A DNA stretch of 64,000 nucleotides from an uncultured Actinomycetes bacterium (GCA_963704885.1 CAVPIB010000001.1:320001-384000), one strand, 5' to 3'. Counted from the stretch's first letter, positions 1 to 64,000 are shown. Notes: generated from the letters alone by a model not told the origin. Program-made: numbers and translations.

Positions 1-1
1 G

Positions 2-130
2 CGCACGATCCAGCAACTCGAGGAGTCGATGCACGCCATGGAGATCCGCCTGGATGCCGATGTCCTCAGGAAGCTCGACGAGATCTTCCCGGGACCGGGC
101 GGCGCCGCCCCCGAGGCCTACGCCTGGTAG
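2..130 (+). CDS. Aldo/keto reductase, C-terminal fragment (gene starts before the window)
   Basis: Frame 2 reads RTIQQLEESMHAMEIRLDADVLRKLDEIFPGPGGAAPEAYAW*, a typical C-terminus of actinobacterial aldo/keto reductases; TAG at 128-130. Confidence 0.7.
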   Translation, partial: RTIQQLEESMHAMEIRLDADVLRKLDEIFPGPGGAAPEAYAW

Positions 131-912
131 TCGAACCCCAGGGCCGATTCGATCTCGCGAGCCGCAGCCACGACCGCCGAGGAGTATCGCTTGGCGTCCA
201 GGCGACGGATACGTGACGTCGGTCCCGATATCGACACGGCAGCGATGACCTCGCCTCGCGGGCCGTGAACGGCGGCGCTCACCGATCCGACGCCGGCTTG
301 GCGCTCGCCTGCGCTCACCGCCCACCCCTGTCGGCGAGCGGTGGCGATCTGTCTGCGGAGCCGATCTTCGATCGGGGTTGCGGCCGTGAGCGCGCGCGCG
401 CGGCCGATGTGTTCCTCGGCCTGCTCGGGCAGCATCGCGGCGAGGAACACCTTGCCGGCCGACCCGGCCCAGAGCGGGAGCTCCTCGCCGATCGGCACGA
501 AAGTACGCAGCTCGCTGGAGGACTCGACGGCGTCGACGCAGACCCGGCCTTCGACCGACGTCACGAAGAGCTGAGCGCTCTCACCGGTCGCCGCGGCCAG
601 GCGCTCGAGCGCCGGGTGAGCGGCGTCTCGGAGGGAGGGTTCCTGCAAGGAGATCGCCGCGAGCTTCAACAGCCGTGGCCCCAACCGGTAGCCGCGCCCA
701 CCAACGTTCGCGAGCAGGCCGTGCGCCTCGAGGGACTTCAGCAGTCGGTGGGTTGTGGTGCGAGAAAGGCCCGTGGTTCGTACCACGGTTGCGTGCGTCC
801 TCGCTCCGTGCTCCACCGCGTCCAGGATCGCGACTGCCCGGTCGATCACGCCGACCTCGGTGTCCACGACCTGGCGCGCCCGGGTCGTGTCTGGTAGGGT
901 CGTGTTCCGCAT
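118..912 (-). CDS. IclR-family transcriptional regulator (NdgR/LtbR-like), divergent from leuCD
   Basis: N-terminal HTH (VGVIDRAVAIL...LSRTTTHRLL) and IclR effector domain (GSAGKVFLA, AVSISGP); start at ATG 912 chosen because a -10 hexamer lies 6 nt upstream; synteny with leuCD. Confidence 0.9.
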   Translation of the reverse strand: MRNTTLPDTTRARQVVDTEVGVIDRAVAILDAVEHGARTHATVVRTTGLSRTTTHRLLKSLEAHGLLANVGGRGYRLGPRLLKLAAISLQEPSLRDAAHPALERLAAATGESAQLFVTSVEGRVCVDAVESSSELRTFVPIGEELPLWAGSAGKVFLAAMLPEQAEEHIGRARALTAATPIEDRLRRQIATARRQGWAVSAGERQAGVGSVSAAVHGPRGEVIAAVSISGPTSRIRRLDAKRYSSAVVAAAREIESALGFDYQA

Positions 913-948
913 CTCGGTACTGTAGTTCCATATAGCGGAACACGTCAA
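904..948. promoter_or_regulatory. iclR promoter (TTGACG-18-TACAGT on minus strand) with two GTTCC-N7-GG(A/T)AC palindromic sites
   Basis: GTTCCGCATCTCGGTAC at 904-920 and GTTCCATATAGCGGAAC at 925-941; cgtcaa at 943-948 and actgta at 919-924. Confidence 0.55.
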
Positions 949-994
949 CCGGGCTGGTCGTCGAGCCGACCGGATCATGAGGAGGTCCGTCCCG

Positions 995-2386
995 ATGCCG
1001 CAGACGCTGGCCGAGAAGGTCTGGGAACGCCACGTGGTCCATCGGGCCGACGGTGAGCCCGATGTTCTCTACGTCGACCTCCACTTGGTGCACGAGGTGA
1101 CCAGTCCGCAGGCGTTCGACGGACTCCGCCTGCACGGACGCACCGTTCGCCGACCCGACCTCACCGTCGCGACCATGGACCACAACGTTCCGACGACAAC
1201 GGGACCCGTCACCGATCCCGTCTCGAAGCGGCAGATGGACGCGCTTTCGGCCAACGCTGGGGAGTTCGGCATCACGCTGTACCCGATGGGTTCGCCGGGC
1301 CAGGGGATCGTCCACGTGATCGGACCGGAGCAGGGCTACACGCAACCGGGGCTAGTGATCGTCTGCGGTGACTCGCACACCTCGACGCACGGGGCGTTCG
1401 GCGCGCTCGCGTTCGGGATCGGGACCTCGGAGGTCGAACACGTCCTGGCGACACAGACGTTGCCGCAGACCAAGCCGGGGACCATGGCGATCACGGTCGA
1501 TGGAGACCTGCCAAGAGGCGTCGTCGCGAAGGACATCATCCTCGGCATCATCCAGCGGATCGGCACCGGCGGCGGCGTGGGCCACGTCGTGGAGTACCGC
1601 GGTTCCGCCATCCGCGCCCTCTCCATGGAAGGGCGCATGACGATCTGCAACATGTCGATCGAGGCGGGCGCCCGCGCCGGCGTGGTCGCTCCTGACGACA
1701 CCACCTTCGCCTACGTGGAAGGGCGACCTCACGCCCCGACCGGTGGCAACTGGGAGGCCGCGCTCGACGAGTGGCGCGCGTTGGCTACGGACCCCGGAGC
1801 TGAGTTCGATCGCGAGATCACGCTCGACGCGACCGAGCTCCGTCCCTACGTCACCTGGGGCACGAACCCCAGCCAGAGCGTGACCATCGACGACACGGTG
1901 CCCCACCCCGAGGCATTCGACGACGGCGCCAAGCGCGAGGCTGCGGAACGCGCGCTCGCGTACATGGATCTCTCTCCGGGTACGCCCATCCGAGAGATCA
2001 GGCCCGACACGGTCTTCATCGGTTCGTGCACGAATTCGCGGATCGAAGACCTCCGTCTCGCGGCCGCCGTGGTCGGCCGCCGCCGCGTAGCCGACGGTCT
2101 GCGAGCCCTTGTCGTTCCCGGCTCGTTCGCGGTGAAAGAGCAGGCCGAAAGCGAGGGCCTTGACCGGGTGTTCACCGATGCCGGGTTCGAGTGGCGCGGC
2201 GCGGGCTGCTCCATGTGTCTGGGAATGAACCCAGACATCCTGTCGCCGGGGGATCGGAGCGCCAGCACGAGCAACCGCAACTTCGAGGGGCGGCAGGGTA
2301 AGGGCGGTCGGACGCACCTGGTCAGCCCGGCCGTCGCTGCCGCCACCGCGATCGCCGGCCACTTCTGCACCCCGGAGGATCTCTAG
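995..2386 (+). CDS. leuC: 3-isopropylmalate dehydratase large subunit
   Basis: [32 protein letters not shown] and [12 protein letters not shown] motifs; GGAGG RBS before ATG 995. Confidence 0.97.
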
Positions 2387-2971
2387 ATGGAACCGATCAC
2401 CCTCGTGGACGGCACGGCACTCCCGCTCGACCGCTCAGACGTCGACACCGACCAGATCATCCCGGCCGAGTACCTCAAGCGCGTTGAGCGCACGGGCTTC
2501 GGACCGTTCCTGTTCGCGGAGTGGCGGAAGGACCCGGGTTTCGTGTTGAACGACGTGCGTTACGCGGGCGCGTCGATCCTGTTGGCGGGCGAGAACTTCG
2601 GTTGCGGTTCCAGCCGGGAGCACGCTCCGTGGGCGATCGAGGACGCCGGGTTCAGGGCGATCGTAGCTCCGAGCTTCGCGGACATCTTCCGGAACAACTG
2701 CACCAAGATCGGCTTGCTGCCGGTCGAGCTTCGAGCCGAAAGCGTGCGCGCGTTGATGGACGCGGTGCTCGACGATCCAACGACCCGGATCATCGTCGAC
2801 CTGGATCGGCTCGTGGTGCGGACGCCGGGGATCGACGAGGTGTTCGACATGGAGGCCTACACACGCTGGCGCCTGATGGAAGGGCTCGACGATATCGGGC
2901 TCACTCTCCGTCACGAGGCCGCCATCACCGCGTACGAGTCGACCCGCCAGGACTGGCTCCCGACCGCATAG
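2387..2971 (+). CDS. leuD: 3-isopropylmalate dehydratase small subunit
   Basis: DTDQIIP, NFGCGSSREHA and FADIFRNN motifs; directly abuts leuC. Confidence 0.97.
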   Translation: MEPITLVDGTALPLDRSDVDTDQIIPAEYLKRVERTGFGPFLFAEWRKDPGFVLNDVRYAGASILLAGENFGCGSSREHAPWAIEDAGFRAIVAPSFADIFRNNCTKIGLLPVELRAESVRALMDAVLDDPTTRIIVDLDRLVVRTPGIDEVFDMEAYTRWRLMEGLDDIGLTLRHEAAITAYESTRQDWLPTA

Positions 2972-2977
2972 ATGCCG

Positions 2978-4309
2978 CTAGCGAGGGAGGCCGGCGCGAA
3001 GGATAGCGTCGTCGCGAGCCTCCATCGTTAGCTTCTCGAGCGCGTCGGAGCGACGCACCTGGACCGGCTCCGGATCGATGAGCCGCTTAGCCTCGGCGGG
3101 GAGGGCCGCGACATCCGTTCGGAACAGTGAGCCCATCTCGTCGAGCGACGGGGCAGGCCCGACGCGGGCGCCGCTCCGCATCGCCGGCTCGAGCATCGAT
3201 GCCAAGGACTCGGTCGGCGGCGGTTCATCGCGGAGGGTCAGGATGTCGCCGTCGGGTCCTCGCCATACCTGCTTGGCGCCCGGCGCCGTCTCCTTGCCCG
3301 TCGAGAGCTTGAGCACCGGGCGACCTCCGGTTTCGACCAGCTTGTAGACCGAGTCGATGTAGGGCGCGTCGGCCGAGACCCCCATCTGGGTCCCGATCCC
3401 GAACGCATCGACGGGTGCGCCGTCGCGCACGAGCGTTTCGACCTCCAGCTCGTCCAGGCCCCCGCTCGCGAAGATCTGCGCGCTCTGCAGGCCGGCGTCG
3501 TCGAGCAGTTGCCTCGCCTCCCGCGACAGGTGGTCCAGGTCTCCGCTGTCGAGCCGTACGCCGATCCCATGCGACAGCCCCAGCTCGCGGATCACGTCGA
3601 TCGCTGCGCGAACGCCGTTCAGGGTGTCGTACGTATCCACCAGGAACGTGGTCCGATCCGGGTGATCCTGGGCGAACGCCCGGAAGGCGTCGCTCTCTGT
3701 CGGGAACGCCTCCACGAACGAATGCGCCATCGTCCCCGCCGCTCGCAGTCCGTATCGCCGAGCGGCTTCCACGTTCGATGTGGCATCGAACCCGACGATC
3801 GCGCTCGCGCGAGCCACGGCCATCGCCGCCTCCCGCCCGTGGGTCCTGCGGAACGCGAAGTCCACCAGGCCTCGGTCCGGCGCCGCGATCCGGTACCGCG
3901 CGGCCTTCGACGCGAGCGTGGTGTGGAGCGTCACCTGGTTAAGAAGGAGGGTCTCGACCAGCTGCGCTACGGGCAGGGATGCCGTGATCTCGAGGATCGG
4001 CTCTTCCGCGTGAACGAGCCGGCCCTCGGGGACGGCCCACACGTCGCCGTCGAACCTCACGCCGCGGAACGCTTCGACATCGCGCTCCTCGAAGCCGATC
4101 GTCGGCAGGTACTCGAGGTCCTCCTCGTCGAACCCGAAAGCCTCGAGCGCGTCCAGGCAGGCCTCGAGGCCGGCCGCGACCAGGAACCCGCGGTTCGGCG
4201 GGAGCCTGCGGACGAAGAGGCTGAACGTCGCGGGATCGGTCATCCCACGCCGCAGGTAGCTCGCGGCCATGTTCAGCTCGTAGAGGTCTGTGAGGAGCGC
4301 CCCGGGCAT
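2978..4309 (-). CDS. pncB: Nicotinate phosphoribosyltransferase
   Basis: LLTDLYELNM, GTMAHS (phospho-His), LVDTYD, GVRLDSGD and FASGGLDE motifs. Confidence 0.93.
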   Translation of the reverse strand: MPGALLTDLYELNMAASYLRRGMTDPATFSLFVRRLPPNRGFLVAAGLEACLDALEAFGFDEEDLEYLPTIGFEERDVEAFRGVRFDGDVWAVPEGRLVHAEEPILEITASLPVAQLVETLLLNQVTLHTTLASKAARYRIAAPDRGLVDFAFRRTHGREAAMAVARASAIVGFDATSNVEAARRYGLRAAGTMAHSFVEAFPTESDAFRAFAQDHPDRTTFLVDTYDTLNGVRAAIDVIRELGLSHGIGVRLDSGDLDHLSREARQLLDDAGLQSAQIFASGGLDELEVETLVRDGAPVDAFGIGTQMGVSADAPYIDSVYKLVETGGRPVLKLSTGKETAPGAKQVWRGPDGDILTLRDEPPPTESLASMLEPAMRSGARVGPAPSLDEMGSLFRTDVAALPAEAKRLIDPEPVQVRRSDALEKLTMEARDDAILRAGLPR

Positions 4310-4314
4310 GCGCG

Positions 4315-4321
4315 TAGGCTA
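4315..4321. promoter_or_regulatory. Bidirectional -10 element (TAGGCT on top / TAGCCT on bottom) between divergent genes
   Basis: TAGGCTA at 4315-4321 lies 6 nt from pncB ATG (4309) and 8 nt from ATG 4329; no Shine-Dalgarno in the 19-nt gap. Confidence 0.55.
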
Positions 4322-4328
4322 CACACCG

Positions 4329-4682
4329 ATGCCCGAGGGGAAGTACGACCGGTTCATGGAGCTCGCGGCGGAGGCGGTCGACGGCTTGCCTCCGTGGGTC
4401 CACGAGGTCATGGACAACGTCGAGGTCTTCGTGGAGGATCGCCCACCGGCCGACGAGCCGACGCTACTCGGTCTGTATCACGGGATCCCGCTTTCCGAGC
4501 GAGGCGGGAACTACTCGGGGACGTTGCCCGACCACATCACCCTTTACCGCCTGCCGATCGAACGGCTGGCGCGGGGGAGTGACGATCGGCTCCGCCGGAT
4601 CATCGCTCACACCGTGGCGCACGAGGTGGCGCACCACCTCGGGATCAGCGACGACCGCCTGCGTGAGATCGGAGCGTACTAG
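4329..4682 (+). CDS. Zincin-like metallopeptidase family protein (DUF1025-type)
   Basis: LLGLYHGIPL, PDHITLYR and HEVAHHLG (HExxH) motifs. Confidence 0.88.
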   Translation: MPEGKYDRFMELAAEAVDGLPPWVHEVMDNVEVFVEDRPPADEPTLLGLYHGIPLSERGGNYSGTLPDHITLYRLPIERLARGSDDRLRRIIAHTVAHEVAHHLGISDDRLREIGAY

Positions 4683-4685
4683 TCC

Positions 4686-5148
4686 GTGTCGGACTACTCG
4701 GGGCTCGACGAACCGATGATGCGTGCCGCGCTCGAGGCCGCCGCCGAGTGCGATCTCTCGAGCGATGTTCCTGTCGGCGCCGTCGTGGCACGCGGTGCCG
4801 ACGTCCTAAGCGCGGCAGGCAACGCACGCGAACGGCTACGTGATCCCACCGCTCACGCGGAGATCCTGGCGCTGAGAGAGGCCAGCCGCGTCGCTGGGAT
4901 CGTGGCGGCTGGACGGTTGCACGCTGTACATCACGCTCGAGCCGTGCGCCATGTGCGCCGGCGCGATCGTCCTGGCGCGTGTGGACCGAGTGGTGTTCGG
5001 CGCGCCGGATCCGAAGGCGGGGTTCGCGGGTTCGCTCGGCGATCTGTTGCGTGACGGACGCTTGAACCACCGCGCGGAGTTGACCGGCGGCGTGCTAGCG
5101 GATGAGTGCGGCGAGTTGTTGAAGGCCTTCTTCCGGGATAAGCGCTAG
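4686..5148 (+). CDS. tadA: tRNA adenosine(34) deaminase, split by a +1 frameshift at GGG 4896-4898
   Basis: DVPVGAV and DPTAHAEILALR in the first frame; WRLDGCTLYITLEPCAMCAGA in the second; removing one G joins them; adjacent to tRNA-Ser as in other actinobacteria. Confidence 0.9.
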
Positions 5149-5534
5149 CGCGCCATGCGTTCGCGGATCGCATCCTGTATGCGGGCGGCCACCTCAGGCA
5201 TCTCGGCGTCCATCGCTTCGAAGTCTCTCGCGAACATCACGATGGCCGTGACCGGAGTGGTGGCCACCACCGACGCCGTCCGGCGATCGTGCTCGACGAT
5301 CGCGATCTCGCCGCAGAAGTCGCCGGGACCCAGGTCCGTGATGTGCTGTCCGTCCTTCGTGATCGAGACCGTGCCTTCCTCGATCACGAAGAACTCGTGC
5401 GGGAAGCGACCTTGATCCATCAGGTGGTATCCGGCCGGCACGTCGACCTCGTCGGCCCATCGCGCGATCCTCTCCAGATCCTTGCGCGACAGGTCGGCGA
5501 AGAGCGGTATCGCCTTCAAGCGCTTCTGGTCCAC
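5145..5534 (-). CDS. Stand-alone cyclic nucleotide-binding domain protein
   Basis: IPLFADLS...GPGDFCGEIAIVEHDRRTASVVA phosphate-binding cassette; GTG start with GAGGAGG RBS. Confidence 0.88.
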   Translation of the reverse strand: MDQKRLKAIPLFADLSRKDLERIARWADEVDVPAGYHLMDQGRFPHEFFVIEEGTVSITKDGQHITDLGPGDFCGEIAIVEHDRRTASVVATTPVTAIVMFARDFEAMDAEMPEVAARIQDAIRERMAR

Positions 5535-5624
5535 CGAAACCTCCTCTCGTGCGGGTGCATCGTGCCACTTCGACGCGCCCGCCGTCACCTTGGCCCGCCG
5601 AGGTCGGTTGTTAGACTCGGCGAC

Positions 5625-5714
5625 GGAGGCGTGCCGGAGCGGACGAACGGGACCGCCTCGAAAGCGGTTAGGGGTCTAAACCGCCCCTCGCGTGTTCAAA
5701 TCACGCCGCCTCCG
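5625..5714 (+). tRNA. tRNA-Ser(CGA)
   Basis: Acceptor GGAGGCG/CGCCTCC+G, anticodon arm ACCGC-CTCGAAA-GCGGT, long variable arm, T arm GCGTG-TTCAAAT-CACGC; TAGACT -10 at 5612-5617; CCA not encoded. Confidence 0.93.
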
Positions 5715-5720
5715 CTCTTT

Positions 5721-5745
5721 CGGGCGGGCCCTTCGGGCCCGCCCG
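5721..5745. terminator. GC-rich hairpin downstream of tRNA-Ser(CGA)
   Basis: CGGGCGGGCCC-TTC-GGGCCCGCCCG perfect inverted repeat between convergent transcription units. Confidence 0.65.
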
Positions 5746-5796
5746 TCTGCATCAGATCGGTCTCACGCCAGCCCGCCGCAGATCCCAAGCCGCTGG

Positions 5797-7038
5797 CTAG
5801 AAGCGGTCGGGACGGAAGGGCTCCAGTGAGACTGACGATGGTGTCCCGGTCGCGAGCTCGGCGACCAGCTTGCCGGTCGCGGGGGACTGCGTGAACCCGA
5901 GCGTTCCGTGGCCGGCCGCAACGATGACCCCGTCCACCCCCGGGACCCATCCGATGGCGGGCAGGTCGTCGGGCATGAGCGGGCGGAAGCCGAACCAAGC
6001 CTCGCCGTCGTCGGCCGGGGCGTTCCGCATGGCTGCACGCCCGGCGCGGACGACTGCGTCGTAGCGCCGAGCGTCCGGCGCCGTGCGGAACCCGGCCAGC
6101 TCGAGCGTCCCGGCGAAGCGCACGCGATCCCCGAGCGGCAGCACGACCACGTGGGACTCGTCGAGCATGATGGGCGACGAAGGTGCACCCTCCCAGGCCG
6201 GGATGGTGCAGCTGTAGCCAGTCGCGGGCTGGATCGGCAGATGGAGCCCGAGCGGCGCTGTGAGCGAAGGTGTCCAGGCCCCCGCGGCCAGCACCACGAG
6301 GTCGGCGGGAACCTCCTCGCCGGAGGCCGTCAGCACGCCGGTCGCCCGACCGCCGCTGACCAACACGCGCTCAGTGGGCGTTGTAGTTCGAACAGGCACT
6401 CCGCGTCGGGCGAGCCCGTCCGAGAGCGATCGGACGTAAGCCCAGCAGTCACCGGAACCTTGATCATCGATCAGGAGCGCGCCAAGGACGGCTGACGAGA
6501 GCGCCGGCTCGAGTTCGAGCACCTCATCCTGCTCGAGCACACGCGCATCGAAACCCAGGTCGTACAGCTCGTCACAGGACGCCAGCGCTCGCCCTTGCCA
6601 GCCGTCCGACATGTACGCGTTCAACAACGCTCCGCGGCGAAAGCCGAAGTCGACCTCCCCGTCGCTCTGGAGCACCTCGAACAGGTCGAGGCTGAGCCGG
6701 CTGAGCTCGGTAAGAGCTCCGGTCGCCCGCCGATAGAGCTCCGGCGTGCACGAGCGGCGGAACGTCAGCAGCCAACGCGCCAGGGCCGGGTCCGGGCGGG
6801 GGCGGATGGTGAAGGGGCCGTCGCGACGCATCAGGTGCCGCAGCCCTTCGCGGATCACGCCCGGGGCAGGGAGCGCGTTCGAGTGGCCGGGAACGATCAA
6901 ACCGGCGTTGGCGAAAGAACAGCCGCCTGCGATCTTGCCGCGCTCCAGGATCGTTACGTCGAGGCCCGCCTCGGCGAGGTGGTGCGCGCACGCTACGCCG
7001 ATAGCGCCGCCGCCGACGACCACTGCACGCTCGCCCAC
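5797..7038 (-). CDS. FAD-dependent D-amino acid dehydrogenase/oxidase (DadA family)
   Basis: VVVGGGAIG Rossmann motif, SFANAG, WFGFRPLMPDDLPAIG and GHGTLGFT. Confidence 0.88.
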   Translation of the reverse strand: MGERAVVVGGGAIGVACAHHLAEAGLDVTILERGKIAGGCSFANAGLIVPGHSNALPAPGVIREGLRHLMRRDGPFTIRPRPDPALARWLLTFRRSCTPELYRRATGALTELSRLSLDLFEVLQSDGEVDFGFRRGALLNAYMSDGWQGRALASCDELYDLGFDARVLEQDEVLELEPALSSAVLGALLIDDQGSGDCWAYVRSLSDGLARRGVPVRTTTPTERVLVSGGRATGVLTASGEEVPADLVVLAAGAWTPSLTAPLGLHLPIQPATGYSCTIPAWEGAPSSPIMLDESHVVVLPLGDRVRFAGTLELAGFRTAPDARRYDAVVRAGRAAMRNAPADDGEAWFGFRPLMPDDLPAIGWVPGVDGVIVAAGHGTLGFTQSPATGKLVAELATGTPSSVSLEPFRPDRF

Positions 7039-7122
7039 GCCGACAGCCTACGGTCCGAACGTTCCCGCCGAGCCCGTCGGTCTACCGGCTCATGGGAGCT
7101 GGAGGCCCTAGCATGGAGCCGG

Positions 7123-7668
7123 ATGCTTCCCCGCAGGTCGGTCTCCGTGCTCCTCATCGCTGCGACCGCCTCGCTATGGCTGGCGCCGTCCGCTTCGGCG
7201 GGGATCCAAGCGGGTCGCTATGCGGTCGGGGATTCGGTGATGCTCGGCGCCCGCGACGAGCTGCGGGCCGGTGGGTTCGTCGTCGACGCTGTGGAGAGCC
7301 GGCAGTACTACCAGGCTGCGGCGGTCGTCCGACGGAAGGCGGCGAACGGGCATCTCCCCTTGAACGTGATCGTCCATGTGGGCACGAACGGCCTGCTGGA
7401 GGGCGTGGATTGCGATCGTGTGGTGAGGGCGGCGGGCGCTCGCCGCCGCGTGTTCCTGGTGACACTCAAGGTGCCGCGTCCCCATCGCGAGCCGAACAAC
7501 GCCCGGCTGCGCGCCTGCGCCCGCCGTCACGTCAACGCGTCGGTGATCGATTGGTACGGGCACAGCCGCCGCCATGCCGCGTGGTTCTACAGCGACGGCT
7601 TCCATCTCACGCCGGCCGGGCAGCGGGCTTACGCGGCCTTCATCGACCGGAGCGTGGACGCCGCCTGA
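7123..7668 (+). CDS. Secreted SGNH/GDSL hydrolase resembling the OatA/YrhL C-terminal domain
   Basis: Signal peptide (...LWLAPSASA), GDSVM, HVGTNG and DGFHL blocks. Confidence 0.75.
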   Translation: MLPRRSVSVLLIAATASLWLAPSASAGIQAGRYAVGDSVMLGARDELRAGGFVVDAVESRQYYQAAAVVRRKAANGHLPLNVIVHVGTNGLLEGVDCDRVVRAAGARRRVFLVTLKVPRPHREPNNARLRACARRHVNASVIDWYGHSRRHAAWFYSDGFHLTPAGQRAYAAFIDRSVDAA

Positions 7669-7698
7669 GGAGCTTGCGGTCCCCGCTAGACTCGTCGC

Positions 7699-7788
7699 GG
7701 TGGCCTGCCCGAGCGGCCTAAGGGGCACGCCTGGAAAGCGTGTAGGGGGGCAACTCCCTCGCGGGTTCAAATCCCGCGGCCACCGCCA
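7699..7788 (+). tRNA. tRNA-Ser(GGA)
   Basis: Acceptor GGTGGCC/GGCCACC+G+CCA, anticodon arm CACGC-CTGGAAA-GCGTG, long variable arm, GGTTCAAATCC; TAGACT -10 at 7687-7692. Confidence 0.95.
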
Positions 7789-7803
7789 GAGATCGATCGT
7801 CGG

Positions 7804-10800
7804 CTACGCGCGAGTCATGCGTTCACGCGTCTCGGCCGCGTGCCAGTCCATGCCCATGGCCTCGAACCGCGCGATCGCCTGAGCGAGCAGATCGTCGTCC
7901 TCGCGGGCGAACCCTAAGCCTCGAAGGGCGAACGGCTCGACGTAGGCTCCAGGCTTGACGAGCGCCGGTGCCTCCTCTTTCGATCTCCGACCGCCGTCCC
8001 ACCAGGACGAGGGCATCGAGCCTCGCGACCTGCCCGTCGAAGTCTTCGAATCCCTCTGGGCTCCATGTACCCAGCTTCCGTTCGACCTCATCCAGATCGC
8101 CTCGGGCGACGGCGATCAGGACCCGGATGGGTTCCACCAGGAAGACGTAGCCCTCGAAGCCGAGATCGGCAGCCTGCCCTTCGAGACGCCTCGCACCGGG
8201 TTCGTCGCCCAGATGAACGGACGAGAGCGCGCATGTGAGATGCGACGTGAGGCTCAGCACACAGGGGGTCGATAGGTTCGCTGCGACCGCCGCCTCCGCC
8301 CGCGGCGTGAGGTCGCGAACCGCGTCCCATCGACCGGCCATCGCTTCGACGCGGATGAATCCCCACGCGGCGTGCAAGCGATGATGCGTCGACAGGTTGC
8401 TCGTCACGCCGTCGTTGGCCTCGGCGAGCATCCGAGCTTCGTCGAGCTCGCCGGCTGCGATGAACGCGGGCACCGAGTACCCGTAGATCAAGGAGATGTG
8501 GTCGAGGTCGGTCAGCGACGGCACGAGCTCCAGGCGGCGTCGCGCCCACGTGGCGGCTTCGCCGTACTCGCCGCGCGCGGAAGCGAGCGAGGCACGCGCC
8601 TCTAGGCCGAACGACTGCAGCTCGAGATCGTCCAGTCGGTTCGCGATCTCACAAGCCTCGTCCACGAGATCGGATGACGCCAAGGGGTCTTCGAACGACC
8701 GCGCCATGAGCGCCTTGGCCCGCGCTGGGCTTCCGGGCACGGCGAGTTCAAGGGCTTGCCCGATCCACGCCTCGATGAGGTCATCATCAAGTCGACGCTT
8801 CCACATCCCTCCCCGCAGCGACGATTGGAAGGCGAGCTCCGCGTACACATCGGCATCGGCACCGCGATCGTCCGATGACGACAACGCTTCCAGCATCGCC
8901 ACTCGGAAGCCCTCACCGTCGAACTTGAGGATGTTGGCGCGGCCGATCTGCCGCCAGAGCGATGCTCGTCGTTCGTCATCCGCCTCGAGTCCGAGGGCTC
9001 GATGCAGTAGCGCCAACCCGTCGTCGATCTCCATCCTGCCGATCGAGAGCTCGGCTGCCCGGAGGAGCCAAGTGAGCGCATCCGCCCTGAGCTCCTCGAG
9101 CGCCGCCTCGTCACCCGACCACGCGAGGTCGGCGTCCTCGGGCGCTACCGCCGCCGCAAGGTGATGGGCCAGGACCGACGCGAGCTCGTCTGATGCCCCC
9201 ACCGTCCGCTCGAGCCATCGGGCGAAGGCCGCGTGCATGTGCGCCCGACTAGCTTTCGGAAGGCTCGCGTACGCGACCTCGCGGGTGAGCGCGTGCTTGA
9301 TCGCGTATTCGCGATCCCCCTCGATCGTGGAGCCGGCTCTGCGCCGGATGAGGTCGCGCTCCTCGAGGATCCCCAGGTCCGGTTCCGCCTCGTCCACCAG
9401 GTCGTAGACGGGCCCCGCCCAGAAGATCCGCCCGATCACCGAGGCGGCCTGCAGCGCATGCTTCTCCGCGGGTTCGAGCAGGTCGATCCGAGCGGCGACG
9501 ACCGCCTGCACAGTATCCGGCACCGAGAAGTCTGAGGGCAGCTCGGCCAGTGTCCAGGACCCGTTGCTGCGCATCAGCAGTCCGCGATCGAGCAACGTGC
9601 CGAGGACCTCTTCGACGAAGAACGGGTTCCCCTCGGCTCGCTGGATGACCACTTCGCGCAGGCCGGTTGGGAGCGTGCCTCCCAGCAGTTCGTCGAGCAT
9701 CCCGGCGGCGTCGTCCGTCGAGAGTGCCTCGAGTGGGATCGTCTCACCGGGGACCCGCGCGCCCCATCCCGGTCGCCGGTCGACGTACTCCGGCCGCGCG
9801 GTGGCGATTATCAGTAGGGGCTCGGTCACGTCGCGGAGGATCCGTTCCAGGAGATCGAGCAACGGCTCCTCGCCCCAGTGGATGTCCTCTATGAGCATGA
9901 CCGTGGTCCGCTGCGAGGCGACCTCCCCTAGGAAGTCGACCCAGGCGTCCTGGAACCGATCCCGAGCAGCGAGGGGGTGAAGGTCCTGTGCCACGTCCAG
10001 CCCGAACGTGAGCCCGAGGATCTTCCGCGAGCCGAGTCGCGTGAGCGCCACCGACGGCGGATCGCTCTCGAGGATCCGGAGGTGCTCCCTGAGCACCTCC
10101 GCCAGAGGCCAGTAAGCGACGCCCTTGCCGTAGGAAAGGCACCGCCCGGTCCTACGGAACGGTTCCGGCGAGCGAGCGCCCAAACGTTCCCAGAACTCGC
10201 GAACGAGGCGGGTCTTCCCTACGCCTGCGTCCCCCAGGATGGTCACGAGCCGTGGCTCCCGGAGGCTCTCGACCTGCTCATACGCCTGCTCGAGCGACCG
10301 CATCTGCTCGTCTCGACCGACGAACGCCTGGCCCAGGCCCGAGACGCCGCGAGGGCGCATGAGCGACAGCGCCCGCAAGAGTCGCCGACACTCCACGCCG
10401 TCGGGTTTGCCCTTCGCTTCGATCGTCTGCGGCTCGGCGAACTCGAACGCGCCGCGAACGGCGGATACCGTCCTCTCGCCGACCAAGATGTCGCCTGGCT
10501 CGGCTGCCTGTTCCAGGCGGGCGGCGACGTTGACGGGGTCTCCGGTGACGAACGAGCTCCCCTCACGCGGTCTGCCCACGACGACATCACCCGTGTTGAC
10601 CCCGATGCGCAGGGCGAGCGCTTCCCCGAAGAGCTCCCCCAGGCGGTGCTGCATCGCGAGTGCGGCATGAAGGGCTCGCTCCGCGTGATCCTCCAGCGAA
10701 GTGGGCGCGCCGAACGCTGCCATCACCGCGTCACCGACGAACTTCTCGATCGTGCCGCCGGCGGCCTCGATCTCTTGGGTCATGGCGTCGTAGAAGCGCT

Positions 10801-10990
10801 CCAGCAGCGCGCGTGTTCTCTCAGGATCCTGCGAACCGGCGAGCGCGGTCGACCCCACGAGGTCCGCGAAGATGACCGTCGCGAGCTTGCGCTCGGTCTG
10901 CACCTCAGACGACTCGACCGGGGCCGCGCATGCAGGGCAGAAACGTGCGCCGGCAGGCACGGCGGCACCGCAGGCGGGGCAGGCGTCCAT
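7804..10990 (-). CDS. Zn-ribbon + class III adenylate/guanylate cyclase + STAND (AAA_16-type) ATPase + helical repeat protein; +1 frameshift near the 3' end (7978-7980)
   Basis: CPACG..CPAC; FADLVGST, EKFVGDAVMA and GDPVNVAARL cyclase motifs; Walker A GDAGVGKT, Walker B MLIEDIHW, GNPFFVEE; C-terminus continues in the 7804..8091 frame (EEAPALVKPG...AIARFEAMGMDWHAA). Confidence 0.88.
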
Positions 10991-11069
10991 GGCACCGAAG
11001 CGTATGCGCGGTCGCTTCAGGGCGCCACCTTGCCCCAAGGGGTGGTGTGGGCAGGTCCTATGGTGGCCG

Positions 11070-11972
11070 CTAGAGATCGATAACCAGGTGCGTGTAGGAC
11101 TCGCGCACGTGCATCCCGACCTTCTCGTAGAGCGCAAGCGCGCCCGTGTTCGAGTCGGTCGAGAGCGCCGTGGTAGGAAAGCCGCGATCGAACGCGCGCT
11201 GGAACGCCACCTGAAGGAGGGCCCGCGCGATCCCCCGGTCGCGGTGGTCGCGACGGACCGCGAGCTTATCCACCCAGACCTCTTCCGAGTCGATCAGGAA
11301 CGCTCCGCCCACGATCTGGTCGCCGCCGAGCGCCAGGACCAGGTCCTCGGGTTCGAAGCCCTCCCGTTCGATGGTCATGGCCCGCCAGGTGCCGAGCGTC
11401 GATGGGAAGCGGTCGGGCCATTCGCCGAACGCGTCCTCGAACATCGTGAGAGCCTCGTCCTCGTCGCCGGATAGGTAGGCGCGCAGCGTGATCCCGTCGG
11501 GCGGCGTGGGATCGGAGGGGCGTTCTGCGTGCTCTTTGGACAGGATCCACGAAGTGCGTCTGTGGGTGTAGCCGGCCGCCACCAGTAGATCGATCGAGTC
11601 GGTTGCCCGGTCGTTGATCGTCTGCCCGACCCGCTGTGCGCCTCGCTCCCTCGCTCGGCGCTCGGTCCAGCCGCGCAGCCAGGTGCCGATCCCAAGACCG
11701 CGCGAGTCCGGGTGCACGTCCACCCAGGCCCCCCGGAGGTTCGGCAAGAACCCCCACCCGACCAGCTCGCCTGCTCGGGTGACGATAGCCGTGTCCAGCG
11801 CTGGATCGAGGCCCTCGGTCCGCAGGTCCGAGAGGAGGTCCTCGCGCTCCCACATGATGAAACCCACGTCGTGGCGTTCGCAGATGTTAGCGAGCGCCAC
11901 GACGTCGTCGATGTCTTCCTGGGTGAGTGATCGACGCTGGAGGTCGACGGGGAGCTCTAGGGGAGCGTCCAT
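11070..11972 (-). CDS. Tandem GNAT acetyltransferase (MshD-like)
   Basis: Two GNAT motif-A copies (VHPDSRGLGIG, VRRDHRDRGIA) and TGALALYEKVGM. Confidence 0.8.
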   Translation of the reverse strand: MDAPLELPVDLQRRSLTQEDIDDVVALANICERHDVGFIMWEREDLLSDLRTEGLDPALDTAIVTRAGELVGWGFLPNLRGAWVDVHPDSRGLGIGTWLRGWTERRARERGAQRVGQTINDRATDSIDLLVAAGYTHRRTSWILSKEHAERPSDPTPPDGITLRAYLSGDEDEALTMFEDAFGEWPDRFPSTLGTWRAMTIEREGFEPEDLVLALGGDQIVGGAFLIDSEEVWVDKLAVRRDHRDRGIARALLQVAFQRAFDRGFPTTALSTDSNTGALALYEKVGMHVRESYTHLVIDL

Positions 11973-12655
11973 CCCGGACACTGTAGGGGAGCGATCGCGC
12001 CCGGCAGCTCCCTGATCGACTCCAGGGTGCGTCGAACGTCATCGAAGTCGTTCCACGGAAGGAACGGCACCCCATCGGAGAGGCAGAAGCCCACCAGGTC
12101 ATTCTTCGCGAAAGTGACATCAGCGTAGAGCGCTGCGTAGCGATCGGTCTGTCCATCACCTACGAAGGCCGTCGGGCCACGCTCCGCATGGCGCAAGACG
12201 GCCTGCATCTTGCAGGTTCCGCAGCCCACGCACGAAGGGTGCGCGTTCACGAACCGCAGACCATCGGGCCTGTCGTTCGTCCATCGCTGCTCGTTCGTTA
12301 TGACCGCGACGTGGCCCAAACCGGCAGCCTCCAGCAACGGCTCGACGTAGAACGCGAACCCGTCCGAAACGACCGCGACGTCGAGGTCGTTCGACTCGCA
12401 CCATCGGATGAACGGCGCGAACGTGGGGTCGAGCGAGCCGTGTCGGAGCGCGAACGACACCAGCGTCTCGCGGTCGGCGTCGAGCATCCGGTCCTGCGCC
12501 TGGATCGCCTCGCGCAAGCCGATCTCGCCGCGACGGAACGTGTCGTCGTACTCGGGCCACGAAGGGTCGGCGAACTCGTTCAGCAGCCGCTGCGTGACGT
12601 CGACCGCCGACGCCGTTCCATCGAAGTCGACCAACACGGATCGGATCGGGAGCAT
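11957..12655 (-). CDS. HAD-IB phosphatase, MtnX-like
   Basis: VDFDGT motif I, VVSDG motif II, CGTCK and FVGDGQTD motif IV. Confidence 0.8.
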   Translation of the reverse strand: MLPIRSVLVDFDGTASAVDVTQRLLNEFADPSWPEYDDTFRRGEIGLREAIQAQDRMLDADRETLVSFALRHGSLDPTFAPFIRWCESNDLDVAVVSDGFAFYVEPLLEAAGLGHVAVITNEQRWTNDRPDGLRFVNAHPSCVGCGTCKMQAVLRHAERGPTAFVGDGQTDRYAALYADVTFAKNDLVGFCLSDGVPFLPWNDFDDVRRTLESIRELPGAIAPLQCPGWTLP

Positions 12656-12684
12656 CGGAGAAGGCTACCTGCGACACTCCGCGC

Positions 12685-13452
12685 GTGAACGACGTGCTCG
12701 ATCGGATCCGCGCGGCCTACGTCGAAGGCTCGCGCAAGCGGGCGCTCTCGGTCGATGGCGGCGAGGTCATAGAGGTCGACGGCCTGGTGGTCGCTCTGAC
12801 GAATCTCCCCGAACCGGCTTTGAATGGTGCCGTCGTTGCCCGGGAACCGGAAGACTCCGATGCGGCCCTCGCTGTCGCAGAGCAGGAGTTCCGCCGCCGC
12901 GGTCACCCGTTCTTCGGTATCGAGCTGGAGCGTGGGCGACATCCTGCGGTGGAGGAAGCCGTGAAGCGCGCCGGGCTGACCCTCCTCCTTTCACATGCGG
13001 CGATGTCGGCGCGCCAGGCGGACCTGCCTTCCGGTGGTGCCGTTCCCGTCGGGGTTCGCATCGAACGTCTGGAGGATCCGAGCGGGCTTCCCGATCTTCG
13101 AGCGGTGGACCTGGACGCATTCGGGGGCGATCCGGACGTCACCGCTCGTTTCTTGGGCCCGGGAGCGCTGGCGGCGGACCATAGCCGGGTGTTCCTGGCG
13201 TGGGAGGATGGTCGCGCGATCGGCGCGGGCACGGCCTGGTCGCTCTTGGGGACGATCGGCATCTTCGGCGTGGCGGTTATGGAACGCGCACGTGGTCGAG
13301 GGATCGGCGCCGCGCTGACGATCGAGGCCGCCCGCGCGTTCGGTGACCAGGTCGACCTGGCATGGCTGCATCCGACGGATCTAGCGCGGCCACTTTACGA
13401 GCGGCTCGGTTTCCGCGCCGTCGCGGACTGGGACATCTGGGTCAGGCCTTAG
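12685..13452 (+). CDS. GNAT family N-acetyltransferase
   Basis: VAVMERARGRGIGAALT and RPLYERLGFR motifs. Confidence 0.8.
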   Translation: MNDVLDRIRAAYVEGSRKRALSVDGGEVIEVDGLVVALTNLPEPALNGAVVAREPEDSDAALAVAEQEFRRRGHPFFGIELERGRHPAVEEAVKRAGLTLLLSHAAMSARQADLPSGGAVPVGVRIERLEDPSGLPDLRAVDLDAFGGDPDVTARFLGPGALAADHSRVFLAWEDGRAIGAGTAWSLLGTIGIFGVAVMERARGRGIGAALTIEAARAFGDQVDLAWLHPTDLARPLYERLGFRAVADWDIWVRP

Positions 13453-13493
13453 ACCGGGAACGGCTGTCTGGGGCCGCGCGTATACTCGCCCGC

Positions 13494-13768
13494 GTGACCG
13501 TGCTAGGCGGGGAGGTAGCGGTTCCCTGTACCCGAGATCCGCTTTCGCGGGGCTGAATCCCCGCCCGAGGCCCGGATGGTCCGGGGCAGCTCTGGGCACG
13601 GAGCGTTGATGGTTCGGGTCCTGCGCGACGCCAACCTGCGAACCCGGTCAGATCCGGAAGGAAGCAGCCGTAAGCGGGCGCTGGCGGGTGCCGTAGGGGT
13701 GCCTGGCCGGAGCTACCGGCCCGGGAAGCGCTCGAGTCGTCCGTGGTCGACGGCGGGTGCACGGTCAC
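13494..13768 (+). ncRNA. ffs: Signal recognition particle RNA, large (Alu-domain, Bacillus-type) form
   Basis: Terminal pairing GTGACCGTGC/GCACGGTCAC, 5' Alu-like GGCGGGGAGGTAGCGGTTCCCTGTACCCG, helix-8 core CCGGTCAGATCCGGAAGGAAGCAGCCG; TATACT -10 at 13481-13486; directly upstream of dnaX. Confidence 0.9.
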
Positions 13769-13786
13769 ATCACTTGTAGGAGCGAC

Positions 13787-15529
13787 GTGGCGGACGAGAA
13801 GCAGCACCAAGCGCTGTACAGGCGGTACCGGCCGCAGACGCCGGCCGAGGTCCTGGGGCAGGACCATGTGGTCCGCGCCCTGACCGGGGCCATCCGCGAG
13901 GGTCGGCTCCACCATGCCTTCCTCTTCTGTGGCCCGCGGGGGACCGGCAAGACATCCACCGCCCGGATCCTGGCCAAGATGGTCAACTGCGAGCTCGGTC
14001 CCACCGCCGAGCCGTGCGGCACATGCACCCAATGCGTGGCCATCCGCGAAGGACAGCACCTCGATGTCGTGGAGATCGACGCGGCCTCGCACGGAGGTGT
14101 TGAGGACGCCCGCGAGCTCCGCGAACGGGCACCCACGGCGCCGGCGATGGGCCGCGAGAAGGTCTACATCATCGACGAGGCGCAGCGGCTCTCACGCGAG
14201 GCGTTCGACGCACTGCTGAAGGTCTTCGAAGAGCCGCCCGAGGGGGTCCGGTTCGTCCTGGCGACCACCGAGCCTCACAAGATGCCGGCCACGATCGTGG
14301 GTCGGTGCCAGAGGTTCGACTTCCGGCGGCTCACCATGGAGACGCTGGCCGCGCAGCTCCGGTCGATCGCGGAGTCGGAGGGCGCAACGATCACCGACTC
14401 CGCGGCGCTCACCATCGCTCGCCAGGCGGAGGGGTCTTCGCGCGACGCACTCTCCCTTCTGGATCAGGCGAGCGTCATGGGCGGCGAGACCATCGATGAC
14501 GCCGTGGTCCAGGCGCTGCTCGGCGCCCCCCGCGGCGAGGTGCAGCACGAGTTGGCGGACGCCGTCGCGGTGGGCGACGCGCGCACCGCGTTCCAGATCG
14601 TGAACCGCCTGGTCCAAGACGGCCAGGACCTCCGCAACGTCACCGCCGAGGCGCTTGCCCACTTCCGCAACCTACTCCTGGTCAAGACCGCGCCCGGTCA
14701 GGAGGATCTCCTCGACATCCAGGCCGACGGCTACGAGCAGCTTCGCGTGCAGTCCGAGAGGTACACGCCCGGCGAGCTCGCCCGGGTCATCTCTCTCCTC
14801 CTGGCCGCCCAGGCTGACATGCGTTGGACGACATCGCCGCGTCTGTCCCTGGAGCTGGCGCTGGTGCGAGCCACCATGCCCGAGACCGATCCCAACCCGG
14901 CGGGAGTCGTCGCCAGGCTCGAGCGCTTGGAGCGGCTGGCGAACGTCGACGTCGCGTCGGTCACCGTTGCGGATGAGGTTCCTCCCGTCGCCGTCCAGGA
15001 AGTTGCTCCGGTGGCGCCCGTCGCGCCCGCCGAGGAAGAGCCAGCCGATAGCGCTCCGGCTCCGAGCACTCCGGCTCCCACCGTCCCGACGGCGCCCACG
15101 TTGGATGCCGAGACGGTTCGGCACGCGGCCGACGCCGGTGCCGTGGATGTCGCCATGCTTCGTCGAGGGTGGCCATCGCTCCTGGACCACCTGCAGTCGA
15201 CTCGGCAGATGATCCTGAAGGCGTCGCTCGAGAGCGCCACCGTGGCGGACTTCGATGGGCAGACGCTGGAGCTCGCGTTCCCGCCCGATAAGCGGTTCAC
15301 GGTGGGGAAGGTTGAGGCGAAGGCGGACCTCCTTCAGGCGGCGCTGTCTGATCTGTTCGGGATCCGGCCTGCGATCTCCTGCGTCGTACGCGAGGCCCGC
15401 GATCTGGGCGGTGGCCCAACGTTGATAGAGATCGTCGACGAGGAGGATCCGCCATCGGAAGAGGAGGCGCTCCGGCGCGTGCAGGAGATGTTCGGGGCGA
15501 AGGCCACGGCCTCGGACCCGGCGGAGTAG
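13787..15529 (+). CDS. dnaX: DNA polymerase III subunit gamma/tau
   Basis: ALYRRYRPQ, GPRGTGKT, Zn-binding Cys cluster, EIDAASHGG, IIDEA, GRCQRFDF; Pro/Ala-rich linker. Confidence 0.97.
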   Translation: MADEKQHQALYRRYRPQTPAEVLGQDHVVRALTGAIREGRLHHAFLFCGPRGTGKTSTARILAKMVNCELGPTAEPCGTCTQCVAIREGQHLDVVEIDAASHGGVEDARELRERAPTAPAMGREKVYIIDEAQRLSREAFDALLKVFEEPPEGVRFVLATTEPHKMPATIVGRCQRFDFRRLTMETLAAQLRSIAESEGATITDSAALTIARQAEGSSRDALSLLDQASVMGGETIDDAVVQALLGAPRGEVQHELADAVAVGDARTAFQIVNRLVQDGQDLRNVTAEALAHFRNLLLVKTAPGQEDLLDIQADGYEQLRVQSERYTPGELARVISLLLAAQADMRWTTSPRLSLELALVRATMPETDPNPAGVVARLERLERLANVDVASVTVADEVPPVAVQEVAPVAPVAPAEEEPADSAPAPSTPAPTVPTAPTLDAETVRHAADAGAVDVAMLRRGWPSLLDHLQSTRQMILKASLESATVADFDGQTLELAFPPDKRFTVGKVEAKADLLQAALSDLFGIRPAISCVVREARDLGGGPTLIEIVDEEDPPSEEEALRRVQEMFGAKATASDPAE

Positions 15530-15532
15530 CGA

Positions 15533-16129
15533 GTGGCCTACGAGGGTCCGATCCAGGAACTGATCGATCAGCTCGCTCGCCTGCCGGGGATCGGCCCCAA
15601 GTCCGCGCAGCGCCTGGCGTTCTGGCTGGTCAAGGCTCCGGCCGAGGACGCCAATCGTCTGGCCGCCGCGATAGTCCAGGCCAAGGAACGGATCTTCTTC
15701 TGCCGCGAATGCGGGAACGTGGCCGAGGGGGATCTCTGCCGCGTCTGCCGTGACGAGTCGCGCGATCGCACAATGCTTTGCGTTGTCGAGGAGCCGAAGG
15801 ACGCCGCAACCATCGAGAAGGCCGCGCTGATCAAGGGCCGCTACCACATCCTGGGCGGCGCGATCAGCCCGCTCGACGGGATCGGCCCCGAGGATCTTCG
15901 TGTGCAAGAGCTCCTTGATCGCGTCGAGCGCGACCACGTCACCGAGGTGATCCTTGCGACGAACCCTAACCTCGAGGGCAACGCGACCGCGATGTACGTG
16001 GCAGCGCTGCTGAAGCCGTCGGGGATCCGGGTCACCCGCTTGGCGAGCGGTCTGCCGGTGGGAGGGGACCTTGAGTACGCCGATGAGGTGACGCTCTCGC
16101 AAGCCCTCGAGGGCCGCCGCGAGATGTGA
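15533..16129 (+). CDS. recR: Recombination mediator RecR
   Basis: [11 protein letters not shown] HhH, C4 zinc finger, Toprim [17 protein letters not shown]. Confidence 0.97.
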
Positions 16130-16130
16130 C

Positions 16131-16697
16131 ATGGCTCGGCCCGACACCCGCCAGGTCGCCGATCGCGCGTTGATCCTCTACTCGCTCGTCCGTCGCGGTT
16201 ACATCGAGCACGTGATCGGCGGCAGCGACGGTGACCCGTTTCGGATACGACAGGGCGAGGCGGCGCGGGAGGAGACCGACCTATGGCTCGACCGCGAACA
16301 GCTCCGCGATGCCCTCGCCGACACGGAGCTGAACCTCTTAGCAGCGCCCTCGGGCTCGTGGCCGGCCGAGGCGACCGCCGACGCCCTGTGGCGCAAGGAG
16401 GCGCTCGGCACGCTGCTCTGGGCGCTTCAGCACTTGGCCGACATGCCCGACTACGGCGTCGAGTTCGAGCAGCAGGCGCTGGACGACGCGATCACGCGAT
16501 ACGGATCGGTCTCGGCGTTCCGCGAAGAGGGACTGCTCCGGGACGAACACGAGTTGGAGCGCGCGTGGATGGAGGCTGATGCCTGGTACGGGGCGACCGA
16601 GGGCCGCGGGGGCGACGACTCCTCGATCGCGTCGATCGCCGCCGAGCGCTACCGTGCGTTCAGTTGGCTGCGCGACGCCGACGCACGGCCAGCGTGA
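16131..16697 (+). CDS. Hypothetical protein, DUF4272-like
   Basis: WRKEALGTLLWAL and ERYRAFSWL resemble conserved DUF4272 blocks; starts 1 nt after recR. Confidence 0.6.
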   Translation: MARPDTRQVADRALILYSLVRRGYIEHVIGGSDGDPFRIRQGEAAREETDLWLDREQLRDALADTELNLLAAPSGSWPAEATADALWRKEALGTLLWALQHLADMPDYGVEFEQQALDDAITRYGSVSAFREEGLLRDEHELERAWMEADAWYGATEGRGGDDSSIASIAAERYRAFSWLRDADARPA

Positions 16698-17709
16698 CCA
16701 GCCACCCGGCCAGGACCAGGATCCCGATCGGGATCAGGTAGCCGAGTCCGATCACTACTGCCGAGATGACGTTAAGGAACCCTTGCACCGCACGATCCCA
16801 CGCGCTTCCCAGGCTGGGGTTCTCCACGACATCCAGCTCGGTGTTGGGCGCTGCGTCCTGCTCGTGAAGGTCGACGCGGATCGTCGCCTCGGCGACCTGG
16901 TCGTTGATGAAGTTCAGGTTCCCTTGGATCTGCTCGATCTGGAGCTGCACGTTGTCCAGCTGGCGCTGAACGGTCAGGACCTCGTTGATGGTGGACGCTT
17001 GGCTCTGGAGACCCAGTAGCACGGTGCGGCGGGCCCTCGCGATCCTCAGTCGAGCTTGAAGGTCGATGTACTGGGCGGTCACGTCCTTGCCCGTGATCGA
17101 CTGCGCCTGCACGGTCCCGATCTCGCGGAGCGAGAGCATGGCCGTGTCGAACCGCTTGGCAGGTATACGGAGCACCAGGGTTCCGGCTCGCTGGCCGCGT
17201 GTCTGCGACGAGAGCACGAACCCCCCGTTGTTCTGCGCGATCCGCGTCACCGACGCGAACCCGTCAGAGAACCCATCCTTCGCGACCCGGATCGACATCG
17301 TCCCGTCACGGATGATCTTCGAGACGTCCCCTTGTGGCGCTTCGATGCCTAGACCGCCGGTTTCCTCGCTCCCGGCGTTCCCCGCCAAGGCGTCGTCGTC
17401 GCTCGAGAGATCTGCGATTTGCTCGCCTGAAGCCGCCGGCGTGGCACTCGCGTACCCGGTGGATCGCTGGAGCGAGTCTTTGTCCGCTGCAGGAGCGCTG
17501 TCGTTCGACGCCCCGCCCAGACCGCCCGTCGTCAGCCAGCCGATCAGGCCTGCCACGACCAGCACCGGGACGATCGCGGCGGTGAACATCCCCCAGTTCA
17601 CGCGCGAACGACGCGGCTTGCGCCCGGACGACTCCATCCACTGATCGCGCTTCCCGGCCTGCGCCAGATCCTGTTCGAGCGTCTTCAGGTACTCGACGTG
17701 GGTGTTCAC
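16660..17709 (-). CDS. DUF4349 membrane protein, possible anti-sigma factor
   Basis: N-terminal TM segment, KIIRDG, LRIPAKRFD, DVTAQYIDLQARL coiled coil, C-terminal TM; GTG overlaps the sigma factor stop. Confidence 0.8.
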   Translation of the reverse strand: MNTHVEYLKTLEQDLAQAGKRDQWMESSGRKPRRSRVNWGMFTAAIVPVLVVAGLIGWLTTGGLGGASNDSAPAADKDSLQRSTGYASATPAASGEQIADLSSDDDALAGNAGSEETGGLGIEAPQGDVSKIIRDGTMSIRVAKDGFSDGFASVTRIAQNNGGFVLSSQTRGQRAGTLVLRIPAKRFDTAMLSLREIGTVQAQSITGKDVTAQYIDLQARLRIARARRTVLLGLQSQASTINEVLTVQRQLDNVQLQIEQIQGNLNFINDQVAEATIRVDLHEQDAAPNTELDVVENPSLGSAWDRAVQGFLNVISAVVIGLGYLIPIGILVLAGWLVTLAVRRRRAAN

Positions 17710-18296
17710 GGGATCTCCACCTCCGGCGCGGGTTGCAGCCCGCGCTCTTGAAGCACGATCGCGAGGCGGCGCAGCCCTCGGCTCACGCGTTGGCGCGCGT
17801 TCTCCTCGGTGCATGCCAGTCGCTTCGCGACCTCCGGGTAGCTCAAGCCGCCGATCACGTGGAGCTTCAACGCCTCGCGCTGGTCGTTCGACAGCGTTTC
17901 GAGGGCCTCGACGAGCGCGTCCTTGATGGGGGCGAAGTCGACCAGGTCCTCGATCCGTTCGTAATCCTCGGGCGGGAGCGATCGCTCAGGCATCCCGAGC
18001 CGCCGGCGGGCCGCTGCGTCCACCCGTCCGCTGCGGAAGAACCGCCCCAGCTGGTGACGCGCTACCCCGTACAGCCAGGCCACGCCGTTCGCTCCCGTGT
18101 TCGTGTAGGTGCTGCGCGACGAGAACGCCTGCGCGAACGTCTCGGCGGTGAGCTCCGCTGCCGCCTCCGGGTCGAGCGTTCGCCTTGCGAAGTAGCGCAA
18201 CAGGTCCTCCGCGTGCCGTCGGTAGAGTTCGGTGAACGCGTCCGGGTCTTCCCGGGACGCCAGGAGCAGCTCGCTGTCGGTGCGTTCGGTGCTCAC
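17706..18296 (-). CDS. ECF RNA polymerase sigma factor
   Basis: DAFTELYRRH, ELTAETF, WLYGVARH (region 2); LSNDQREAL...LSYPEVA...RVSRGLRRL (region 4). Confidence 0.92.
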   Translation of the reverse strand: MSTERTDSELLLASREDPDAFTELYRRHAEDLLRYFARRTLDPEAAAELTAETFAQAFSSRSTYTNTGANGVAWLYGVARHQLGRFFRSGRVDAAARRRLGMPERSLPPEDYERIEDLVDFAPIKDALVEALETLSNDQREALKLHVIGGLSYPEVAKRLACTEENARQRVSRGLRRLAIVLQERGLQPAPEVEIP

Positions 18297-18398
18297 GGCC
18301 TCCCTCTCGTCCGGCGCCGCCGCGGCGGGTCCGGCCGTTCTACCCGTACCATGCCGCGGTTACCCGCCAGCGTGACAGTCATGAAGGGGAGACGCCCG

Positions 18399-20498
18399 AT
18401 GACCGACGATCAGTTCCCGGACGACTCGTTCCCGCGGCAGCAAGCGCGAACGCGGCGCTACACGCTGGGGCGGCCCCGCACGTTCCAGGTCGCGGATGAC
18501 GGCTCGCGCGTGGTGTTCCTTCGCTCGCGCTCGGGACACGATCCGGTCGGGAGCCTCTGGGTCTTCGACGTTGCGTCGAGAACGGAGCGCTTGATCTTCG
18601 ATCCATCGGGCGCGGGGGATGAGGACAACCTCTCGGCCGAGGAGCGCGACCGGCGTGAGCGACGCCGGGAGTCCCTCACGGGCGTGACGGACCACTCGGC
18701 AGACCGATCGCTCTCGAGCGCGGCATTCGCGATGGACGGGGCGTTGTTCGTGGCCGACCTGATCGGGGGCGGGGCGAAGAGGATCGACGTCGGAGTGCCC
18801 GACCCGTTCGACCCGCGCCCCGATCCGCACGGCCGGAGGATCGCCTATGTGGCGGGGGGCTCCCTCCGCGTGGTCCAGGCCGATGGATCGAACGATCGCG
18901 AGCTGGCGGCGGACCCGGATCCGGACGTCCACTGGGGGTTGGCAGAGTTCATCGCGGCCGAGGAGATGGAGCGCCAACGCGGCTACTGGTGGGCCCCAGA
19001 CGGCGAGCGGCTCGCCGCTTCCCGGGTGGACGAGCGACCCGTTCGGGTATGGCACATCGCTTCCCCAGTGGATCCAGAAGCGCCGCCACGAGCCGTGCGT
19101 TACCCGAGGGCGGGAACCGACAACGCGATCGTCACGCTCGCGGTGGTGTCGATGGACGGCGACAAGGTCGACGTCGAGTGGGAGCGCGAGGCTTTCCCAT
19201 ATCTGGTGACGGTCGATTGGGGAACCAACGGCCCACTCACACTGCTCGTGGAGTCGCGCGACCAGCGAACGACTCAGATCCTGCGGGTCGATCCCGACAC
19301 AGGAGTGACGGAGCTCCTTCGTGAGAACCATGACGAACGTTGGCTCGACATCACGATAGGTGTTCCGGCGTGGTTGGCGGACGGGCGGCTCGTGAGCACG
19401 GTGGACGCCGACGACACCAAGCGGCTGGCGTTCGACGACCAACTCGTCACTCCGCTGAGTCTCCAGGTCGCCCAGGTGCTCGACGTCGGTGAAGACGTGG
19501 TCTTCCGAGCCAACGAGGACCCGACCGAGACGCATGTCTGGCGGCTCGACGCCGAGGGGGAGCTCACCCGCCTCACACACGAACCCGGCGTGCACACCGC
19601 CGCCGTCGGCGGGAACGTCATCGTGGTCACGTCCGCGACGATGGAGGGCCTGCCCACCGCCACCATCCTCGTCGACGGCGAGGACGTCGCTACTATCGAC
19701 TCCACCGCCGAGACGCCGATCCTCCAGACGGCCCCAACGTTCTTCGTCGGCGGAGAACGTGACCTCCGGATGGCACTCTTCACACCCAGCGGAGCCGAAC
19801 CCGACGGTCCGCTCCCGGTGCTCCTCGATCCCTACGGCGGACCGCACTTCGGCATGGTCCAGAAGTCGCTGACGCTCCAGCTCGAGTCGCAGTGGTTCGC
19901 GGATCAGGGTTTCGCGGTCCTGGTGATCGACGGCCGAGGCACGCCCGGACGGGGTCCGGGCTGGGACCGTGAGGTCTATCGCAACCTGGCGGATCCGGTG
20001 CTCGAGGACCAGGTGGACGGACTGCACGCTGCCGCCGAGCGCTACGACTTCCTCGACCTGGGTCGGGTGGCGATCCGCGGATGGTCGTTCGGCGGCTTCC
20101 TGGCGGCGATGGCCCTCTTGCGGCGTCCGGACGTGTTCCACGCCGCGGTCAGCGGCGCCCCGGTCACGGACGGCACCCTCTACGACACGCATTACACGGA
20201 GCGGTACCTGGGGATGCCGGACCAGGAGGTCGAGGCATACGCTCGATATCGGCTGTTGGACGACGCGCCCAACCTGTCACGGCCCCTGATGCTGATCCAC
20301 GGCCTGGCCGACGACAACGTGTACGTGGCCAACACGCTACAGTTGTCGAAGCGGCTGATGGAGGCCGGACGGCCACATACCGTGCTGCCCTTGTCGGGTA
20401 TCACGCACGCACCGATGGATCCACAGGTGGCGGAGAACCTGCTGGTACTCCAGGTGCGGTTCATCCGCGACGCGCTCGGACTTCCCGACCCGGCCTGA
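18399..20498 (+). CDS. S9 family peptidase (dipeptidyl peptidase IV-like)
   Basis: AAEEMER, YGGP, GWSFGG nucleophile motif, HGLADDNV and a C-terminal His. Confidence 0.92.
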   Translation: MTDDQFPDDSFPRQQARTRRYTLGRPRTFQVADDGSRVVFLRSRSGHDPVGSLWVFDVASRTERLIFDPSGAGDEDNLSAEERDRRERRRESLTGVTDHSADRSLSSAAFAMDGALFVADLIGGGAKRIDVGVPDPFDPRPDPHGRRIAYVAGGSLRVVQADGSNDRELAADPDPDVHWGLAEFIAAEEMERQRGYWWAPDGERLAASRVDERPVRVWHIASPVDPEAPPRAVRYPRAGTDNAIVTLAVVSMDGDKVDVEWEREAFPYLVTVDWGTNGPLTLLVESRDQRTTQILRVDPDTGVTELLRENHDERWLDITIGVPAWLADGRLVSTVDADDTKRLAFDDQLVTPLSLQVAQVLDVGEDVVFRANEDPTETHVWRLDAEGELTRLTHEPGVHTAAVGGNVIVVTSATMEGLPTATILVDGEDVATIDSTAETPILQTAPTFFVGGERDLRMALFTPSGAEPDGPLPVLLDPYGGPHFGMVQKSLTLQLESQWFADQGFAVLVIDGRGTPGRGPGWDREVYRNLADPVLEDQVDGLHAAAERYDFLDLGRVAIRGWSFGGFLAAMALLRRPDVFHAAVSGAPVTDGTLYDTHYTERYLGMPDQEVEAYARYRLLDDAPNLSRPLMLIHGLADDNVYVANTLQLSKRLMEAGRPHTVLPLSGITHAPMDPQVAENLLVLQVRFIRDALGLPDPA

Positions 20499-20542
20499 GG
20501 GCACTGCTACGCTCAGGGTTCGCGAACGAAAGCCCTCTTCGC

Positions 20543-21787
20543 ATGCCCATCATCGTCCAGAAGTACGGCGGGACCTCGGTCGGTTCGACCGAGCGGATCC
20601 GGGCCGTCGCCGATCGCGTGGTTCGTGCCAAGGAGGAGGGATTCGACGTTCTGGTCGCGGTCTCGGCCATGGGTGACACGACCGACGAGCTGCTCGCCAT
20701 GGCCCGGCAGATCGCTCCCATCCCCGAGCCTCGTGAACTCGACATGTTGCTCACGGCGGGCGAAAGGATCGCGATGTCGCTCCTGGCGATCGCGATCAAT
20801 GCCCGAGGATGCAAGGCCGCGTCGTACACGGGCTCGCAGGCTGGCATCATCACCGACACGCAGCACGGCGCCGCGCGGATCGTCGAGATCCGTCCGAAAC
20901 GGATCCTGGAGTCGCTCAGGGAGGGCAACGTCGTGATCGTGGCCGGGTTCCAGGGCCTGTCAACGAACTACGACATCACCACGCTCGGCCGCGGGGGCAC
21001 CGACACCACCGCTGTCGCCATGGCGGCGGCGCTCGGCGCCGAGATCTGCGAGATCTACACCGACGTCGACGGCGTGTTCACCGCTGATCCCAGGATCGAG
21101 CCGCAGGCCCGCAAGATAGACGTGATCTCGTACGAGGAGATGCTGGAGCTCGCCGCATCGGGCGCCAAGGTCCTGCACGCGCGATCGGTGGAGTACGCTC
21201 GGCGACACGGCGTGAGGATCCACGTGCGCTCGTCGTTCCAAGACTTCGCCGGCACGTGGGTGCAGGAGGTGGACGAGCAGCAGATGGAGAACGTCTTGAT
21301 CTCGGGCGTCGCTCTCGACGACGGCGAGGCGAAGGTCACACTCGACCGCGTTCCCGACAAGCCGGGGGTGGCGGCCACCGTCTTCAAGGCGATCGCGAGC
21401 GAAGGCATCAGCGTGGACATGATCGTGCAGAACGTCTCTCACGAAGGCGCTACGGACCTGTCGTTCACGGCGCCACTCGCCGACGTCCCCCGACTGGAGT
21501 CCGTGATGGATCGCGTGGTCAAGGAGGTCGGCGCCACTACCTACTCGATCGACGGAGACATCTCGAAGGTCTCGTTGGTGGGCGCCGGCATGAAGGCTCA
21601 CCCGGGTGTTGCCGCGGACCTGTTCGATGCCCTGGCCGCCGACGGCATCAACATCGAGATGATCTCGACCTCGCCGATCAGGATCTCCTGCGTGATCCGC
21701 AAGGCGGACGCCGAGCGCGCGGTGCGCTCCATCCATGCGCGGTTCGAACTGGATCAAGACGGAGCGAACGCGGCCGATCGGCTGTGA
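20543..21787 (+). CDS. lysC: Aspartate kinase
   Basis: VQKYGGTSV, SAMGDTTD, TTLGRGG, YTDVDG..ADPR and two ACT domains. Confidence 0.96.
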   Translation: MPIIVQKYGGTSVGSTERIRAVADRVVRAKEEGFDVLVAVSAMGDTTDELLAMARQIAPIPEPRELDMLLTAGERIAMSLLAIAINARGCKAASYTGSQAGIITDTQHGAARIVEIRPKRILESLREGNVVIVAGFQGLSTNYDITTLGRGGTDTTAVAMAAALGAEICEIYTDVDGVFTADPRIEPQARKIDVISYEEMLELAASGAKVLHARSVEYARRHGVRIHVRSSFQDFAGTWVQEVDEQQMENVLISGVALDDGEAKVTLDRVPDKPGVAATVFKAIASEGISVDMIVQNVSHEGATDLSFTAPLADVPRLESVMDRVVKEVGATTYSIDGDISKVSLVGAGMKAHPGVAADLFDALAADGINIEMISTSPIRISCVIRKADAERAVRSIHARFELDQDGANAADRL

Positions 21788-21862
21788 ACCTCCCGCGACC
21801 CGTGGCGGTCCGCCTGGCTTCCTCCTGGAGCCGTATGCCTCGCCCGGTACGATGACACGATC

Positions 21863-22888
21863 ATGAAGGTCGCGGTCGTCGGAGCCACCGGTGCCGTCGG
21901 CCGGGAGATGACTCGCATCCTTCAGGAGCGTTCATTCCCCGTCGACGAGTTCATCCCGCTTGCCTCCTCACGCTCGGCGGGACTCACGGTGGAGTTCAAC
22001 GGCACGGAGCACATGGTGCGCGAGCTGTCGTTGGACGCGCTCCGTGGAGCGGATGTCGCGCTCATATCGGCGGGCGCAACGGTGTCGAGGTCGTTCATCC
22101 CCCAGGCGGCCGCTGCCGGAACCACTTGCATCGACAACTCCAGCGCCTTCCGGATGGAGGCCGACGTCCCGCTCGCGATCCCGGAGGTGAACCCCGGGTC
22201 GCTCGAAGGACATCCCAAGATCGTGGCCGTACCGAACTGCACCACCATCACCGCGATGCTTGCGGTCGGGCCGTTGCACAGAGCGGCCGGCCTGCGCTCG
22301 CTCGTGATGTCGTCTTACCAATCGGTGTCGGGTGCCGGGTGGAAGGGCACCAGGGAGCTGATCGAGCAGATCGCCAAGCTCCACGGTCAGGAGGAGGAGC
22401 TCGGCCGGCCCGACGCCCATACTCTTCCCGCCGGCGACGTGTTCGGCAAGACGATCGCGTACAACGTGGTGGCCAAGATCGGTGAGTTCGCCGACGGCGG
22501 GTATACAGGTGAGGAGCTCAAGATCATCGCCGAGCCGAAGAAGATCCTGGATCTGCCGGATCTGGACGTCGTGGCGACGGCCGTCCGCGTGCCCGTGCCC
22601 GTGGGGCACTCGGTCAGCATGGTCGCGACCTTCGATGGCCCGATCTCGCCCGAGGAGGCGCGCGAGGTGCTGGATACGGCGCCGGGCGTCGAGGTCCGTG
22701 ACGATCCCGCGAACGACGTCTACCCCAGTCCACTCGAATCGGCCGGGCTCGATGTGGCGCTAGTGGGCCGGATCCGCCAGGTCCCCGGCAAGCCAGACGC
22801 GTTGGTGCTCTTCAGCTGCGCGGACAACCTCCGGATAGGCGCCGCCCTGGATGCGGTCCACATCGCCGAGCATCTCTTCACCCGTTAG
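21863..22888 (+). CDS. asd: Aspartate-semialdehyde dehydrogenase
   Basis: VGATGAVG, IDNSSAFR, PNCTT, YQSVSGAG, VRVPV..GHS and DNLRIGAA. Confidence 0.96.
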   Translation: MKVAVVGATGAVGREMTRILQERSFPVDEFIPLASSRSAGLTVEFNGTEHMVRELSLDALRGADVALISAGATVSRSFIPQAAAAGTTCIDNSSAFRMEADVPLAIPEVNPGSLEGHPKIVAVPNCTTITAMLAVGPLHRAAGLRSLVMSSYQSVSGAGWKGTRELIEQIAKLHGQEEELGRPDAHTLPAGDVFGKTIAYNVVAKIGEFADGGYTGEELKIIAEPKKILDLPDLDVVATAVRVPVPVGHSVSMVATFDGPISPEEAREVLDTAPGVEVRDDPANDVYPSPLESAGLDVALVGRIRQVPGKPDALVLFSCADNLRIGAALDAVHIAEHLFTR

Positions 22889-22922
22889 CGCGCGACCGCC
22901 CTACTGTCTAGTCTGAAACAGC

Positions 22923-23423
22923 CTAGTTGTCGTCGATATGCTGGCCACCCGGATCTACGTCGTCCGTAAGCGGCTTAACGAACCAGGCTCCGTAGTTCGA
23001 CCACCGCTCGCGGGAGTAGAAGGCGATCGTCCCTTCGCGCCATGAGGCCGTCACCAGCGCCATCCGGAAGCAGCCGCGTTTGCGCGCCAGCTCCTCGGCG
23101 CGGCCGAGGAGACGGCTCCCCACTCCTACGCCCTGAGCACTCTCGGTGACGACCAGGTCGTTCACTCGCGCCTGTGGTCTGTGATCGCCCAGCCGCTGGT
23201 GATACTCCATGTCCACGACCCCCACGATGCCATCGCGCGTCTCAGCCACGAGCGTCACGCTGTCCAGTCGACGCAGGTGTCCGGCGAACTGCATGCGGTG
23301 CGTCGCATCGTCGGCGGTCCCGGCGGCCACGCCTCGCCCCAGCTCCACGAGAAGACCGGCGACAGCGGGCCAGTCATCGGGTCTCGCGGCTCGAACCTTC
23401 AGGGTCGTCACCGCGGCTCGCAC
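22923..23423 (-). CDS. GNAT family N-acetyltransferase
   Basis: DLVVTESAQGVGVGSRLL motif A and AFY motif. Confidence 0.8.
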   Translation of the reverse strand: MRAAVTTLKVRAARPDDWPAVAGLLVELGRGVAAGTADDATHRMQFAGHLRRLDSVTLVAETRDGIVGVVDMEYHQRLGDHRPQARVNDLVVTESAQGVGVGSRLLGRAEELARKRGCFRMALVTASWREGTIAFYSRERWSNYGAWFVKPLTDDVDPGGQHIDDN

Positions 23424-23695
23424 CCGCAGGGGCGCTCACCGCACTTCGGACACCCTCGTGCGTACCGCGCCGCCGCCTCCTGCAGGTCCACACCCTCGAG
23501 GTTCGCGAGCGAGGCCAGCCACGCCAAGACGTCGCCGAACTCGTGGACCAGGTTCTCCCGATCGCCGGTTCGGAGCGCTCGCGCGAGCTCGCCCACCTCT
23601 TCGGTGAGCCAGCGGAACGTACCGTCGCGTCCACGGGCGGAGTCGCGCTCGCCGTAGGTTGCCCGCATGGCCTCTTGCAGGTCGCCGATCTCCAT
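23408..23695 (-). CDS. MazG-like nucleotide pyrophosphohydrolase
   Basis: WLTEEVGELA, HEFGDVLAWL and C-terminal CPKC...C.C. Confidence 0.88.
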   Translation of the reverse strand: MEIGDLQEAMRATYGERDSARGRDGTFRWLTEEVGELARALRTGDRENLVHEFGDVLAWLASLANLEGVDLQEAAARYARGCPKCGERPCGCEPR

Positions 23696-23739
23696 CAGGT
23701 CGAGGAGTGTAGTCGGCGTCCGGCGCCGACTCGATCGCG

Positions 23740-25053
23740 TCAGGCGACCGGTGCGGTGTTCGCCCGTGCGTTAGCCTTGGCCCGCTTGTTGATGTACATG
23801 CGCTCGTCGGCAGTGGCCATGAGCTGGTCCAGCGAACATGGTTGCTCCGGGTCGAACAGGGCCACGCCGGTCGAGAACGACAACACGAACGGCCGCCCCT
23901 CCTGCGCATTCGCTAGCTGGACGGCCTCATGCAGTCGCGCCACCGAAGCCTCGGCCGAGGCTTCGGTCTCTGTCGCGAACAGGACACAGAACTCGTCGCC
24001 TCCTACGCGAGCGATCAGATCGGAGGCACGGAACGTCTGGCGCATCACGTAGGCGGCCTCGGCGATCATGCCGTCCCCTGCAGAGTGCCCCAACGTGTCG
24101 TTCACGTGCTTCAGTCCGTCCAGATCGAGGAACAACAGCGCCGCGGGCATGTGGGTCCGCTTGGCCATCTCAAGGTGGTGCTCGGCGGTCGGCAGGAAGC
24201 CTCTACGGTTCGTCAGACGGGTCAGGGCGTCGGTCGTGCCCATCCTGCGGAGTTCCTCCTGCAACTCGATGACCCTCGAGCCGCTGCGGACGAGGACCTG
24301 ATCCAGTCGGCCGAGCTCATCGTCGGATCTGCTCGGCTGGCCGAGGGGCATCCCTTCCTCGAGCATGCGCGCCATGTCCTCCGTCCGTCGAATCCTGGTC
24401 ACCAGGCGATGTATGAACAGCAGGACCACGAGCATGGAGGCGAGCAGACCGAGCGGGATCCCAACCATCCCGACGAGGAAGGAGACCCGCTGGCTGGCGT
24501 CGAGGCGATCCTTCCTTTCGGCGAGTAGTCGCACGGCCTGCGATCCCTCCCTGTCCACCAGCTCACGGATACGCTCCGTGGCCAACCGGCCCTCGGTCAA
24601 GAGCCGGTTCAGCCGCGTGTAGTCCGTCAGTTCGCTGATCGGCGCGAGGAGCTGGGTTCGTCGCATGATCGAGAGTCTGGTGTTAGTCATCGACTGCAGT
24701 GAGATCACATCGGTCAGGTCCACCGACGTGGTCTCGGTCAAGGCGCGGAGGTCGGCCACGTCTTCTATGAGCCGCGTGGAACCGTCGTAGTACGCCTCCA
24801 GGAACGCTTCGTCTCCGGTGAGGATGTAACCTCGGGTGCCCGTTTCGGCGCCGGTCAGATCGACCAGCACCCGATCGAACGCGCTCCGGAGCGCAACGGC
24901 CTGCCGTTCGGCCTCGATGGCCTCGGTCGCGCGATCGCGCGATGTCACCAGCGCGAACGTCGCCGCGACGAGCACGACGAAGGGGACCGCCATGATGGCG
25001 ATGATCTTGGTACGAAGCGTCAACGGGTCCTCCTCGTTGCCCTCCTCAGGCAT
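23740..25053 (-). CDS. Membrane diguanylate cyclase with CHASE3 sensor domain
   Basis: Two TM segments, AETGTRGYILTGDEAFLEAY (CHASE3), DALTRLTNRR, DLDGLKHVND.LGH..GD and GGDEF. Confidence 0.9.
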   Translation of the reverse strand: MPEEGNEEDPLTLRTKIIAIMAVPFVVLVAATFALVTSRDRATEAIEAERQAVALRSAFDRVLVDLTGAETGTRGYILTGDEAFLEAYYDGSTRLIEDVADLRALTETTSVDLTDVISLQSMTNTRLSIMRRTQLLAPISELTDYTRLNRLLTEGRLATERIRELVDREGSQAVRLLAERKDRLDASQRVSFLVGMVGIPLGLLASMLVVLLFIHRLVTRIRRTEDMARMLEEGMPLGQPSRSDDELGRLDQVLVRSGSRVIELQEELRRMGTTDALTRLTNRRGFLPTAEHHLEMAKRTHMPAALLFLDLDGLKHVNDTLGHSAGDGMIAEAAYVMRQTFRASDLIARVGGDEFCVLFATETEASAEASVARLHEAVQLANAQEGRPFVLSFSTGVALFDPEQPCSLDQLMATADERMYINKRAKANARANTAPVA

Positions 25054-25089
25054 CGGACGCCTCGGATGGCCGCTTGACTCTGCAGGGAC

Positions 25090-25118
25090 TTGTCTACCAA
25101 GTGGTAGAGGGTCATAAT
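25090..25118 (+). promoter_or_regulatory. Sigma70-type promoter (TTGTCT-17-CATAAT) with palindromic operator TCTACCA-AG-TGGTAGA
   Basis: -35 at 25090-25095, -10 at 25113-25118, GTG start 7 nt downstream; perfect 7-bp inverted repeat at 25093-25108. Confidence 0.7.
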
Positions 25119-25125
25119 CTGCCGC

Positions 25126-27417
25126 GTGGTAGACAACGCCGAGAGCGGCGCGGGCTCGTTCATCGGGCGTCTCTCGGGGAAGCGGATCTTCCTCACGGGC
25201 GTCACCGGTTTCCTGGGGCAGGTCGTCTTCGAGCGACTGCTGGCCGACGTGCCGGATGCCCAGATCCTGCTGCTGGTTCGCTCCCAGACCGGCTCGTCGT
25301 CCAGGGATCGCGTGGAGTACCTGTTCCGCAAGCCCGCGTTCGACGGTCTGCGCGAAAGGGTGGGGCAGCCAGGGCTGGTGGCGCTGCTGGACGACCGTGT
25401 GGAGGTCGTCGACGGGGACTTCTCGCTAGGCGTGCCCTCGTTACCCGGAGACATCGACGTCGTGATCCATTCCGCGGCCGCGGTCTCGTTCGACCCGCCG
25501 ATCGACGAGGGCTTCCAGACGAACCTATTCGGCGCCATGAACCTGTATCGCGGCGTCGCCCAGAGCGGGTCGCGCCCGTCCCTGGTGCATATCTCGACCG
25601 CTTACGTGGCAGGGGTTGCGAAGGGTGTCGTGCCTGAGGACACGCTGGACCACCGGGTGGATTGGCGGACCGAGGGCGATCTGGCGCTGGAGGCGCGGCG
25701 CGACGTGGAAGCTCAATCGCGCAGGCCCGAGATGCTCGACGACTTCATGGCCAAGGCCACGAAGGAGCACTCGCGGGCCGGTCCCATGACGGTGGCCGAG
25801 GACGCCGAGCAGCGTCGGAAGGACTGGGTCTCCAAGCGCCTCACGCGGTACGGCCGCGCACGCGCGCGTTCGCTCGGCTGGCCTGACGTATACACGTTCA
25901 CGAAGGCGATGGGCGAGCGCGCCGTCGAAGAGCTGGCGTTCGAGGAGGAGCTGCCGCTCTCGATCGTTCGACCTTCGATCATCGAGAGCTCGCTCCTGCA
26001 CCCGTCGCCGGGGTGGATCGATGGTTTCAAGATGGCCGATCCGATCATCCGCGCATACGGCCTGGGCCAGATCCCGGAGTTCCCGGGGATCCCCGAGGGC
26101 ATCGTGGACATCATCCCCGTGGACATGGTGGTGAACGCGATCCTGGCGGTCGCCGCCACGCCGCCCGAGCCCCGCCATCCGGCCTACTACCATGTGAGCT
26201 CCGGGTCACGGAACCCGTTGCGCTTCCACGAGCTGTATCGATACGTACGTGAGTACTTCGAGGCGCATCCGCTTCCAGCACGTGGTCGCGGCGAGCACAA
26301 GGTGCCGGAGTGGTCCTTCCCGGGGAACCTGAGCGTTGAGCGCATGATCAGGCGAGCCGAGAAGCTGACCGATATCGCCGAGCAGGTCGTCACGCACCTG
26401 CCCAAGTCGAAGAAGATGCGCGAGCTCGTCTCGCGGGTGGATCGCGACAAGGCCCGGGTCGATTTCGTGAAGCGCTATTCCGACCTCTACGGCGCCTACA
26501 CGGAAGCCGAGGTCATCTACACCGACGACCGCATGCTCCAGTTGTTCGAGTCTCTCGGGGCTGACGAACGGGCCCGTTTCCCGTTCGATTCGGCCATGAT
26601 CGACTGGAAGTACTACCTGCAGGACGTGCACTCACCGGCGGTGACCCAGAGCCTCCGCGAGCTCTCGAAGCGTGATCGGGACAAGCCGGTGGTGAAGATC
26701 CGAGAACGAGAGCAGCCGGTGGTCGCGCTGTTCGACATGGAGGGCACCATCATCACCTCGAACGTCGTGGAGTCCTACGTGTGGACGCGGATGGCCGACC
26801 TATCACCCGACGAATGGCCCCGGGAGCTGGTGAGCGTGTTCGGCCGGATCCCCGGATACCTGCAGGTGGATCGGCGGGACCGGGGCGACTTCCTTCGGAC
26901 GTTCTTCCGCAGGTACGAGGGCGCCTCCGTGGATGGCGTGCAGAGGTTGATCGACAGCCACGTCGGCGAGTTCATGTTGCAGAAGGCGAGCGCGGCGGCG
27001 ATAAGGCGGATCCGCGAGCACCGGGCTGCAGGGCACCGAACCATCCTGATCACAGCTGCCGCGGAGATCTTCGTGCGGCCGCTGGCGCCGCTGTTCGACA
27101 TCGTGATCGGGTGTGAGCTGGAGGAGCGTGACGGCCGTTACACGGGATTCATGTCGTCGCCGCCACTCGTGGGCGAGGCGCGCGCCGCCTGGCTCCGGCG
27201 GTATGCGCTGCAGGAGGAGATCGACCTCAAGCACTCGTACGCCTACGCGGACTCTTACTCCGACCTGCCGCTCCTTCGGGCGGTCGGCAATCCCGTCGCC
27301 GTCTCTCCCGATTCCGCGCTGTACCGTTACGCGCGTCGCCGCCGTTGGCCGATCGAACCCTGGGCCATGTCGAAGGGCATGCCACGGGTTCGCTTCCCAA
27401 AGCCGGCGTTCCGATGA
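25126..27417 (+). CDS. Fatty acyl-CoA reductase (male-sterility/NAD_binding_4 SDR) fused to a C-terminal HAD-IB hydrolase
   Basis: TGVTGFLG, HSAAAVSFD, HISTAYV, YTFTK, VRPSII..PSPGW and DIIPVD (FAR); FDMEGT and YAYADSYSD..L..VG (HAD). Confidence 0.88.
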   Translation: MVDNAESGAGSFIGRLSGKRIFLTGVTGFLGQVVFERLLADVPDAQILLLVRSQTGSSSRDRVEYLFRKPAFDGLRERVGQPGLVALLDDRVEVVDGDFSLGVPSLPGDIDVVIHSAAAVSFDPPIDEGFQTNLFGAMNLYRGVAQSGSRPSLVHISTAYVAGVAKGVVPEDTLDHRVDWRTEGDLALEARRDVEAQSRRPEMLDDFMAKATKEHSRAGPMTVAEDAEQRRKDWVSKRLTRYGRARARSLGWPDVYTFTKAMGERAVEELAFEEELPLSIVRPSIIESSLLHPSPGWIDGFKMADPIIRAYGLGQIPEFPGIPEGIVDIIPVDMVVNAILAVAATPPEPRHPAYYHVSSGSRNPLRFHELYRYVREYFEAHPLPARGRGEHKVPEWSFPGNLSVERMIRRAEKLTDIAEQVVTHLPKSKKMRELVSRVDRDKARVDFVKRYSDLYGAYTEAEVIYTDDRMLQLFESLGADERARFPFDSAMIDWKYYLQDVHSPAVTQSLRELSKRDRDKPVVKIREREQPVVALFDMEGTIITSNVVESYVWTRMADLSPDEWPRELVSVFGRIPGYLQVDRRDRGDFLRTFFRRYEGASVDGVQRLIDSHVGEFMLQKASAAAIRRIREHRAAGHRTILITAAAEIFVRPLAPLFDIVIGCELEERDGRYTGFMSSPPLVGEARAAWLRRYALQEEIDLKHSYAYADSYSDLPLLRAVGNPVAVSPDSALYRYARRRRWPIEPWAMSKGMPRVRFPKPAFR

Positions 27418-27431
27418 GGGTGGTGCGCTGA

Positions 27432-28637
27432 ATGGCCCTGTCGCTCGAGCTCTTCCGGTCGGCGCCGCGCTACCTGGCCGCGCGTGCCGTCGGAGGCAGA
27501 GCGCCCGGTCTGGTGGCGGGCCCTCTGGCCCCGCTCCGGTTGGCGAGTCCTACGGACCCGGAGCCGCGCGGCCAGGGATGGACGCGCGTGAAGCCGCTCC
27601 TCTCGGGGATCTGTGGGAGCGACCTGGCCACGCTTGGAGGCAAGTCGTCCTTCTACTTCTCACCCCTCGTGTCTCTGCCGTTCGTCCCAGGTCACGAGGT
27701 CGTGGGCGAGGTGCTGGACGACGTCGACGGCCTCTCGGCGGGAGACCGGGTGGTCATGGCGAGCGTATTGACGTGCGCCACACGCGGCCTGGAGCCTTGC
27801 GGGAACTGCCGGGTCGGCCTGTTCAACCGTTGCGACTCGGTCGCGACCGGCGATCTCAAGGCGGGATTGCAGACCGGCTATTGCGCCGACACGGGGGGCG
27901 GTTGGAGCCGCATGATGCTCGCGCATCGCTCGCAGCTGCACGCGGTGCCGACGGCGATGGAGGACAAGGTCGCAGTGTTGATCGAGCCTTTCGCGTGCGC
28001 GATCCATGCGGCCATGCGGGCTAACGTGCCCGATGGGGGTTCGGTGTTCGTGGTGGGCGCGGGAACCGTGGGGCTTCTGACGTTGCTGGCCGTGAAGCTG
28101 CTGACTCGTGCCGATCATGTGATCGTTGCCGCGAAGCACACGCGTCAGCGCGCGGCGGCTCGCTTGGCCGGTGCCGACGTCGTGGTCGTTCCGGATCACG
28201 CCGTGAAGGCGGTTCGGCGTTCGGAGCACGCCATGAAGCTCACACCTGAGCGAGGGATGGACTTCCTGCTGGGAGGCGTCGACGTGGCGATCGAGTCCAC
28301 GGGCTCCAAGAGCGCTCTGGACCTGGCGCTGCGCACGACGCGGGCGGGGGGGCGCGTGGTGCTTTCCGGGATCCCTGGGCCCGGCGCCGACCTGACGCCT
28401 GTCTGGTTCCGCGAGCTGGAGCTGGCGGGCGCCTACACCAGCGGCATCGAACGCGTGGGCGACACGGACAGGAACGCTTTCGACATGGCGATCGAGCTGG
28501 CGAGCGGGCTGCCCATGCTCGCCGACATGGTCGGCGCAACTTATCCACTCGACCGGTGGCGTGAGGCGATAGACCACGCGTTGGGAGCCGGACGGCTCGG
28601 CACGTTCAAGGTGGCTTTCGCGCCACAAGAGACCTGA
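27432..28637 (+). CDS. Zinc-binding alcohol dehydrogenase (MDR family)
   Basis: GICGSD, GHEVVG, structural-Zn Cys cluster (C..C..C..C), EPFACA and GAGTVG. Confidence 0.9.
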   Translation: MALSLELFRSAPRYLAARAVGGRAPGLVAGPLAPLRLASPTDPEPRGQGWTRVKPLLSGICGSDLATLGGKSSFYFSPLVSLPFVPGHEVVGEVLDDVDGLSAGDRVVMASVLTCATRGLEPCGNCRVGLFNRCDSVATGDLKAGLQTGYCADTGGGWSRMMLAHRSQLHAVPTAMEDKVAVLIEPFACAIHAAMRANVPDGGSVFVVGAGTVGLLTLLAVKLLTRADHVIVAAKHTRQRAAARLAGADVVVVPDHAVKAVRRSEHAMKLTPERGMDFLLGGVDVAIESTGSKSALDLALRTTRAGGRVVLSGIPGPGADLTPVWFRELELAGAYTSGIERVGDTDRNAFDMAIELASGLPMLADMVGATYPLDRWREAIDHALGAGRLGTFKVAFAPQET

Positions 28638-28663
28638 AAGCAAGCCTGACAGGAGACCGACAG

Positions 28664-30250
28664 ATGCCCAGACCAGGATTCGTCCTCGAAGTCGACGAAC
28701 GGACCCCGCCGCTCTTGGTCCACCAAGGCGAGGGCTTCCGGATGCAGCGGTTCCCGCTCGGTTCGCGCGTCGTGTATCCACCCGACTCGCTGCCGGGAGT
28801 GAAGGACGTGAACGGGGCCATCCGCCACTCGCTCCTGAACCCGCTCGGCGCGGAGCCTCTGACGGAGTTGCTCAAGCCCGGCATGAAGCTGACCATCGCG
28901 ATCGACGACATATCGCTGCCGCTGCCGCCGATGAAGACCCCCGACATCCGGCAGCGGATCATCGAGCACGTGATCGAGCTGGCAGCGCGCAGGGGCGTGG
29001 AGGACGTGAAGCTGATCGTGGCCAACGCCCTGCACCGCCGGATGACCTCGAGCGAGATCAAACGGATGGTCGGCGAGCGGGTGTTCCGTTCGTTCTGGCC
29101 CAACGACCTGGCGAACTTCGACGCGGAAGATCGCGACCAGCTGACGGAGATCGGCGTCACCGATCAGAACGAGGTGGTCGAGATCTCCAAGCGTGCGGCG
29201 GAGTCCGACCTGATCGTGTACGTCAACATCAACCTGGTGGCCATGGACGGTGGGCACAAGTCGGTGGCGGTGGGGCTGGCCAGCTACAAGAGCCTGAAGC
29301 ATCACCACAACGTCGAGACGATGATGCATTCCCAGTCGTACATGGATCCTCGGCCGGGGCACAGCGCGATCAACGACTCGGCCACCAGGATGGGGCAGCT
29401 CCTGGCGGCGAGCGGCGTGAAGATCTTCCAGATCGAGACCACGGTCAACAACGACACGTTCCCGTCCAACCTGAGCTTCCTGAACAAGCGCGAGTGGGAA
29501 TGGTCCACCTACGACCAGGTGCTGATGATGGGGGCCAAGAAGGCCAACGACGTCGCGCCGCCGCGGGTCCGCCGCGAGTTCTACCGGCGGATCGAGGCCC
29601 CATACAAGCTGACCGGGATCAACGCGGGTGAGGTGGAAGCGGTCCACGAGCGGACGCTTGCGAACCTCCATCGCCAACAGTTGGTTGAGGTCCAGGGACA
29701 GTCCGACATCTTGGTGTTCGGGTTGCCCTACGTCTGCCCGTACAACGTGAACTCGATCATGAACCCGATCCTGGTCCACTGCCTGGGGCTCGGGTACCTG
29801 TTCAACATGTACCGGAACAAGCCCCTCGTGAGGCAGGGCGGCGTGGTGATCCTGTTCCACCCCGTCCCGTGGGAGTTCCACCAGATCCATCACCCGTCCT
29901 ACATAGACTTCTTCGAAGAAGTGCTCCGTGAGACCACGGACCCGGCAACCTTGGAGTCGAAGTACGAAGAGCGCTATGCCGCCGATCCGTGGTACGCGCA
30001 CCTATACCGGACCAGTCACGCCTATCACGGTGTTCACCCGTTCTACATGTGGTACTGGGGAGCGCACGGTCGCGACCACGCGGGCGATGTGATCTTCGTC
30101 GGCGGCGACCCCAAGTCGGTGGCGCGTCTGGGTTACCGAACCGCGGGAACGTTCCGTGATGCCTTGGAGATGGCGAAGGACACCGTCGGCTCCGCTCCGT
30201 CGATCACGTACATGCACACTCCGCCGCTATCGATCGCGGACGTGCGGTGA
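28664..30250 (+). CDS. LarA (lactate racemase)/DUF2088 family protein
   Basis: IRHSLLNPLGAEPL, TIAIDDISLP, ANALHRRM and GGHKS match the LarA N-terminal fold motifs. Confidence 0.8.
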   Translation: MPRPGFVLEVDERTPPLLVHQGEGFRMQRFPLGSRVVYPPDSLPGVKDVNGAIRHSLLNPLGAEPLTELLKPGMKLTIAIDDISLPLPPMKTPDIRQRIIEHVIELAARRGVEDVKLIVANALHRRMTSSEIKRMVGERVFRSFWPNDLANFDAEDRDQLTEIGVTDQNEVVEISKRAAESDLIVYVNINLVAMDGGHKSVAVGLASYKSLKHHHNVETMMHSQSYMDPRPGHSAINDSATRMGQLLAASGVKIFQIETTVNNDTFPSNLSFLNKREWEWSTYDQVLMMGAKKANDVAPPRVRREFYRRIEAPYKLTGINAGEVEAVHERTLANLHRQQLVEVQGQSDILVFGLPYVCPYNVNSIMNPILVHCLGLGYLFNMYRNKPLVRQGGVVILFHPVPWEFHQIHHPSYIDFFEEVLRETTDPATLESKYEERYAADPWYAHLYRTSHAYHGVHPFYMWYWGAHGRDHAGDVIFVGGDPKSVARLGYRTAGTFRDALEMAKDTVGSAPSITYMHTPPLSIADVR

Positions 30251-30260
30251 GGGGGCACGC

Positions 30261-31172
30261 GTGAGCGGCGTCCGCGAAGAGCTGAAGGAGATGGCGCGAG
30301 GGTTCCGTTGGGGCCGGCGTCCGCTCATCCCTCGCTCGGCCGAGCCGTACGCGGTGGAGCCAGACGATGCCGGGGTTCCTACCGATTGGGCCCGCTCCGA
30401 GCTGGGAACAGCTGCGCGCCAGGCCATCCTGAAGGGCTTGATGCATCCCCTGCTCCGTAACGAGCTGTCGCTCCGGGTGCACGGTCTGGACAACCTGGAG
30501 GGCGTTGAGGCGCCGGTCATCTTCTTCTCGAACCATTCGAGCCACCTGGACGCCACGCTGATCTTGACCACGCTCCCCGATGCGTGGCAGTCCAAGACCG
30601 CCGTGGGCGCAGCGCGCGACTACTTCTTCGATGTGTGGTGGCGCCAGGCGTTCACGGCGCTCGTGTACGGCGCTTTCCCGATCGACCGTTCGCGCGGAGG
30701 GCGCGGTGCCGTGGATAAGGCGCGCGAGTTGATAGATGACGGCTGGAGCATCGTCGTGTTCCCGGAGGGAACCAGATCGCAGGACGGACACATGCAGCGA
30801 TTCCGGCACGGCGCATCTCGATTGTGCCTGGAACACGGCATCGGGGCGGTGCCGATCGCGATCCGCGGCGCTCATCAGGCCATGCCGAAGGGCCGGTTCT
30901 GGCCGATGGCCGGGCGTCCCACGGTGACCGTGCGTTACGGCCGAGCGCTGTTCCCCGAGGAAGGCGAGACGCATCAAGATCTCTCGCGTCGGATGACCCA
31001 AGCCGTGTCGCAGCTCTTCGACGAGGACAAGACCACGTGGTGGGAGTCGCTGCACCGGGCGGAGCGCGAAGAGACGCCCTCGCTCGCTGGACCCCTCGGT
31101 CCTGACTGGCGGAAGCGATGGGAGGGCTCCCGTCCGCTCGGCACCCGAGGCGATCCTCGGACCTGGGACTGA
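30261..31172 (+). CDS. Lysophospholipid/glycerolipid acyltransferase (PlsC family)
   Basis: NHSSHLD (HxxxxD), FPIDR and FPEGTRS motifs. Confidence 0.92.
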   Translation: MSGVREELKEMARGFRWGRRPLIPRSAEPYAVEPDDAGVPTDWARSELGTAARQAILKGLMHPLLRNELSLRVHGLDNLEGVEAPVIFFSNHSSHLDATLILTTLPDAWQSKTAVGAARDYFFDVWWRQAFTALVYGAFPIDRSRGGRGAVDKARELIDDGWSIVVFPEGTRSQDGHMQRFRHGASRLCLEHGIGAVPIAIRGAHQAMPKGRFWPMAGRPTVTVRYGRALFPEEGETHQDLSRRMTQAVSQLFDEDKTTWWESLHRAEREETPSLAGPLGPDWRKRWEGSRPLGTRGDPRTWD

Positions 31173-31177
31173 CCGAG

Positions 31178-31792
31178 GTGACACGCACCGGGGGTGAGAA
31201 GCGGAAGTCCACGCTGGTCGAGGAGGCGATCCGTCAGTTCGGCCGCGAGGGCTACAACGGCGCCAGCTTGGATCAGATCGCGACCGCGGTCGGGGTGCGC
31301 AAGCAGACACTCCTGTACTACTTCGCGACGAAAGAGATCCTGCTCGAGGCCTGTCTGACGGCGGCCGGCGAACGGCTGGCGCTGGAGATCTCGCAGGCGC
31401 TGGAGGGCAAGGAGACCTATTGGGATCGCGCCGAGGCTGTGATCCACGCGGTGTTCGCCCTGGCGGAGGAGTGGCCCGAGTTCCCCATGTTCGTCCGCGA
31501 GGCGGGGCGGCTGGGTCCAGAGGCGTTCGAGCGGTTCGCGGGGGTCATCGAGCCGCTCCGGCACCGTGCTATCGACTTCCTGCAGACCGGCATGGACAAC
31601 GGCGACATCCGCAAGCAGGACCCCGCCATGCTGCTCTTCACCCTCTATACAGGTGTGGTCGGCTCCCTCACCGAGGCGAGCGTGCTGAACGTCGTGGTCG
31701 GCGCGGACAAAGGGAGAGCTTCGTTGAAGCGCCGTGAGCGAGAAGTGATCGCGTTCGTGCGAGCTGCGCTGATGCCCGTGGCAGAGAGCTAG
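31178..31792 (+). CDS. TetR/AcrR family transcriptional regulator
   Basis: FGREGYNGASLDQIATAVGVRKQTLLYYFATKE HTH. Confidence 0.92.
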   Translation: MTRTGGEKRKSTLVEEAIRQFGREGYNGASLDQIATAVGVRKQTLLYYFATKEILLEACLTAAGERLALEISQALEGKETYWDRAEAVIHAVFALAEEWPEFPMFVREAGRLGPEAFERFAGVIEPLRHRAIDFLQTGMDNGDIRKQDPAMLLFTLYTGVVGSLTEASVLNVVVGADKGRASLKRREREVIAFVRAALMPVAES

Positions 31793-32397
31793 CGGGCCGA
31801 GTAGAACTCTACGATCAGGCGCTCCTCGACGGGAGCCGGGAGCGGGACCTCGTCGCGTTCCGGGACCCGCGACAGCGTGCCGGAGACCTCGTCCTTGTTG
31901 CGATAGAGGTAGCCGGGCGGGTCGACCGTGATCTCGAGCGCTTCACGCACGGAGACGAAGTTACGAGCCTTGGCCGACAGCTCGATCGTCTGACCAGGCT
32001 TCACGCGCGCGCTCGGGACGTTGATGCGCCTGCCGTCCACGCTCACGTGTCCGTGCGAGACGAGCTGACGGGCCTGGCGCGTGGTCAATGAGAACCCCAA
32101 GCGGAGGACGACCGCATCCAGACGGGTCTCCAACGCGCGGATCAGCTCCTCGCCCGTCACGCCCTTGCTGTTCGAGGCCTTGTCGTAGTAGCGACGCATC
32201 TGCGCCTCGGACACGCCGTAGATGGCACGGAGCTTCTGCTTCTCCAGCAGCCGCGTCTGGAACTCCGAGATGCGCTTGCGACCCCGGCCATGCTGACCCG
32301 GCGGATAGGGTCGCTTATTGGCCGCGCAGTTGGGGCGTCCACACAGGGACGCTCCGACGCGGCGACACATCTGGTGCTTGGGTCCGATCTTGTCCAT
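31789..32397 (-). CDS. rpsD: 30S ribosomal protein S4
   Basis: RPYPPGQHG, LLEKQKLRAIYG, LETRLDAVVLRLG, QARQLVSHGH and IVEFYS. Confidence 0.96.
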   Translation of the reverse strand: MDKIGPKHQMCRRVGASLCGRPNCAANKRPYPPGQHGRGRKRISEFQTRLLEKQKLRAIYGVSEAQMRRYYDKASNSKGVTGEELIRALETRLDAVVLRLGFSLTTRQARQLVSHGHVSVDGRRINVPSARVKPGQTIELSAKARNFVSVREALEITVDPPGYLYRNKDEVSGTLSRVPERDEVPLPAPVEERLIVEFYSAR

Positions 32398-32474
32398 AGC
32401 GGCCGCTCAGCGTACCAAAGGTCTTCGGTTCACGACCTGCGACGATGCAGGTCGGCGTGCGACGATGCTGCGCC

Positions 32475-33386
32475 ATGGACCTCGCCGATCGGGTCGTAGG
32501 AAGCGTTCTGGGCCTAGCGCTCGGCGACGCGCTCGGGGCTCCTTTCCAAGGTCGCCGAGCTCATCTGGTGCCCGATCCCCTGCCGGCGTTCGAGTTCCCG
32601 TGGATGGGGTCGCCGCCGGGCACGACCGCAGCAGCCACCGCGATGGCACGGAACCTGATCCGGTCGCTGGTCGATGGTGACGGTTTCGATGCGGCCGACC
32701 TGACGGGTCGCCATCTGAGATGGCTGGCCACGGACCCGCCTGGCATCGACAAGCTCACACGGATCGTCCTCACCGGCATCCGAGATGGCGACCTTAACGC
32801 GGCTCGATCGTACGTGGAACGGCGCGGTCCGGAAGTGAGTGCGGGCAACGGCTCGGTGATGTACTGTGCGCCGCTCGGCGTCGCCTACGCGCGGCACCCT
32901 GAGGCGCTCACCAGCTGTGCTCCGGCGTTCTCGGCCATCACGCACCGGGATGAGCGGTGTCGGACGGCCTGCCTCGCGGTGATGCTTGCGGTCGCTGCGA
33001 TCATCCGTGGGGAGCCGTCGGATCTCGCGGTGGTGGGTGCGTTGGAGGCGGTAGGCGATCGAGAGGGCGCGGAGGAACTTGAGTACCTGGTGGACCAGGC
33101 CGGCCGAGCACGTGCCATCGACGGTCCGGACAAGGGGTTCGCTCTGTTCACCGCCGGTATCGCCCTGCAGGTCTCGGCCGAAGGCTTCGGGTTCGAGCAG
33201 GGACTCCGCCAGGTGGTCGGCTTGGGCGGCGACACCGCCGCGAACGGTGCCGTTGCCGGTGCCCTGCTGGGTGCTCTCAACGGCGTCGAGAGCCTGTCTC
33301 CCCCCTGGCTCGAGCGGTTGGTGGATCGCGGAGCCATCGAGGACGAAGCTCGCCGGCTTGCTGAGTTGTCCGCTCGGATCACCTGA
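32475..33386 (+). CDS. ADP-ribosylglycohydrolase family protein with degenerate metal-binding motifs
   Basis: GLALGDALG, SAGNGSVM, ITH and LGGDT..NGAVAGALLGA; TDD replaced by TAA and DTD by DTA. Confidence 0.85.
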   Translation: MDLADRVVGSVLGLALGDALGAPFQGRRAHLVPDPLPAFEFPWMGSPPGTTAAATAMARNLIRSLVDGDGFDAADLTGRHLRWLATDPPGIDKLTRIVLTGIRDGDLNAARSYVERRGPEVSAGNGSVMYCAPLGVAYARHPEALTSCAPAFSAITHRDERCRTACLAVMLAVAAIIRGEPSDLAVVGALEAVGDREGAEELEYLVDQAGRARAIDGPDKGFALFTAGIALQVSAEGFGFEQGLRQVVGLGGDTAANGAVAGALLGALNGVESLSPPWLERLVDRGAIEDEARRLAELSARIT

Positions 33387-33477
33387 GCGAGTCCAGTGGA
33401 CCTCCGCGACGTAACCTGAAGGCCGAGGAAGTGACCGGACGACGGGGATGAGCATCAGACGGGATGGAGGCCACGGC

Positions 33478-33705
33478 ATGGGCGACGTCACTCCCATGCA
33501 GCCCAACGAGATCTTCGATCTCATCGTCAAGGCCGACGAGAAGCTCAAGTACGCCACCGCAGAGCGGGGTGACGCGCGCGCCGCGCAGGCTCGGGCGCTA
33601 CTGGAGCGGGCACGCGACGCGGCGCGCGAGATAGGAAACGATGCCTTGATAGGTCAAGCGGAGACTCGCCTCGCAGATCTGGATGCGACGAACGGAGACG
33701 CTTAG
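33478..33705 (+). CDS. Small helical hypothetical protein
   Basis: GGAGG RBS before ATG 33478; 75-aa amphipathic ORF with host-like codon usage. Confidence 0.6.
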   Translation: MGDVTPMQPNEIFDLIVKADEKLKYATAERGDARAAQARALLERARDAAREIGNDALIGQAETRLADLDATNGDA

Positions 33706-33709
33706 ACCG

Positions 33710-34765
33710 TCAGCCGATCCGGCCGCCGCCCACGAAGTACTGCCAGTAGACCGGCTGGATCCGAACCTCGCCGCCGGGTCCGGGATGGCTGGCGTCGATC
33801 ATCATCCCGCCTCCGAGGTAGAGGGAGACGTGGCTAACGGGTGTGTAGAAGAAGATCAGGTCTCCCGCAACCAACTCGCTCTGTGAGAGGTGGGGCAGCA
33901 TGTCGTACATCATGGCCGAGGAGTGCGGGAGATAGACGCCGGCCTGTGCGTATGCCCACGACACCAAACCCGAGCAGTCGAATCCCACGTTCGGATCTGC
34001 GGATCCCCACACGTACTGCGTCCCTATGACCGACTCGGCGGCCGCGATCGCGATCTGGGCGGCTGACGCGTCCTGCGGTGGGACGAACCCACCCCAATCG
34101 CCTCCGCCGGTCGAGCCTCCGGACACCTCGGCGTTCGCCGTCGCCTCGGCTGCAGCGCGAGCAGCCACGGCGTCCTCGTAGCTCTGGCCCAGCTCCTCGT
34201 ATAGCGCCTGCTGATCCGCGATCGCCGAGGAGACGTCGTTCTTACGGGTGGTGAGCTCGTCCACGAGGGCCTGCCGCTCGCCGACCGCCTCCGCGTACTT
34301 CCCGGCGGCCCACTTCGCTTGCTGGCCCGCGGTCTCGGCCAGGATGGCGAGGTCTGTGTCGCTCTGCGCGACCGCCCCCATGAACTGCAGCCGATCGGAG
34401 AATTCACTGAGGCTCTCGGCGCCCAGCAGGACGTCCACCTGCGACCCCATGCCGGTGTACGCAGCGACGGCTCGATCGTTCAGGTCCGACATCGCTCGCG
34501 CCGCCAGTGATTCGGCCCGACGCTTGGCGTGCCGCGCATCCGCCAACTTGGACTCGCTCTGCTCCAGTCGCACCTGCGCCTGGTTGTACAACTCGATCAG
34601 CTGGTCCAGCTGCTGGTGTAGCGCCTCGAGTTTGGCCTTCGCGGCCTCGACCTCTTGTTTGGAGGGGGCTGCCGAGGAGGATGTCGAGACCGACAGGACG
34701 ACCGTGGGAACAACGAAGAGAGCGGCCACTATCAGCCGCAGGACGGACCTGCGCTTCCCTCTCAT
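33710..34765 (-). CDS. Secreted NlpC/P60 (C40) peptidoglycan endopeptidase with coiled-coil N-terminus
   Basis: Signal peptide, coiled coil, YVWG...FDCSGL, GDLIFF and HVSLY. Confidence 0.93.
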   Translation of the reverse strand: MRGKRRSVLRLIVAALFVVPTVVLSVSTSSSAAPSKQEVEAAKAKLEALHQQLDQLIELYNQAQVRLEQSESKLADARHAKRRAESLAARAMSDLNDRAVAAYTGMGSQVDVLLGAESLSEFSDRLQFMGAVAQSDTDLAILAETAGQQAKWAAGKYAEAVGERQALVDELTTRKNDVSSAIADQQALYEELGQSYEDAVAARAAAEATANAEVSGGSTGGGDWGGFVPPQDASAAQIAIAAAESVIGTQYVWGSADPNVGFDCSGLVSWAYAQAGVYLPHSSAMMYDMLPHLSQSELVAGDLIFFYTPVSHVSLYLGGGMMIDASHPGPGGEVRIQPVYWQYFVGGGRIG

Positions 34766-34831
34766 CTGCCCCCAGGTGCCGACGGGTATCGGATATACGA
34801 AAGGCCCCGTAACCGGAGCCGTCCGCGTCCG

Positions 34832-34860
34832 AGGCTAGCGGGGCGGGAGGGCTTCGTCAA
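34832..34860 (-). promoter_or_regulatory. Sigma70-type promoter of the NlpC/P60 gene (TTGACG-17-TAGCCT)
   Basis: cgtcaa at 34855-34860 and aggcta at 34832-34837, 17-nt spacer. Confidence 0.6.
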
Positions 34861-34899
34861 ACGGGTGGGGACGGACCGTGGTCCGCCCCCCAGCCCGTT
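34859..34899 (-). terminator. Hairpin downstream of tRNA-Pro
   Basis: AACGGG-TGGGG-ACGGACC...GGTCCG-CCCCCA-G-CCCGTT imperfect inverted repeat. Confidence 0.5.
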
Positions 34900-34905
34900 C
34901 TGCTC

Positions 34906-34982
34906 TGGTCGGGACGGCGGGATTTGAACCCGCGACCTCAGCGTCCCGAACGCTGCGCGCTACCAAGCTGCGCTACGTCCCG
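34906..34982 (-). tRNA. tRNA-Pro(CGG)
   Basis: CGGGACGTAGCGCAGCTTGGTAGCGCG-CAGCG-TTCGGGA-CGCTG...GGTTCAAATCC...CCCGACCA; TAGACT -10 at 34994-34999. Confidence 0.96.
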
Positions 34983-34996
34983 AGCGGTGAGCCAGT

Positions 34997-35887
34997 CTAG
35001 CGGCTCGCCACCGCCGCGCTCGAGGCGGGACGCGGAGCGAGCTCCAACAACGTCGCCTCGGGGCGACAGAAGAACCGGAACGGCGCGAACTTGCTGGTTC
35101 CAAGACCGGGAGACAAGGAGAGCACCGCGGGGCCCATCTGGATCAGCCCGCTCGCCAACCGGGAGGGGAGCGAGCAGTTCGTGACCAGCGCACCCACGCC
35201 CGGAAGGCATACCTGACCTCCGTGGGTGTGACCTGCGACGATCAGGTCGTAGCCCAGGGCGGCCGCCTCCGGCGCGGAGTCGGGAGAGTGCATCACCGCG
35301 AAGCCGAAACGGCCAGACTGCCGACGCGGCGCCACCCGGAGGTCGTGGCGAGCGATGTGGGCGTCATCCAGACCGAGGAGCTCTACCGGCAACCCGCCTA
35401 GCTCGACCGGTTGCCGGATGTTCGTCAGGTCCTCCCATCCGTCTGCTGCGAGCTGCGCGATCAGCTCCGGGACACGACCGGCTGACGCCCGGCGTGGGGT
35501 CCGAGACCTCCGGAAGTACGCGAGATAGTTGAGCGGCCGGGGGGCGAAGTAGTCGTTCGAGCCGAGAACGAACCACGAGGCCAGTCGCCCACGAACGGCC
35601 CGGACGGAGGCAACCGTGGTCTCTACCGCCTGGGGTTCGGCCAGGAAGTCCCCCGTGACCACGGTGACATCCGCGGGAGGAAGCGTCGCTAGGAACGCCG
35701 CCTTCCGACCGTCGCGACGCACGAAATGCAGGTCGGACAGATGCAGGACGGAAAGTGGGTCCGATCCCACCGGTAGGATGTCCAGGCGATACCGCCTCAG
35801 TCGGTACCAGCGGCGTTCGACCACGATCCCCCACACGACGCAGCAGGCGCCGAACGCCAGGGACGCGAGCACTATCCGGGGGAACAT
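34997..35887 (-). CDS. Metallophosphoesterase (YkuE/Rv3683-like)
   Basis: HLSDLH, TGDFL, LGSND, HSPD and AGHTHGGQ. Confidence 0.9.
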   Translation of the reverse strand: MFPRIVLASLAFGACCVVWGIVVERRWYRLRRYRLDILPVGSDPLSVLHLSDLHFVRRDGRKAAFLATLPPADVTVVTGDFLAEPQAVETTVASVRAVRGRLASWFVLGSNDYFAPRPLNYLAYFRRSRTPRRASAGRVPELIAQLAADGWEDLTNIRQPVELGGLPVELLGLDDAHIARHDLRVAPRRQSGRFGFAVMHSPDSAPEAAALGYDLIVAGHTHGGQVCLPGVGALVTNCSLPSRLASGLIQMGPAVLSLSPGLGTSKFAPFRFFCRPEATLLELAPRPASSAAVASR

Positions 35888-35900
35888 CGGAGGCAGTCTA

Positions 35901-36359
35901 GTGAGCGACTCGAACCTGAAGTCCGAGATCCAGGGGCAGACTCAGCGGGCACTGAAGGACGGCGACAAGCTCCGTGTCGGTGCCCTGCGCCTCTTGAGCG
36001 CTGCCATCAAGAACAAAGAGGTCGAGCTGCGTCGCGACTTGTCCGACGATGAGGTGCGCGACGTCGCAGGCAAAGAAGTGAAGAAGCGGTCCGAGTCGAT
36101 CGAGGCTTTCGACGCCGCAGGCCGGACCGAGCTGGCCGATAAGGAGCGTGCGGAGCGTGAACTGCTTTCGGTCTACGCGCCGGCGCAGCTCTCCGCGGAT
36201 GCGGTCGACGCGCTCGTCGACGAGGCCTTGACCGTCACTGGCGCCACGTCCGCTAAGGAGATGGGCAAGGTGATGGGGTTCGTGATGGGTAAGGCGAAAG
36301 GTCAGGTCGACGGGGGTGTCGTGCAAGAGAAGGTGCGGGCCAAGCTGGGCGAGGACTAA
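35901..36359 (+). CDS. GatB/YqeY domain protein
   Basis: ALKDGDKLRVGALRLL, KEVKKRSESIEAF and KEMGKVMG. Confidence 0.92.
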   Translation: MSDSNLKSEIQGQTQRALKDGDKLRVGALRLLSAAIKNKEVELRRDLSDDEVRDVAGKEVKKRSESIEAFDAAGRTELADKERAERELLSVYAPAQLSADAVDALVDEALTVTGATSAKEMGKVMGFVMGKAKGQVDGGVVQEKVRAKLGED

Positions 36360-38794
36360 GGCTCCGGGCTCGGAGTGGGACTTGGATCGGGACTCGGGCT
36401 GGGCGACGGGTCCTCGCTCGAACCCACCGTGATCGTGACCACCGTTCCTTGAAGCGCCTTCTTCCCTGCCTGAGGATCCTGCTCCATCACCACGCCATCG
36501 TTGTTCGGGTCGTTCACATGGCGCTTCACGATCTTCACGTCGAAGCCCGCCGCTTCGAGGGACGCGCGCGCGTCGTCGACCGACATGCCAACCACGTCGG
36601 GGATCTTCACCTTGGCCGGCACGCCGCTGCTCACCTGGATCGTGACGAGGGCTCCCAGCTGCAACGTGGCGCCCCCCGCCGGGGTCTGCGCGACCACTGT
36701 GCCCTTCGGCAGCGCGGAGTCGACGGTCTCGGTCTTCGGGGTGAAGTTCGCGTTGGCCAGCAGGTTCTGCGCGCGTTCGGACTTGAGGCCCACCACATCG
36801 GGCACGGTGCCCACCGCGGGGGCCGGCGGTGACGGGAAGCCCAAGGCTGGCATGCCCGCCATGATCCGAGCCATGTAGTCACGCCAGATCGGGGCGGCCA
36901 GCGTTCCGCCGAACACAGATCGTCCGAAGTACAGTGCCAGCGAATCAGGGGTGCCCGGGAACCCAACCCACACAGCCGTCGACACCTGCCGGGTGTACCC
37001 AACGAACCAGGCGTTCGAGTAGTCCTGCGTGGTGCCGGTCTTGCCGGCGACAGACCAAGGCGAGAGCGCTGCAGCGGTCCCCGTTCCGTGTGAAACCACG
37101 CCCTGCAACATCGCGGTGACCAAGTGCGCGATCTCCGGAGCCACCACCTGCTTGCAGGAGCGCTTGTGCCGGTATAGGAGGCCCTCGTCGTCCACGACCT
37201 TCGCCACAGTGAAGGCCTCGCAATGCTTCCCATCGTTGGCGAGCGTCTGGTACGCCGCGGCCATCTCGATCGGCGTGACGTCTACGGTGCCGAGCGTGAG
37301 AGAGGGCACCGCCGCTAGCTCCGTTTGGATCCCCATGTCGTGCGCGGCCTTCACCACGTTCTCGGGGCCGGCCTCGAGGATCAGCTGAGCGAAGACCACG
37401 TTGATCGAGTCGGCCGTGGCCTCCCAGAGGTTGCGGTATCCGCCGTCGCCGGCGCCCTCGGCGTTGGAGACGCACGAGCAGTCGTTGCCACGCCACTCCG
37501 GCAGGTACAGCGGCGACTTGGTAGAGAACACCGCGCCGGGCGGGATGTCCTCGCGGAACGCAGCCACCAGCGTGAACGGCTTGAACGCGGAGCCCGGTTG
37601 TCGCCGGGCATCGGCCAGGTTCAGCTGGTCTGTGGTGAAGTCGCGACCGGACAGCATGGTGCGGATCGCTCCGGTCTGGTTCTCCACCGACACGATGGCG
37701 GTATCGGGTGTCTGCGAGTAGTCGGGGTGCGCCGGCGGCACGCTGTAGGGCTGGCGCGCCACGCTCCGGGCGGCGGCCTGCCAATCGGCATCGAGCGTGG
37801 TCGTGATCTGAAGGCCGCCTTCGTACAGGCGCCTGCGTCGTTGCTTCTGGGTGGCGCCGAACGCGTCGAACTCACCGTCCTCGTTCGCCACGATCTGCTG
37901 GGTGATATACGACACGAAGAACGGTGGTCGTTTGAGCCTGAGCTTCCCGATATCTGGCGCGAGGCCGAGAGGCGATCTCTTCGCGCGATCGATCCGCTCC
38001 TGCGTGTACCACCCCAGGCCCGCGAGCCGATCGAGCACCACGTTCCGGCGCTTCCGCGCCTTCACGGGGCGGGCGACCGGGTCGTAGTAGGAGGGCGCCC
38101 GGATCAGCCCCGCGAGCATGGCGCTCTGCGGCACCTTGAGACGGGACGCCGGCACGTGGAAGTAGAAGTCCGCGGCTGTGCCGATCCCGTAGACGCCGTT
38201 GCCGAAGTAGATGTCGTTCAAGTAGAGCGCCAGGATCTGGTTCTTCGAGTAGCGCTGCTCGACGCGGATGGCCAGCGCCAGTTCCTGGAACTTGCGTTCG
38301 AACGTAACGGAGGTGTCGCCGGTCACGGCGTTCTTGACCAGCTGCTGAGTGATGGTCGAACCCCCCTGAACCACATCCCCGGTGGCCGCGTTCGTCAGGA
38401 GCGCTCGGATCATGGAGGTCCAGTCGAGTGGACCATGGTTGTAGAACTCGGCGTCTTCTACCGCCAGGACGGAGCGCTGCGCGGCATCGCTCACCTCAGC
38501 CAGCTCGACGATCTCTCGGTTGTCGAGGTAGAGGGTCGCCAGCACGGTCTCGCCGTCGGAAGCGTAGATCGTGGAGCGTTCGGGGAAATCGGGGATATGG
38601 GTGAACCCCGACCCCAGCTTGGTCAGGCGAGCGTCGATCGTGTGGGCACCGAACGCTAGGCCCGCGATCGGCGGAACGATCAGCACGGCCACGACAACGG
38701 CAGCAACGCCGATCACGGGGATCAGCAGGAGCACGGCCAGCGGATCGAAGCGCCGATCCGCGGCGTGATGACCGGGTTGCGCGGTTCGGGCCAT
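36356..38794 (-). CDS. ponA: Class A penicillin-binding protein with two PASTA domains (PonA2-like)
   Basis: EDAEFYNH and QGGSTITQQLVKN (transglycosylase); GSAFK, SIN and KTGT (transpeptidase); two PDVVG PASTA repeats; Pro/Ser tail. Confidence 0.93.
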   Translation of the reverse strand: MARTAQPGHHAADRRFDPLAVLLLIPVIGVAAVVVAVLIVPPIAGLAFGAHTIDARLTKLGSGFTHIPDFPERSTIYASDGETVLATLYLDNREIVELAEVSDAAQRSVLAVEDAEFYNHGPLDWTSMIRALLTNAATGDVVQGGSTITQQLVKNAVTGDTSVTFERKFQELALAIRVEQRYSKNQILALYLNDIYFGNGVYGIGTAADFYFHVPASRLKVPQSAMLAGLIRAPSYYDPVARPVKARKRRNVVLDRLAGLGWYTQERIDRAKRSPLGLAPDIGKLRLKRPPFFVSYITQQIVANEDGEFDAFGATQKQRRRRLYEGGLQITTTLDADWQAAARSVARQPYSVPPAHPDYSQTPDTAIVSVENQTGAIRTMLSGRDFTTDQLNLADARRQPGSAFKPFTLVAAFREDIPPGAVFSTKSPLYLPEWRGNDCSCVSNAEGAGDGGYRNLWEATADSINVVFAQLILEAGPENVVKAAHDMGIQTELAAVPSLTLGTVDVTPIEMAAAYQTLANDGKHCEAFTVAKVVDDEGLLYRHKRSCKQVVAPEIAHLVTAMLQGVVSHGTGTAAALSPWSVAGKTGTTQDYSNAWFVGYTRQVSTAVWVGFPGTPDSLALYFGRSVFGGTLAAPIWRDYMARIMAGMPALGFPSPPAPAVGTVPDVVGLKSERAQNLLANANFTPKTETVDSALPKGTVVAQTPAGGATLQLGALVTIQVSSGVPAKVKIPDVVGMSVDDARASLEAAGFDVKIVKRHVNDPNNDGVVMEQDPQAGKKALQGTVVTITVGSSEDPSPSPSPDPSPTPSPEP

Positions 38795-38832
38795 GGGAGA
38801 TGCACAGGATACCCCCGGTACCATGGGGGCCG

Positions 38833-40155
38833 ATGCGTCGAACCTCCCTCCTGCTCGCCCTCCTCGCCGCGCTCGCGCTCTGGCCGAACGCGGCAGGTGC
38901 GGCCCCAACCTCTTCCGTCGAGGTCATCAAGGTCGAGGGCGCCATCGACCGGCCGCTCTTGGGCTACCTCACAGACCGGTTGGAAACGGCCGAACGCGAA
39001 GGAGCGACGGTGGTCCTGCAGTTGGACACCGCCGGCACGATCGATGAGGACGGCGTGGCGCTCGCCCAGATGGTGGCCGACCTCAGGGTTCCCGTCATCG
39101 CGTGGGTGGGTCCGGTTCCGGCCAGGGCCAGCGGCGCCGGGCTCCTGCTCATGTACGCGTCGTCGCTCGCCGCCGTCTCGCCCGGCAGCCAGACCGGTCC
39201 TCTGGATCCGATCGACCTCGCCCATCCCGACTCACGTCCGACCGGTCTGGACCAGACGATCGCCGGATGGATCGAAGCCAAGGGCAAGGCGACCGACCTT
39301 AACTGGAACGATCGTCCGCTGACAGCCGCCGAGGCGCGGCATCGCCAGATCGCCCAGGTCGCCGCGCTTTCCATCCCCGGCTTGCTGAACCGGATCGACG
39401 GGCGGACGGTTCAGACGGCCGACGGTCCCGTCGTGCTTCACACTCGGGTGGCGACGACCGAGCAGGAAGCGCAGGAACGAGGCACCGTCGACATCCGGTT
39501 CGAGAACCTCGGGCCCGTGAGGCGTGTGCTCCACGGCGTGTCCTCGCCGTCGATGATCTACTTCCTTATCGTGCTCGCGCTGGCGGCGCTGGCGTTCGAG
39601 CTGACGCAGCCTGGGTTCGGGTTCGCTGGGTTCGCGGGGCTCGGGATGCTCGCTCTGGGTCTTTACGGGTTGACCGTTGTACCCGTCGGCTGGTTGGGTC
39701 TAGCGCTTCTGGTCGGCGGGATCGGACTGATGGTGCTGGACGTGCGCGCGCGGAAGCTGGGGCCTCTGTCCGTGATCGGGCTGGCGGCGTTCGCCGCCGG
39801 CTCGGTGCTCGCCTGGGGAGGCGTAGCCCCGGCCATCCAGATCTCGCCTTGGCTGATCGCAGGGGCAGTGGTCGCGAGCATCCTCTACTACGGATTCGGC
39901 CTAACCGTGGCGATCCAATCGCGGGACCGGATCGTGAACGCGCAGCGCGGGCTGATCGGCATGATCGGTGAGGCCCGTGGCCGTCTGGCTCCCGACGGCC
40001 CGGTGTACGTGAAGGGCGCCATGTGGCGCGGTCGCTCAACCGGCGATGAGATCGCGTCTGGTTCAGCGGTCCGTGTGCGAGGGGTGGACGGCCTGGTCCT
40101 TCGGGTCGAGGTGGAGACCGGAACCGAGGCCGGGAGCGACCTGGTTCCGGAGTGA
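38833..40155 (+). CDS. NfeD family membrane protein (long form)
   Basis: Signal peptide, ClpP-like domain (LQLDTAG, PVIAWVGP), TM bundle (FELTQPGFG) and C-terminal OB domain (VYVKGAMWRG). Confidence 0.85.
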   Translation: MRRTSLLLALLAALALWPNAAGAAPTSSVEVIKVEGAIDRPLLGYLTDRLETAEREGATVVLQLDTAGTIDEDGVALAQMVADLRVPVIAWVGPVPARASGAGLLLMYASSLAAVSPGSQTGPLDPIDLAHPDSRPTGLDQTIAGWIEAKGKATDLNWNDRPLTAAEARHRQIAQVAALSIPGLLNRIDGRTVQTADGPVVLHTRVATTEQEAQERGTVDIRFENLGPVRRVLHGVSSPSMIYFLIVLALAALAFELTQPGFGFAGFAGLGMLALGLYGLTVVPVGWLGLALLVGGIGLMVLDVRARKLGPLSVIGLAAFAAGSVLAWGGVAPAIQISPWLIAGAVVASILYYGFGLTVAIQSRDRIVNAQRGLIGMIGEARGRLAPDGPVYVKGAMWRGRSTGDEIASGSAVRVRGVDGLVLRVEVETGTEAGSDLVPE

Positions 40156-40304
40156 CCGCGAGCCAACACGATCCGAGTTGTGGAGTTCCTGTGGACCCGC
40201 CCGGTCCGGAGTCCTCTCGCCCTTCGGGGAACGAACACCAGGTTAAGCGGCCCACCACGAGTCGCTTTCGATACCTGGGAGGGACGGCCTTCGGCCGGAG
40301 CCAC

Positions 40305-40574
40305 GTGTTCGAGACCAGAGCCGGTAGCTGGCAACTCAGCGCCGCGTGCCGCGGCGAAGACTCCGCCTACTTCTTCGCACCGAGCTATTTCGAGAAACGA
40401 CATGAGAAGGACGCTCGCGAGGCTGTGGCCAAGGCGATCTGCCAGACGTGTCCCGTCCTCGAAGAATGCCGTGAGTTCGCGCTTCGGGCCCGGGAGAGTC
40501 ACGGCATCTGGGGTGGTCTGAACGAGATGGAGCGCCGAGCGTTCCTCCGCGAACATCGCAGCCAGGCCGGCTGA
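40305..40574 (+). CDS. whiB: WhiB family Fe-S transcriptional regulator
   Basis: W...AAC, AKAICQTCPVLEEC and HGIWGGLNEMER; start uncertain (GTG 40305 after GGAG). Confidence 0.92.
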   Translation: MFETRAGSWQLSAACRGEDSAYFFAPSYFEKRHEKDAREAVAKAICQTCPVLEECREFALRARESHGIWGGLNEMERRAFLREHRSQAG

Positions 40575-40614
40575 TCCACGGTGGTCCCGGGTCCCGTTTG
40601 AGAGGATGCGCCAC

Positions 40615-41088
40615 ATGGATGACGTCCAGGTCCTGCAGCGCATCGCCGATCTGGGTTTCGAGCTTCCTCCGGCGCCGCAGGCCCTCGCCGCGTACGTGCC
40701 CATGGTCGTCTCCGGCACCCTGGCGTTCGTCGCGGGTCAGGTCCCGCTCGTCGATGGACAGGTCCTGCACCCTGGGCTGCTCGGCGATGGGGTCTCGGTT
40801 GAACAGGGCTACGAAGGAAGCCGCCGCGCCGCTCTCCAGGCGCTTTCGGCCCTCAGGGCGGAGCTCGGGTCGTTCGACCGGCTCCGACGCGTCGTCCAGG
40901 TGACCGTGTACGTCGCCTCGACCCCGGACTTCAGCGAACACCCCCAAGTGGCGAACGGAGCCAGCGAGCTTCTGGTGGCCGTGCTGGGCGAGGAAGGCAA
41001 GCACGCCCGGGCCGCCATCGGCATGTCGTCGCTTCCGCTCGGAGGGAGCGTCGAGGTCGTGGTCACCGCGGAGGTCGCGCCGAGCTAG
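40615..41088 (+). CDS. RidA/YjgF family protein
   Basis: AAYVP, FVAGQVP, VANGASELL and HARAAIG..SLPLGGSVEV. Confidence 0.92.
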   Translation: MDDVQVLQRIADLGFELPPAPQALAAYVPMVVSGTLAFVAGQVPLVDGQVLHPGLLGDGVSVEQGYEGSRRAALQALSALRAELGSFDRLRRVVQVTVYVASTPDFSEHPQVANGASELLVAVLGEEGKHARAAIGMSSLPLGGSVEVVVTAEVAPS

Positions 41089-42953
41089 GTCTCGCCGTGC
41101 GATGGTTCGCGCGCGAATCGCACGTCACCTTCACGCCGGGTCACCCCGCCGCGGTCGAACCACTCCATGAGTGGGACGGCGTACTTCCTCGTCGTCCCCA
41201 GCGCTTCCCTAAGAGCGCTGACCGTCATGCCTGCCCCGCCCGCCGCTCGGATCGTCGTCTCCGCCAGCGTCACGAACTCACGGGTCACGATCAGGTCGGA
41301 GTTGAGCCGAACGACGAGACCTCCTCGCGCCGCCGCGTCGATCACGTCTCGCGCGATCCCTTGGGCTATCAGCTCTTGGACGGTCGGTGGTGTCGCCGCC
41401 CTCTCCCCTCCGATCGCGGCGAGCAGACGTTCGATGTCGTCCGAGCGATCGCCCAGGGCGACGCGATGGGTGGCCAGACGGATCGTGGTCCCATCTCGGG
41501 CCATCGTGCCGCGATCGCAGAGGTCCTCGATCAACGCGTCGGCAAGGTCTGTGTCCGGCGGTGCACCTGCCGATCGGAGGATCTGTAGCGTGGCCTTCCT
41601 GATCTGGGCGAGCTCGGCACCGGGCTCGAGTGGATGCTCCGAGTGGTGATGCGCGAGCGCGCTCGCGACGGCCGCCTCAGCTCCGTCCCGCACTTCTTGC
41701 GTCATGAACCACCCGCCGATCCGCACGCCGCCTTCGACCTTGGAGCCGGTCAGGATCTCGGCCTCCGGTACCGGGACCGCGCCGCGTTCGGCCACGAGCA
41801 GGGCCGGTAGTCCGTCGCGTTCGACTCCTCGTCGCGACGTCAAACGTCCGATCGGATCGATCCCAGTCTTCCGAGGAGGCGCGATATCAAGAACCGTGCC
41901 GCCGGCCACCGTCTCGCGGCGGCCGGCCTCTCGCAGGACGAATCGATCTCCGACATCCAGGACCAGCGGGAGCTGCGTCCGTATCCGGACGAATGCCCGG
42001 TCGCCGGCCACGAGCGACGTCGTGCCGGACAACCGGACGCGGGCGTCGGTTTCGGCGGTCCCTGCATAGAGCTTGAACGCACCCCTCGCGGTGATCGGAT
42101 GCGGTAGCTGTCGGACCGGTCGGAGTTCGGCTTCGAAGACGCTCGTGGGACGCCACGCACCAGGCGGCCCGAGCACGGTCCCCCGCGATAGCTCCCCACG
42201 CTCGACGCCCACCAGGTTCGCCGCCACCCGGGAGACGGGACAGGCCTGCTCAACGGCGCGCTCGTGCGTCTGCAGTGAGCGGATCCGCGCCCTCGCTCCG
42301 CTGGGGTATGTCTCGACCTCGTCGCCGACGCTCAGGCATCCTCCGCCGAGTGTGCCGGTCACCACGGTCCCGGCGCCCTTGATCGTGAACACCCGGTCCA
42401 CGAAGAGCCGGGCGCGGCCCTCGTCCGGATCGCCTGCGGCGTCGAGCATCGCCTCCAGCGCGACGGACAGCTCCTCGAAACCTTCCCCCGTGGAGGACGA
42501 AACGGCGACGATGGGGGCGTTCTCCAGACCGGTTCCCGATACTCGCTCGCGTACTTCTGCCTCGGCCAGCGCGAGTAGGTCGTCGTCGACCAGATCCCGT
42601 TTCGTGAGCGCGACCACGCCGCCGCGGACTCCCAACACGTCCAGGATCTGCAGGTGCTCTTCGGACTGCGGCTTCCATCCCTCGTCCGCCGCGACCACGA
42701 AGAGGACGAGTCGAACCGGTCCCACGCCGGCGAGCATGTTGCCGATGAATCTCTCGTGTCCCGGCACGTCGACGAACCCGATCTCGCGACCGGAAGCGAG
42801 CGTGGTCCACGCGTATCCCAGGTCGATGGTGAGACCGCGTCTCTTCTCTTCCGCCCATCGGTCGGGATCGATCCCCGTGAGTCGGAGGATCAGCGAGGAC
42901 TTGCCGTGGTCCACGTGCCCGGCGGTCGCGACGACCTTGAGCTCGCCGGGCAT
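41085..42953 (-). CDS. selB: Selenocysteine-specific elongation factor
   Basis: TAGHVDHGKS, EEKRRGLTIDLG, DVPGHERF and C-terminal winged helix TRKYAVPLMEWFD. Confidence 0.95.
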   Translation of the reverse strand: MPGELKVVATAGHVDHGKSSLILRLTGIDPDRWAEEKRRGLTIDLGYAWTTLASGREIGFVDVPGHERFIGNMLAGVGPVRLVLFVVAADEGWKPQSEEHLQILDVLGVRGGVVALTKRDLVDDDLLALAEAEVRERVSGTGLENAPIVAVSSSTGEGFEELSVALEAMLDAAGDPDEGRARLFVDRVFTIKGAGTVVTGTLGGGCLSVGDEVETYPSGARARIRSLQTHERAVEQACPVSRVAANLVGVERGELSRGTVLGPPGAWRPTSVFEAELRPVRQLPHPITARGAFKLYAGTAETDARVRLSGTTSLVAGDRAFVRIRTQLPLVLDVGDRFVLREAGRRETVAGGTVLDIAPPRKTGIDPIGRLTSRRGVERDGLPALLVAERGAVPVPEAEILTGSKVEGGVRIGGWFMTQEVRDGAEAAVASALAHHHSEHPLEPGAELAQIRKATLQILRSAGAPPDTDLADALIEDLCDRGTMARDGTTIRLATHRVALGDRSDDIERLLAAIGGERAATPPTVQELIAQGIARDVIDAAARGGLVVRLNSDLIVTREFVTLAETTIRAAGGAGMTVSALREALGTTRKYAVPLMEWFDRGGVTRREGDVRFAREPSHGET

Positions 42954-42962
42954 GGGGAGTTG

Positions 42963-44342
42963 CTAGCCTTCGTCGACGTCGTCGCCCTCTAGGGCGTACT
43001 GGATCGCGCGGGCCAGATGAGGGAGCTCGTCTGGAAGCACCGTCCGCACGTCGAAGATCACCGCGTCGGGTTCGGTTCTACAGAACACCGACGGGCTACC
43101 GGCGCGCAGACGCGCGGCGAACCCCGAGGGATCCGGCGTCTTCACCGCCACGCCCCAGGAGGCCATCGTCGTGCCGGGCATGGAACCTCCGCCCACCACC
43201 GAGTCGCATCTGCGAACGTGCGCCCCCTCCAGATCTCCGTCGAGAGACTCGGCCAGCCGGTGCGCGCGCTTCGCGAGCTGGTCGAGCGGTTCGCGCAACA
43301 TCCGATGGACCGGGATCTCGTTGGCATGGCCGGTGTTGTGCATGGTCAGGACCGCCTCGAGCGCGGCGATCTGCATCTTGTCCGCGCGGACCGCGCGCGC
43401 GACCGGATGCGTCCTTAGACGCATAACCAGGTCGGCTCGACCGACGATGATGCCGGCCTGCGGGCCCCCCAGAAGCTTGTCGCCCGAGAACATGACCAAG
43501 TCGGCGCCGTCGGCGAGCGCCTCGACCACGGTGGGCTCGTCGGCCGGCATCCCGTGGCCTCGGTCCAACAGACCTGATCCCACATCGTGCAGGAATGGGA
43601 TGTCGTGCTTGACCGCCAGTGAGGCCAGATCGGATGCCGCCGGGGTGGCGGTGAACCCGACCACGCGGTAGTTGCTGGGGTGGACCCTCAAGATGGCGCC
43701 CGTTCGGTCGCCCATGGCCGCTCGATAATCGCCGATGCGGGTGCGGTTGGTGGTGCCGACCTCCACGAGCTTAGCTCCCGACGCCGAGATGGTGTCGGGG
43801 ATCCGGAACTCACCGCCGATCTCGATCAGCTCGCCGCGAGACACCAGCACCTCCTTGCGCCGGGCGAGCGCGGCGAGCGCAAGCATGAGCGCGGCGGCGC
43901 AGTTGTTGACGACGAGGGCATCCTCGGCGCCGGTGAGCGCCAGGATCAGCGCTTCTGCGCGGGTCGACCGCTTCCCTCGCTTGCCGGTCTCGCGGTCGAC
44001 CTCGAGATCCGTGTAGTGGGAGGCGGCGCGCGCGACAGCGCGCGCCGCGCTACCGGGCAGCGGCGCCCGCCCCAGGTTCGTGTGGAGGACGACGCCCGTC
44101 GCGTTGATCACCGGAGTCAGGCCTGTCGCCATCTGCGAGGCGATGGCAGCGGCGCGCGCCATGAGCTCGTCGTCAGGCGGGGGATCGACGCCCGCGATGG
44201 CTGCCGACCGGATCTCGTTGAGGGTAAGACCGATGGTTCGCTTCAGTAGCGGTCGCCCCAGGCTGGCGGAGGCGCGACGTCCAGGCTCGGAGCGCAGCAG
44301 GGCATCGACCGAGGGAAGCTTGCGACGCGCGTCGGAGACCAT
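42963..44342 (-). CDS. selA: L-seryl-tRNA(Sec) selenium transferase
   Basis: VINATGVVLHTNLGRAPL, SRGELIEIGGEFRIP, EVGTTNRT and FSGDKLLGGPQAG (PLP Lys). Confidence 0.96.
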   Translation of the reverse strand: MVSDARRKLPSVDALLRSEPGRRASASLGRPLLKRTIGLTLNEIRSAAIAGVDPPPDDELMARAAAIASQMATGLTPVINATGVVLHTNLGRAPLPGSAARAVARAASHYTDLEVDRETGKRGKRSTRAEALILALTGAEDALVVNNCAAALMLALAALARRKEVLVSRGELIEIGGEFRIPDTISASGAKLVEVGTTNRTRIGDYRAAMGDRTGAILRVHPSNYRVVGFTATPAASDLASLAVKHDIPFLHDVGSGLLDRGHGMPADEPTVVEALADGADLVMFSGDKLLGGPQAGIIVGRADLVMRLRTHPVARAVRADKMQIAALEAVLTMHNTGHANEIPVHRMLREPLDQLAKRAHRLAESLDGDLEGAHVRRCDSVVGGGSMPGTTMASWGVAVKTPDPSGFAARLRAGSPSVFCRTEPDAVIFDVRTVLPDELPHLARAIQYALEGDDVDEG

Positions 44343-44439
44343 CGCTCGAGTCTAGGCTCCCCGTGACCGCGCCGGCCTGGTCCGACCCGGCCGGGCCGGG
44401 GTTCCGGGCGGTTCGAGGGTTCGCGTAGGATATCCGCCG

Positions 44440-45627
44440 ATGGTCGACACCGAGCGCCCGGCGTTCCAAAGTGCGCAGGTCACGTCCTTGATCCGCGGCG
44501 GCGGGCTGGACGTGGAGATCTCCACCGGTACGTTCCAGACCGAGGAGATGATCCTCAACATCGGCCCGCAGCACCCTTCGACACACGGCGTGCTCCGGGT
44601 CGTTCTGGAGCTCGACGGTGAGGTGATCGTCCGCGCCGAGCCGGTGATCGGCTACATGCACCGCGCCGCCGAGAAGCTGGCCGAATACCGCGACGCGCGC
44701 CAGGTCCTGGTGCTGATGAACCGTCACGACTGGATCAGCGCGTTCAACAACGAGCTCGGGTGGACGATCGCGGTGGAGCGCCTGGCCGGGATCGAGGTAC
44801 CGGAGCGCGCGCAGTGGATCCGGACGATGTTCGCCGAATGGAACCGGATCCTCAGCCACCTGATGTTCAGCGGGTCCTTCCCGTTGGAGCTGGGTGCTAT
44901 GACGCCGATCTTCTTCGCGTTCCGCGAGCGCGAGATGATCCAGGACCTGATGGAGTCCGCCACCGGCGCGCGGATGCACCACTCCTACTGCCGGGTGGGT
45001 GGTCTGAAGGACGATCTGCCTCGCGGCTTCCTGAAGCGCTCGGCCGAGGTGTTGGCAGTGACCCGGCAGCGGATCAAGGAGTACGAGACCTTGATCATGG
45101 GGAACGAGATCATCTTCGCGCGTACCCGCAACGTCGGCATCCTTCCGGCGGAGACCGCGATCGCCTACGGCTGCTCCGGGCCGGTGCTCCACGCGAGCGG
45201 CGTGCCTATGGATCCGCGCAAGGACGAGCCCTACGAGAAGTACGCCGAGGTCGAGTTCAACGTGCCTGTCGCGCAGAACGGGGATTGCTACGACCGGCTA
45301 TGGGTGCTGGTCGAGCGGATGAAGGAATCGTGCAACATCATCGAGCAGTGCATGGACAAGTTGCCCGCGGGCGAGTTCCGCGCGGCCAAGCTCCCGAAGA
45401 CCCTCAAGATGGACGGCGAGGTATACGTCCGCACCGAGAACCCACTCGGGCTCATGGGCTACTACCTGGTTGGCAACGGGAAGAAGGAGCCTTACCGCCT
45501 CAAGATGCGGACGGCGTCCTTCTCGAACGTGAGCGTGATCCCAGCCATGCTGCCGGGGACGCTGCTGCCCGACCTGATCGCGATCCTAGGCTCTATCTTC
45601 TTCGTGGTCGGCGACGTCGACCGCTGA
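44440..45627 (+). CDS. nuoD: NADH-quinone oxidoreductase subunit D, stand-alone
   Basis: LNIGPQHPSTHGVLR, IGYMHR..EK, GARMH and C-terminal VGDVDR; no NiFe CxxC ligands. Confidence 0.93.
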   Translation: MVDTERPAFQSAQVTSLIRGGGLDVEISTGTFQTEEMILNIGPQHPSTHGVLRVVLELDGEVIVRAEPVIGYMHRAAEKLAEYRDARQVLVLMNRHDWISAFNNELGWTIAVERLAGIEVPERAQWIRTMFAEWNRILSHLMFSGSFPLELGAMTPIFFAFREREMIQDLMESATGARMHHSYCRVGGLKDDLPRGFLKRSAEVLAVTRQRIKEYETLIMGNEIIFARTRNVGILPAETAIAYGCSGPVLHASGVPMDPRKDEPYEKYAEVEFNVPVAQNGDCYDRLWVLVERMKESCNIIEQCMDKLPAGEFRAAKLPKTLKMDGEVYVRTENPLGLMGYYLVGNGKKEPYRLKMRTASFSNVSVIPAMLPGTLLPDLIAILGSIFFVVGDVDR

Positions 45628-45646
45628 ACAGCGTCCGGCGACCGGG

Positions 45647-46960
45647 TTACTTCTGGCGAGCGAACCACACCCCGCCAGGGCCGGCGTAGCTGGCACCTTC
45701 GGCCCACACGGCGACGGTCTTGCCGGTGCTGGTTACCGCGATCTCGCCGTAGTCGCCGTAGATCTCAAGGAAGCCTTTCGGCCGCTTGTACGGCGCGCCA
45801 CCGCGCGCGTTGGAGAGTCGCTGCGCCTCCGACCAGGTTGCGCCGCCGTCGGTCGAACGTGAATACCACACGTTCCACCGACCCGTGCGCGTGTCCGCCC
45901 ACCACACGCGGAAGTCGCCCGGGCCTCCTGATGCCGCCGCTGGTAATAAGCTGTTCGCGCCCGGAGGCGACAGCGGTATCGGGTCGGTCCAGGTCGAGCC
46001 GCTGTCGGTCGACGTCGTCACGAACAGCGTCTGTGGACCGCGCTCCACATCGTTCGCCGCGTAAGCGAAGACCAGGTCGCCGTTCGCGTCCCCGGCGAGG
46101 GTCGGCGTGGGGCCGTAGAAGCCGTCGTAGCAGCCACGAGATGTGCAATCGGGCTGCCGCTGACCCGTCGCCACGCGAACGACCCGCCACGTCTGGCCCC
46201 CGTCATCCGAGATGACGGCGTCGGAATGGATGGGACCGACGGATCGCTGATCGTAATCGCTCTCCGCGAAGGCGATGTGCTGCCCGTCAGCCGACACCCA
46301 TCCGCCACCAGCGAAGAAGTAGCGGTTGCCGAACGTGACCTTCTTGGAGATGAAGGTGGCACCTCCGTCGTGCGACACGCCGACGAAGCTGTCACCGTGG
46401 CTCGGGCCGTTGTAGGCGATGAAGACGTCCTCGCCGGAGGGCGAGACCGCGAGCCACGGCTTGTCGGACCATGCCGTGGACATGCTCACCGGCTTGGACC
46501 AGGTGGCGCCGTGGTCGATCGACTTCGACAGGCTCACTCCGGGGCTGAAGCCGGCGAGCCAGGCGGCGTAGACGGTTCCGTCCGCGTCGGTGGCGATCTG
46601 AGGGTCGTACTGACCGTGGTGGATGGCCTTGCATATGCAGAGGAAGGAATCGGCACCCCAGGTCCGGCCGCCGTCGGAGGACACGCGGAGAACGATCGAG
46701 GGTCTGGGGCAACGGTCGCAGCGCTTAGGCCCGCTGTAGCGGGTCGTCAACTGGTAGACGTACGGGTCCGTTGGGTCGGCGGCGATCGCGGGCTCCCAGT
46801 CGTTCTGGTTGGCCTTCCACACACGCTCCGTGGTCCACCCGGGATGCGGGAACGGACGTGCGGACGCGGACCGAGGCATCTGGTGGGCGACGCCCGCGGT
46901 TCCTGGGGCGGCCAGGGCCATAGCGACCGCGACGATCCCGATCCGGACAACTGCTGTCAT
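45647..46960 (-). CDS. Secreted BNR/Asp-box beta-propeller protein (sialidase-like)
   Basis: Signal peptide and six S.D.G.T[WF] Asp-boxes; C-terminal YGDY motif. Confidence 0.82.
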   Translation of the reverse strand: MTAVVRIGIVAVAMALAAPGTAGVAHQMPRSASARPFPHPGWTTERVWKANQNDWEPAIAADPTDPYVYQLTTRYSGPKRCDRCPRPSIVLRVSSDGGRTWGADSFLCICKAIHHGQYDPQIATDADGTVYAAWLAGFSPGVSLSKSIDHGATWSKPVSMSTAWSDKPWLAVSPSGEDVFIAYNGPSHGDSFVGVSHDGGATFISKKVTFGNRYFFAGGGWVSADGQHIAFAESDYDQRSVGPIHSDAVISDDGGQTWRVVRVATGQRQPDCTSRGCYDGFYGPTPTLAGDANGDLVFAYAANDVERGPQTLFVTTSTDSGSTWTDPIPLSPPGANSLLPAAASGGPGDFRVWWADTRTGRWNVWYSRSTDGGATWSEAQRLSNARGGAPYKRPKGFLEIYGDYGEIAVTSTGKTVAVWAEGASYAGPGGVWFARQK

Positions 46961-47017
46961 CTCGAAGGCTCCTTCGGATGGGCGAGCTCGAAGACTAGGA
47001 GCGTCGGTCGAGCGACG

Positions 47018-48037
47018 TCAAGGCAACCAGCTCGGCCGGGGAAGGCCGGGCGTGGCGAGCACCAACCAGCGCATCCGGCCGAGCGCGATCGGGTCTACGA
47101 GCAGGCTCGCGCGGCTCCTGCCACTCCAGGTGCGCACGGCACCGAGGCCGTTTCGCGCGTCCAGCAGCTCGGCTTGGTGTTCGAGCTCGGTACGGAGCCA
47201 CGACTCGAAGCCGAGCGTGAGCAGCGCGTCGTGCTGGGTGACCGACGGCCAGGCCACCAGGCCGCGGCCCTCGGCCCTGTGAGCCACGAGCGCGAAGTCC
47301 ACTCCGGCCGTGATATCCGAGGATCCCGGATCCTCCAGCACGTCCTCGACGACTCGATGGCCGCGGTATCCATGTAGCTGGCCGCCTGTGGATCCCACCC
47401 CCCCATAGTCGATCAGGAGTGCGTATCCCCTCAGGAGCACATCGGCCAGGCGATCCACGAACGCGAACGCCCCGACCGGCACGAGCGTCTCCACATCGCG
47501 AGGCGCGGGTTCGGCGTCCCACGGAGCCTCCACCTCGACGAGCCGGTCGCCGTCCAGGCCGACGCAGATCTCCCGATCGCCGCGCACCCTGCGGAAGGGA
47601 AGGTTGTCCAACAGCTCCTGCGCCAACACGACATGGGGTCGATCCGAGAGCTCCGTGGTGACGCTGACACCGGTGATCGCCCTCAGAGCCTCGCGTGCGC
47701 CGGGACTCACCTCTGCCGCCGTGTAGTCGACGTCGAGGTCGTGCAGCTCGCGCAGGAGCTGTTCGGCCAAAGTTCCGTCGCCGGCCCCGACCTCAGCGAT
47801 CCTGAACGGTTCGGGTCCTGCGAGCCCTGCGTGGAACGAACGGAGCGCCTTGGCCACCAGGGAACCGAACACCGGATGGATGTGAGGGCTCGTGACGAAG
47901 TCGCCTTCGGTGCCCACGGGCGGCCGCTCGTAGAAGCCGCCAGCTCCGTACAGAGCCAGCTCCATGAACTCCGCGAAAGTGATCGGACCGTGGTCCCTTA
48001 TCGCCGCTCGGATCGCCTCGGTGACCTGGTCGCTCAT
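47018..48037 (-). CDS. SAM-dependent methyltransferase, MidA/NDUFAF7 family
   Basis: GPITFAEFMELALY, GDFVTSP, EVGAGDGTLA, ELLDNLP, LLIDYG and DITAGVDF. Confidence 0.9.
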   Translation of the reverse strand: MSDQVTEAIRAAIRDHGPITFAEFMELALYGAGGFYERPPVGTEGDFVTSPHIHPVFGSLVAKALRSFHAGLAGPEPFRIAEVGAGDGTLAEQLLRELHDLDVDYTAAEVSPGAREALRAITGVSVTTELSDRPHVVLAQELLDNLPFRRVRGDREICVGLDGDRLVEVEAPWDAEPAPRDVETLVPVGAFAFVDRLADVLLRGYALLIDYGGVGSTGGQLHGYRGHRVVEDVLEDPGSSDITAGVDFALVAHRAEGRGLVAWPSVTQHDALLTLGFESWLRTELEHQAELLDARNGLGAVRTWSGRSRASLLVDPIALGRMRWLVLATPGLPRPSWLP

Positions 48038-48087
48038 GCATCAAGTATGCGCCGACCGCTGCGAGTCCGGCCTGGGAGAATCCCCGC

Positions 48088-48732
48088 GTGGTCGACGAGC
48101 TACGACTGGCGGCGTCGGTGATCGCGGGGCGCGACGCTCCGGGCGGTCTCGAGCTGCTCGTGATCGAGCGGAGTCGCACCAGCCGGTTCCTGCCCGGATA
48201 CGTGGCGTTCCCGGGCGGCGCGGCGAGCGAAGGCGATGCCGATCTCGCCGCGGAGTGGTTCGGGACCGTCGACGAAGCATCGCGTGCCTGCGCGATCCGG
48301 GAGCTTGCCGAGGAGACGGCGCTCGCGCTCACCGTCGATGGGCTTGGTCCCATCGGTGGTTGGGACCCGCTCAGCCCCGTTGGCATGGCGCCGCCCTCGA
48401 CCGATCAGCTTCCCGAGATGGCGCACTGGGTCGCTCCTGAGGATGTCCCCGTGCGGTTCGACGCCCGCTACTACGGTGTGGAGTCGATCGACGGGCTGGA
48501 GCCGACTCCGGACGGGACAGAGGCGGCAGCCGCCTGGTGGGCGAACGTCGCGGCGATCCTTGCGGATCATGAGTCCGGCCAGCGCAAGGTCTACTGGCCG
48601 ACCTACTTCACGCTGGTCCATCTGGCGGCGTGTCGCTCGGTCGCCGACGTTCTGGCGCTTCGGTTCGAGACCCGGGAGCCGACCGATGCCGAGGTCGAAG
48701 CGCTTCCGCGCTCAACGTTCTGGCAGGACTGA
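48088..48732 (+). CDS. NUDIX hydrolase (NUDT19-like)
   Basis: AFPGG...AIRELAEET, HWVAP...RFDARYY and YWPT. Confidence 0.85.
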   Translation: MVDELRLAASVIAGRDAPGGLELLVIERSRTSRFLPGYVAFPGGAASEGDADLAAEWFGTVDEASRACAIRELAEETALALTVDGLGPIGGWDPLSPVGMAPPSTDQLPEMAHWVAPEDVPVRFDARYYGVESIDGLEPTPDGTEAAAAWWANVAAILADHESGQRKVYWPTYFTLVHLAACRSVADVLALRFETREPTDAEVEALPRSTFWQD

Positions 48733-48734
48733 AC

Positions 48735-49617
48735 GTGCTCCCGATCGTTCGCGTGCTGGCGCCCAATCCCAGCGTCTACACGTTGGAGGGGACCAACACC
48801 TGGGTGGTGGGGCGAGATCCGTCGGTGGTGATCGATCCGGGCCCGGACATCGCGTCCCATCTCGACGATGTCGAGCGCGTGGCGGGACGCGTCTCGGCGG
48901 TCCTGGTGACCCACGATCACGAGGACCACGCTCCCGGTGCGCCGGCGTTCGCGGCGCGCGTTCGCGCGCCGCTGTTCGCGTTCCGACTGGACGGGCGCGG
49001 AGCATCTGCGCGACGGGCAACGGTTCCCGGCCTCCGACGCGGCCGAGATCGTCGCCGTTGCGACGCCGGGCCATTCCTCGGATCACGTGGCGTTCTTCAT
49101 TCCCTCCGAGGCCGCGCTGTTCACCGGCGACGCAGTGGTGGGGCGCGGCACCAGCTTCATCGATCCGCCGGACGGCGACCTGGCCCAGTACCTGCGTTCG
49201 CTCCACCGCATGCAGGAGCTGCACCCGCGGACGATCTATCCGGGTCACGGCCCGGTCGTGCTGAACGCTCGAGCGAAGCTGACCGAGTACGTGAGGCACC
49301 GCGAGGAACGCGAGGAGCAGGTGGTGGCCGCCATCTCGGACGGCCCGGCCACCGTCGCACAGATGGTCTCCGTGATCTACGTGAACTACCCGCCAGACGT
49401 GCACGAGCTCGCGGCTCGCTCGGTCCTGTCGCACCTGTTGAAGCTGGAGAGCGAAGGGCGGGCCGAGCACAAGGGATCCGGCGACGAAGCGACCTGGAAG
49501 GTCGCCACGCCGCGCACGTGCGATAGATGCGGACGTCCTGTGAAGGGTCGCGCCCGGCTATGCGGTTCGTGCAGCCTGGCCGTGCTCCAAGACACCGCGG
49601 ACGGAACGGATACCTAG
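48735..49617 (+). CDS. MBL-fold metallo-hydrolase (LACTB2-like) with winged helix and C-terminal Zn ribbon; +1 frameshift at GGG 48993-48995
   Basis: APNPSVYTLEGTNTW, IDPGP and THDHEDH in the first frame; TPGHSSDH, FTGD and YPGHG in the second; deleting one G joins them. Confidence 0.88.
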
Positions 49618-49627
49618 TGGGCCGCGT

Positions 49628-50218
49628 TCATTCCCTCGCTGCATCCACTACGACCAGCCTGGTCCGGACGACGTAGCGACCGCGGGCCGCCATGCGGACC
49701 GTCCCCTCATCCATGAGCGACCGGAGGGCTCGGTTGATCGACTCTCGCGCGGCGCCCGCGAGCGCGGCCATCTCGTCCTGCGTGAGGGGCAGCTGGATCA
49801 GTCGACCTCCTTCCACGGGGCGTCCGAACCTGTCGGCCAAGTCTTCCAGCCTCCGCGCGACCCGCGCGCGGACGTCGAGCCAGGCCAGGTCGGCGGCCAG
49901 GGCCGCGGCGCGGTGGGCGCGAGCGGCGAGGAGGTCGGCCGCGGCCCTGGGGTGCACCGAGACCAGGCGGCTGGGACGGAGCGCTCGGACCGTGACCGGC
50001 GAGACCACGCCCGGCGGCTCGCCCACCAGATGCCCTTCACCTGCCACGTCTAGAACCAGCTCATGTCCATCGTCCGAGACCTGTGCGACCCGCAGGGCGC
50101 CCGAACGGACCAGCCACAGTCCGTCGCCTGAGCTGCCCTGGCGAACGGGCGTGGCACCCTGCCGGAGGACGACGGTGAGGGGGAGCGGTTGTGCGACGCC
50201 GGTCGAACTGGCCGACAC
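49628..50218 (-). CDS. Crp/Fnr family regulator with degenerate cNMP domain
   Basis: DVRARVARRL and LTQDEMAALAGAARESINRAL HTH; AAGGAG RBS; shortened ligand domain. Confidence 0.85.
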   Translation of the reverse strand: MSASSTGVAQPLPLTVVLRQGATPVRQGSSGDGLWLVRSGALRVAQVSDDGHELVLDVAGEGHLVGEPPGVVSPVTVRALRPSRLVSVHPRAAADLLAARAHRAAALAADLAWLDVRARVARRLEDLADRFGRPVEGGRLIQLPLTQDEMAALAGAARESINRALRSLMDEGTVRMAARGRYVVRTRLVVVDAARE

Positions 50219-50328
50219 ACGCCACTCCTTCCGCTGTGCGGAGCGCGAGGCTACACGCCGCCGCCGACACGGATCGGCACAGGGACCGCGTGGCGCTGCG
50301 ACCGGTTGCGGGGGTAGGCTTGCGCTCT

Positions 50329-50751
50329 ATGGCGACCAAGCAGCTGATCGCGGCACTCGGCGGGGTGCCCCTGTTCGAGAGCCTGTCCAGCAAGCAACTG
50401 AAGAAGGTGGCCGAGCTGGCCGTGATCGCCCGGTTCATGGCGGGCGCCACCATCGTTAAGCAGGGCGTGATCGGCGACAGCTTCTACGTGGTGCTCACAG
50501 GTCAGTGCAAGGTCGTGGCGAACGGCCGCACGATCCACCGACTGATGCCGGGCGATCACTTCGGGGAGATCTCGCTCCTGGACGGTGGTGAGAGGTCGGC
50601 CTCGGTGGTGGCCGAGACGCCCATGACTCTCCTGGAGATCACCCAGAAGCAGTTCCTCGGCATGTTGTCGAAGGACCCGGAGATCACCGTAGCGCTGCTC
50701 GCGGGCATCGCTCGCGCCGTCCGGCGGATGGATCGTTCGCTCGCCGGGTAG
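50329..50751 (+). CDS. Stand-alone cyclic nucleotide-binding domain protein
   Basis: VPLFESLS, QG..GDSFYVV and PGDHFGEISLLDGGERSASV. Confidence 0.9.
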   Translation: MATKQLIAALGGVPLFESLSSKQLKKVAELAVIARFMAGATIVKQGVIGDSFYVVLTGQCKVVANGRTIHRLMPGDHFGEISLLDGGERSASVVAETPMTLLEITQKQFLGMLSKDPEITVALLAGIARAVRRMDRSLAG

Positions 50752-50761
50752 CCTTCGGCGC

Positions 50762-51118
50762 ATGCAGGTCGAGTTCCACGGTCATGATGAGCCCGACGTC
50801 GTTCTGGCGACGGTCGTGTGGGCGGAAGGTGAGCCCGTGATCTCGAGCCAGGACGACGCCCTGGCCGCCACGCTCACCCGCGCGTTCCGCCGCACCCCGG
50901 TGGTGATCGACGATGCCTCCTACCGAAGGCTCGGCACTTCAGGCGACGTGCAGATCCAACCCGGCAGCCTGGAGTGGTTCCGCGCCGTGGTCCAGGCCCG
51001 GGTCCCTGCCGAGACCGGCCTGATCGGCCGCTTCGTGCCGGGGGTAAGCGAGGGCGGGTTCGATCCCGCGGCCGGTTACCGGACTTTCGAAGACTCGATC
51101 GAACGGCTCACGACGTAG
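50762..51118 (+). CDS. Hypothetical protein
   Basis: 118-aa ORF 10 nt after the cNMP gene, with host-like codon usage. Confidence 0.6.
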   Translation: MQVEFHGHDEPDVVLATVVWAEGEPVISSQDDALAATLTRAFRRTPVVIDDASYRRLGTSGDVQIQPGSLEWFRAVVQARVPAETGLIGRFVPGVSEGGFDPAAGYRTFEDSIERLTT

Positions 51119-54100
51119 CGGTCGTGACACTCGCGTCTGCGGTGTTCGCCGCCAGCCACGTCTTGCCCTCGGAGCAGAACGCTCGGAAGTCGCAGTAGGT
51201 GCACTGTGGTCCCGGCGTGGGGTCGAACGACCCGGCGTCGATCGAGCGGAGCGCGTCCACCACACCGGCGCGAACGGCCGCCGGGTCCTCCATGGGATGC
51301 GACACCTCGTCGGCGCTTGCCAGGTACAGATACGTGAGCGTCAGCTCGTCGGGCCGCTTACCCCAGATCTCCATACAGGCCAGGCCGTACAGATCCAGTT
51401 GGAGCGCCGCCAGCGGGTCGTCTGAGGGCGGTCGCCGGCCTGTCTTCCAGTCGACGACCTCCCACGAGCCGTCGGGTCGTCCGAACACCGCGTCGATCCG
51501 CCCACCCACCGTGAAGCCCTCCAGCCGCAGCAGGAAAGGCCGTTCCACGTACAGCGGCGTCACCTCCGCGAACCGGCTGGACAGGAACGTCTCTCGGAGT
51601 CGTCCCACCTTGCCCGGCTCGCCCGCAAGCTCCTCGGTGGTGAGATCGGGTGCTTCCTCCAGCTCGAGCAGCACGGTCTGGCCGCTCGCTCGCCGCTCGA
51701 TCCACTTGTGCACCTCGGTGCCGATCCTCGCCGCCGGCCCGCTGAATCGGGGCAGCTGGCGAACGGCCGTCCAGTAATAGCGCTTCGGGCAGCGCGCGTA
51801 GTCGATCACGCCGCTGGCCGAGACGGTCCGCGCCGCTCCGATCGCCGCCGAGATCCCGTCGGTGCCTTCCCTTTCCAGCAGGAACGCGGCGTGGTGTCGC
51901 CGCTCGGCCGCCAGCTCCTCGAAGAGCTCGCGCTCGTCCGGCTTCAGCGCGTCGATCGATGCCGGCTGGACGCCGCCACCGTCAGTCGCCTCGATCGCGG
52001 CGTGGCGCCACCCATCCGGGAACAGTTCATCGTGAGCCTCCGGCCTGGCGGGCTCGGGCCAATCGCGAACGAATCTCTCGCGGTAGCCCATCAACGGGTT
52101 GGTCTCCTCGTCGATGTCGGCCCCCGGATCGAACGTGGCGTGCCGTGTCTCGTGCACCCAATCCGCGAGCTCCTTCAGGAACTTCCCGCCCTCCTTGGCG
52201 TTGATGTTCTCGCCGTACCAGTGTGCGCCGGTGCAGTACAGACGCTTGCGCGCGCGCGTGAGAGCCACGTAGGCGGTCCGGCGCTCCTCGTGCTCCTCCT
52301 GGGCCTGCAGCGCAGCCTTGAAGTGCGAGAGCACGCCGTCGTAGGTGGGCAGGATGGCCGCGTCGCCGCGCAGCTCGAAGTCCATCGACTTGGGGCGCTC
52401 GGCAGGGTTGTGCTGGATCCGCGTGCTGGGCAGGAGCCCCTTCGCCAAACCCGGCACGAACACGGTCTCGAACTCGAGCCCCTTCGCGGCGTGGATCGTC
52501 ATGACCTTCACCGAGTCCTCGGCGGATGGCTGGACCGGCGCCCATTCCGGTTTGTCCAGGCGTTCGACCGTGTCCACGTACTCCAAGAACGCGCGGAGCG
52601 TGAGTTCGCCCTCGACCGGCTCGAACGCGTGAACCTCATCCACGAATGCGGCCAGGTTCCGCTTGGTAGCGGCGGCCACCGCCGGGTCCGCGTGGGCGTC
52701 CAGCTCCGACAGGATGCCGGTCCGCCGGACGATCTCACCCAGGAACTCACCGACGGGCTTGCGCGCCTGGACCTGAAGATCCGCCAGCTCGGTCCGGAAC
52801 TCCTCGAGCCGTTCCCGCGCTTCCTCAGAGAGACCGTCGACCTCGTCCAGATGCTCCAGCGCCTCGGCGAACAGGAACGGCTTGGCTTCACCCTCCTCCT
52901 CGTCCTCCAGACGGAGCGAATAGCTCTTGACCTTCGCCAGACCGGCGACGCGCGCAAGATCCTTGAACCCCACGCGGTACCGAGGCCCCAGCAGGATCCG
53001 CGCGAGCGCGACGCTCGCGAGCGGGTCGCTCACCGCCCGCGCATACGCCAGCACCTCCACGACCTCCGGCAGGCGGAGCAGCCCCGCCAGCCCCAGGATC
53101 TCGACCGGGATGTCGTGTTCGCCGAACGCCTGCTGCAGCGAGAAGAACAGACGGCTCGAACGGCAGAGCACGGCCATGTCGGCCCAGCGTTCACCGGCTT
53201 CGTGCAGCGACACGATCCGCTCGGCGATCCATGACGCCTCGCGCCACTCGTCGGAGATCCGCTCAACGTGGACCTCGCCGGTCCCGTTCTCGAGCCACGG
53301 CACCAGGCGCTTGTCGGGGTCGGGGCGCTGGGCGTCGGGGAGCTTGGAGATGAGCGTGTCGGCCGCCTCCAGGATCCACGCTCCGGAGCGGAAGTTGGTG
53401 TAGAGCGGGAGCTGCGCGCTGGGCGTGCCGTCCGCGCGCGGGAACCGCTGCGGGAAGTCGAGCAGGTTGAACAGGCTGGCGCCGCGCCATGCGTAGATGT
53501 TCTGGTCGGGATCGCCGACAGCCGTCACCGGATGGCCTTGACCGAAGACCCCAGCGATCAGCGCGGCCTGCGCGACGTTGGTGTCCTGGTACTCGTCCAG
53601 CAGCACGGCGTCGAACCGCTGCCGGTACTCGTCGGCAACCTCTGGATGTTCCTCTGCCACCTGCAGCGCCAGCGAGATCTGGTCGCCGAAGTCGATCACG
53701 CCCAGGTCGCGCTTGAGCTGGCGGAAGATCGCCGCACCTCTGGCCAGCTCGATCCGCTCGACCGCCGACGCGTACGCCCGGTCCGAGCGGTGCTCCTTCA
53801 GCTGTTCCAGCCGCAGCTCGTTGAACCCGATGATCTCCTCGGGTGTGCGCCGGTGGTTCGCCGCCTGATCGTCGAGCGTCAGGATGTTGTCGATCACGGT
53901 CTGCTGCCGCTCGACGTTCACGTGCTCGAACGTCATCAGATCCATGACGCGCGCGCAGAGCTCCGTCTTCTGCGCCGGCGACAGGACCCTCTGATCGGGC
54001 TCGACGCCCACGAGCATGCCGTAGCGGTCAAGGAGCTGCGCCGCGAACCCGTGGTAGTTCACGACCTCCGGCTCCTCGCCCTCGGCCAGCTCCAGCGGCG

Positions 54101-54395
54101 CGATCGCCTCTCGGACGCGCCGCTGAAGGTTCTCGGTCGCCTTGTTCGTGAAGGTCAGGCACAGCACGTTGCCGGGAAGGACGCCGGGACCTCCGGCGGC
54201 ATCGGTCAGCCGGCCGCTCGCCACCAACGCCAGGTAGACGACTCGGGCCGCCATCACCGAGGTCTTGCCCGATCCCGCGCCCGCGACCAGCACGAACGGC
54301 TCCAGCGGCCACGAGATGGCCGTCCACTGCTCCTCGGTGGGCGGACGGCCGCCCATGACGGCAACGATCTCCGGCGGGTAGACGCGATCCGTCAT
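51108..54395 (-). CDS. adnB: ATP-dependent helicase/nuclease subunit AdnB (UvrD + PD-(D/E)xK)
   Basis: AGAGSGKT, LTFTNKA, LDEYQDT, VGDPDQNIYAWRGA, TIHAAKGLEF, YVALTRA; nuclease GRIDAV..VDWKTG..QLDLY; ATG overlaps the adnA stop. Confidence 0.9.
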   Translation of the reverse strand: MTDRVYPPEIVAVMGGRPPTEEQWTAISWPLEPFVLVAGAGSGKTSVMAARVVYLALVASGRLTDAAGGPGVLPGNVLCLTFTNKATENLQRRVREAIAPLELAEGEEPEVVNYHGFAAQLLDRYGMLVGVEPDQRVLSPAQKTELCARVMDLMTFEHVNVERQQTVIDNILTLDDQAANHRRTPEEIIGFNELRLEQLKEHRSDRAYASAVERIELARGAAIFRQLKRDLGVIDFGDQISLALQVAEEHPEVADEYRQRFDAVLLDEYQDTNVAQAALIAGVFGQGHPVTAVGDPDQNIYAWRGASLFNLLDFPQRFPRADGTPSAQLPLYTNFRSGAWILEAADTLISKLPDAQRPDPDKRLVPWLENGTGEVHVERISDEWREASWIAERIVSLHEAGERWADMAVLCRSSRLFFSLQQAFGEHDIPVEILGLAGLLRLPEVVEVLAYARAVSDPLASVALARILLGPRYRVGFKDLARVAGLAKVKSYSLRLEDEEEGEAKPFLFAEALEHLDEVDGLSEEARERLEEFRTELADLQVQARKPVGEFLGEIVRRTGILSELDAHADPAVAAATKRNLAAFVDEVHAFEPVEGELTLRAFLEYVDTVERLDKPEWAPVQPSAEDSVKVMTIHAAKGLEFETVFVPGLAKGLLPSTRIQHNPAERPKSMDFELRGDAAILPTYDGVLSHFKAALQAQEEHEERRTAYVALTRARKRLYCTGAHWYGENINAKEGGKFLKELADWVHETRHATFDPGADIDEETNPLMGYRERFVRDWPEPARPEAHDELFPDGWRHAAIEATDGGGVQPASIDALKPDERELFEELAAERRHHAAFLLEREGTDGISAAIGAARTVSASGVIDYARCPKRYYWTAVRQLPRFSGPAARIGTEVHKWIERRASGQTVLLELEEAPDLTTEELAGEPGKVGRLRETFLSSRFAEVTPLYVERPFLLRLEGFTVGGRIDAVFGRPDGSWEVVDWKTGRRPPSDDPLAALQLDLYGLACMEIWGKRPDELTLTYLYLASADEVSHPMEDPAAVRAGVVDALRSIDAGSFDPTPGPQCTYCDFRAFCSEGKTWLAANTADASVTTATS

Positions 54396-57280
54396 GTCCG
54401 ATCCTCCACCGGGAACAACGGCGCGCCCTGCGGGTAGAGCGAGCAGAGCGTCTTGAAGTCGCAGAAGAAGCAGTCGGCGCGCGGGTTGGGGCGGTAGCGC
54501 TCCTCCTGGTTCAGGCGGCGGAGCTCCGCGATCAGCGTGGACAGGCGCTCGCGCATCGCCGCCTGGTAGGCGGCCTCCCGCTCGCCGGTCCCCACCTCCC
54601 ACTCGCGCATCTCGATGTCGCCGCGCTTGTAGTGACCCTTGATGTAGGCCAGCTCCACGCCGGTTATAGGTCCGATCGCCTTCAGGTCGGGCGCCTCCTG
54701 CGCGGCCAGGTAGTAGATGCCCAGCTGCAGGCTCTCGTTGGCTTTCGGCGCAGCGTAGGAGCTTCCGGTCTTGTAGTCGGTGATCCGTGTGCCGTAGCCG
54801 AGCGCGTCGGGACCGATCCGGTCGATGAAACCGACGATCGTCGCTCCGTCGTACTCGAACTCGAACCGCTCCTCGGTGCCGGTCGCCGGATGCTCGCCGT
54901 ACCTGCCGAACCAGTTGGGCAGCATGCGTTCCTTGGCCAGGCGACGCCACGCCTGGGAGACGGCCGTGGACGGGAACTCCTGTGGACGCCAGCGAGCGTC
55001 CACCTCGGCCACCAACGCGGGCAGCTCGCGCGGCAGCGCCCCGTTCTCGCAGTCCTCGATCATCCGGTGGATCAGCTTGCCGACCCATGCCTGGTAGCCG
55101 ACCTGTCCGCCCAGCCCCAACTCGGCGGAAAGCACGTACTGAAGCTCGCAGTTCTCCAGGGTGGAGAGCTTGGAGTACGACACGCGCACATCCTGGTGGA
55201 GCGGCTCGCCGTCATCGGTCCAGTCGCGCTGGAACCACCAGGCCCGCGGGTCCACGCCAAGCGCCACCAGCCCCTCGAGCGCGGCAAGCCTGCGCGCCGA
55301 CGGCACGTCCAGGTCGGCGAGCGTCCGCCGCCAGGTGGCGGTGGCCTCCCCCACCGAGACCGGCTCCTCGAACGGCCCGGCCGGGATGGGCGTCCACCCA
55401 ACGCCCAGCTCGTCGGCGAACCGCGAGGCGGTGGAAGAGCCATCCGGATGCGCCTGGCTGGCGGCCAGCACGACCCGGCTGCGCGCCCGGCCGAGCAGCA
55501 TCCGGAACAGGCGGCGCTCGTCCTCCAGTCGGGCGCGGTTGCGCTCGGAACGGCTGACCGGTCGCGCCAACGCCTCAAGGTCGAACATGGGCTCGGGCCG
55601 CGACAGGCTGGGGAAGTTGCCCTCGACCGCGCCCGCCACGATGACCGTGTCCAGTTCGGCACCCGCCGCGCCGTGCGCCGTCAGCACGCGGACGGCGTCC
55701 AGCTTGGCCGGCTCGGTCCCGCGATAGCCGGGTCCGTGGACGCCGGCGTCGAGCGCCTCGACGAACGCCTGCGTGGAGGTGTCGGATAGGTCGCCCGCCT
55801 CGGCAACGGCTCGCGAGAGCGCCAAGACCACGTCGATCTCCCGCCCCGCTTCGGCGGGATGGTCGGCTTCGGCGACCAGCCGCGCCGAGCACGGGAGCTC
55901 CTTCCACAGGATCCGGAACGTGTCCAGCACGGAGCGATCGGCGACTTCGGAGGCGCGTGCGAGCACATCGCGCAACGCGATCACGTCGGCGGCCTCGGCC
56001 TCCGTGATCCCATCGGTGTGCTCCAGGGCCGCGCCGATCGTTCCCGACGCGGCCTGCGCCGCGCGCATCAGTCCGCGCGCCGCCGCGGGCGACAGGCGCG
56101 CCAGATCCGACGTGAGCACCGACTCGATCAGCTGCTCACGCCCGTCGGCGCTCGCGGTGAGCCAGCGGAGCGCCAGAACGTAAGGGAAGCTCGCCGGCTC
56201 CGCCGTGAGCGCCATACCGCCTTCGGGGAGCGCGCGCGGCACGCCGGCGTCGTCCAGCGCGCGGATCAGCGAACCCAGGTGTGAACCCTGCCGCCGAACG
56301 ACCACCGCCAGCTCGTTCCACGGCACGCCCTCCTCCACGTGCAGCCGGCGGAGCTCGCGCGCGATCGCGGCGTGCTCCTCGGAGGTGTGGGGGGCGCTCC
56401 ACGCCTCCACCACGACCGGTATCTCCGCACGATGCGAGGAGCCCAGCGACACATGCTTCGCGCCTGCGGATCGCTCGACGAACCGCAGGATCGGGACGTC
56501 GGTCGTTCCCTGGAACGAGAAGACGTGCGCCTGTGGATCGCCGGCGACGACGAGGTCGGGCGCGGCCAGACCTTCCACGATGGCCTCGGCCGCGAAAGTG
56601 GTGTCCTGGTAGTCGTCCACGAGCAGGTGATCCAGCAGGGTCTCGCCGTCGTCCGCCACCTGTGCCGCGCGCTGCAGGAGCGCCGCGAAATCCACCACGT
56701 TGCGGCCGTCGATGACGTCCTGGTACTCGCGGTAGAACCGCGCGAGCTCCAGCCATCCGGTCAGGCCCGCCTTCTCCGCGCGCTCATGGATGTCCTCCGG
56801 CGTGAGCAGCGCCTCCTGCGCCCGCGACAGGAACTGCCGGACCTCGTCGGCGAACGCTCGCATGCCCAACATGTGGCCGTACGCAGGCCAGGCCGCCGGG
56901 TCCTGGTCGGTCAGCAGGTCCTGGACCAGCGCGAACTGATCGCCGGCCGTCAGCAGTTCCGGCGGTTCCATGTAGTCCAGCCTGCGGAACCGCGTGGTGA
57001 GCACCAGGCGCGCCAACCCGTGGACGGTGAGCACGCGCAGCTCGGGGAGCGAACCCTCGAACCTGGCGAGGAGCGCGCTCCGGGCCTCGACCTGTGCGGG
57101 ACGCGAGCCCACGACCAGCGCGACCCGCTCGGGATCCGCGTCGCTCTCCAACAGTCGGGCGAAGCGTTCGCGAAGTATCGCGGTCTTGCCGGTACCGGGA
57201 CCGCCAGTCACCAGGAGCGCGCCCTCGCGGTGCGACAGGACCCGCTCTTGATCGGGATCCGGTTGGAGGGGGGACGTCAT
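54392..57280 (-). CDS. adnA: ATP-dependent helicase/nuclease subunit AdnA
   Basis: Degenerate UvrD motifs (GGPGTGKT, VDDYQD, TAHGAAG); nuclease GFIDRI..TDYKTG..QLGIY and CFFCDFKTLC. Confidence 0.88.
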   Translation of the reverse strand: MTSPLQPDPDQERVLSHREGALLVTGGPGTGKTAILRERFARLLESDADPERVALVVGSRPAQVEARSALLARFEGSLPELRVLTVHGLARLVLTTRFRRLDYMEPPELLTAGDQFALVQDLLTDQDPAAWPAYGHMLGMRAFADEVRQFLSRAQEALLTPEDIHERAEKAGLTGWLELARFYREYQDVIDGRNVVDFAALLQRAAQVADDGETLLDHLLVDDYQDTTFAAEAIVEGLAAPDLVVAGDPQAHVFSFQGTTDVPILRFVERSAGAKHVSLGSSHRAEIPVVVEAWSAPHTSEEHAAIARELRRLHVEEGVPWNELAVVVRRQGSHLGSLIRALDDAGVPRALPEGGMALTAEPASFPYVLALRWLTASADGREQLIESVLTSDLARLSPAAARGLMRAAQAASGTIGAALEHTDGITEAEAADVIALRDVLARASEVADRSVLDTFRILWKELPCSARLVAEADHPAEAGREIDVVLALSRAVAEAGDLSDTSTQAFVEALDAGVHGPGYRGTEPAKLDAVRVLTAHGAAGAELDTVIVAGAVEGNFPSLSRPEPMFDLEALARPVSRSERNRARLEDERRLFRMLLGRARSRVVLAASQAHPDGSSTASRFADELGVGWTPIPAGPFEEPVSVGEATATWRRTLADLDVPSARRLAALEGLVALGVDPRAWWFQRDWTDDGEPLHQDVRVSYSKLSTLENCELQYVLSAELGLGGQVGYQAWVGKLIHRMIEDCENGALPRELPALVAEVDARWRPQEFPSTAVSQAWRRLAKERMLPNWFGRYGEHPATGTEERFEFEYDGATIVGFIDRIGPDALGYGTRITDYKTGSSYAAPKANESLQLGIYYLAAQEAPDLKAIGPITGVELAYIKGHYKRGDIEMREWEVGTGEREAAYQAAMRERLSTLIAELRRLNQEERYRPNPRADCFFCDFKTLCSLYPQGAPLFPVEDRT

Positions 57281-57318
57281 CAGGCTCGGATGCTACCCCG
57301 AGCCGCCGACAGCCCTGG

Positions 57319-58464
57319 TCAGAGGTCCGGACGGGGCGGGAGCTGAGCGAACCCCGTCGGCGACGACTGGCCTTCGATCACCCGTCGGTACCACTGTTCC
57401 ACGTCGTGCGGGCCGAGCGCCCCCACCAGGACTCCGTCCTTCAGCACCAGTCCGTCCCTGCCGCCCAGCCATTCGAACGCTTCGTCCAAGGTCTCGTCGG
57501 GATCCACGACGGGGGTCTGGTTCAGCGGGATCACGGCGTCGCGCGCCGGGCGCATGGGATCGCGCGCGCCCACGCGCCGCGCGCTCTGCATGGAGATCGT
57601 TCCGATCACGCGGCCGCCGTCGACGAGAGGGAACGCCTGACCCTTCGACCCGCGGAGCGAGTGGTCCAGCGCCTCCGCCAGGCTGATGTCCGCAGGCACG
57701 GCCGCGGGCGGCGGGCGCATGGCCTCTGCCACCCGGCCCTTCAGCAACCGGTCGCGGAACGCGATCCGCTGGTCCATGCCCCGCCCGGTGGCGATCAAGA
57801 TCGCGGCCAGGTATCCGAAGAACAACCCCAGCCCCACATCCTCGTTGGAGATCGCCCACACGGCGCCCGCGCCGAACCCGACGCCGACCATCACGCCTGA
57901 CCATCCGGCCACCCGCATCGCCGTTCGGCGGTTCTTGGTGGCGCCCCAAACGATCGCCAACAGCATCCGTCCACCGTCGAGCGGGAACCCCGGCAACGCG
58001 TTCAGGATCGCCAGGACCAGCGAGAGCCAAGCCAGGTACCCGATCAGATGAGAGGCGACACCTTCGGTTGCCTGCGCGATAGCTTCGAACAGGCCCGCGA
58101 TGATGAGCGTGCTGGCCGGTCCCACGAACGCCACCAGGAACTCGCCGAGCGGACCGCGGGCGTTGGCCCGCGTCTCGGTGGCGCCGCCCCAGAAGACCAG
58201 CGTCACGCTGCGCACTGGCAGATCCAGCCGGCGAGCCATCACGGCGTGAGCCGTCTCATGAAGCAGGATGCTGCCGAAGAACAGCACGGCGGCCAACACG
58301 GCCAGGATGATCGCCTCTGAGGAGCCGATCACCACCGGTCCGAACCGGATCAGGTTGGCGTAGGTGCTCCACACGTAGAGCGCCGCGATCCACACCCACG
58401 ACGTGCTCACGTACAGAGGGATCCCGCGAACGGTCGCGACCTTCCACCGCTGTCCGGTCAGCAT
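57319..58464 (-). CDS. Site-2 protease (M50) with CBS domains
   Basis: HETAH (HExxH), VAFVGP, NALPGFPLDGGR and C-terminal CBS pair. Confidence 0.92.
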   Translation of the reverse strand: MLTGQRWKVATVRGIPLYVSTSWVWIAALYVWSTYANLIRFGPVVIGSSEAIILAVLAAVLFFGSILLHETAHAVMARRLDLPVRSVTLVFWGGATETRANARGPLGEFLVAFVGPASTLIIAGLFEAIAQATEGVASHLIGYLAWLSLVLAILNALPGFPLDGGRMLLAIVWGATKNRRTAMRVAGWSGVMVGVGFGAGAVWAISNEDVGLGLFFGYLAAILIATGRGMDQRIAFRDRLLKGRVAEAMRPPPAAVPADISLAEALDHSLRGSKGQAFPLVDGGRVIGTISMQSARRVGARDPMRPARDAVIPLNQTPVVDPDETLDEAFEWLGGRDGLVLKDGVLVGALGPHDVEQWYRRVIEGQSSPTGFAQLPPRPDL

Positions 58465-58746
58465 CCATCGAGCCTACCCGTGAGAGGGCGATCGAGTAGG
58501 GCCCCGACGTAGCCTCGACCTGTCCCAACGAGCCGAGGTCGCCACGAACAAAAGGTGTACTAGCGAATCAGACACCTGGGGACTCACAACCTCCAGCGAG
58601 TAGTGCGAACGAGGCCCGTAACACCTTCCCGAACGGCCCGTGCAGCCGAAACCTCCCTCTCCTTCGGTCGTCCACCCTCACTCTTTGCCAGATCGGACTT
58701 GACCGACCCCAGCTCGCACGTGCACCCGCCAAGCCTCCCTCGATAG

Positions 58747-58970
58747 CACGGGGTCGAGGAGCGCTTCTATCGCTCGCTCAAGTACGAACATCTCTGCCGC
58801 GAGAAATCGCCGACGCGATCGAGCTCGAGACCGCGGTTCGCAGCTACGGCGAGTCCAAATAGCGGGTGCGTCACCATGAATCGATAGGGCAGGTCACGCC
58901 GATCAGTGCCGACGTTGCTGCGTCCAACCTATCCGAGGCATGAAGTGTCCAAGGAACTTGACGCGGAACG
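58747..58970 (+). mobile_element. Degenerate IS3-family element remnant (integrase-core C-terminus plus right inverted repeat)
   Basis: Reads HGVEERFYRSLKYEHL.., then after a frameshift IADAIELETAVRSY..* RVRHHESIGQVTP, like the IS3 ERFxxSLK.E...YN..RPH..LG..TP end; followed by GTGTCCAAGGAACTTGACGCGGAAC, resembling an IS3 terminal repeat. Confidence 0.65.
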
Positions 58971-59108
58971 CCCCCACGGGCGGTTCCGTCATTGTCGCGG
59001 AGGGAGCGGGACCCGAACCAGGCATCTGGGCCTCCCTGGAGGTGGAGTACCCGTTCCGTCGAACCGAGCTGACCGAACATTGCCCGTGCTTGGTGGAGTG
59101 AGGCTCGG

Positions 59109-59408
59109 TCACCCAGCCCCTTGAGAGTCACCCGGGAGATCGACCTCTCCCGCCACGTAGCTTTCCCAGCCGGCCTCTTCGATGTCGCTCAAGTTGGCTA
59201 ATCGAGTCGTCCCTGGGCGTACGTGATCACCGCTGGGGAGCTCCCATGGTGCATCGTCCGGGTAGTAGTGTTTGTCGGTCCCAACGTCATCGGGGTGCAA
59301 CCAAATAGAACTGTCATCGCTACACATGAGCACAAGATGACCTTCAGTCGTGATTAGACCAACCAATACACCCTGCCCATCAGGGCACGCTCCAAAATGC
59401 GACCTCAT
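59109..59408 (-). CDS. Putative cognate immunity protein of the Rhs toxin (99 aa)
   Basis: ATG overlaps the Rhs TGA (ATGA at 59405-59408); small acidic protein with lower GC than the core genes. Confidence 0.7.
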   Translation of the reverse strand: MRSHFGACPDGQGVLVGLITTEGHLVLMCSDDSSIWLHPDDVGTDKHYYPDDAPWELPSGDHVRPGTTRLANLSDIEEAGWESYVAGEVDLPGDSQGAG

Positions 59409-62400
59409 GGTGACACCCCCAGTGGATAGTCGGGAAACGCGGTTATGACATTGGTTGAACCCCGCGTAACCACTAGCCGAATCCATTTGGTGGTCGGCCC
59501 GCCTGGTCCTCCCGCATTGCCAATGAACTCCTCCATCTCCACGTAGAATTTGGTCTTCGGCCCTTGCTCCTCCGAGAACGACTGCCCACTGAATCTGCGC
59601 TGCCACGCCCGATCAAGCAGGTCGAATACATCGCATGGATCGGCCACGCTGAACACACCGTGTTGAACTCCAGGCACTTCCTGCAAGTGGGCGAGTACGT
59701 GATCAGCCCTTGTCGAGAAAGGGGGCCTGTCGGGCCCGTAAACCAAACCCCCACGTGATCTGTAGGTTCGGGAACCAATCAGCTCAAGGGGACCATCCGG
59801 TTCATCGCAGTCAGCTGCCGTCTTGGCGCCGCCCCCGACGATCGGTGGCACTGGCGGAGCCGGTGTCCCGGGGTCCGAGGTGTCGTTGACCTCTTGGTCC
59901 GCATCGCCAGCGCTTCCAAGGTCCTCTTCCAAGTCAGCATCGTCACGCGCTCCCTGCATGCACCCTGGCATCATTGTGCACATCAAGACTCCGGCGATAA
60001 TCAGCATCGCCTGAGCCCCGATTGCAGCCATGATCACTCCGAATGCCGCACACACCGATGCACCTCGACAGGCCAGAGCGCCCCTTGAGGTCGCGAGGAG
60101 GCGACTTACGATGGACCGAGAAGCAATCTCTGCTTCGGGAATGGTCACCACGAACGCCTCGGGCGCAATCGGGGCGAGAACGTCGTGTCCGCTCGGGTCC
60201 AGATTCGATACAGGGTTGTTCGTCCCGTAGGCATACAGGTTGTATCCGGGGCTCCCTGACCCACCCGGGCGGACCGTATCTGCCTGGAGGAACCGGCCCA
60301 GCGCGGGGTCGAGCGTGCGGGCCCGCAGGTAGACACCACCGGTCGCATCGCTCGGCTCTCCCGTGAACCCGAAGCCGAGCGCCGTCCCCGACTGGGAGCG
60401 CGTGGCGCCAAAGACCTCGTACGTCCTCGACCCTACGCTCGCTCCTGAAGCGTTTGTGACCACCCGGACCGATCCGAGTGCATCCGTCAGGGGGTAGAGA
60501 TCTCCCCCGCCCGCCGCCTCGATCAAGCCGTCGGCGTGGAGATAGGCACGGCTCTCGTCGTCGACGACCGTCGGAAGTCCTCCCTCGCGATCGACCAGGT
60601 AGTCGACCGGCGTCGAGTCCACCTCGGAGCCAACGCGTTCACCGTCGCCGTCGTAGTTGTAAGTGGCGTCATGTCCGTTCGCGGTCGCTGAGACGAGCCG
60701 ATTGCCATAGTCGTGGCTGAAATCGTTGGTGCCCAACTCGGTGAGGTTCCCAGCGTCGTCGTTCGTCGCCGAGGCGGCCCCGACGCTCACGAGGCGGCCG
60801 GCGTCGTCGTAGGTGTAGGTCGTGGTGACCGAGTCGCGGGTTTCGGTGAGCCGGTTGCCGGCGTCGTCGTAGGTGTAGGAGACCTCTTCGCTGTCCGCGT
60901 ATTCCACGGCAACGAGCTGGCCGAGGTCGTCGTGGGTGTAGGTCTCGGTCCCGGCCTGGGTCGTCATCGAGGTCCGAAGGCCGCGGTCGTCGTACGTGTA
61001 GTCGAAGGATGCGAGCGTCGCGGCGTCCTTCACATGGTCGATCGATGAGATCCTGCCGGCGTCGTCGTAGACATAGGTGGACACGACCCCGTTCGGGCGA
61101 TCGATCTCGATCCGGCGTCCGTCCTCGTCGTAGTCGAACGTCGTCTCGTCGTTCGACGGGTCGGTGAGCGAGTCGAGCTGGCCCGCGAGGTCGTAGCCGT
61201 AGCCGATCTCCCGGCCGCCGGGAAGCGTCATCGCGTTGCGGCGGCCGGCCTCGTCCCAGTCGTAGGCGATCGTCCCGGCCGGCGCCGCGACCGAGCTCAT
61301 CTGACCGGCGTCGTCATAGCTGAAGGTCGTCGTGCCGGTGTCGTCGATCATCGAGGTCCGCCGACCCGCGTCATCGTACGCGTAGGTGACATCTCCGCCG
61401 GGGAACGTGACCGAGGTGGGCAGGCCCCGCTCGTCGTAGGTCCAGGCGGTCTCGACGCCGCGACCGTCCGTCCGCTCCACGAGCTGGCCACGCTCGTCGT
61501 AGACGAACTCGGTGACGTTGGAGAGCGGGTCCGTGACGCTCGTCCGGTTGCCCAGGGCGTCGTAGGCGTAGGTCCAGGTCTCGTCGTTCGGATCAGTGAG
61601 GATGGTCATCTGCCCGACGTCGTCGTAGCCGAACGCCACGGCACCTGAGAGCGCATCGGTGAGCGAGGTCATCCGCCCGGCCGCGTCGTAGGCGTAGGTC
61701 GTGGCGTTGGAGAGCGGATCGGTCTCGGTGATGAGCCGCCCAGCGTCGTCGTAGGCGTACGTGGAGACGTTGGAGAGCGGGTCGGTGACGCTCGTGCGGT
61801 TCCCCATGTCGTCGTAGGCGTGGGTAGTCTCCGCGCCCGAGGGGAGCAACACCGAGACCAGGCGTCCTGCGAGGTCATAGCCGTAGGTCGTTTCGTTCTC
61901 CAGGCCATCGGCGGTCGCGACGAGCTGGCCAGCGTCGTCGAACGTCGAGGTCGTCGTCCGCCCGGTCGGATCCGTGGTCTCGACGGTTCGGCCGACGGCG
62001 TCCAGGGTGTAGGTCGTGGTGTTGTCGAGCGGGTCGGTGACCCCGACGAGCCGGCCGGCGTCGTCGTAGGCATAGGACGTCGTGTTGGAGAGCGGATCGG
62101 TACCGGTCAGCTTCCGGCCCGCGTCGTCGTAGGTGTAGGAGGTGGTGTTGGACAGCGGATCGGTCACGGCGACGAGCTGGTTCGCCTCGTCGTAGGTGCT
62201 CACCGTCGAGTTCTCGAGGGCGTCGGTCGTCGTGGTGAGGTTCCCGGCCTCGTCGTAGGTGTAGCCGACGGTCGCGGCGTTCGGCAGCGTCGCCGAGGTG
62301 AGGCGTCCCGCGTCGTCGTAGGCGTAGGTCGTCTCGCGGTCGATCGCGTCGGTCTCTGAGACGAGGCGCCCGGCTTCGTCGTAGGCCCAGCTCGTGGTGT

Positions 62401-64000
62401 TCGAAAGCGGGTCGGTCTCGGAGATCAGCCGGCCGGCGTCGTCGTAGGCCCACGAGGTCGTGTGCGAGAGTGGATCGGTCATCGAGGTCATCCGAGCGTT
62501 GTCGTCGTATGTGTAGGTCGACGTGTTGGCGTTCGCGTCGGTCTTGGCCTCGACGAGCCCTCGCTCGTCGTAGTCCCAGAGCGTCTCGGCGCCTTCGGGG
62601 TCGGTGACCCGGATCAGGTGTCCAACCGCGTCGTATAAGAACTCGGTATCGCGATCCAGGGGATCGCGGATCAAGATCAGTCGGCCGAGGAGATCGTAGA
62701 AATACGTCGTGGTCGCATCGAGCGGATCGGTCTCGGTCTGGAGGCGCCCGGCCCCGTCGTAGGTGTAGGTCCAGGTGTGTGAAAGCGGATCGGTCTCGGT
62801 GAGCTTGTGACCGCCGTCGTCGTAGGTGTAGGTCCAGGTCTCCTCGAGCGGGTCGGTCTTGGAAGTCATGTTTCCGTCGGCGTCGTAGCTGAACGTCGTC
62901 TGGCGCTCCAGCGGGTCGGTCGAGGAGATGAGGTTCCCGTCTGAGTCGTAGGCGAGGGTGGTGGTGTTGTCGCGGCCGTCGGTGACGGTCGTCGGCAGAT
63001 GCTTCGCGTTGTACGTGAACGAGACGGGGTTCGCGAGCGGGTCGAGGAGCTCGTTCAGGTCCCCGTCGTAGTCGAAGTCGAACTCCCACTCGTTGAACGC
63101 GGGGTCGATGACGGCGTCGAGGTTCCCGTAGGCGTCGAAGAGGTAGGTGATGCGGTTGTCGAGGGGGTCTATCGCGTCGGTCGTTCGGTGCGCGGCGTCG
63201 AAGTAGAACACCGAGACCTCGGCCTCGGGGTCCGTGACCTCGGTCGCTCCCTTCCCCGGCGTGTCATAGGAGAGCTCGATCGTCGCGTCCGAGGCGTCGG
63301 TCTGGGAGATCACCCGACCCACCTCGTCGTAGGCGTAGGCGACGACCTGGTGCGCCTCCTGGTCCGTCACGGTCACCAGGCGATGCCGGTCGTAGGTGTA
63401 GGTGCGCTCTCCATCCTCGGGGTCGGTCACCGAGACGAGATCGCCCGAGCCGTCGTAGGCGTAGGCGTGAACGGCATCGAGCGGGTCGGTGACGGTGACG
63501 AGACGCCCGGAGCTGTAGGTAAGCGTGATGCTCCGGTCCCCCGGCGCCTCGACGCTACTGAGCAGGCCCCCGCCGTCGTAGGAAAGCGTGATCTCGTTGC
63601 CGTTCAGATCCTCGATCGAATCCAGGCGCCCGGCCGAGGTGAACCGGTAGATCTGGTTGTCCTTCGTCGTGAGCGTGAAGCTGCCGTCGCCCTCCTCGAC
63701 GAGCTCGGAATGCACGCGCGGATCTACGGGGGTGTAGTCGCCGACGAACTCGTCGAAGAACTCCTCGCGACCCGAGCCGTACACGACCGCGACGTCGGAG
63801 CTCACGAACTCGAGGTGGGTGTCGTAGGTGTGCGTCCATCGGTAGCCGAGCGTGCCGTAGGCGTCCGAGTGGGCGTTGTAGTAGCGGGTGAAGGTGAGCG
63901 GCATCGTGCCGGGGAGCGAGAGGTCCTGCTCGGCGAAAGCGACGTTGCCGGTCGTCGTGTCGATCCCGAGACCGACCCGGGAGGAGAAGGGCTCGGACAC
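59405..64000 (-). CDS. Rhs/YD-repeat polymorphic toxin (5' end lies beyond the window) with EndoU-like C-terminal domain
   Basis: DUF6531-like GNVAFAEQDLSLPG..FTRYYN, dozens of YxYD.xGRL repeats, core YNLYAYGTNNPVSNLDPSG, and variable C-terminus with HVLAH..HGVF..VITAFP. Confidence 0.92.
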   Translation of the reverse strand: MSEPFSSRVGLGIDTTTGNVAFAEQDLSLPGTMPLTFTRYYNAHSDAYGTLGYRWTHTYDTHLEFVSSDVAVVYGSGREEFFDEFVGDYTPVDPRVHSELVEEGDGSFTLTTKDNQIYRFTSAGRLDSIEDLNGNEITLSYDGGGLLSSVEAPGDRSITLTYSSGRLVTVTDPLDAVHAYAYDGSGDLVSVTDPEDGERTYTYDRHRLVTVTDQEAHQVVAYAYDEVGRVISQTDASDATIELSYDTPGKGATEVTDPEAEVSVFYFDAAHRTTDAIDPLDNRITYLFDAYGNLDAVIDPAFNEWEFDFDYDGDLNELLDPLANPVSFTYNAKHLPTTVTDGRDNTTTLAYDSDGNLISSTDPLERQTTFSYDADGNMTSKTDPLEETWTYTYDDGGHKLTETDPLSHTWTYTYDGAGRLQTETDPLDATTTYFYDLLGRLILIRDPLDRDTEFLYDAVGHLIRVTDPEGAETLWDYDERGLVEAKTDANANTSTYTYDDNARMTSMTDPLSHTTSWAYDDAGRLISETDPLSNTTSWAYDEAGRLVSETDAIDRETTYAYDDAGRLTSATLPNAATVGYTYDEAGNLTTTTDALENSTVSTYDEANQLVAVTDPLSNTTSYTYDDAGRKLTGTDPLSNTTSYAYDDAGRLVGVTDPLDNTTTYTLDAVGRTVETTDPTGRTTTSTFDDAGQLVATADGLENETTYGYDLAGRLVSVLLPSGAETTHAYDDMGNRTSVTDPLSNVSTYAYDDAGRLITETDPLSNATTYAYDAAGRMTSLTDALSGAVAFGYDDVGQMTILTDPNDETWTYAYDALGNRTSVTDPLSNVTEFVYDERGQLVERTDGRGVETAWTYDERGLPTSVTFPGGDVTYAYDDAGRRTSMIDDTGTTTFSYDDAGQMSSVAAPAGTIAYDWDEAGRRNAMTLPGGREIGYGYDLAGQLDSLTDPSNDETTFDYDEDGRRIEIDRPNGVVSTYVYDDAGRISSIDHVKDAATLASFDYTYDDRGLRTSMTTQAGTETYTHDDLGQLVAVEYADSEEVSYTYDDAGNRLTETRDSVTTTYTYDDAGRLVSVGAASATNDDAGNLTELGTNDFSHDYGNRLVSATANGHDATYNYDGDGERVGSEVDSTPVDYLVDREGGLPTVVDDESRAYLHADGLIEAAGGGDLYPLTDALGSVRVVTNASGASVGSRTYEVFGATRSQSGTALGFGFTGEPSDATGGVYLRARTLDPALGRFLQADTVRPGGSGSPGYNLYAYGTNNPVSNLDPSGHDVLAPIAPEAFVVTIPEAEIASRSIVSRLLATSRGALACRGASVCAAFGVIMAAIGAQAMLIIAGVLMCTMMPGCMQGARDDADLEEDLGSAGDADQEVNDTSDPGTPAPPVPPIVGGGAKTAADCDEPDGPLELIGSRTYRSRGGLVYGPDRPPFSTRADHVLAHLQEVPGVQHGVFSVADPCDVFDLLDRAWQRRFSGQSFSEEQGPKTKFYVEMEEFIGNAGGPGGPTTKWIRLVVTRGSTNVITAFPDYPLGVSP
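60700..63700 (-). repeat. Tandem YD (about 21-aa) coding repeats within the Rhs gene
   Basis: Recurrent gtcgtcgtaggcgtag / gagcggatcggt units encoding TDPLSNTTSYAYDDAGRL; boundaries approximate. Confidence 0.85.

Follow-up and report, generated by a model that had tools for sequence, protein, structure and literature searches.

A TetR-linked operon of an uncultured Actinomycetes bacterium as a probable rearranged elb cassette with a LarA-family protein

In M. xanthus, the genes elbA-E correspond to MXAN_1531 to MXAN_1527 (PMC13012113) and elbD is MXAN_1528 (PMC11980068), which places elbC at MXAN_1529. Excerpts of a review (PMC9131029) describe ElbB as HAD-like, ElbD as a FAR-ACS-ACP-AGPAT protein and ElbA and ElbE as SDRs, and they assign to ElbD a route to ether lipids that is independent of AGPS. 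In the same excerpts, insertions are reported for elbA, elbB, elbD and elbE only, and ElbC is termed 'a protein of unknown function'. MXAN_1529 is listed under LarAH group 15 in the xlsx supplement of Desguin 2020 (PMC7583248). This bears out a suggestion, made in an earlier reading of the DNA studied here from the sequence alone (the sequence-only reading), that the elb cluster holds a DUF2088/LarA-like gene.

LarAH groups 14, 15 and 16 share a gene neighbourhood (COG0204, COG0560, COG1063, COG3320) that is tabulated in Table S1 of Desguin 2020 with the function given as 'unknown' (PMC7583248). In group 14, COG0204, COG0560 and COG1063 occur in 7/8 members and COG3320 in 4/8, and the group signature lacks His174 and carries Ile at the position of Arg75. 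The purified group 14 protein of Frankia sp. (Franean1_4168) showed no activity in any of 7 racemase/epimerase assays (PMC7583248, Table 1), and the discussion of that paper proposes another hydride-mediated reaction for such LarAH groups. A second point of comparison is provided by LarA_Sp and LarA_Bw (9q2u, 9q3k, 9q3j; bioRxiv 10.1101/2025.08.19.671153), which are single-histidine octameric LarAHs of group 17 encoded next to glycolysis and triose-phosphate genes.

Here we describe a five-gene operon in a window of 64,000 nucleotides from an uncultured Actinomycetes bacterium (GCA_963704885.1, CAVPIB010000001.1:320001-384000), which encodes a LarA-like protein surrounded by lipid genes. Its features are as follows, in window coordinates.

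25090..25118, + strand: promoter-like site TTGTCT-17 nt-CATAAT (sigma-70-like consensus match only)
25093..25108, no strand: perfect palindrome TCTACCA-AG-TGGTAGA between the promoter hexamers, candidate TetR operator
25118..25133, no strand: second, imperfect candidate operator TCTGCCGCGTGGTAGA, overlapping the GTG start codon
25126..27417, + strand: FAR domain fused to a HAD-IB phosphatase-type domain (NAD_binding_4, HAD), 763 aa
27432..28637, + strand: Zn-dependent medium-chain dehydrogenase of the polyol/threonine dehydrogenase type (ADH_N 2e-15, ADH_zinc_N 6e-14), 401 aa
28664..30250, + strand: LarA homologue of the LarAH14/15/16 family, ElbC counterpart (Lar_N 1.5e-39, NF052592), 528 aa
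30261..31172, + strand: PlsC/AGPAT-type acyltransferase (Acyltransferase PF01553, 1.6e-21)
31178..31792, + strand: TetR-family regulator (TetR_N 1.8e-11)

All five open reading frames lie on the + strand, separated by 14, 26, 10 and 5 nt, in agreement with the five co-oriented genes and gaps of 5-26 nt of the sequence-only reading. The two shortest gaps depend on starts inferred from the DNA, namely GTG 30261 for PlsC, which is preceded by GAGGGGG, and GTG 31178 for TetR; the longest frames of both genes open at 30156 and 31118 and would each run into the preceding gene. The single promoter proposed there was likewise recovered, as the only sigma-70-like match between 24900 and 32500, a consensus match that is weak by itself (shuffle mean 0.6). 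No terminator-like site was found on the + strand in the same interval.

The palindrome at the promoter has 5 matches in the window, a number reached in 0/100 shuffles. In a set of 77 loci that have a complete FAR-HAD gene and 250 nt or more upstream, it was present between -250 and +30, with at most 2 mismatches allowed, in 31/40 loci with a linked TetR homologue versus 1/37 without, and in none of 77 control stretches inside the FAR-HAD gene. The layout with two sites approximately 25 nt apart recurs at 11 loci. Of the 65 genome loci with room, 22 have a TetR homologue downstream; in 23 further loci it is divergent and upstream, and 15 of these carry this type of operator between the divergent genes. 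With the candidate operator at its promoter, the operon is predicted to be TetR-controlled. The regulator itself weakly resembles FasR (7.6e-9) and Bacillus FadR (6.6e-6), in both cases below threshold.

The FAR-HAD protein combines NAD_binding_4 (6e-50, residues 23-339) with HAD (2e-32, residues 534-718), and its HAD part scores 105.9 bits against the TIGR01490 HAD-IB cut-off of 98.3, whereas the Sterile domain stays under its cut-off (32.2 versus 35.4 bits). Its best solved relative is the alcohol-forming fatty acyl-CoA reductase 7eoz (E 1.8e-50, residues 13-508), and its translation contains TGVTGFLG and YTFTK. The best solved relatives of the Zn-ADH are secondary-alcohol polyol dehydrogenases, with L-idonate 5-DH at 6e-23 and, in addition, ketose reductase, sorbitol DH, threonine 3-DH, butanediol DH and galactitol-1-phosphate 5-DH. 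The acyltransferase displays the PlsC motifs NHSSHLD and FPEGTRS. AMP-binding and PP-binding domains are absent from all five operon proteins (Pfam).

In common with M. xanthus elb, the operon thus has a LarAH14/15-family protein, a HAD-IB-type protein, FAR and AGPAT-type domains and an NAD(P)-dependent dehydrogenase. The arrangement differs in several respects. FAR is fused to HAD in the window and to ACS-ACP-acyltransferase in elb; the acyltransferase has a gene of its own, ElbD's ACS and ACP domains have no counterpart, and the place of the SDRs ElbA and ElbE is taken by a polyol-type Zn-ADH. In addition, the window's operon carries its own TetR gene and candidate operator, and its host belongs to the Actinomycetota.

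The sequence-only reading called for a comparison of gene neighbourhoods, including elbA-E, and this comparison supports it. Among the best 80 related genome loci, with counts limited to those with room, FAR-HAD lies upstream of the LarAH gene in 63/63, the ADH gene upstream in 69/70 (L074 lacks it) and PlsC downstream in 74/74, and the four-enzyme core is kept in the same order in 58 of the 59 loci that extend far enough in both directions. The operon arrangement is therefore not due to chance, and co-occurrence of the genes extends across Actinomycetota. The elb-type metagenome loci also carry homologues of these four modules. Of 16 metagenome loci with 5 kb or more to either side, 14 have FAR, HAD and PlsC homologues on the same strand. 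By Pfam and in order, L090 encodes HAD, LarAH, a 1545-aa FAR/AMP-binding/PP-binding/acyltransferase protein and an SDR; L110 an ElbD-like 1517-aa protein, HAD, Zn-ADH and LarAH; and L114 LarAH, a FAR-acyltransferase fusion and HAD. A Zn-ADH is found beside ElbD-like genes in L110, L146, L148 and L129. In a LarAH tree of 46 rows, the 14 elb-type rows form one side of a branch (SH-aLRT 100), and the ADH-bearing intermediate forms stand at the base of the actinobacterial clade. Because FAR, acyltransferase, HAD-IB and LarAH stay together across the elb-type, intermediate and actinobacterial fusion patterns of the metagenome loci, the operon is very probably a rearranged elb cassette, elbB-C-D(-E), without the acyl-CoA synthetase and ACP domains. 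The LarA-like protein is the family-level counterpart of ElbC. The sequence-only reading had called the pathway 'undescribed'; this does not apply to the neighbourhood, which Desguin 2020 had already tabulated, but it does hold for the function, and our literature search found no paper that links the LarAH14/15/16 neighbourhood to elb.

The window's genome encodes a single Lar_N protein, the LarA-like one, which matches NCBIfam NF052592 over model positions 1-520 of 520 (893.7 bits, cut-off 740). Among solved structures, the single-histidine LarAHs 9q2u (2e-36) and 9q3j (3e-32) come closest to it, and its residues were assigned by manual counting along the phmmer alignment to 9q2u. D82 stands at the position of Asp72 (ribose) of L. 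plantarum LarA, K199 at that of Lys184, the residue of the thioamide link, and H215 at that of the nickel ligand His200; in LarA_Sp the named counterparts are Asp73, Lys195 and His211, the last being the nickel ligand (bioRxiv 10.1101/2025.08.19.671153). Of the two catalytic histidines of LarA (His108 and His174), the first is kept as H124, while the second is replaced by N190, aligned with Asn185 of LarA_Sp, and the carboxylate/phosphate-binding Arg75 (Lys76 in LarA_Sp) by L85. The protein thus shares with LarA_Sp and LarA_Bw an Asn at the position of the second His and the cofactor residues Asp, His, Lys and His; its H458 and Y360 match the LarA_Sp ligand-site residues His401 and Tyr307; in contrast, Lys76 and His306 of these proteins correspond to L85 and P359. 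Since both the second histidine and the carboxylate-binding arginine are missing, a role as hydroxy-acid racemase is predicted to be unlikely. The window's protein has its LarAH group, its gene neighbourhood and the signature without His174 and Arg75 in common with the Frankia group 14 protein, although the latter was studied after purification and the window's protein is known from sequence.

As a whole, the locus is best explained as a TetR-repressed operon of an elb-type lipid pathway, a reading that we consider about evenly balanced. The FAR domain would produce a fatty aldehyde or alcohol by reduction, acting directly on acyl-CoA because ACS-ACP is absent, and the PlsC enzyme would acylate glycerol-3-phosphate or DHAP. 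The LarA-like enzyme, with its single catalytic His and a hydride-accepting cofactor, would act on the C2 hydroxyl or keto group of a glycerol-phosphate lipid intermediate, which would allow the exchange of the sn-1 acyl group for the fatty alcohol, the step of AGPS elsewhere. The polyol-type Zn-ADH would set the keto/hydroxyl state at C2 in the manner of alkyl-DHAP reductase, and the HAD-IB domain would remove the phosphate, giving 1-O-alkylglycerol-based lipids. TetR would bind TCTACC-N4-GGTAGA operators over the promoter and would probably be released by an acyl-CoA-type ligand.

The chance that the product is an alkyl ether glycerolipid appears roughly equal to the chance that it is not. 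The AGPS route of animals and of M. xanthus (MXAN_1676-1674), consisting of FAR, GNPAT, AGPS and alkyl-DHAP reductase, shares with the proposed pathway the supply of fatty alcohol, the acylation of the backbone and the reduction of the C2 keto group, but the FAD-dependent AGPS is absent from the window and a LarA-family protein takes that position. The only FAD-oxidase_C protein of the genome, on contig C4, is GlcD-like (459 bits to GlcD, cut-off 567.9), so that no AGPS candidate was found in the genome. No WS/DGAT gene is present in the window either, the sole genome copy lying at C1:475230-476018, approximately 124 kb from the operon; the sequence-only reading was right on both absences. That the LarA-like protein makes the ether bond in place of AGPS is argued by elimination and is a tentative proposal, more doubtful than the ether product itself. 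Motif I of the HAD domain, FDMEGT, is of the DxE and not the DxD type, which counts against the ether-lipid explanation, as does the lack of ElbD-type ACS and ACP domains and of SDRs like ElbA and ElbE.

The strongest competing view, which we regard as rather unlikely, is an elb-like cassette whose product is not an ether lipid and whose LarA-like protein forms no ether bond. Such a cassette might yield a glycerolipid or monoacylglycerol by the acyl-DHAP route, a lipid derived from a fatty aldehyde, or one whose C2 configuration is altered. In that case, the LarA-like protein would serve as an isomerase of a phosphorylated polyol intermediate or as a subunit independent of the nickel cofactor. 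This view gains from the distribution of the cofactor genes. The window's genome has larB, larC and larE, all above cut-offs, but this is not specific evidence because LarC is common in genomes without Lar_N: in the phylum sample it occurs in 67 of 73 LarAH-positive genomes, yet also in 146 of 228 others, and four families have LarC in 25/26 genomes and Lar_N in 0/26. In five close relatives of the window's own family with LarAH above cut-off (92-98% complete, 2-40 contigs), LarC (PF01969) was found in 0/5, LarB in 0/5 and LarE above cut-off in 0/5, and the operon is intact with every cofactor residue kept. LarAH is under purifying selection in these five, with a dN/dS of 0.167 versus 0.170 in five LarC-positive relatives (pairs not independent; dS 0.6-0.7). 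An intact operon without detectable larBCE calls a dependence on the nickel cofactor into question.

Degenerate family members point in the same direction, since of 66 full-length rows 42 are without one or more of the residues H124, K199 and H215; the 24 intact rows all keep D82, K199 and H215, for K199 and H215 partly by construction, because these residues define the set. Furthermore, HAD and LarAH are the tightest-linked pair and occur in L115 without an adjoining ElbD-like gene, and ether lipids were not detected in Pontiella, where elbD homologues are present (PMC11868695). On the other hand, the sole genetics on such a cassette, in the excerpts of PMC9131029, ties it to ether lipids, every other module has a conventional role that leaves the ether step over, and the window's LarA-like protein keeps all cofactor-site residues.

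An operon for fatty alcohols, wax esters or other storage lipids, in which the PlsC-type enzyme esterifies FAR-made alcohols and ADH, LarA-like protein and HAD are accessory, is improbable. The kinship of the FAR domain to 7eoz, the one WS/DGAT gene of the genome and the weak likeness of TetR to fatty-acid regulators would fit such an operon, but the WS/DGAT gene is distant, and the near-universal linkage of HAD-IB and LarAH to FAR and PlsC has no role in wax synthesis. To our knowledge, PlsC-type enzymes acylate glycerol-phosphate backbones and not free alcohols, which also counts against it. Of the 'ether-lipid or wax-ester' pathway suggested by the sequence-only reading, the wax-ester half thus offers no explanation for the LarAH, HAD and ADH genes, whereas the match of four modules to elb-type loci speaks for the other half. 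A nickel-pincer 2-hydroxy-acid racemase or epimerase, acting for example on 2-hydroxy fatty acids that feed the reductase, is very improbable, because the family name 'NPN-dependent hydroxyacid isomerase' in NCBIfam, the kept cofactor residues and larBCE in the genome are set against the Asn and Leu replacements, the inactive Frankia protein and the other hydride-mediated reaction proposed for such groups.

With the elb-type ether-lipid pathway as the preferred reading, the LarA-like protein would provide a testable candidate for the ether-forming step, ElbC being the sole elb gene without an assigned role.

The genes for FAR-HAD, Zn-ADH, the LarA-like protein, PlsC and TetR form a compact operon in the source genome (3.0 Mb, 20 contigs, 97% complete), in which the window covers positions 320001-384000 of contig C1. 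The features of the region are as follows.

25090-25118: the one promoter-like site in the operon region
25093-25108: perfect palindrome TCTACCA-AG-TGGTAGA, between the promoter hexamers
25118-25133: imperfect copy of the palindrome, over the start codon
25126-31792, + strand: five ORFs, all in the same orientation
First gene, + strand: FAR-HAD, with NAD_binding_4 (6e-50, residues 23-339) and HAD (2e-32, residues 534-718)
Start ATG 27432, + strand: Zn-ADH, with ADH_N and ADH_zinc_N
Start ATG 28664, + strand, preceded by AGGAG: LarA-like protein, with the LarA-family domain Lar_N (1.5e-39)
Start GTG 30261, + strand, preceded by GAGGGGG: PlsC, with Acyltransferase (1.6e-21)
Start GTG 31178, + strand: TetR, with TetR_N (1.8e-11)

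The two GTG starts were chosen from the gene junctions; the longest ORFs would run into the preceding gene. With the chosen starts, the intergenic gaps are 14, 26, 10 and 5 nt. FAR-HAD exceeds the cut-off of the HAD-IB family TIGR01490 (105.9 versus 98.3 bits), while its Sterile domain remains below threshold (32.2 versus 35.4 bits). No terminator-like site was found on the + strand of the operon region, which is flanked by a divergent CHASE3-GGDEF gene upstream and by the convergent rpsD downstream. The CHASE3-GGDEF diguanylate cyclase gene shares its intergenic region with the operon; upstream there are also asd and an aspartate kinase ORF, which as the longest ORF carries an N-terminal extension of 154 residues (these genes together fall in 20081-22888 and 23740-25053). 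The GC content of the window is high (0.62-0.71 in 2-kb windows); two segments are unlike the rest, 58001-60000 with a GC content down to 0.62, and 62001-64000 with a GC skew up to +0.15 and an AT skew of -0.17.

The operon is real and widespread. When one genome per species was scanned, relatives of the LarA-like protein turned up in 599 of the 600 candidate stretches. We kept the 80 best loci, with 62-92% identity to the query, and searched them by tblastn with the window's own proteins (E<1e-10); as they were chosen by similarity, they represent the close family only. All carry Actinomycetota titles except a 2.7-kb contig of a metagenome-assembled genome labelled Velamenicoccus. Cultured carriers are among them, such as Micromonospora sp., Actinomadura sp., Actinoallomurus spadix KCTC 9252 and Streptomyces synnematoformans JCM 15481. 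Wherever the contig left room, FAR-HAD was found upstream of the LarA homologue (LarAH) in 63/63 loci, ADH upstream in 69/70 and PlsC downstream in 74/74, and the four enzyme genes occurred in order in 58 of the 59 loci with room on both sides. The ADH exception is a sponge-associated Acidimicrobiia genome (L074), in which ADH is missing and FAR-HAD abuts LarAH. At a separate locus (L175, G287:C4), the FAR-HAD and LarAH matches are broken into several HSPs, which points to frameshifts caused by assembly errors or by decay of the copy; this genome also lacks LarC. Across 301 evenly sampled genomes of the phylum, 73 gave a family-model score above the cut-off; this figure takes in G088, G226 and G148, which are unpublished.

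A TetR homologue lies downstream of LarAH in 22 of the 65 loci with room. The palindrome (up to 2 mismatches, positions -250 to +30) was surveyed in the 77 loci where FAR-HAD is full length and the contig extends 250 nt or more upstream of it. It was present in 31/40 loci with a linked TetR homologue (16/17 with TetR downstream, 15/23 with TetR divergent upstream), in 1/37 loci without one and in 0/77 control stretches inside the gene. Because the palindrome tracks the linked TetR, this distribution marks TetR as the probable regulator of its own operon and the palindromes as putative operators.

The LarA-like protein matches NCBIfam NF052592 ('NPN-dependent hydroxyacid isomerase, LarAH14/15/16 family') with 893.7 bits (cut-off 740). 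For these LarAH groups, the function entry in Desguin 2020 is 'unknown', and the purified Frankia LarAH14 was inactive in 7/7 assays (PMC7583248). Table S1 of that study lists COG0204, COG0560 and COG1063 as neighbours in 7/8 members of group 14, with COG3320 in 4/8; COG0451, COG0560 and COG1022 for group 15; and COG0204 and COG0560 for group 16. Thus, the neighbourhood itself is already in print. Among solved structures, the single-histidine LarAHs 9q2u/9q3k (2e-36) and 9q3j (3e-32) come closest, with malate racemase (4e-14) and LarA (4e-9) far behind. Residue equivalences were counted by hand on an alignment to LarA_Sp (9q2u/9q3k), with residue names as used in its preprint (bioRxiv 10.1101/2025.08.19.671153).

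Table. Active-site positions of LarA_Sp and of the window's LarA-like protein.
Role; LarA_Sp; window
Ribose contact; Asp73; D82
Catalytic His; His115; H124
Second catalytic His position of LarA; Asn185; N190
Cofactor thioamide link; Lys195; K199
Nickel ligand; His211; H215
Ligand site; Tyr307; Y360
Ligand site; His401; H458
Cofactor phosphate / substrate carboxylate; Lys76 (LarA Arg75); L85, changed
Ligand site; His306; P359, changed

Because the alignment leaves a single catalytic base and no carboxylate anchor, the protein is unlikely to act as a 2-hydroxy-acid racemase. The authors of PMC7583248 and of the LarA_Sp preprint likewise regard racemisation as unlikely for these groups.

Many family members are degenerate: among 66 full-length rows, 42 are missing one or more of H124, K199 and H215. 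Many representatives, including P0125, P0129, P0131 (with a cluster member named Frankia sp. R82), P0135 and P0141, retain the actinobacterial N-terminus and have lost the cofactor lysine, the nickel histidine or the catalytic histidine. In this they resemble Desguin group 16, and they look like pseudo-enzyme paralogues; no such paralogue was found in the window's own genome. Nine long or odd LarAH representatives were checked for fused forms. In P0208, the C-terminal part of a LarAH is followed by an acyltransferase domain, which is either a fusion or a read-through gene call, indistinguishable with its cut 5' end. P0181 (947 aa, 35% identity) has a chlorophyll a/b-binding domain at its C-terminus, so that it must be a mis-join or else a gene model of algal type. 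The remaining representatives of the nine showed no further fused domains. Another representative, P0184, is named from a Lokiarchaeota metagenome-assembled genome, and the family therefore reaches beyond bacteria.

The connection to ether lipids is provided by the elb genes of Myxococcus xanthus. elbA-E correspond to MXAN_1531 to MXAN_1527 (PMC13012113) and elbD to MXAN_1528 (PMC11980068); therefore, elbC is MXAN_1529, which the PMC7583248 dataset assigns to LarAH group 15 and which shares the D-x-H...K-H signature. PMC9131029 describes ElbB as HAD-like, ElbD as a FAR-ACS-ACP-AGPAT protein, ElbA and ElbE as NAD-dependent epimerase/dehydratase proteins and ElbC as 'a protein of unknown function'. 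The available part of the same paper reports insertions in elbA, elbB, elbD and elbE only, and states that ElbD-dependent ether-lipid synthesis is mostly independent of AGPS, the FAD-dependent alkyl-DHAP synthase (MXAN_1676).

Among 1.84 billion representatives searched, 2586 proved related to the LarA-like protein with E values of 0.001 or lower. NF052592 was the best NCBIfam family for 50/50 full-length representatives scanned, and was above cut-off in 3. Eighty metagenome loci were fetched with an alignment headed by P0122, a representative that by eye has a group 15 N-terminus and motifs, and were classed by tblastn and Pfam; 41 short loci were unclassable. Fourteen loci have an elb-type arrangement (A) of HAD, LarAH, an ElbD-like multidomain protein and an SDR, as in L090, where the ElbD-like protein (1545 aa, frame 11653-16290) reads NAD_binding_4 / AMP-binding / PP-binding / Acyltransferase. 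The window's arrangement (B) was found in 21 metagenome loci. Three loci, such as L110, are intermediate (C), with an ElbD-like gene, HAD, Zn-ADH and LarAH, and a single case, L114, combines LarAH, a FAR-acyltransferase fusion and HAD (D). Sixteen loci extend 5 kb or more upstream and 5.5 kb or more downstream. In 14 of them, homologues of FAR, HAD and PlsC lie on the same strand; the other two are L115 (HAD, LarAH, MFS transporter) and L105 (LarAH alone). At L115, which has no ElbD-like gene, the transporter resembles acetyl-CoA transporters and directly follows LarAH (11742-13613). In elb-type metagenome loci, the SDR is followed by a DAG-kinase/YegS-like gene (L090, 17387-18784).

A quick, unrooted tree was calculated by maximum likelihood from 46 LarAH rows, with the window's protein added, unclassed rows dropped and every third type-B row from the loci kept (26/78). 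Type A occupies one side of a branch with an SH-aLRT of 100, and types C and D stand at the base of the type-B clade, itself supported at 98%. The classing of L040 as intermediate was rejected as an artefact, since it arose from the splitting of its FAR-HAD match into several HSPs. Together with this tree, arrangements A-D argue that the elb-type and actinobacterial cassettes are one evolving unit; the reshuffling of the same four activities among fusions is a classic sign of a common pathway. The window's operon is a variant of the elb cassette. In HAD motif I of its FAR-HAD (D-M-E-G-T, residues 535-539), Glu takes the position of the general acid/base Asp. Of 126 related loci, 72 have Glu here and 54 have Asp, with both states among fused forms, and DxE versus DxD was rejected as a mark of the fused form (fusions Glu 58/Asp 21, others Glu 14/Asp 33).

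Within such a pathway, the FAR domain (best solved relative 7eoz, 1.8e-50) would convert acyl-CoA to a fatty aldehyde or alcohol, PlsC (best solved relative 5kym) would acylate G3P or DHAP, and the HAD-IB domain would remove the phosphate. The Zn-ADH groups with polyol and threonine dehydrogenases; because these relatives act on secondary alcohols, the C2 keto/hydroxyl of a glycerol backbone is probably a better fit for it than a fatty aldehyde. The ether-forming step would then fall to the LarA-like protein by elimination. We speculate that, with its single base, it transiently oxidises C2 on a hydride-accepting cofactor and thereby activates C1 for the exchange of acyl for alkyl. The substrate would be a 1-acyl-glycerol-phosphate intermediate, whose C2 hydroxyl is oxidised on a pincer-type cofactor that gives the hydride back after the exchange. 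That the LarA-like protein, and with it ElbC, thereby supplies the ether-bond-forming activity still missing from AGPS-independent synthesis in bacteria is a tentative proposal, which we consider rather improbable. A CarF/PEDS1-type desaturase (PF10520) gave no match in the source genome, an uninformative result, as the control was silent in 14/14 genomes.

In the source genome, larC and larB are adjacent at C1:284928-286276, at a distance of about 63 kb from the operon, and contig C7 carries larE. All three score above cut-offs, and no Lar_N protein besides the LarA-like protein was found in this genome. These genes were dropped as support for cofactor use because they are non-specific, LarC being also common without Lar_N. 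Of the 301 sampled genomes, 213 have LarC and 138 have Lar_N, and four families (f7, f10, f17 and f30) together have LarC in 25/26 genomes and Lar_N in 0/26. The presence of LarC in several whole families without a LarA-family gene suggests that the nickel-pincer cofactor has further users in the phylum.

Conversely, LarC is absent from 6 of the 73 LarAH-positive genomes, all in the window's own family. Five of these were examined (G183, G222, G074, G116 and G014, loci L170-L174; 92-98% complete, 2-40 contigs); the first four belong to one genus. Neither LarC (PF01969, E up to 0.001) nor LarB was found in them, and LarE searches gave only NAD-synthetase-like matches of 43-44 bits. All five operon genes are nevertheless full length and free of stops, and LarAH retains D82, H124, N190, K199 and H215. 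By the NG86 method, its median pairwise dN/dS is 0.167 in this set versus 0.170 in five LarC-positive relatives, each group giving 10 pairs that are not independent, with dS at about 0.6-0.7; the neighbouring genes are also alike between the groups. Within one genus, G014 has LarAH without LarC, and G209 has LarC without LarAH. Because relatives without larBCE keep the operon, the nickel-cofactor mechanism is weakened. Either the LarA-like protein is independent of the known cofactor or it obtains the cofactor from elsewhere. In a bolder form of the proposal, the family would use some cofactor different from the nickel-pincer nucleotide known so far.

Within the literature searched, which excluded the primary elb paper (Lorenzen 2014), neither the link between ElbC and LarA nor the relation of the actinobacterial cassette to elb is in print. 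No paper was found that joins an elb or ether-lipid term to LarA or DUF2088, and a sponge ether-lipid preprint has no mention of LarA or lactate racemase. Nickel-pincer terms were absent from the papers listed in a further search; the one paper matching both nickel-pincer and ether lipid concerns Haloferax annotation. Lorenzen 2014 (Nat Chem Biol) may already note a DUF2088 annotation or elbC mutants.

For AGPS-independent alkyl ether lipids in aerobic bacteria, ElbD is needed and the ether-forming step is still without an enzyme (PMC9131029). LarAH groups 14 and 15 are orphan LarA homologues, and joining them to this problem yields a concrete, testable candidate. If the proposal is true, the LarA superfamily would for the first time have a reaction other than racemisation or epimerisation, and membrane-lipid synthesis would include a step that depends on nickel. 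If the larBCE-less relatives are functional, the cofactor chemistry of the superfamily would be broader than thought. Because the cassette scored above the family cut-off in 73 of the 301 phylum genomes, Actinomycetota, including sponge-associated Acidimicrobiia such as L074, could be unrecognised sources of non-isoprenoid ether-lipid environmental biomarkers.
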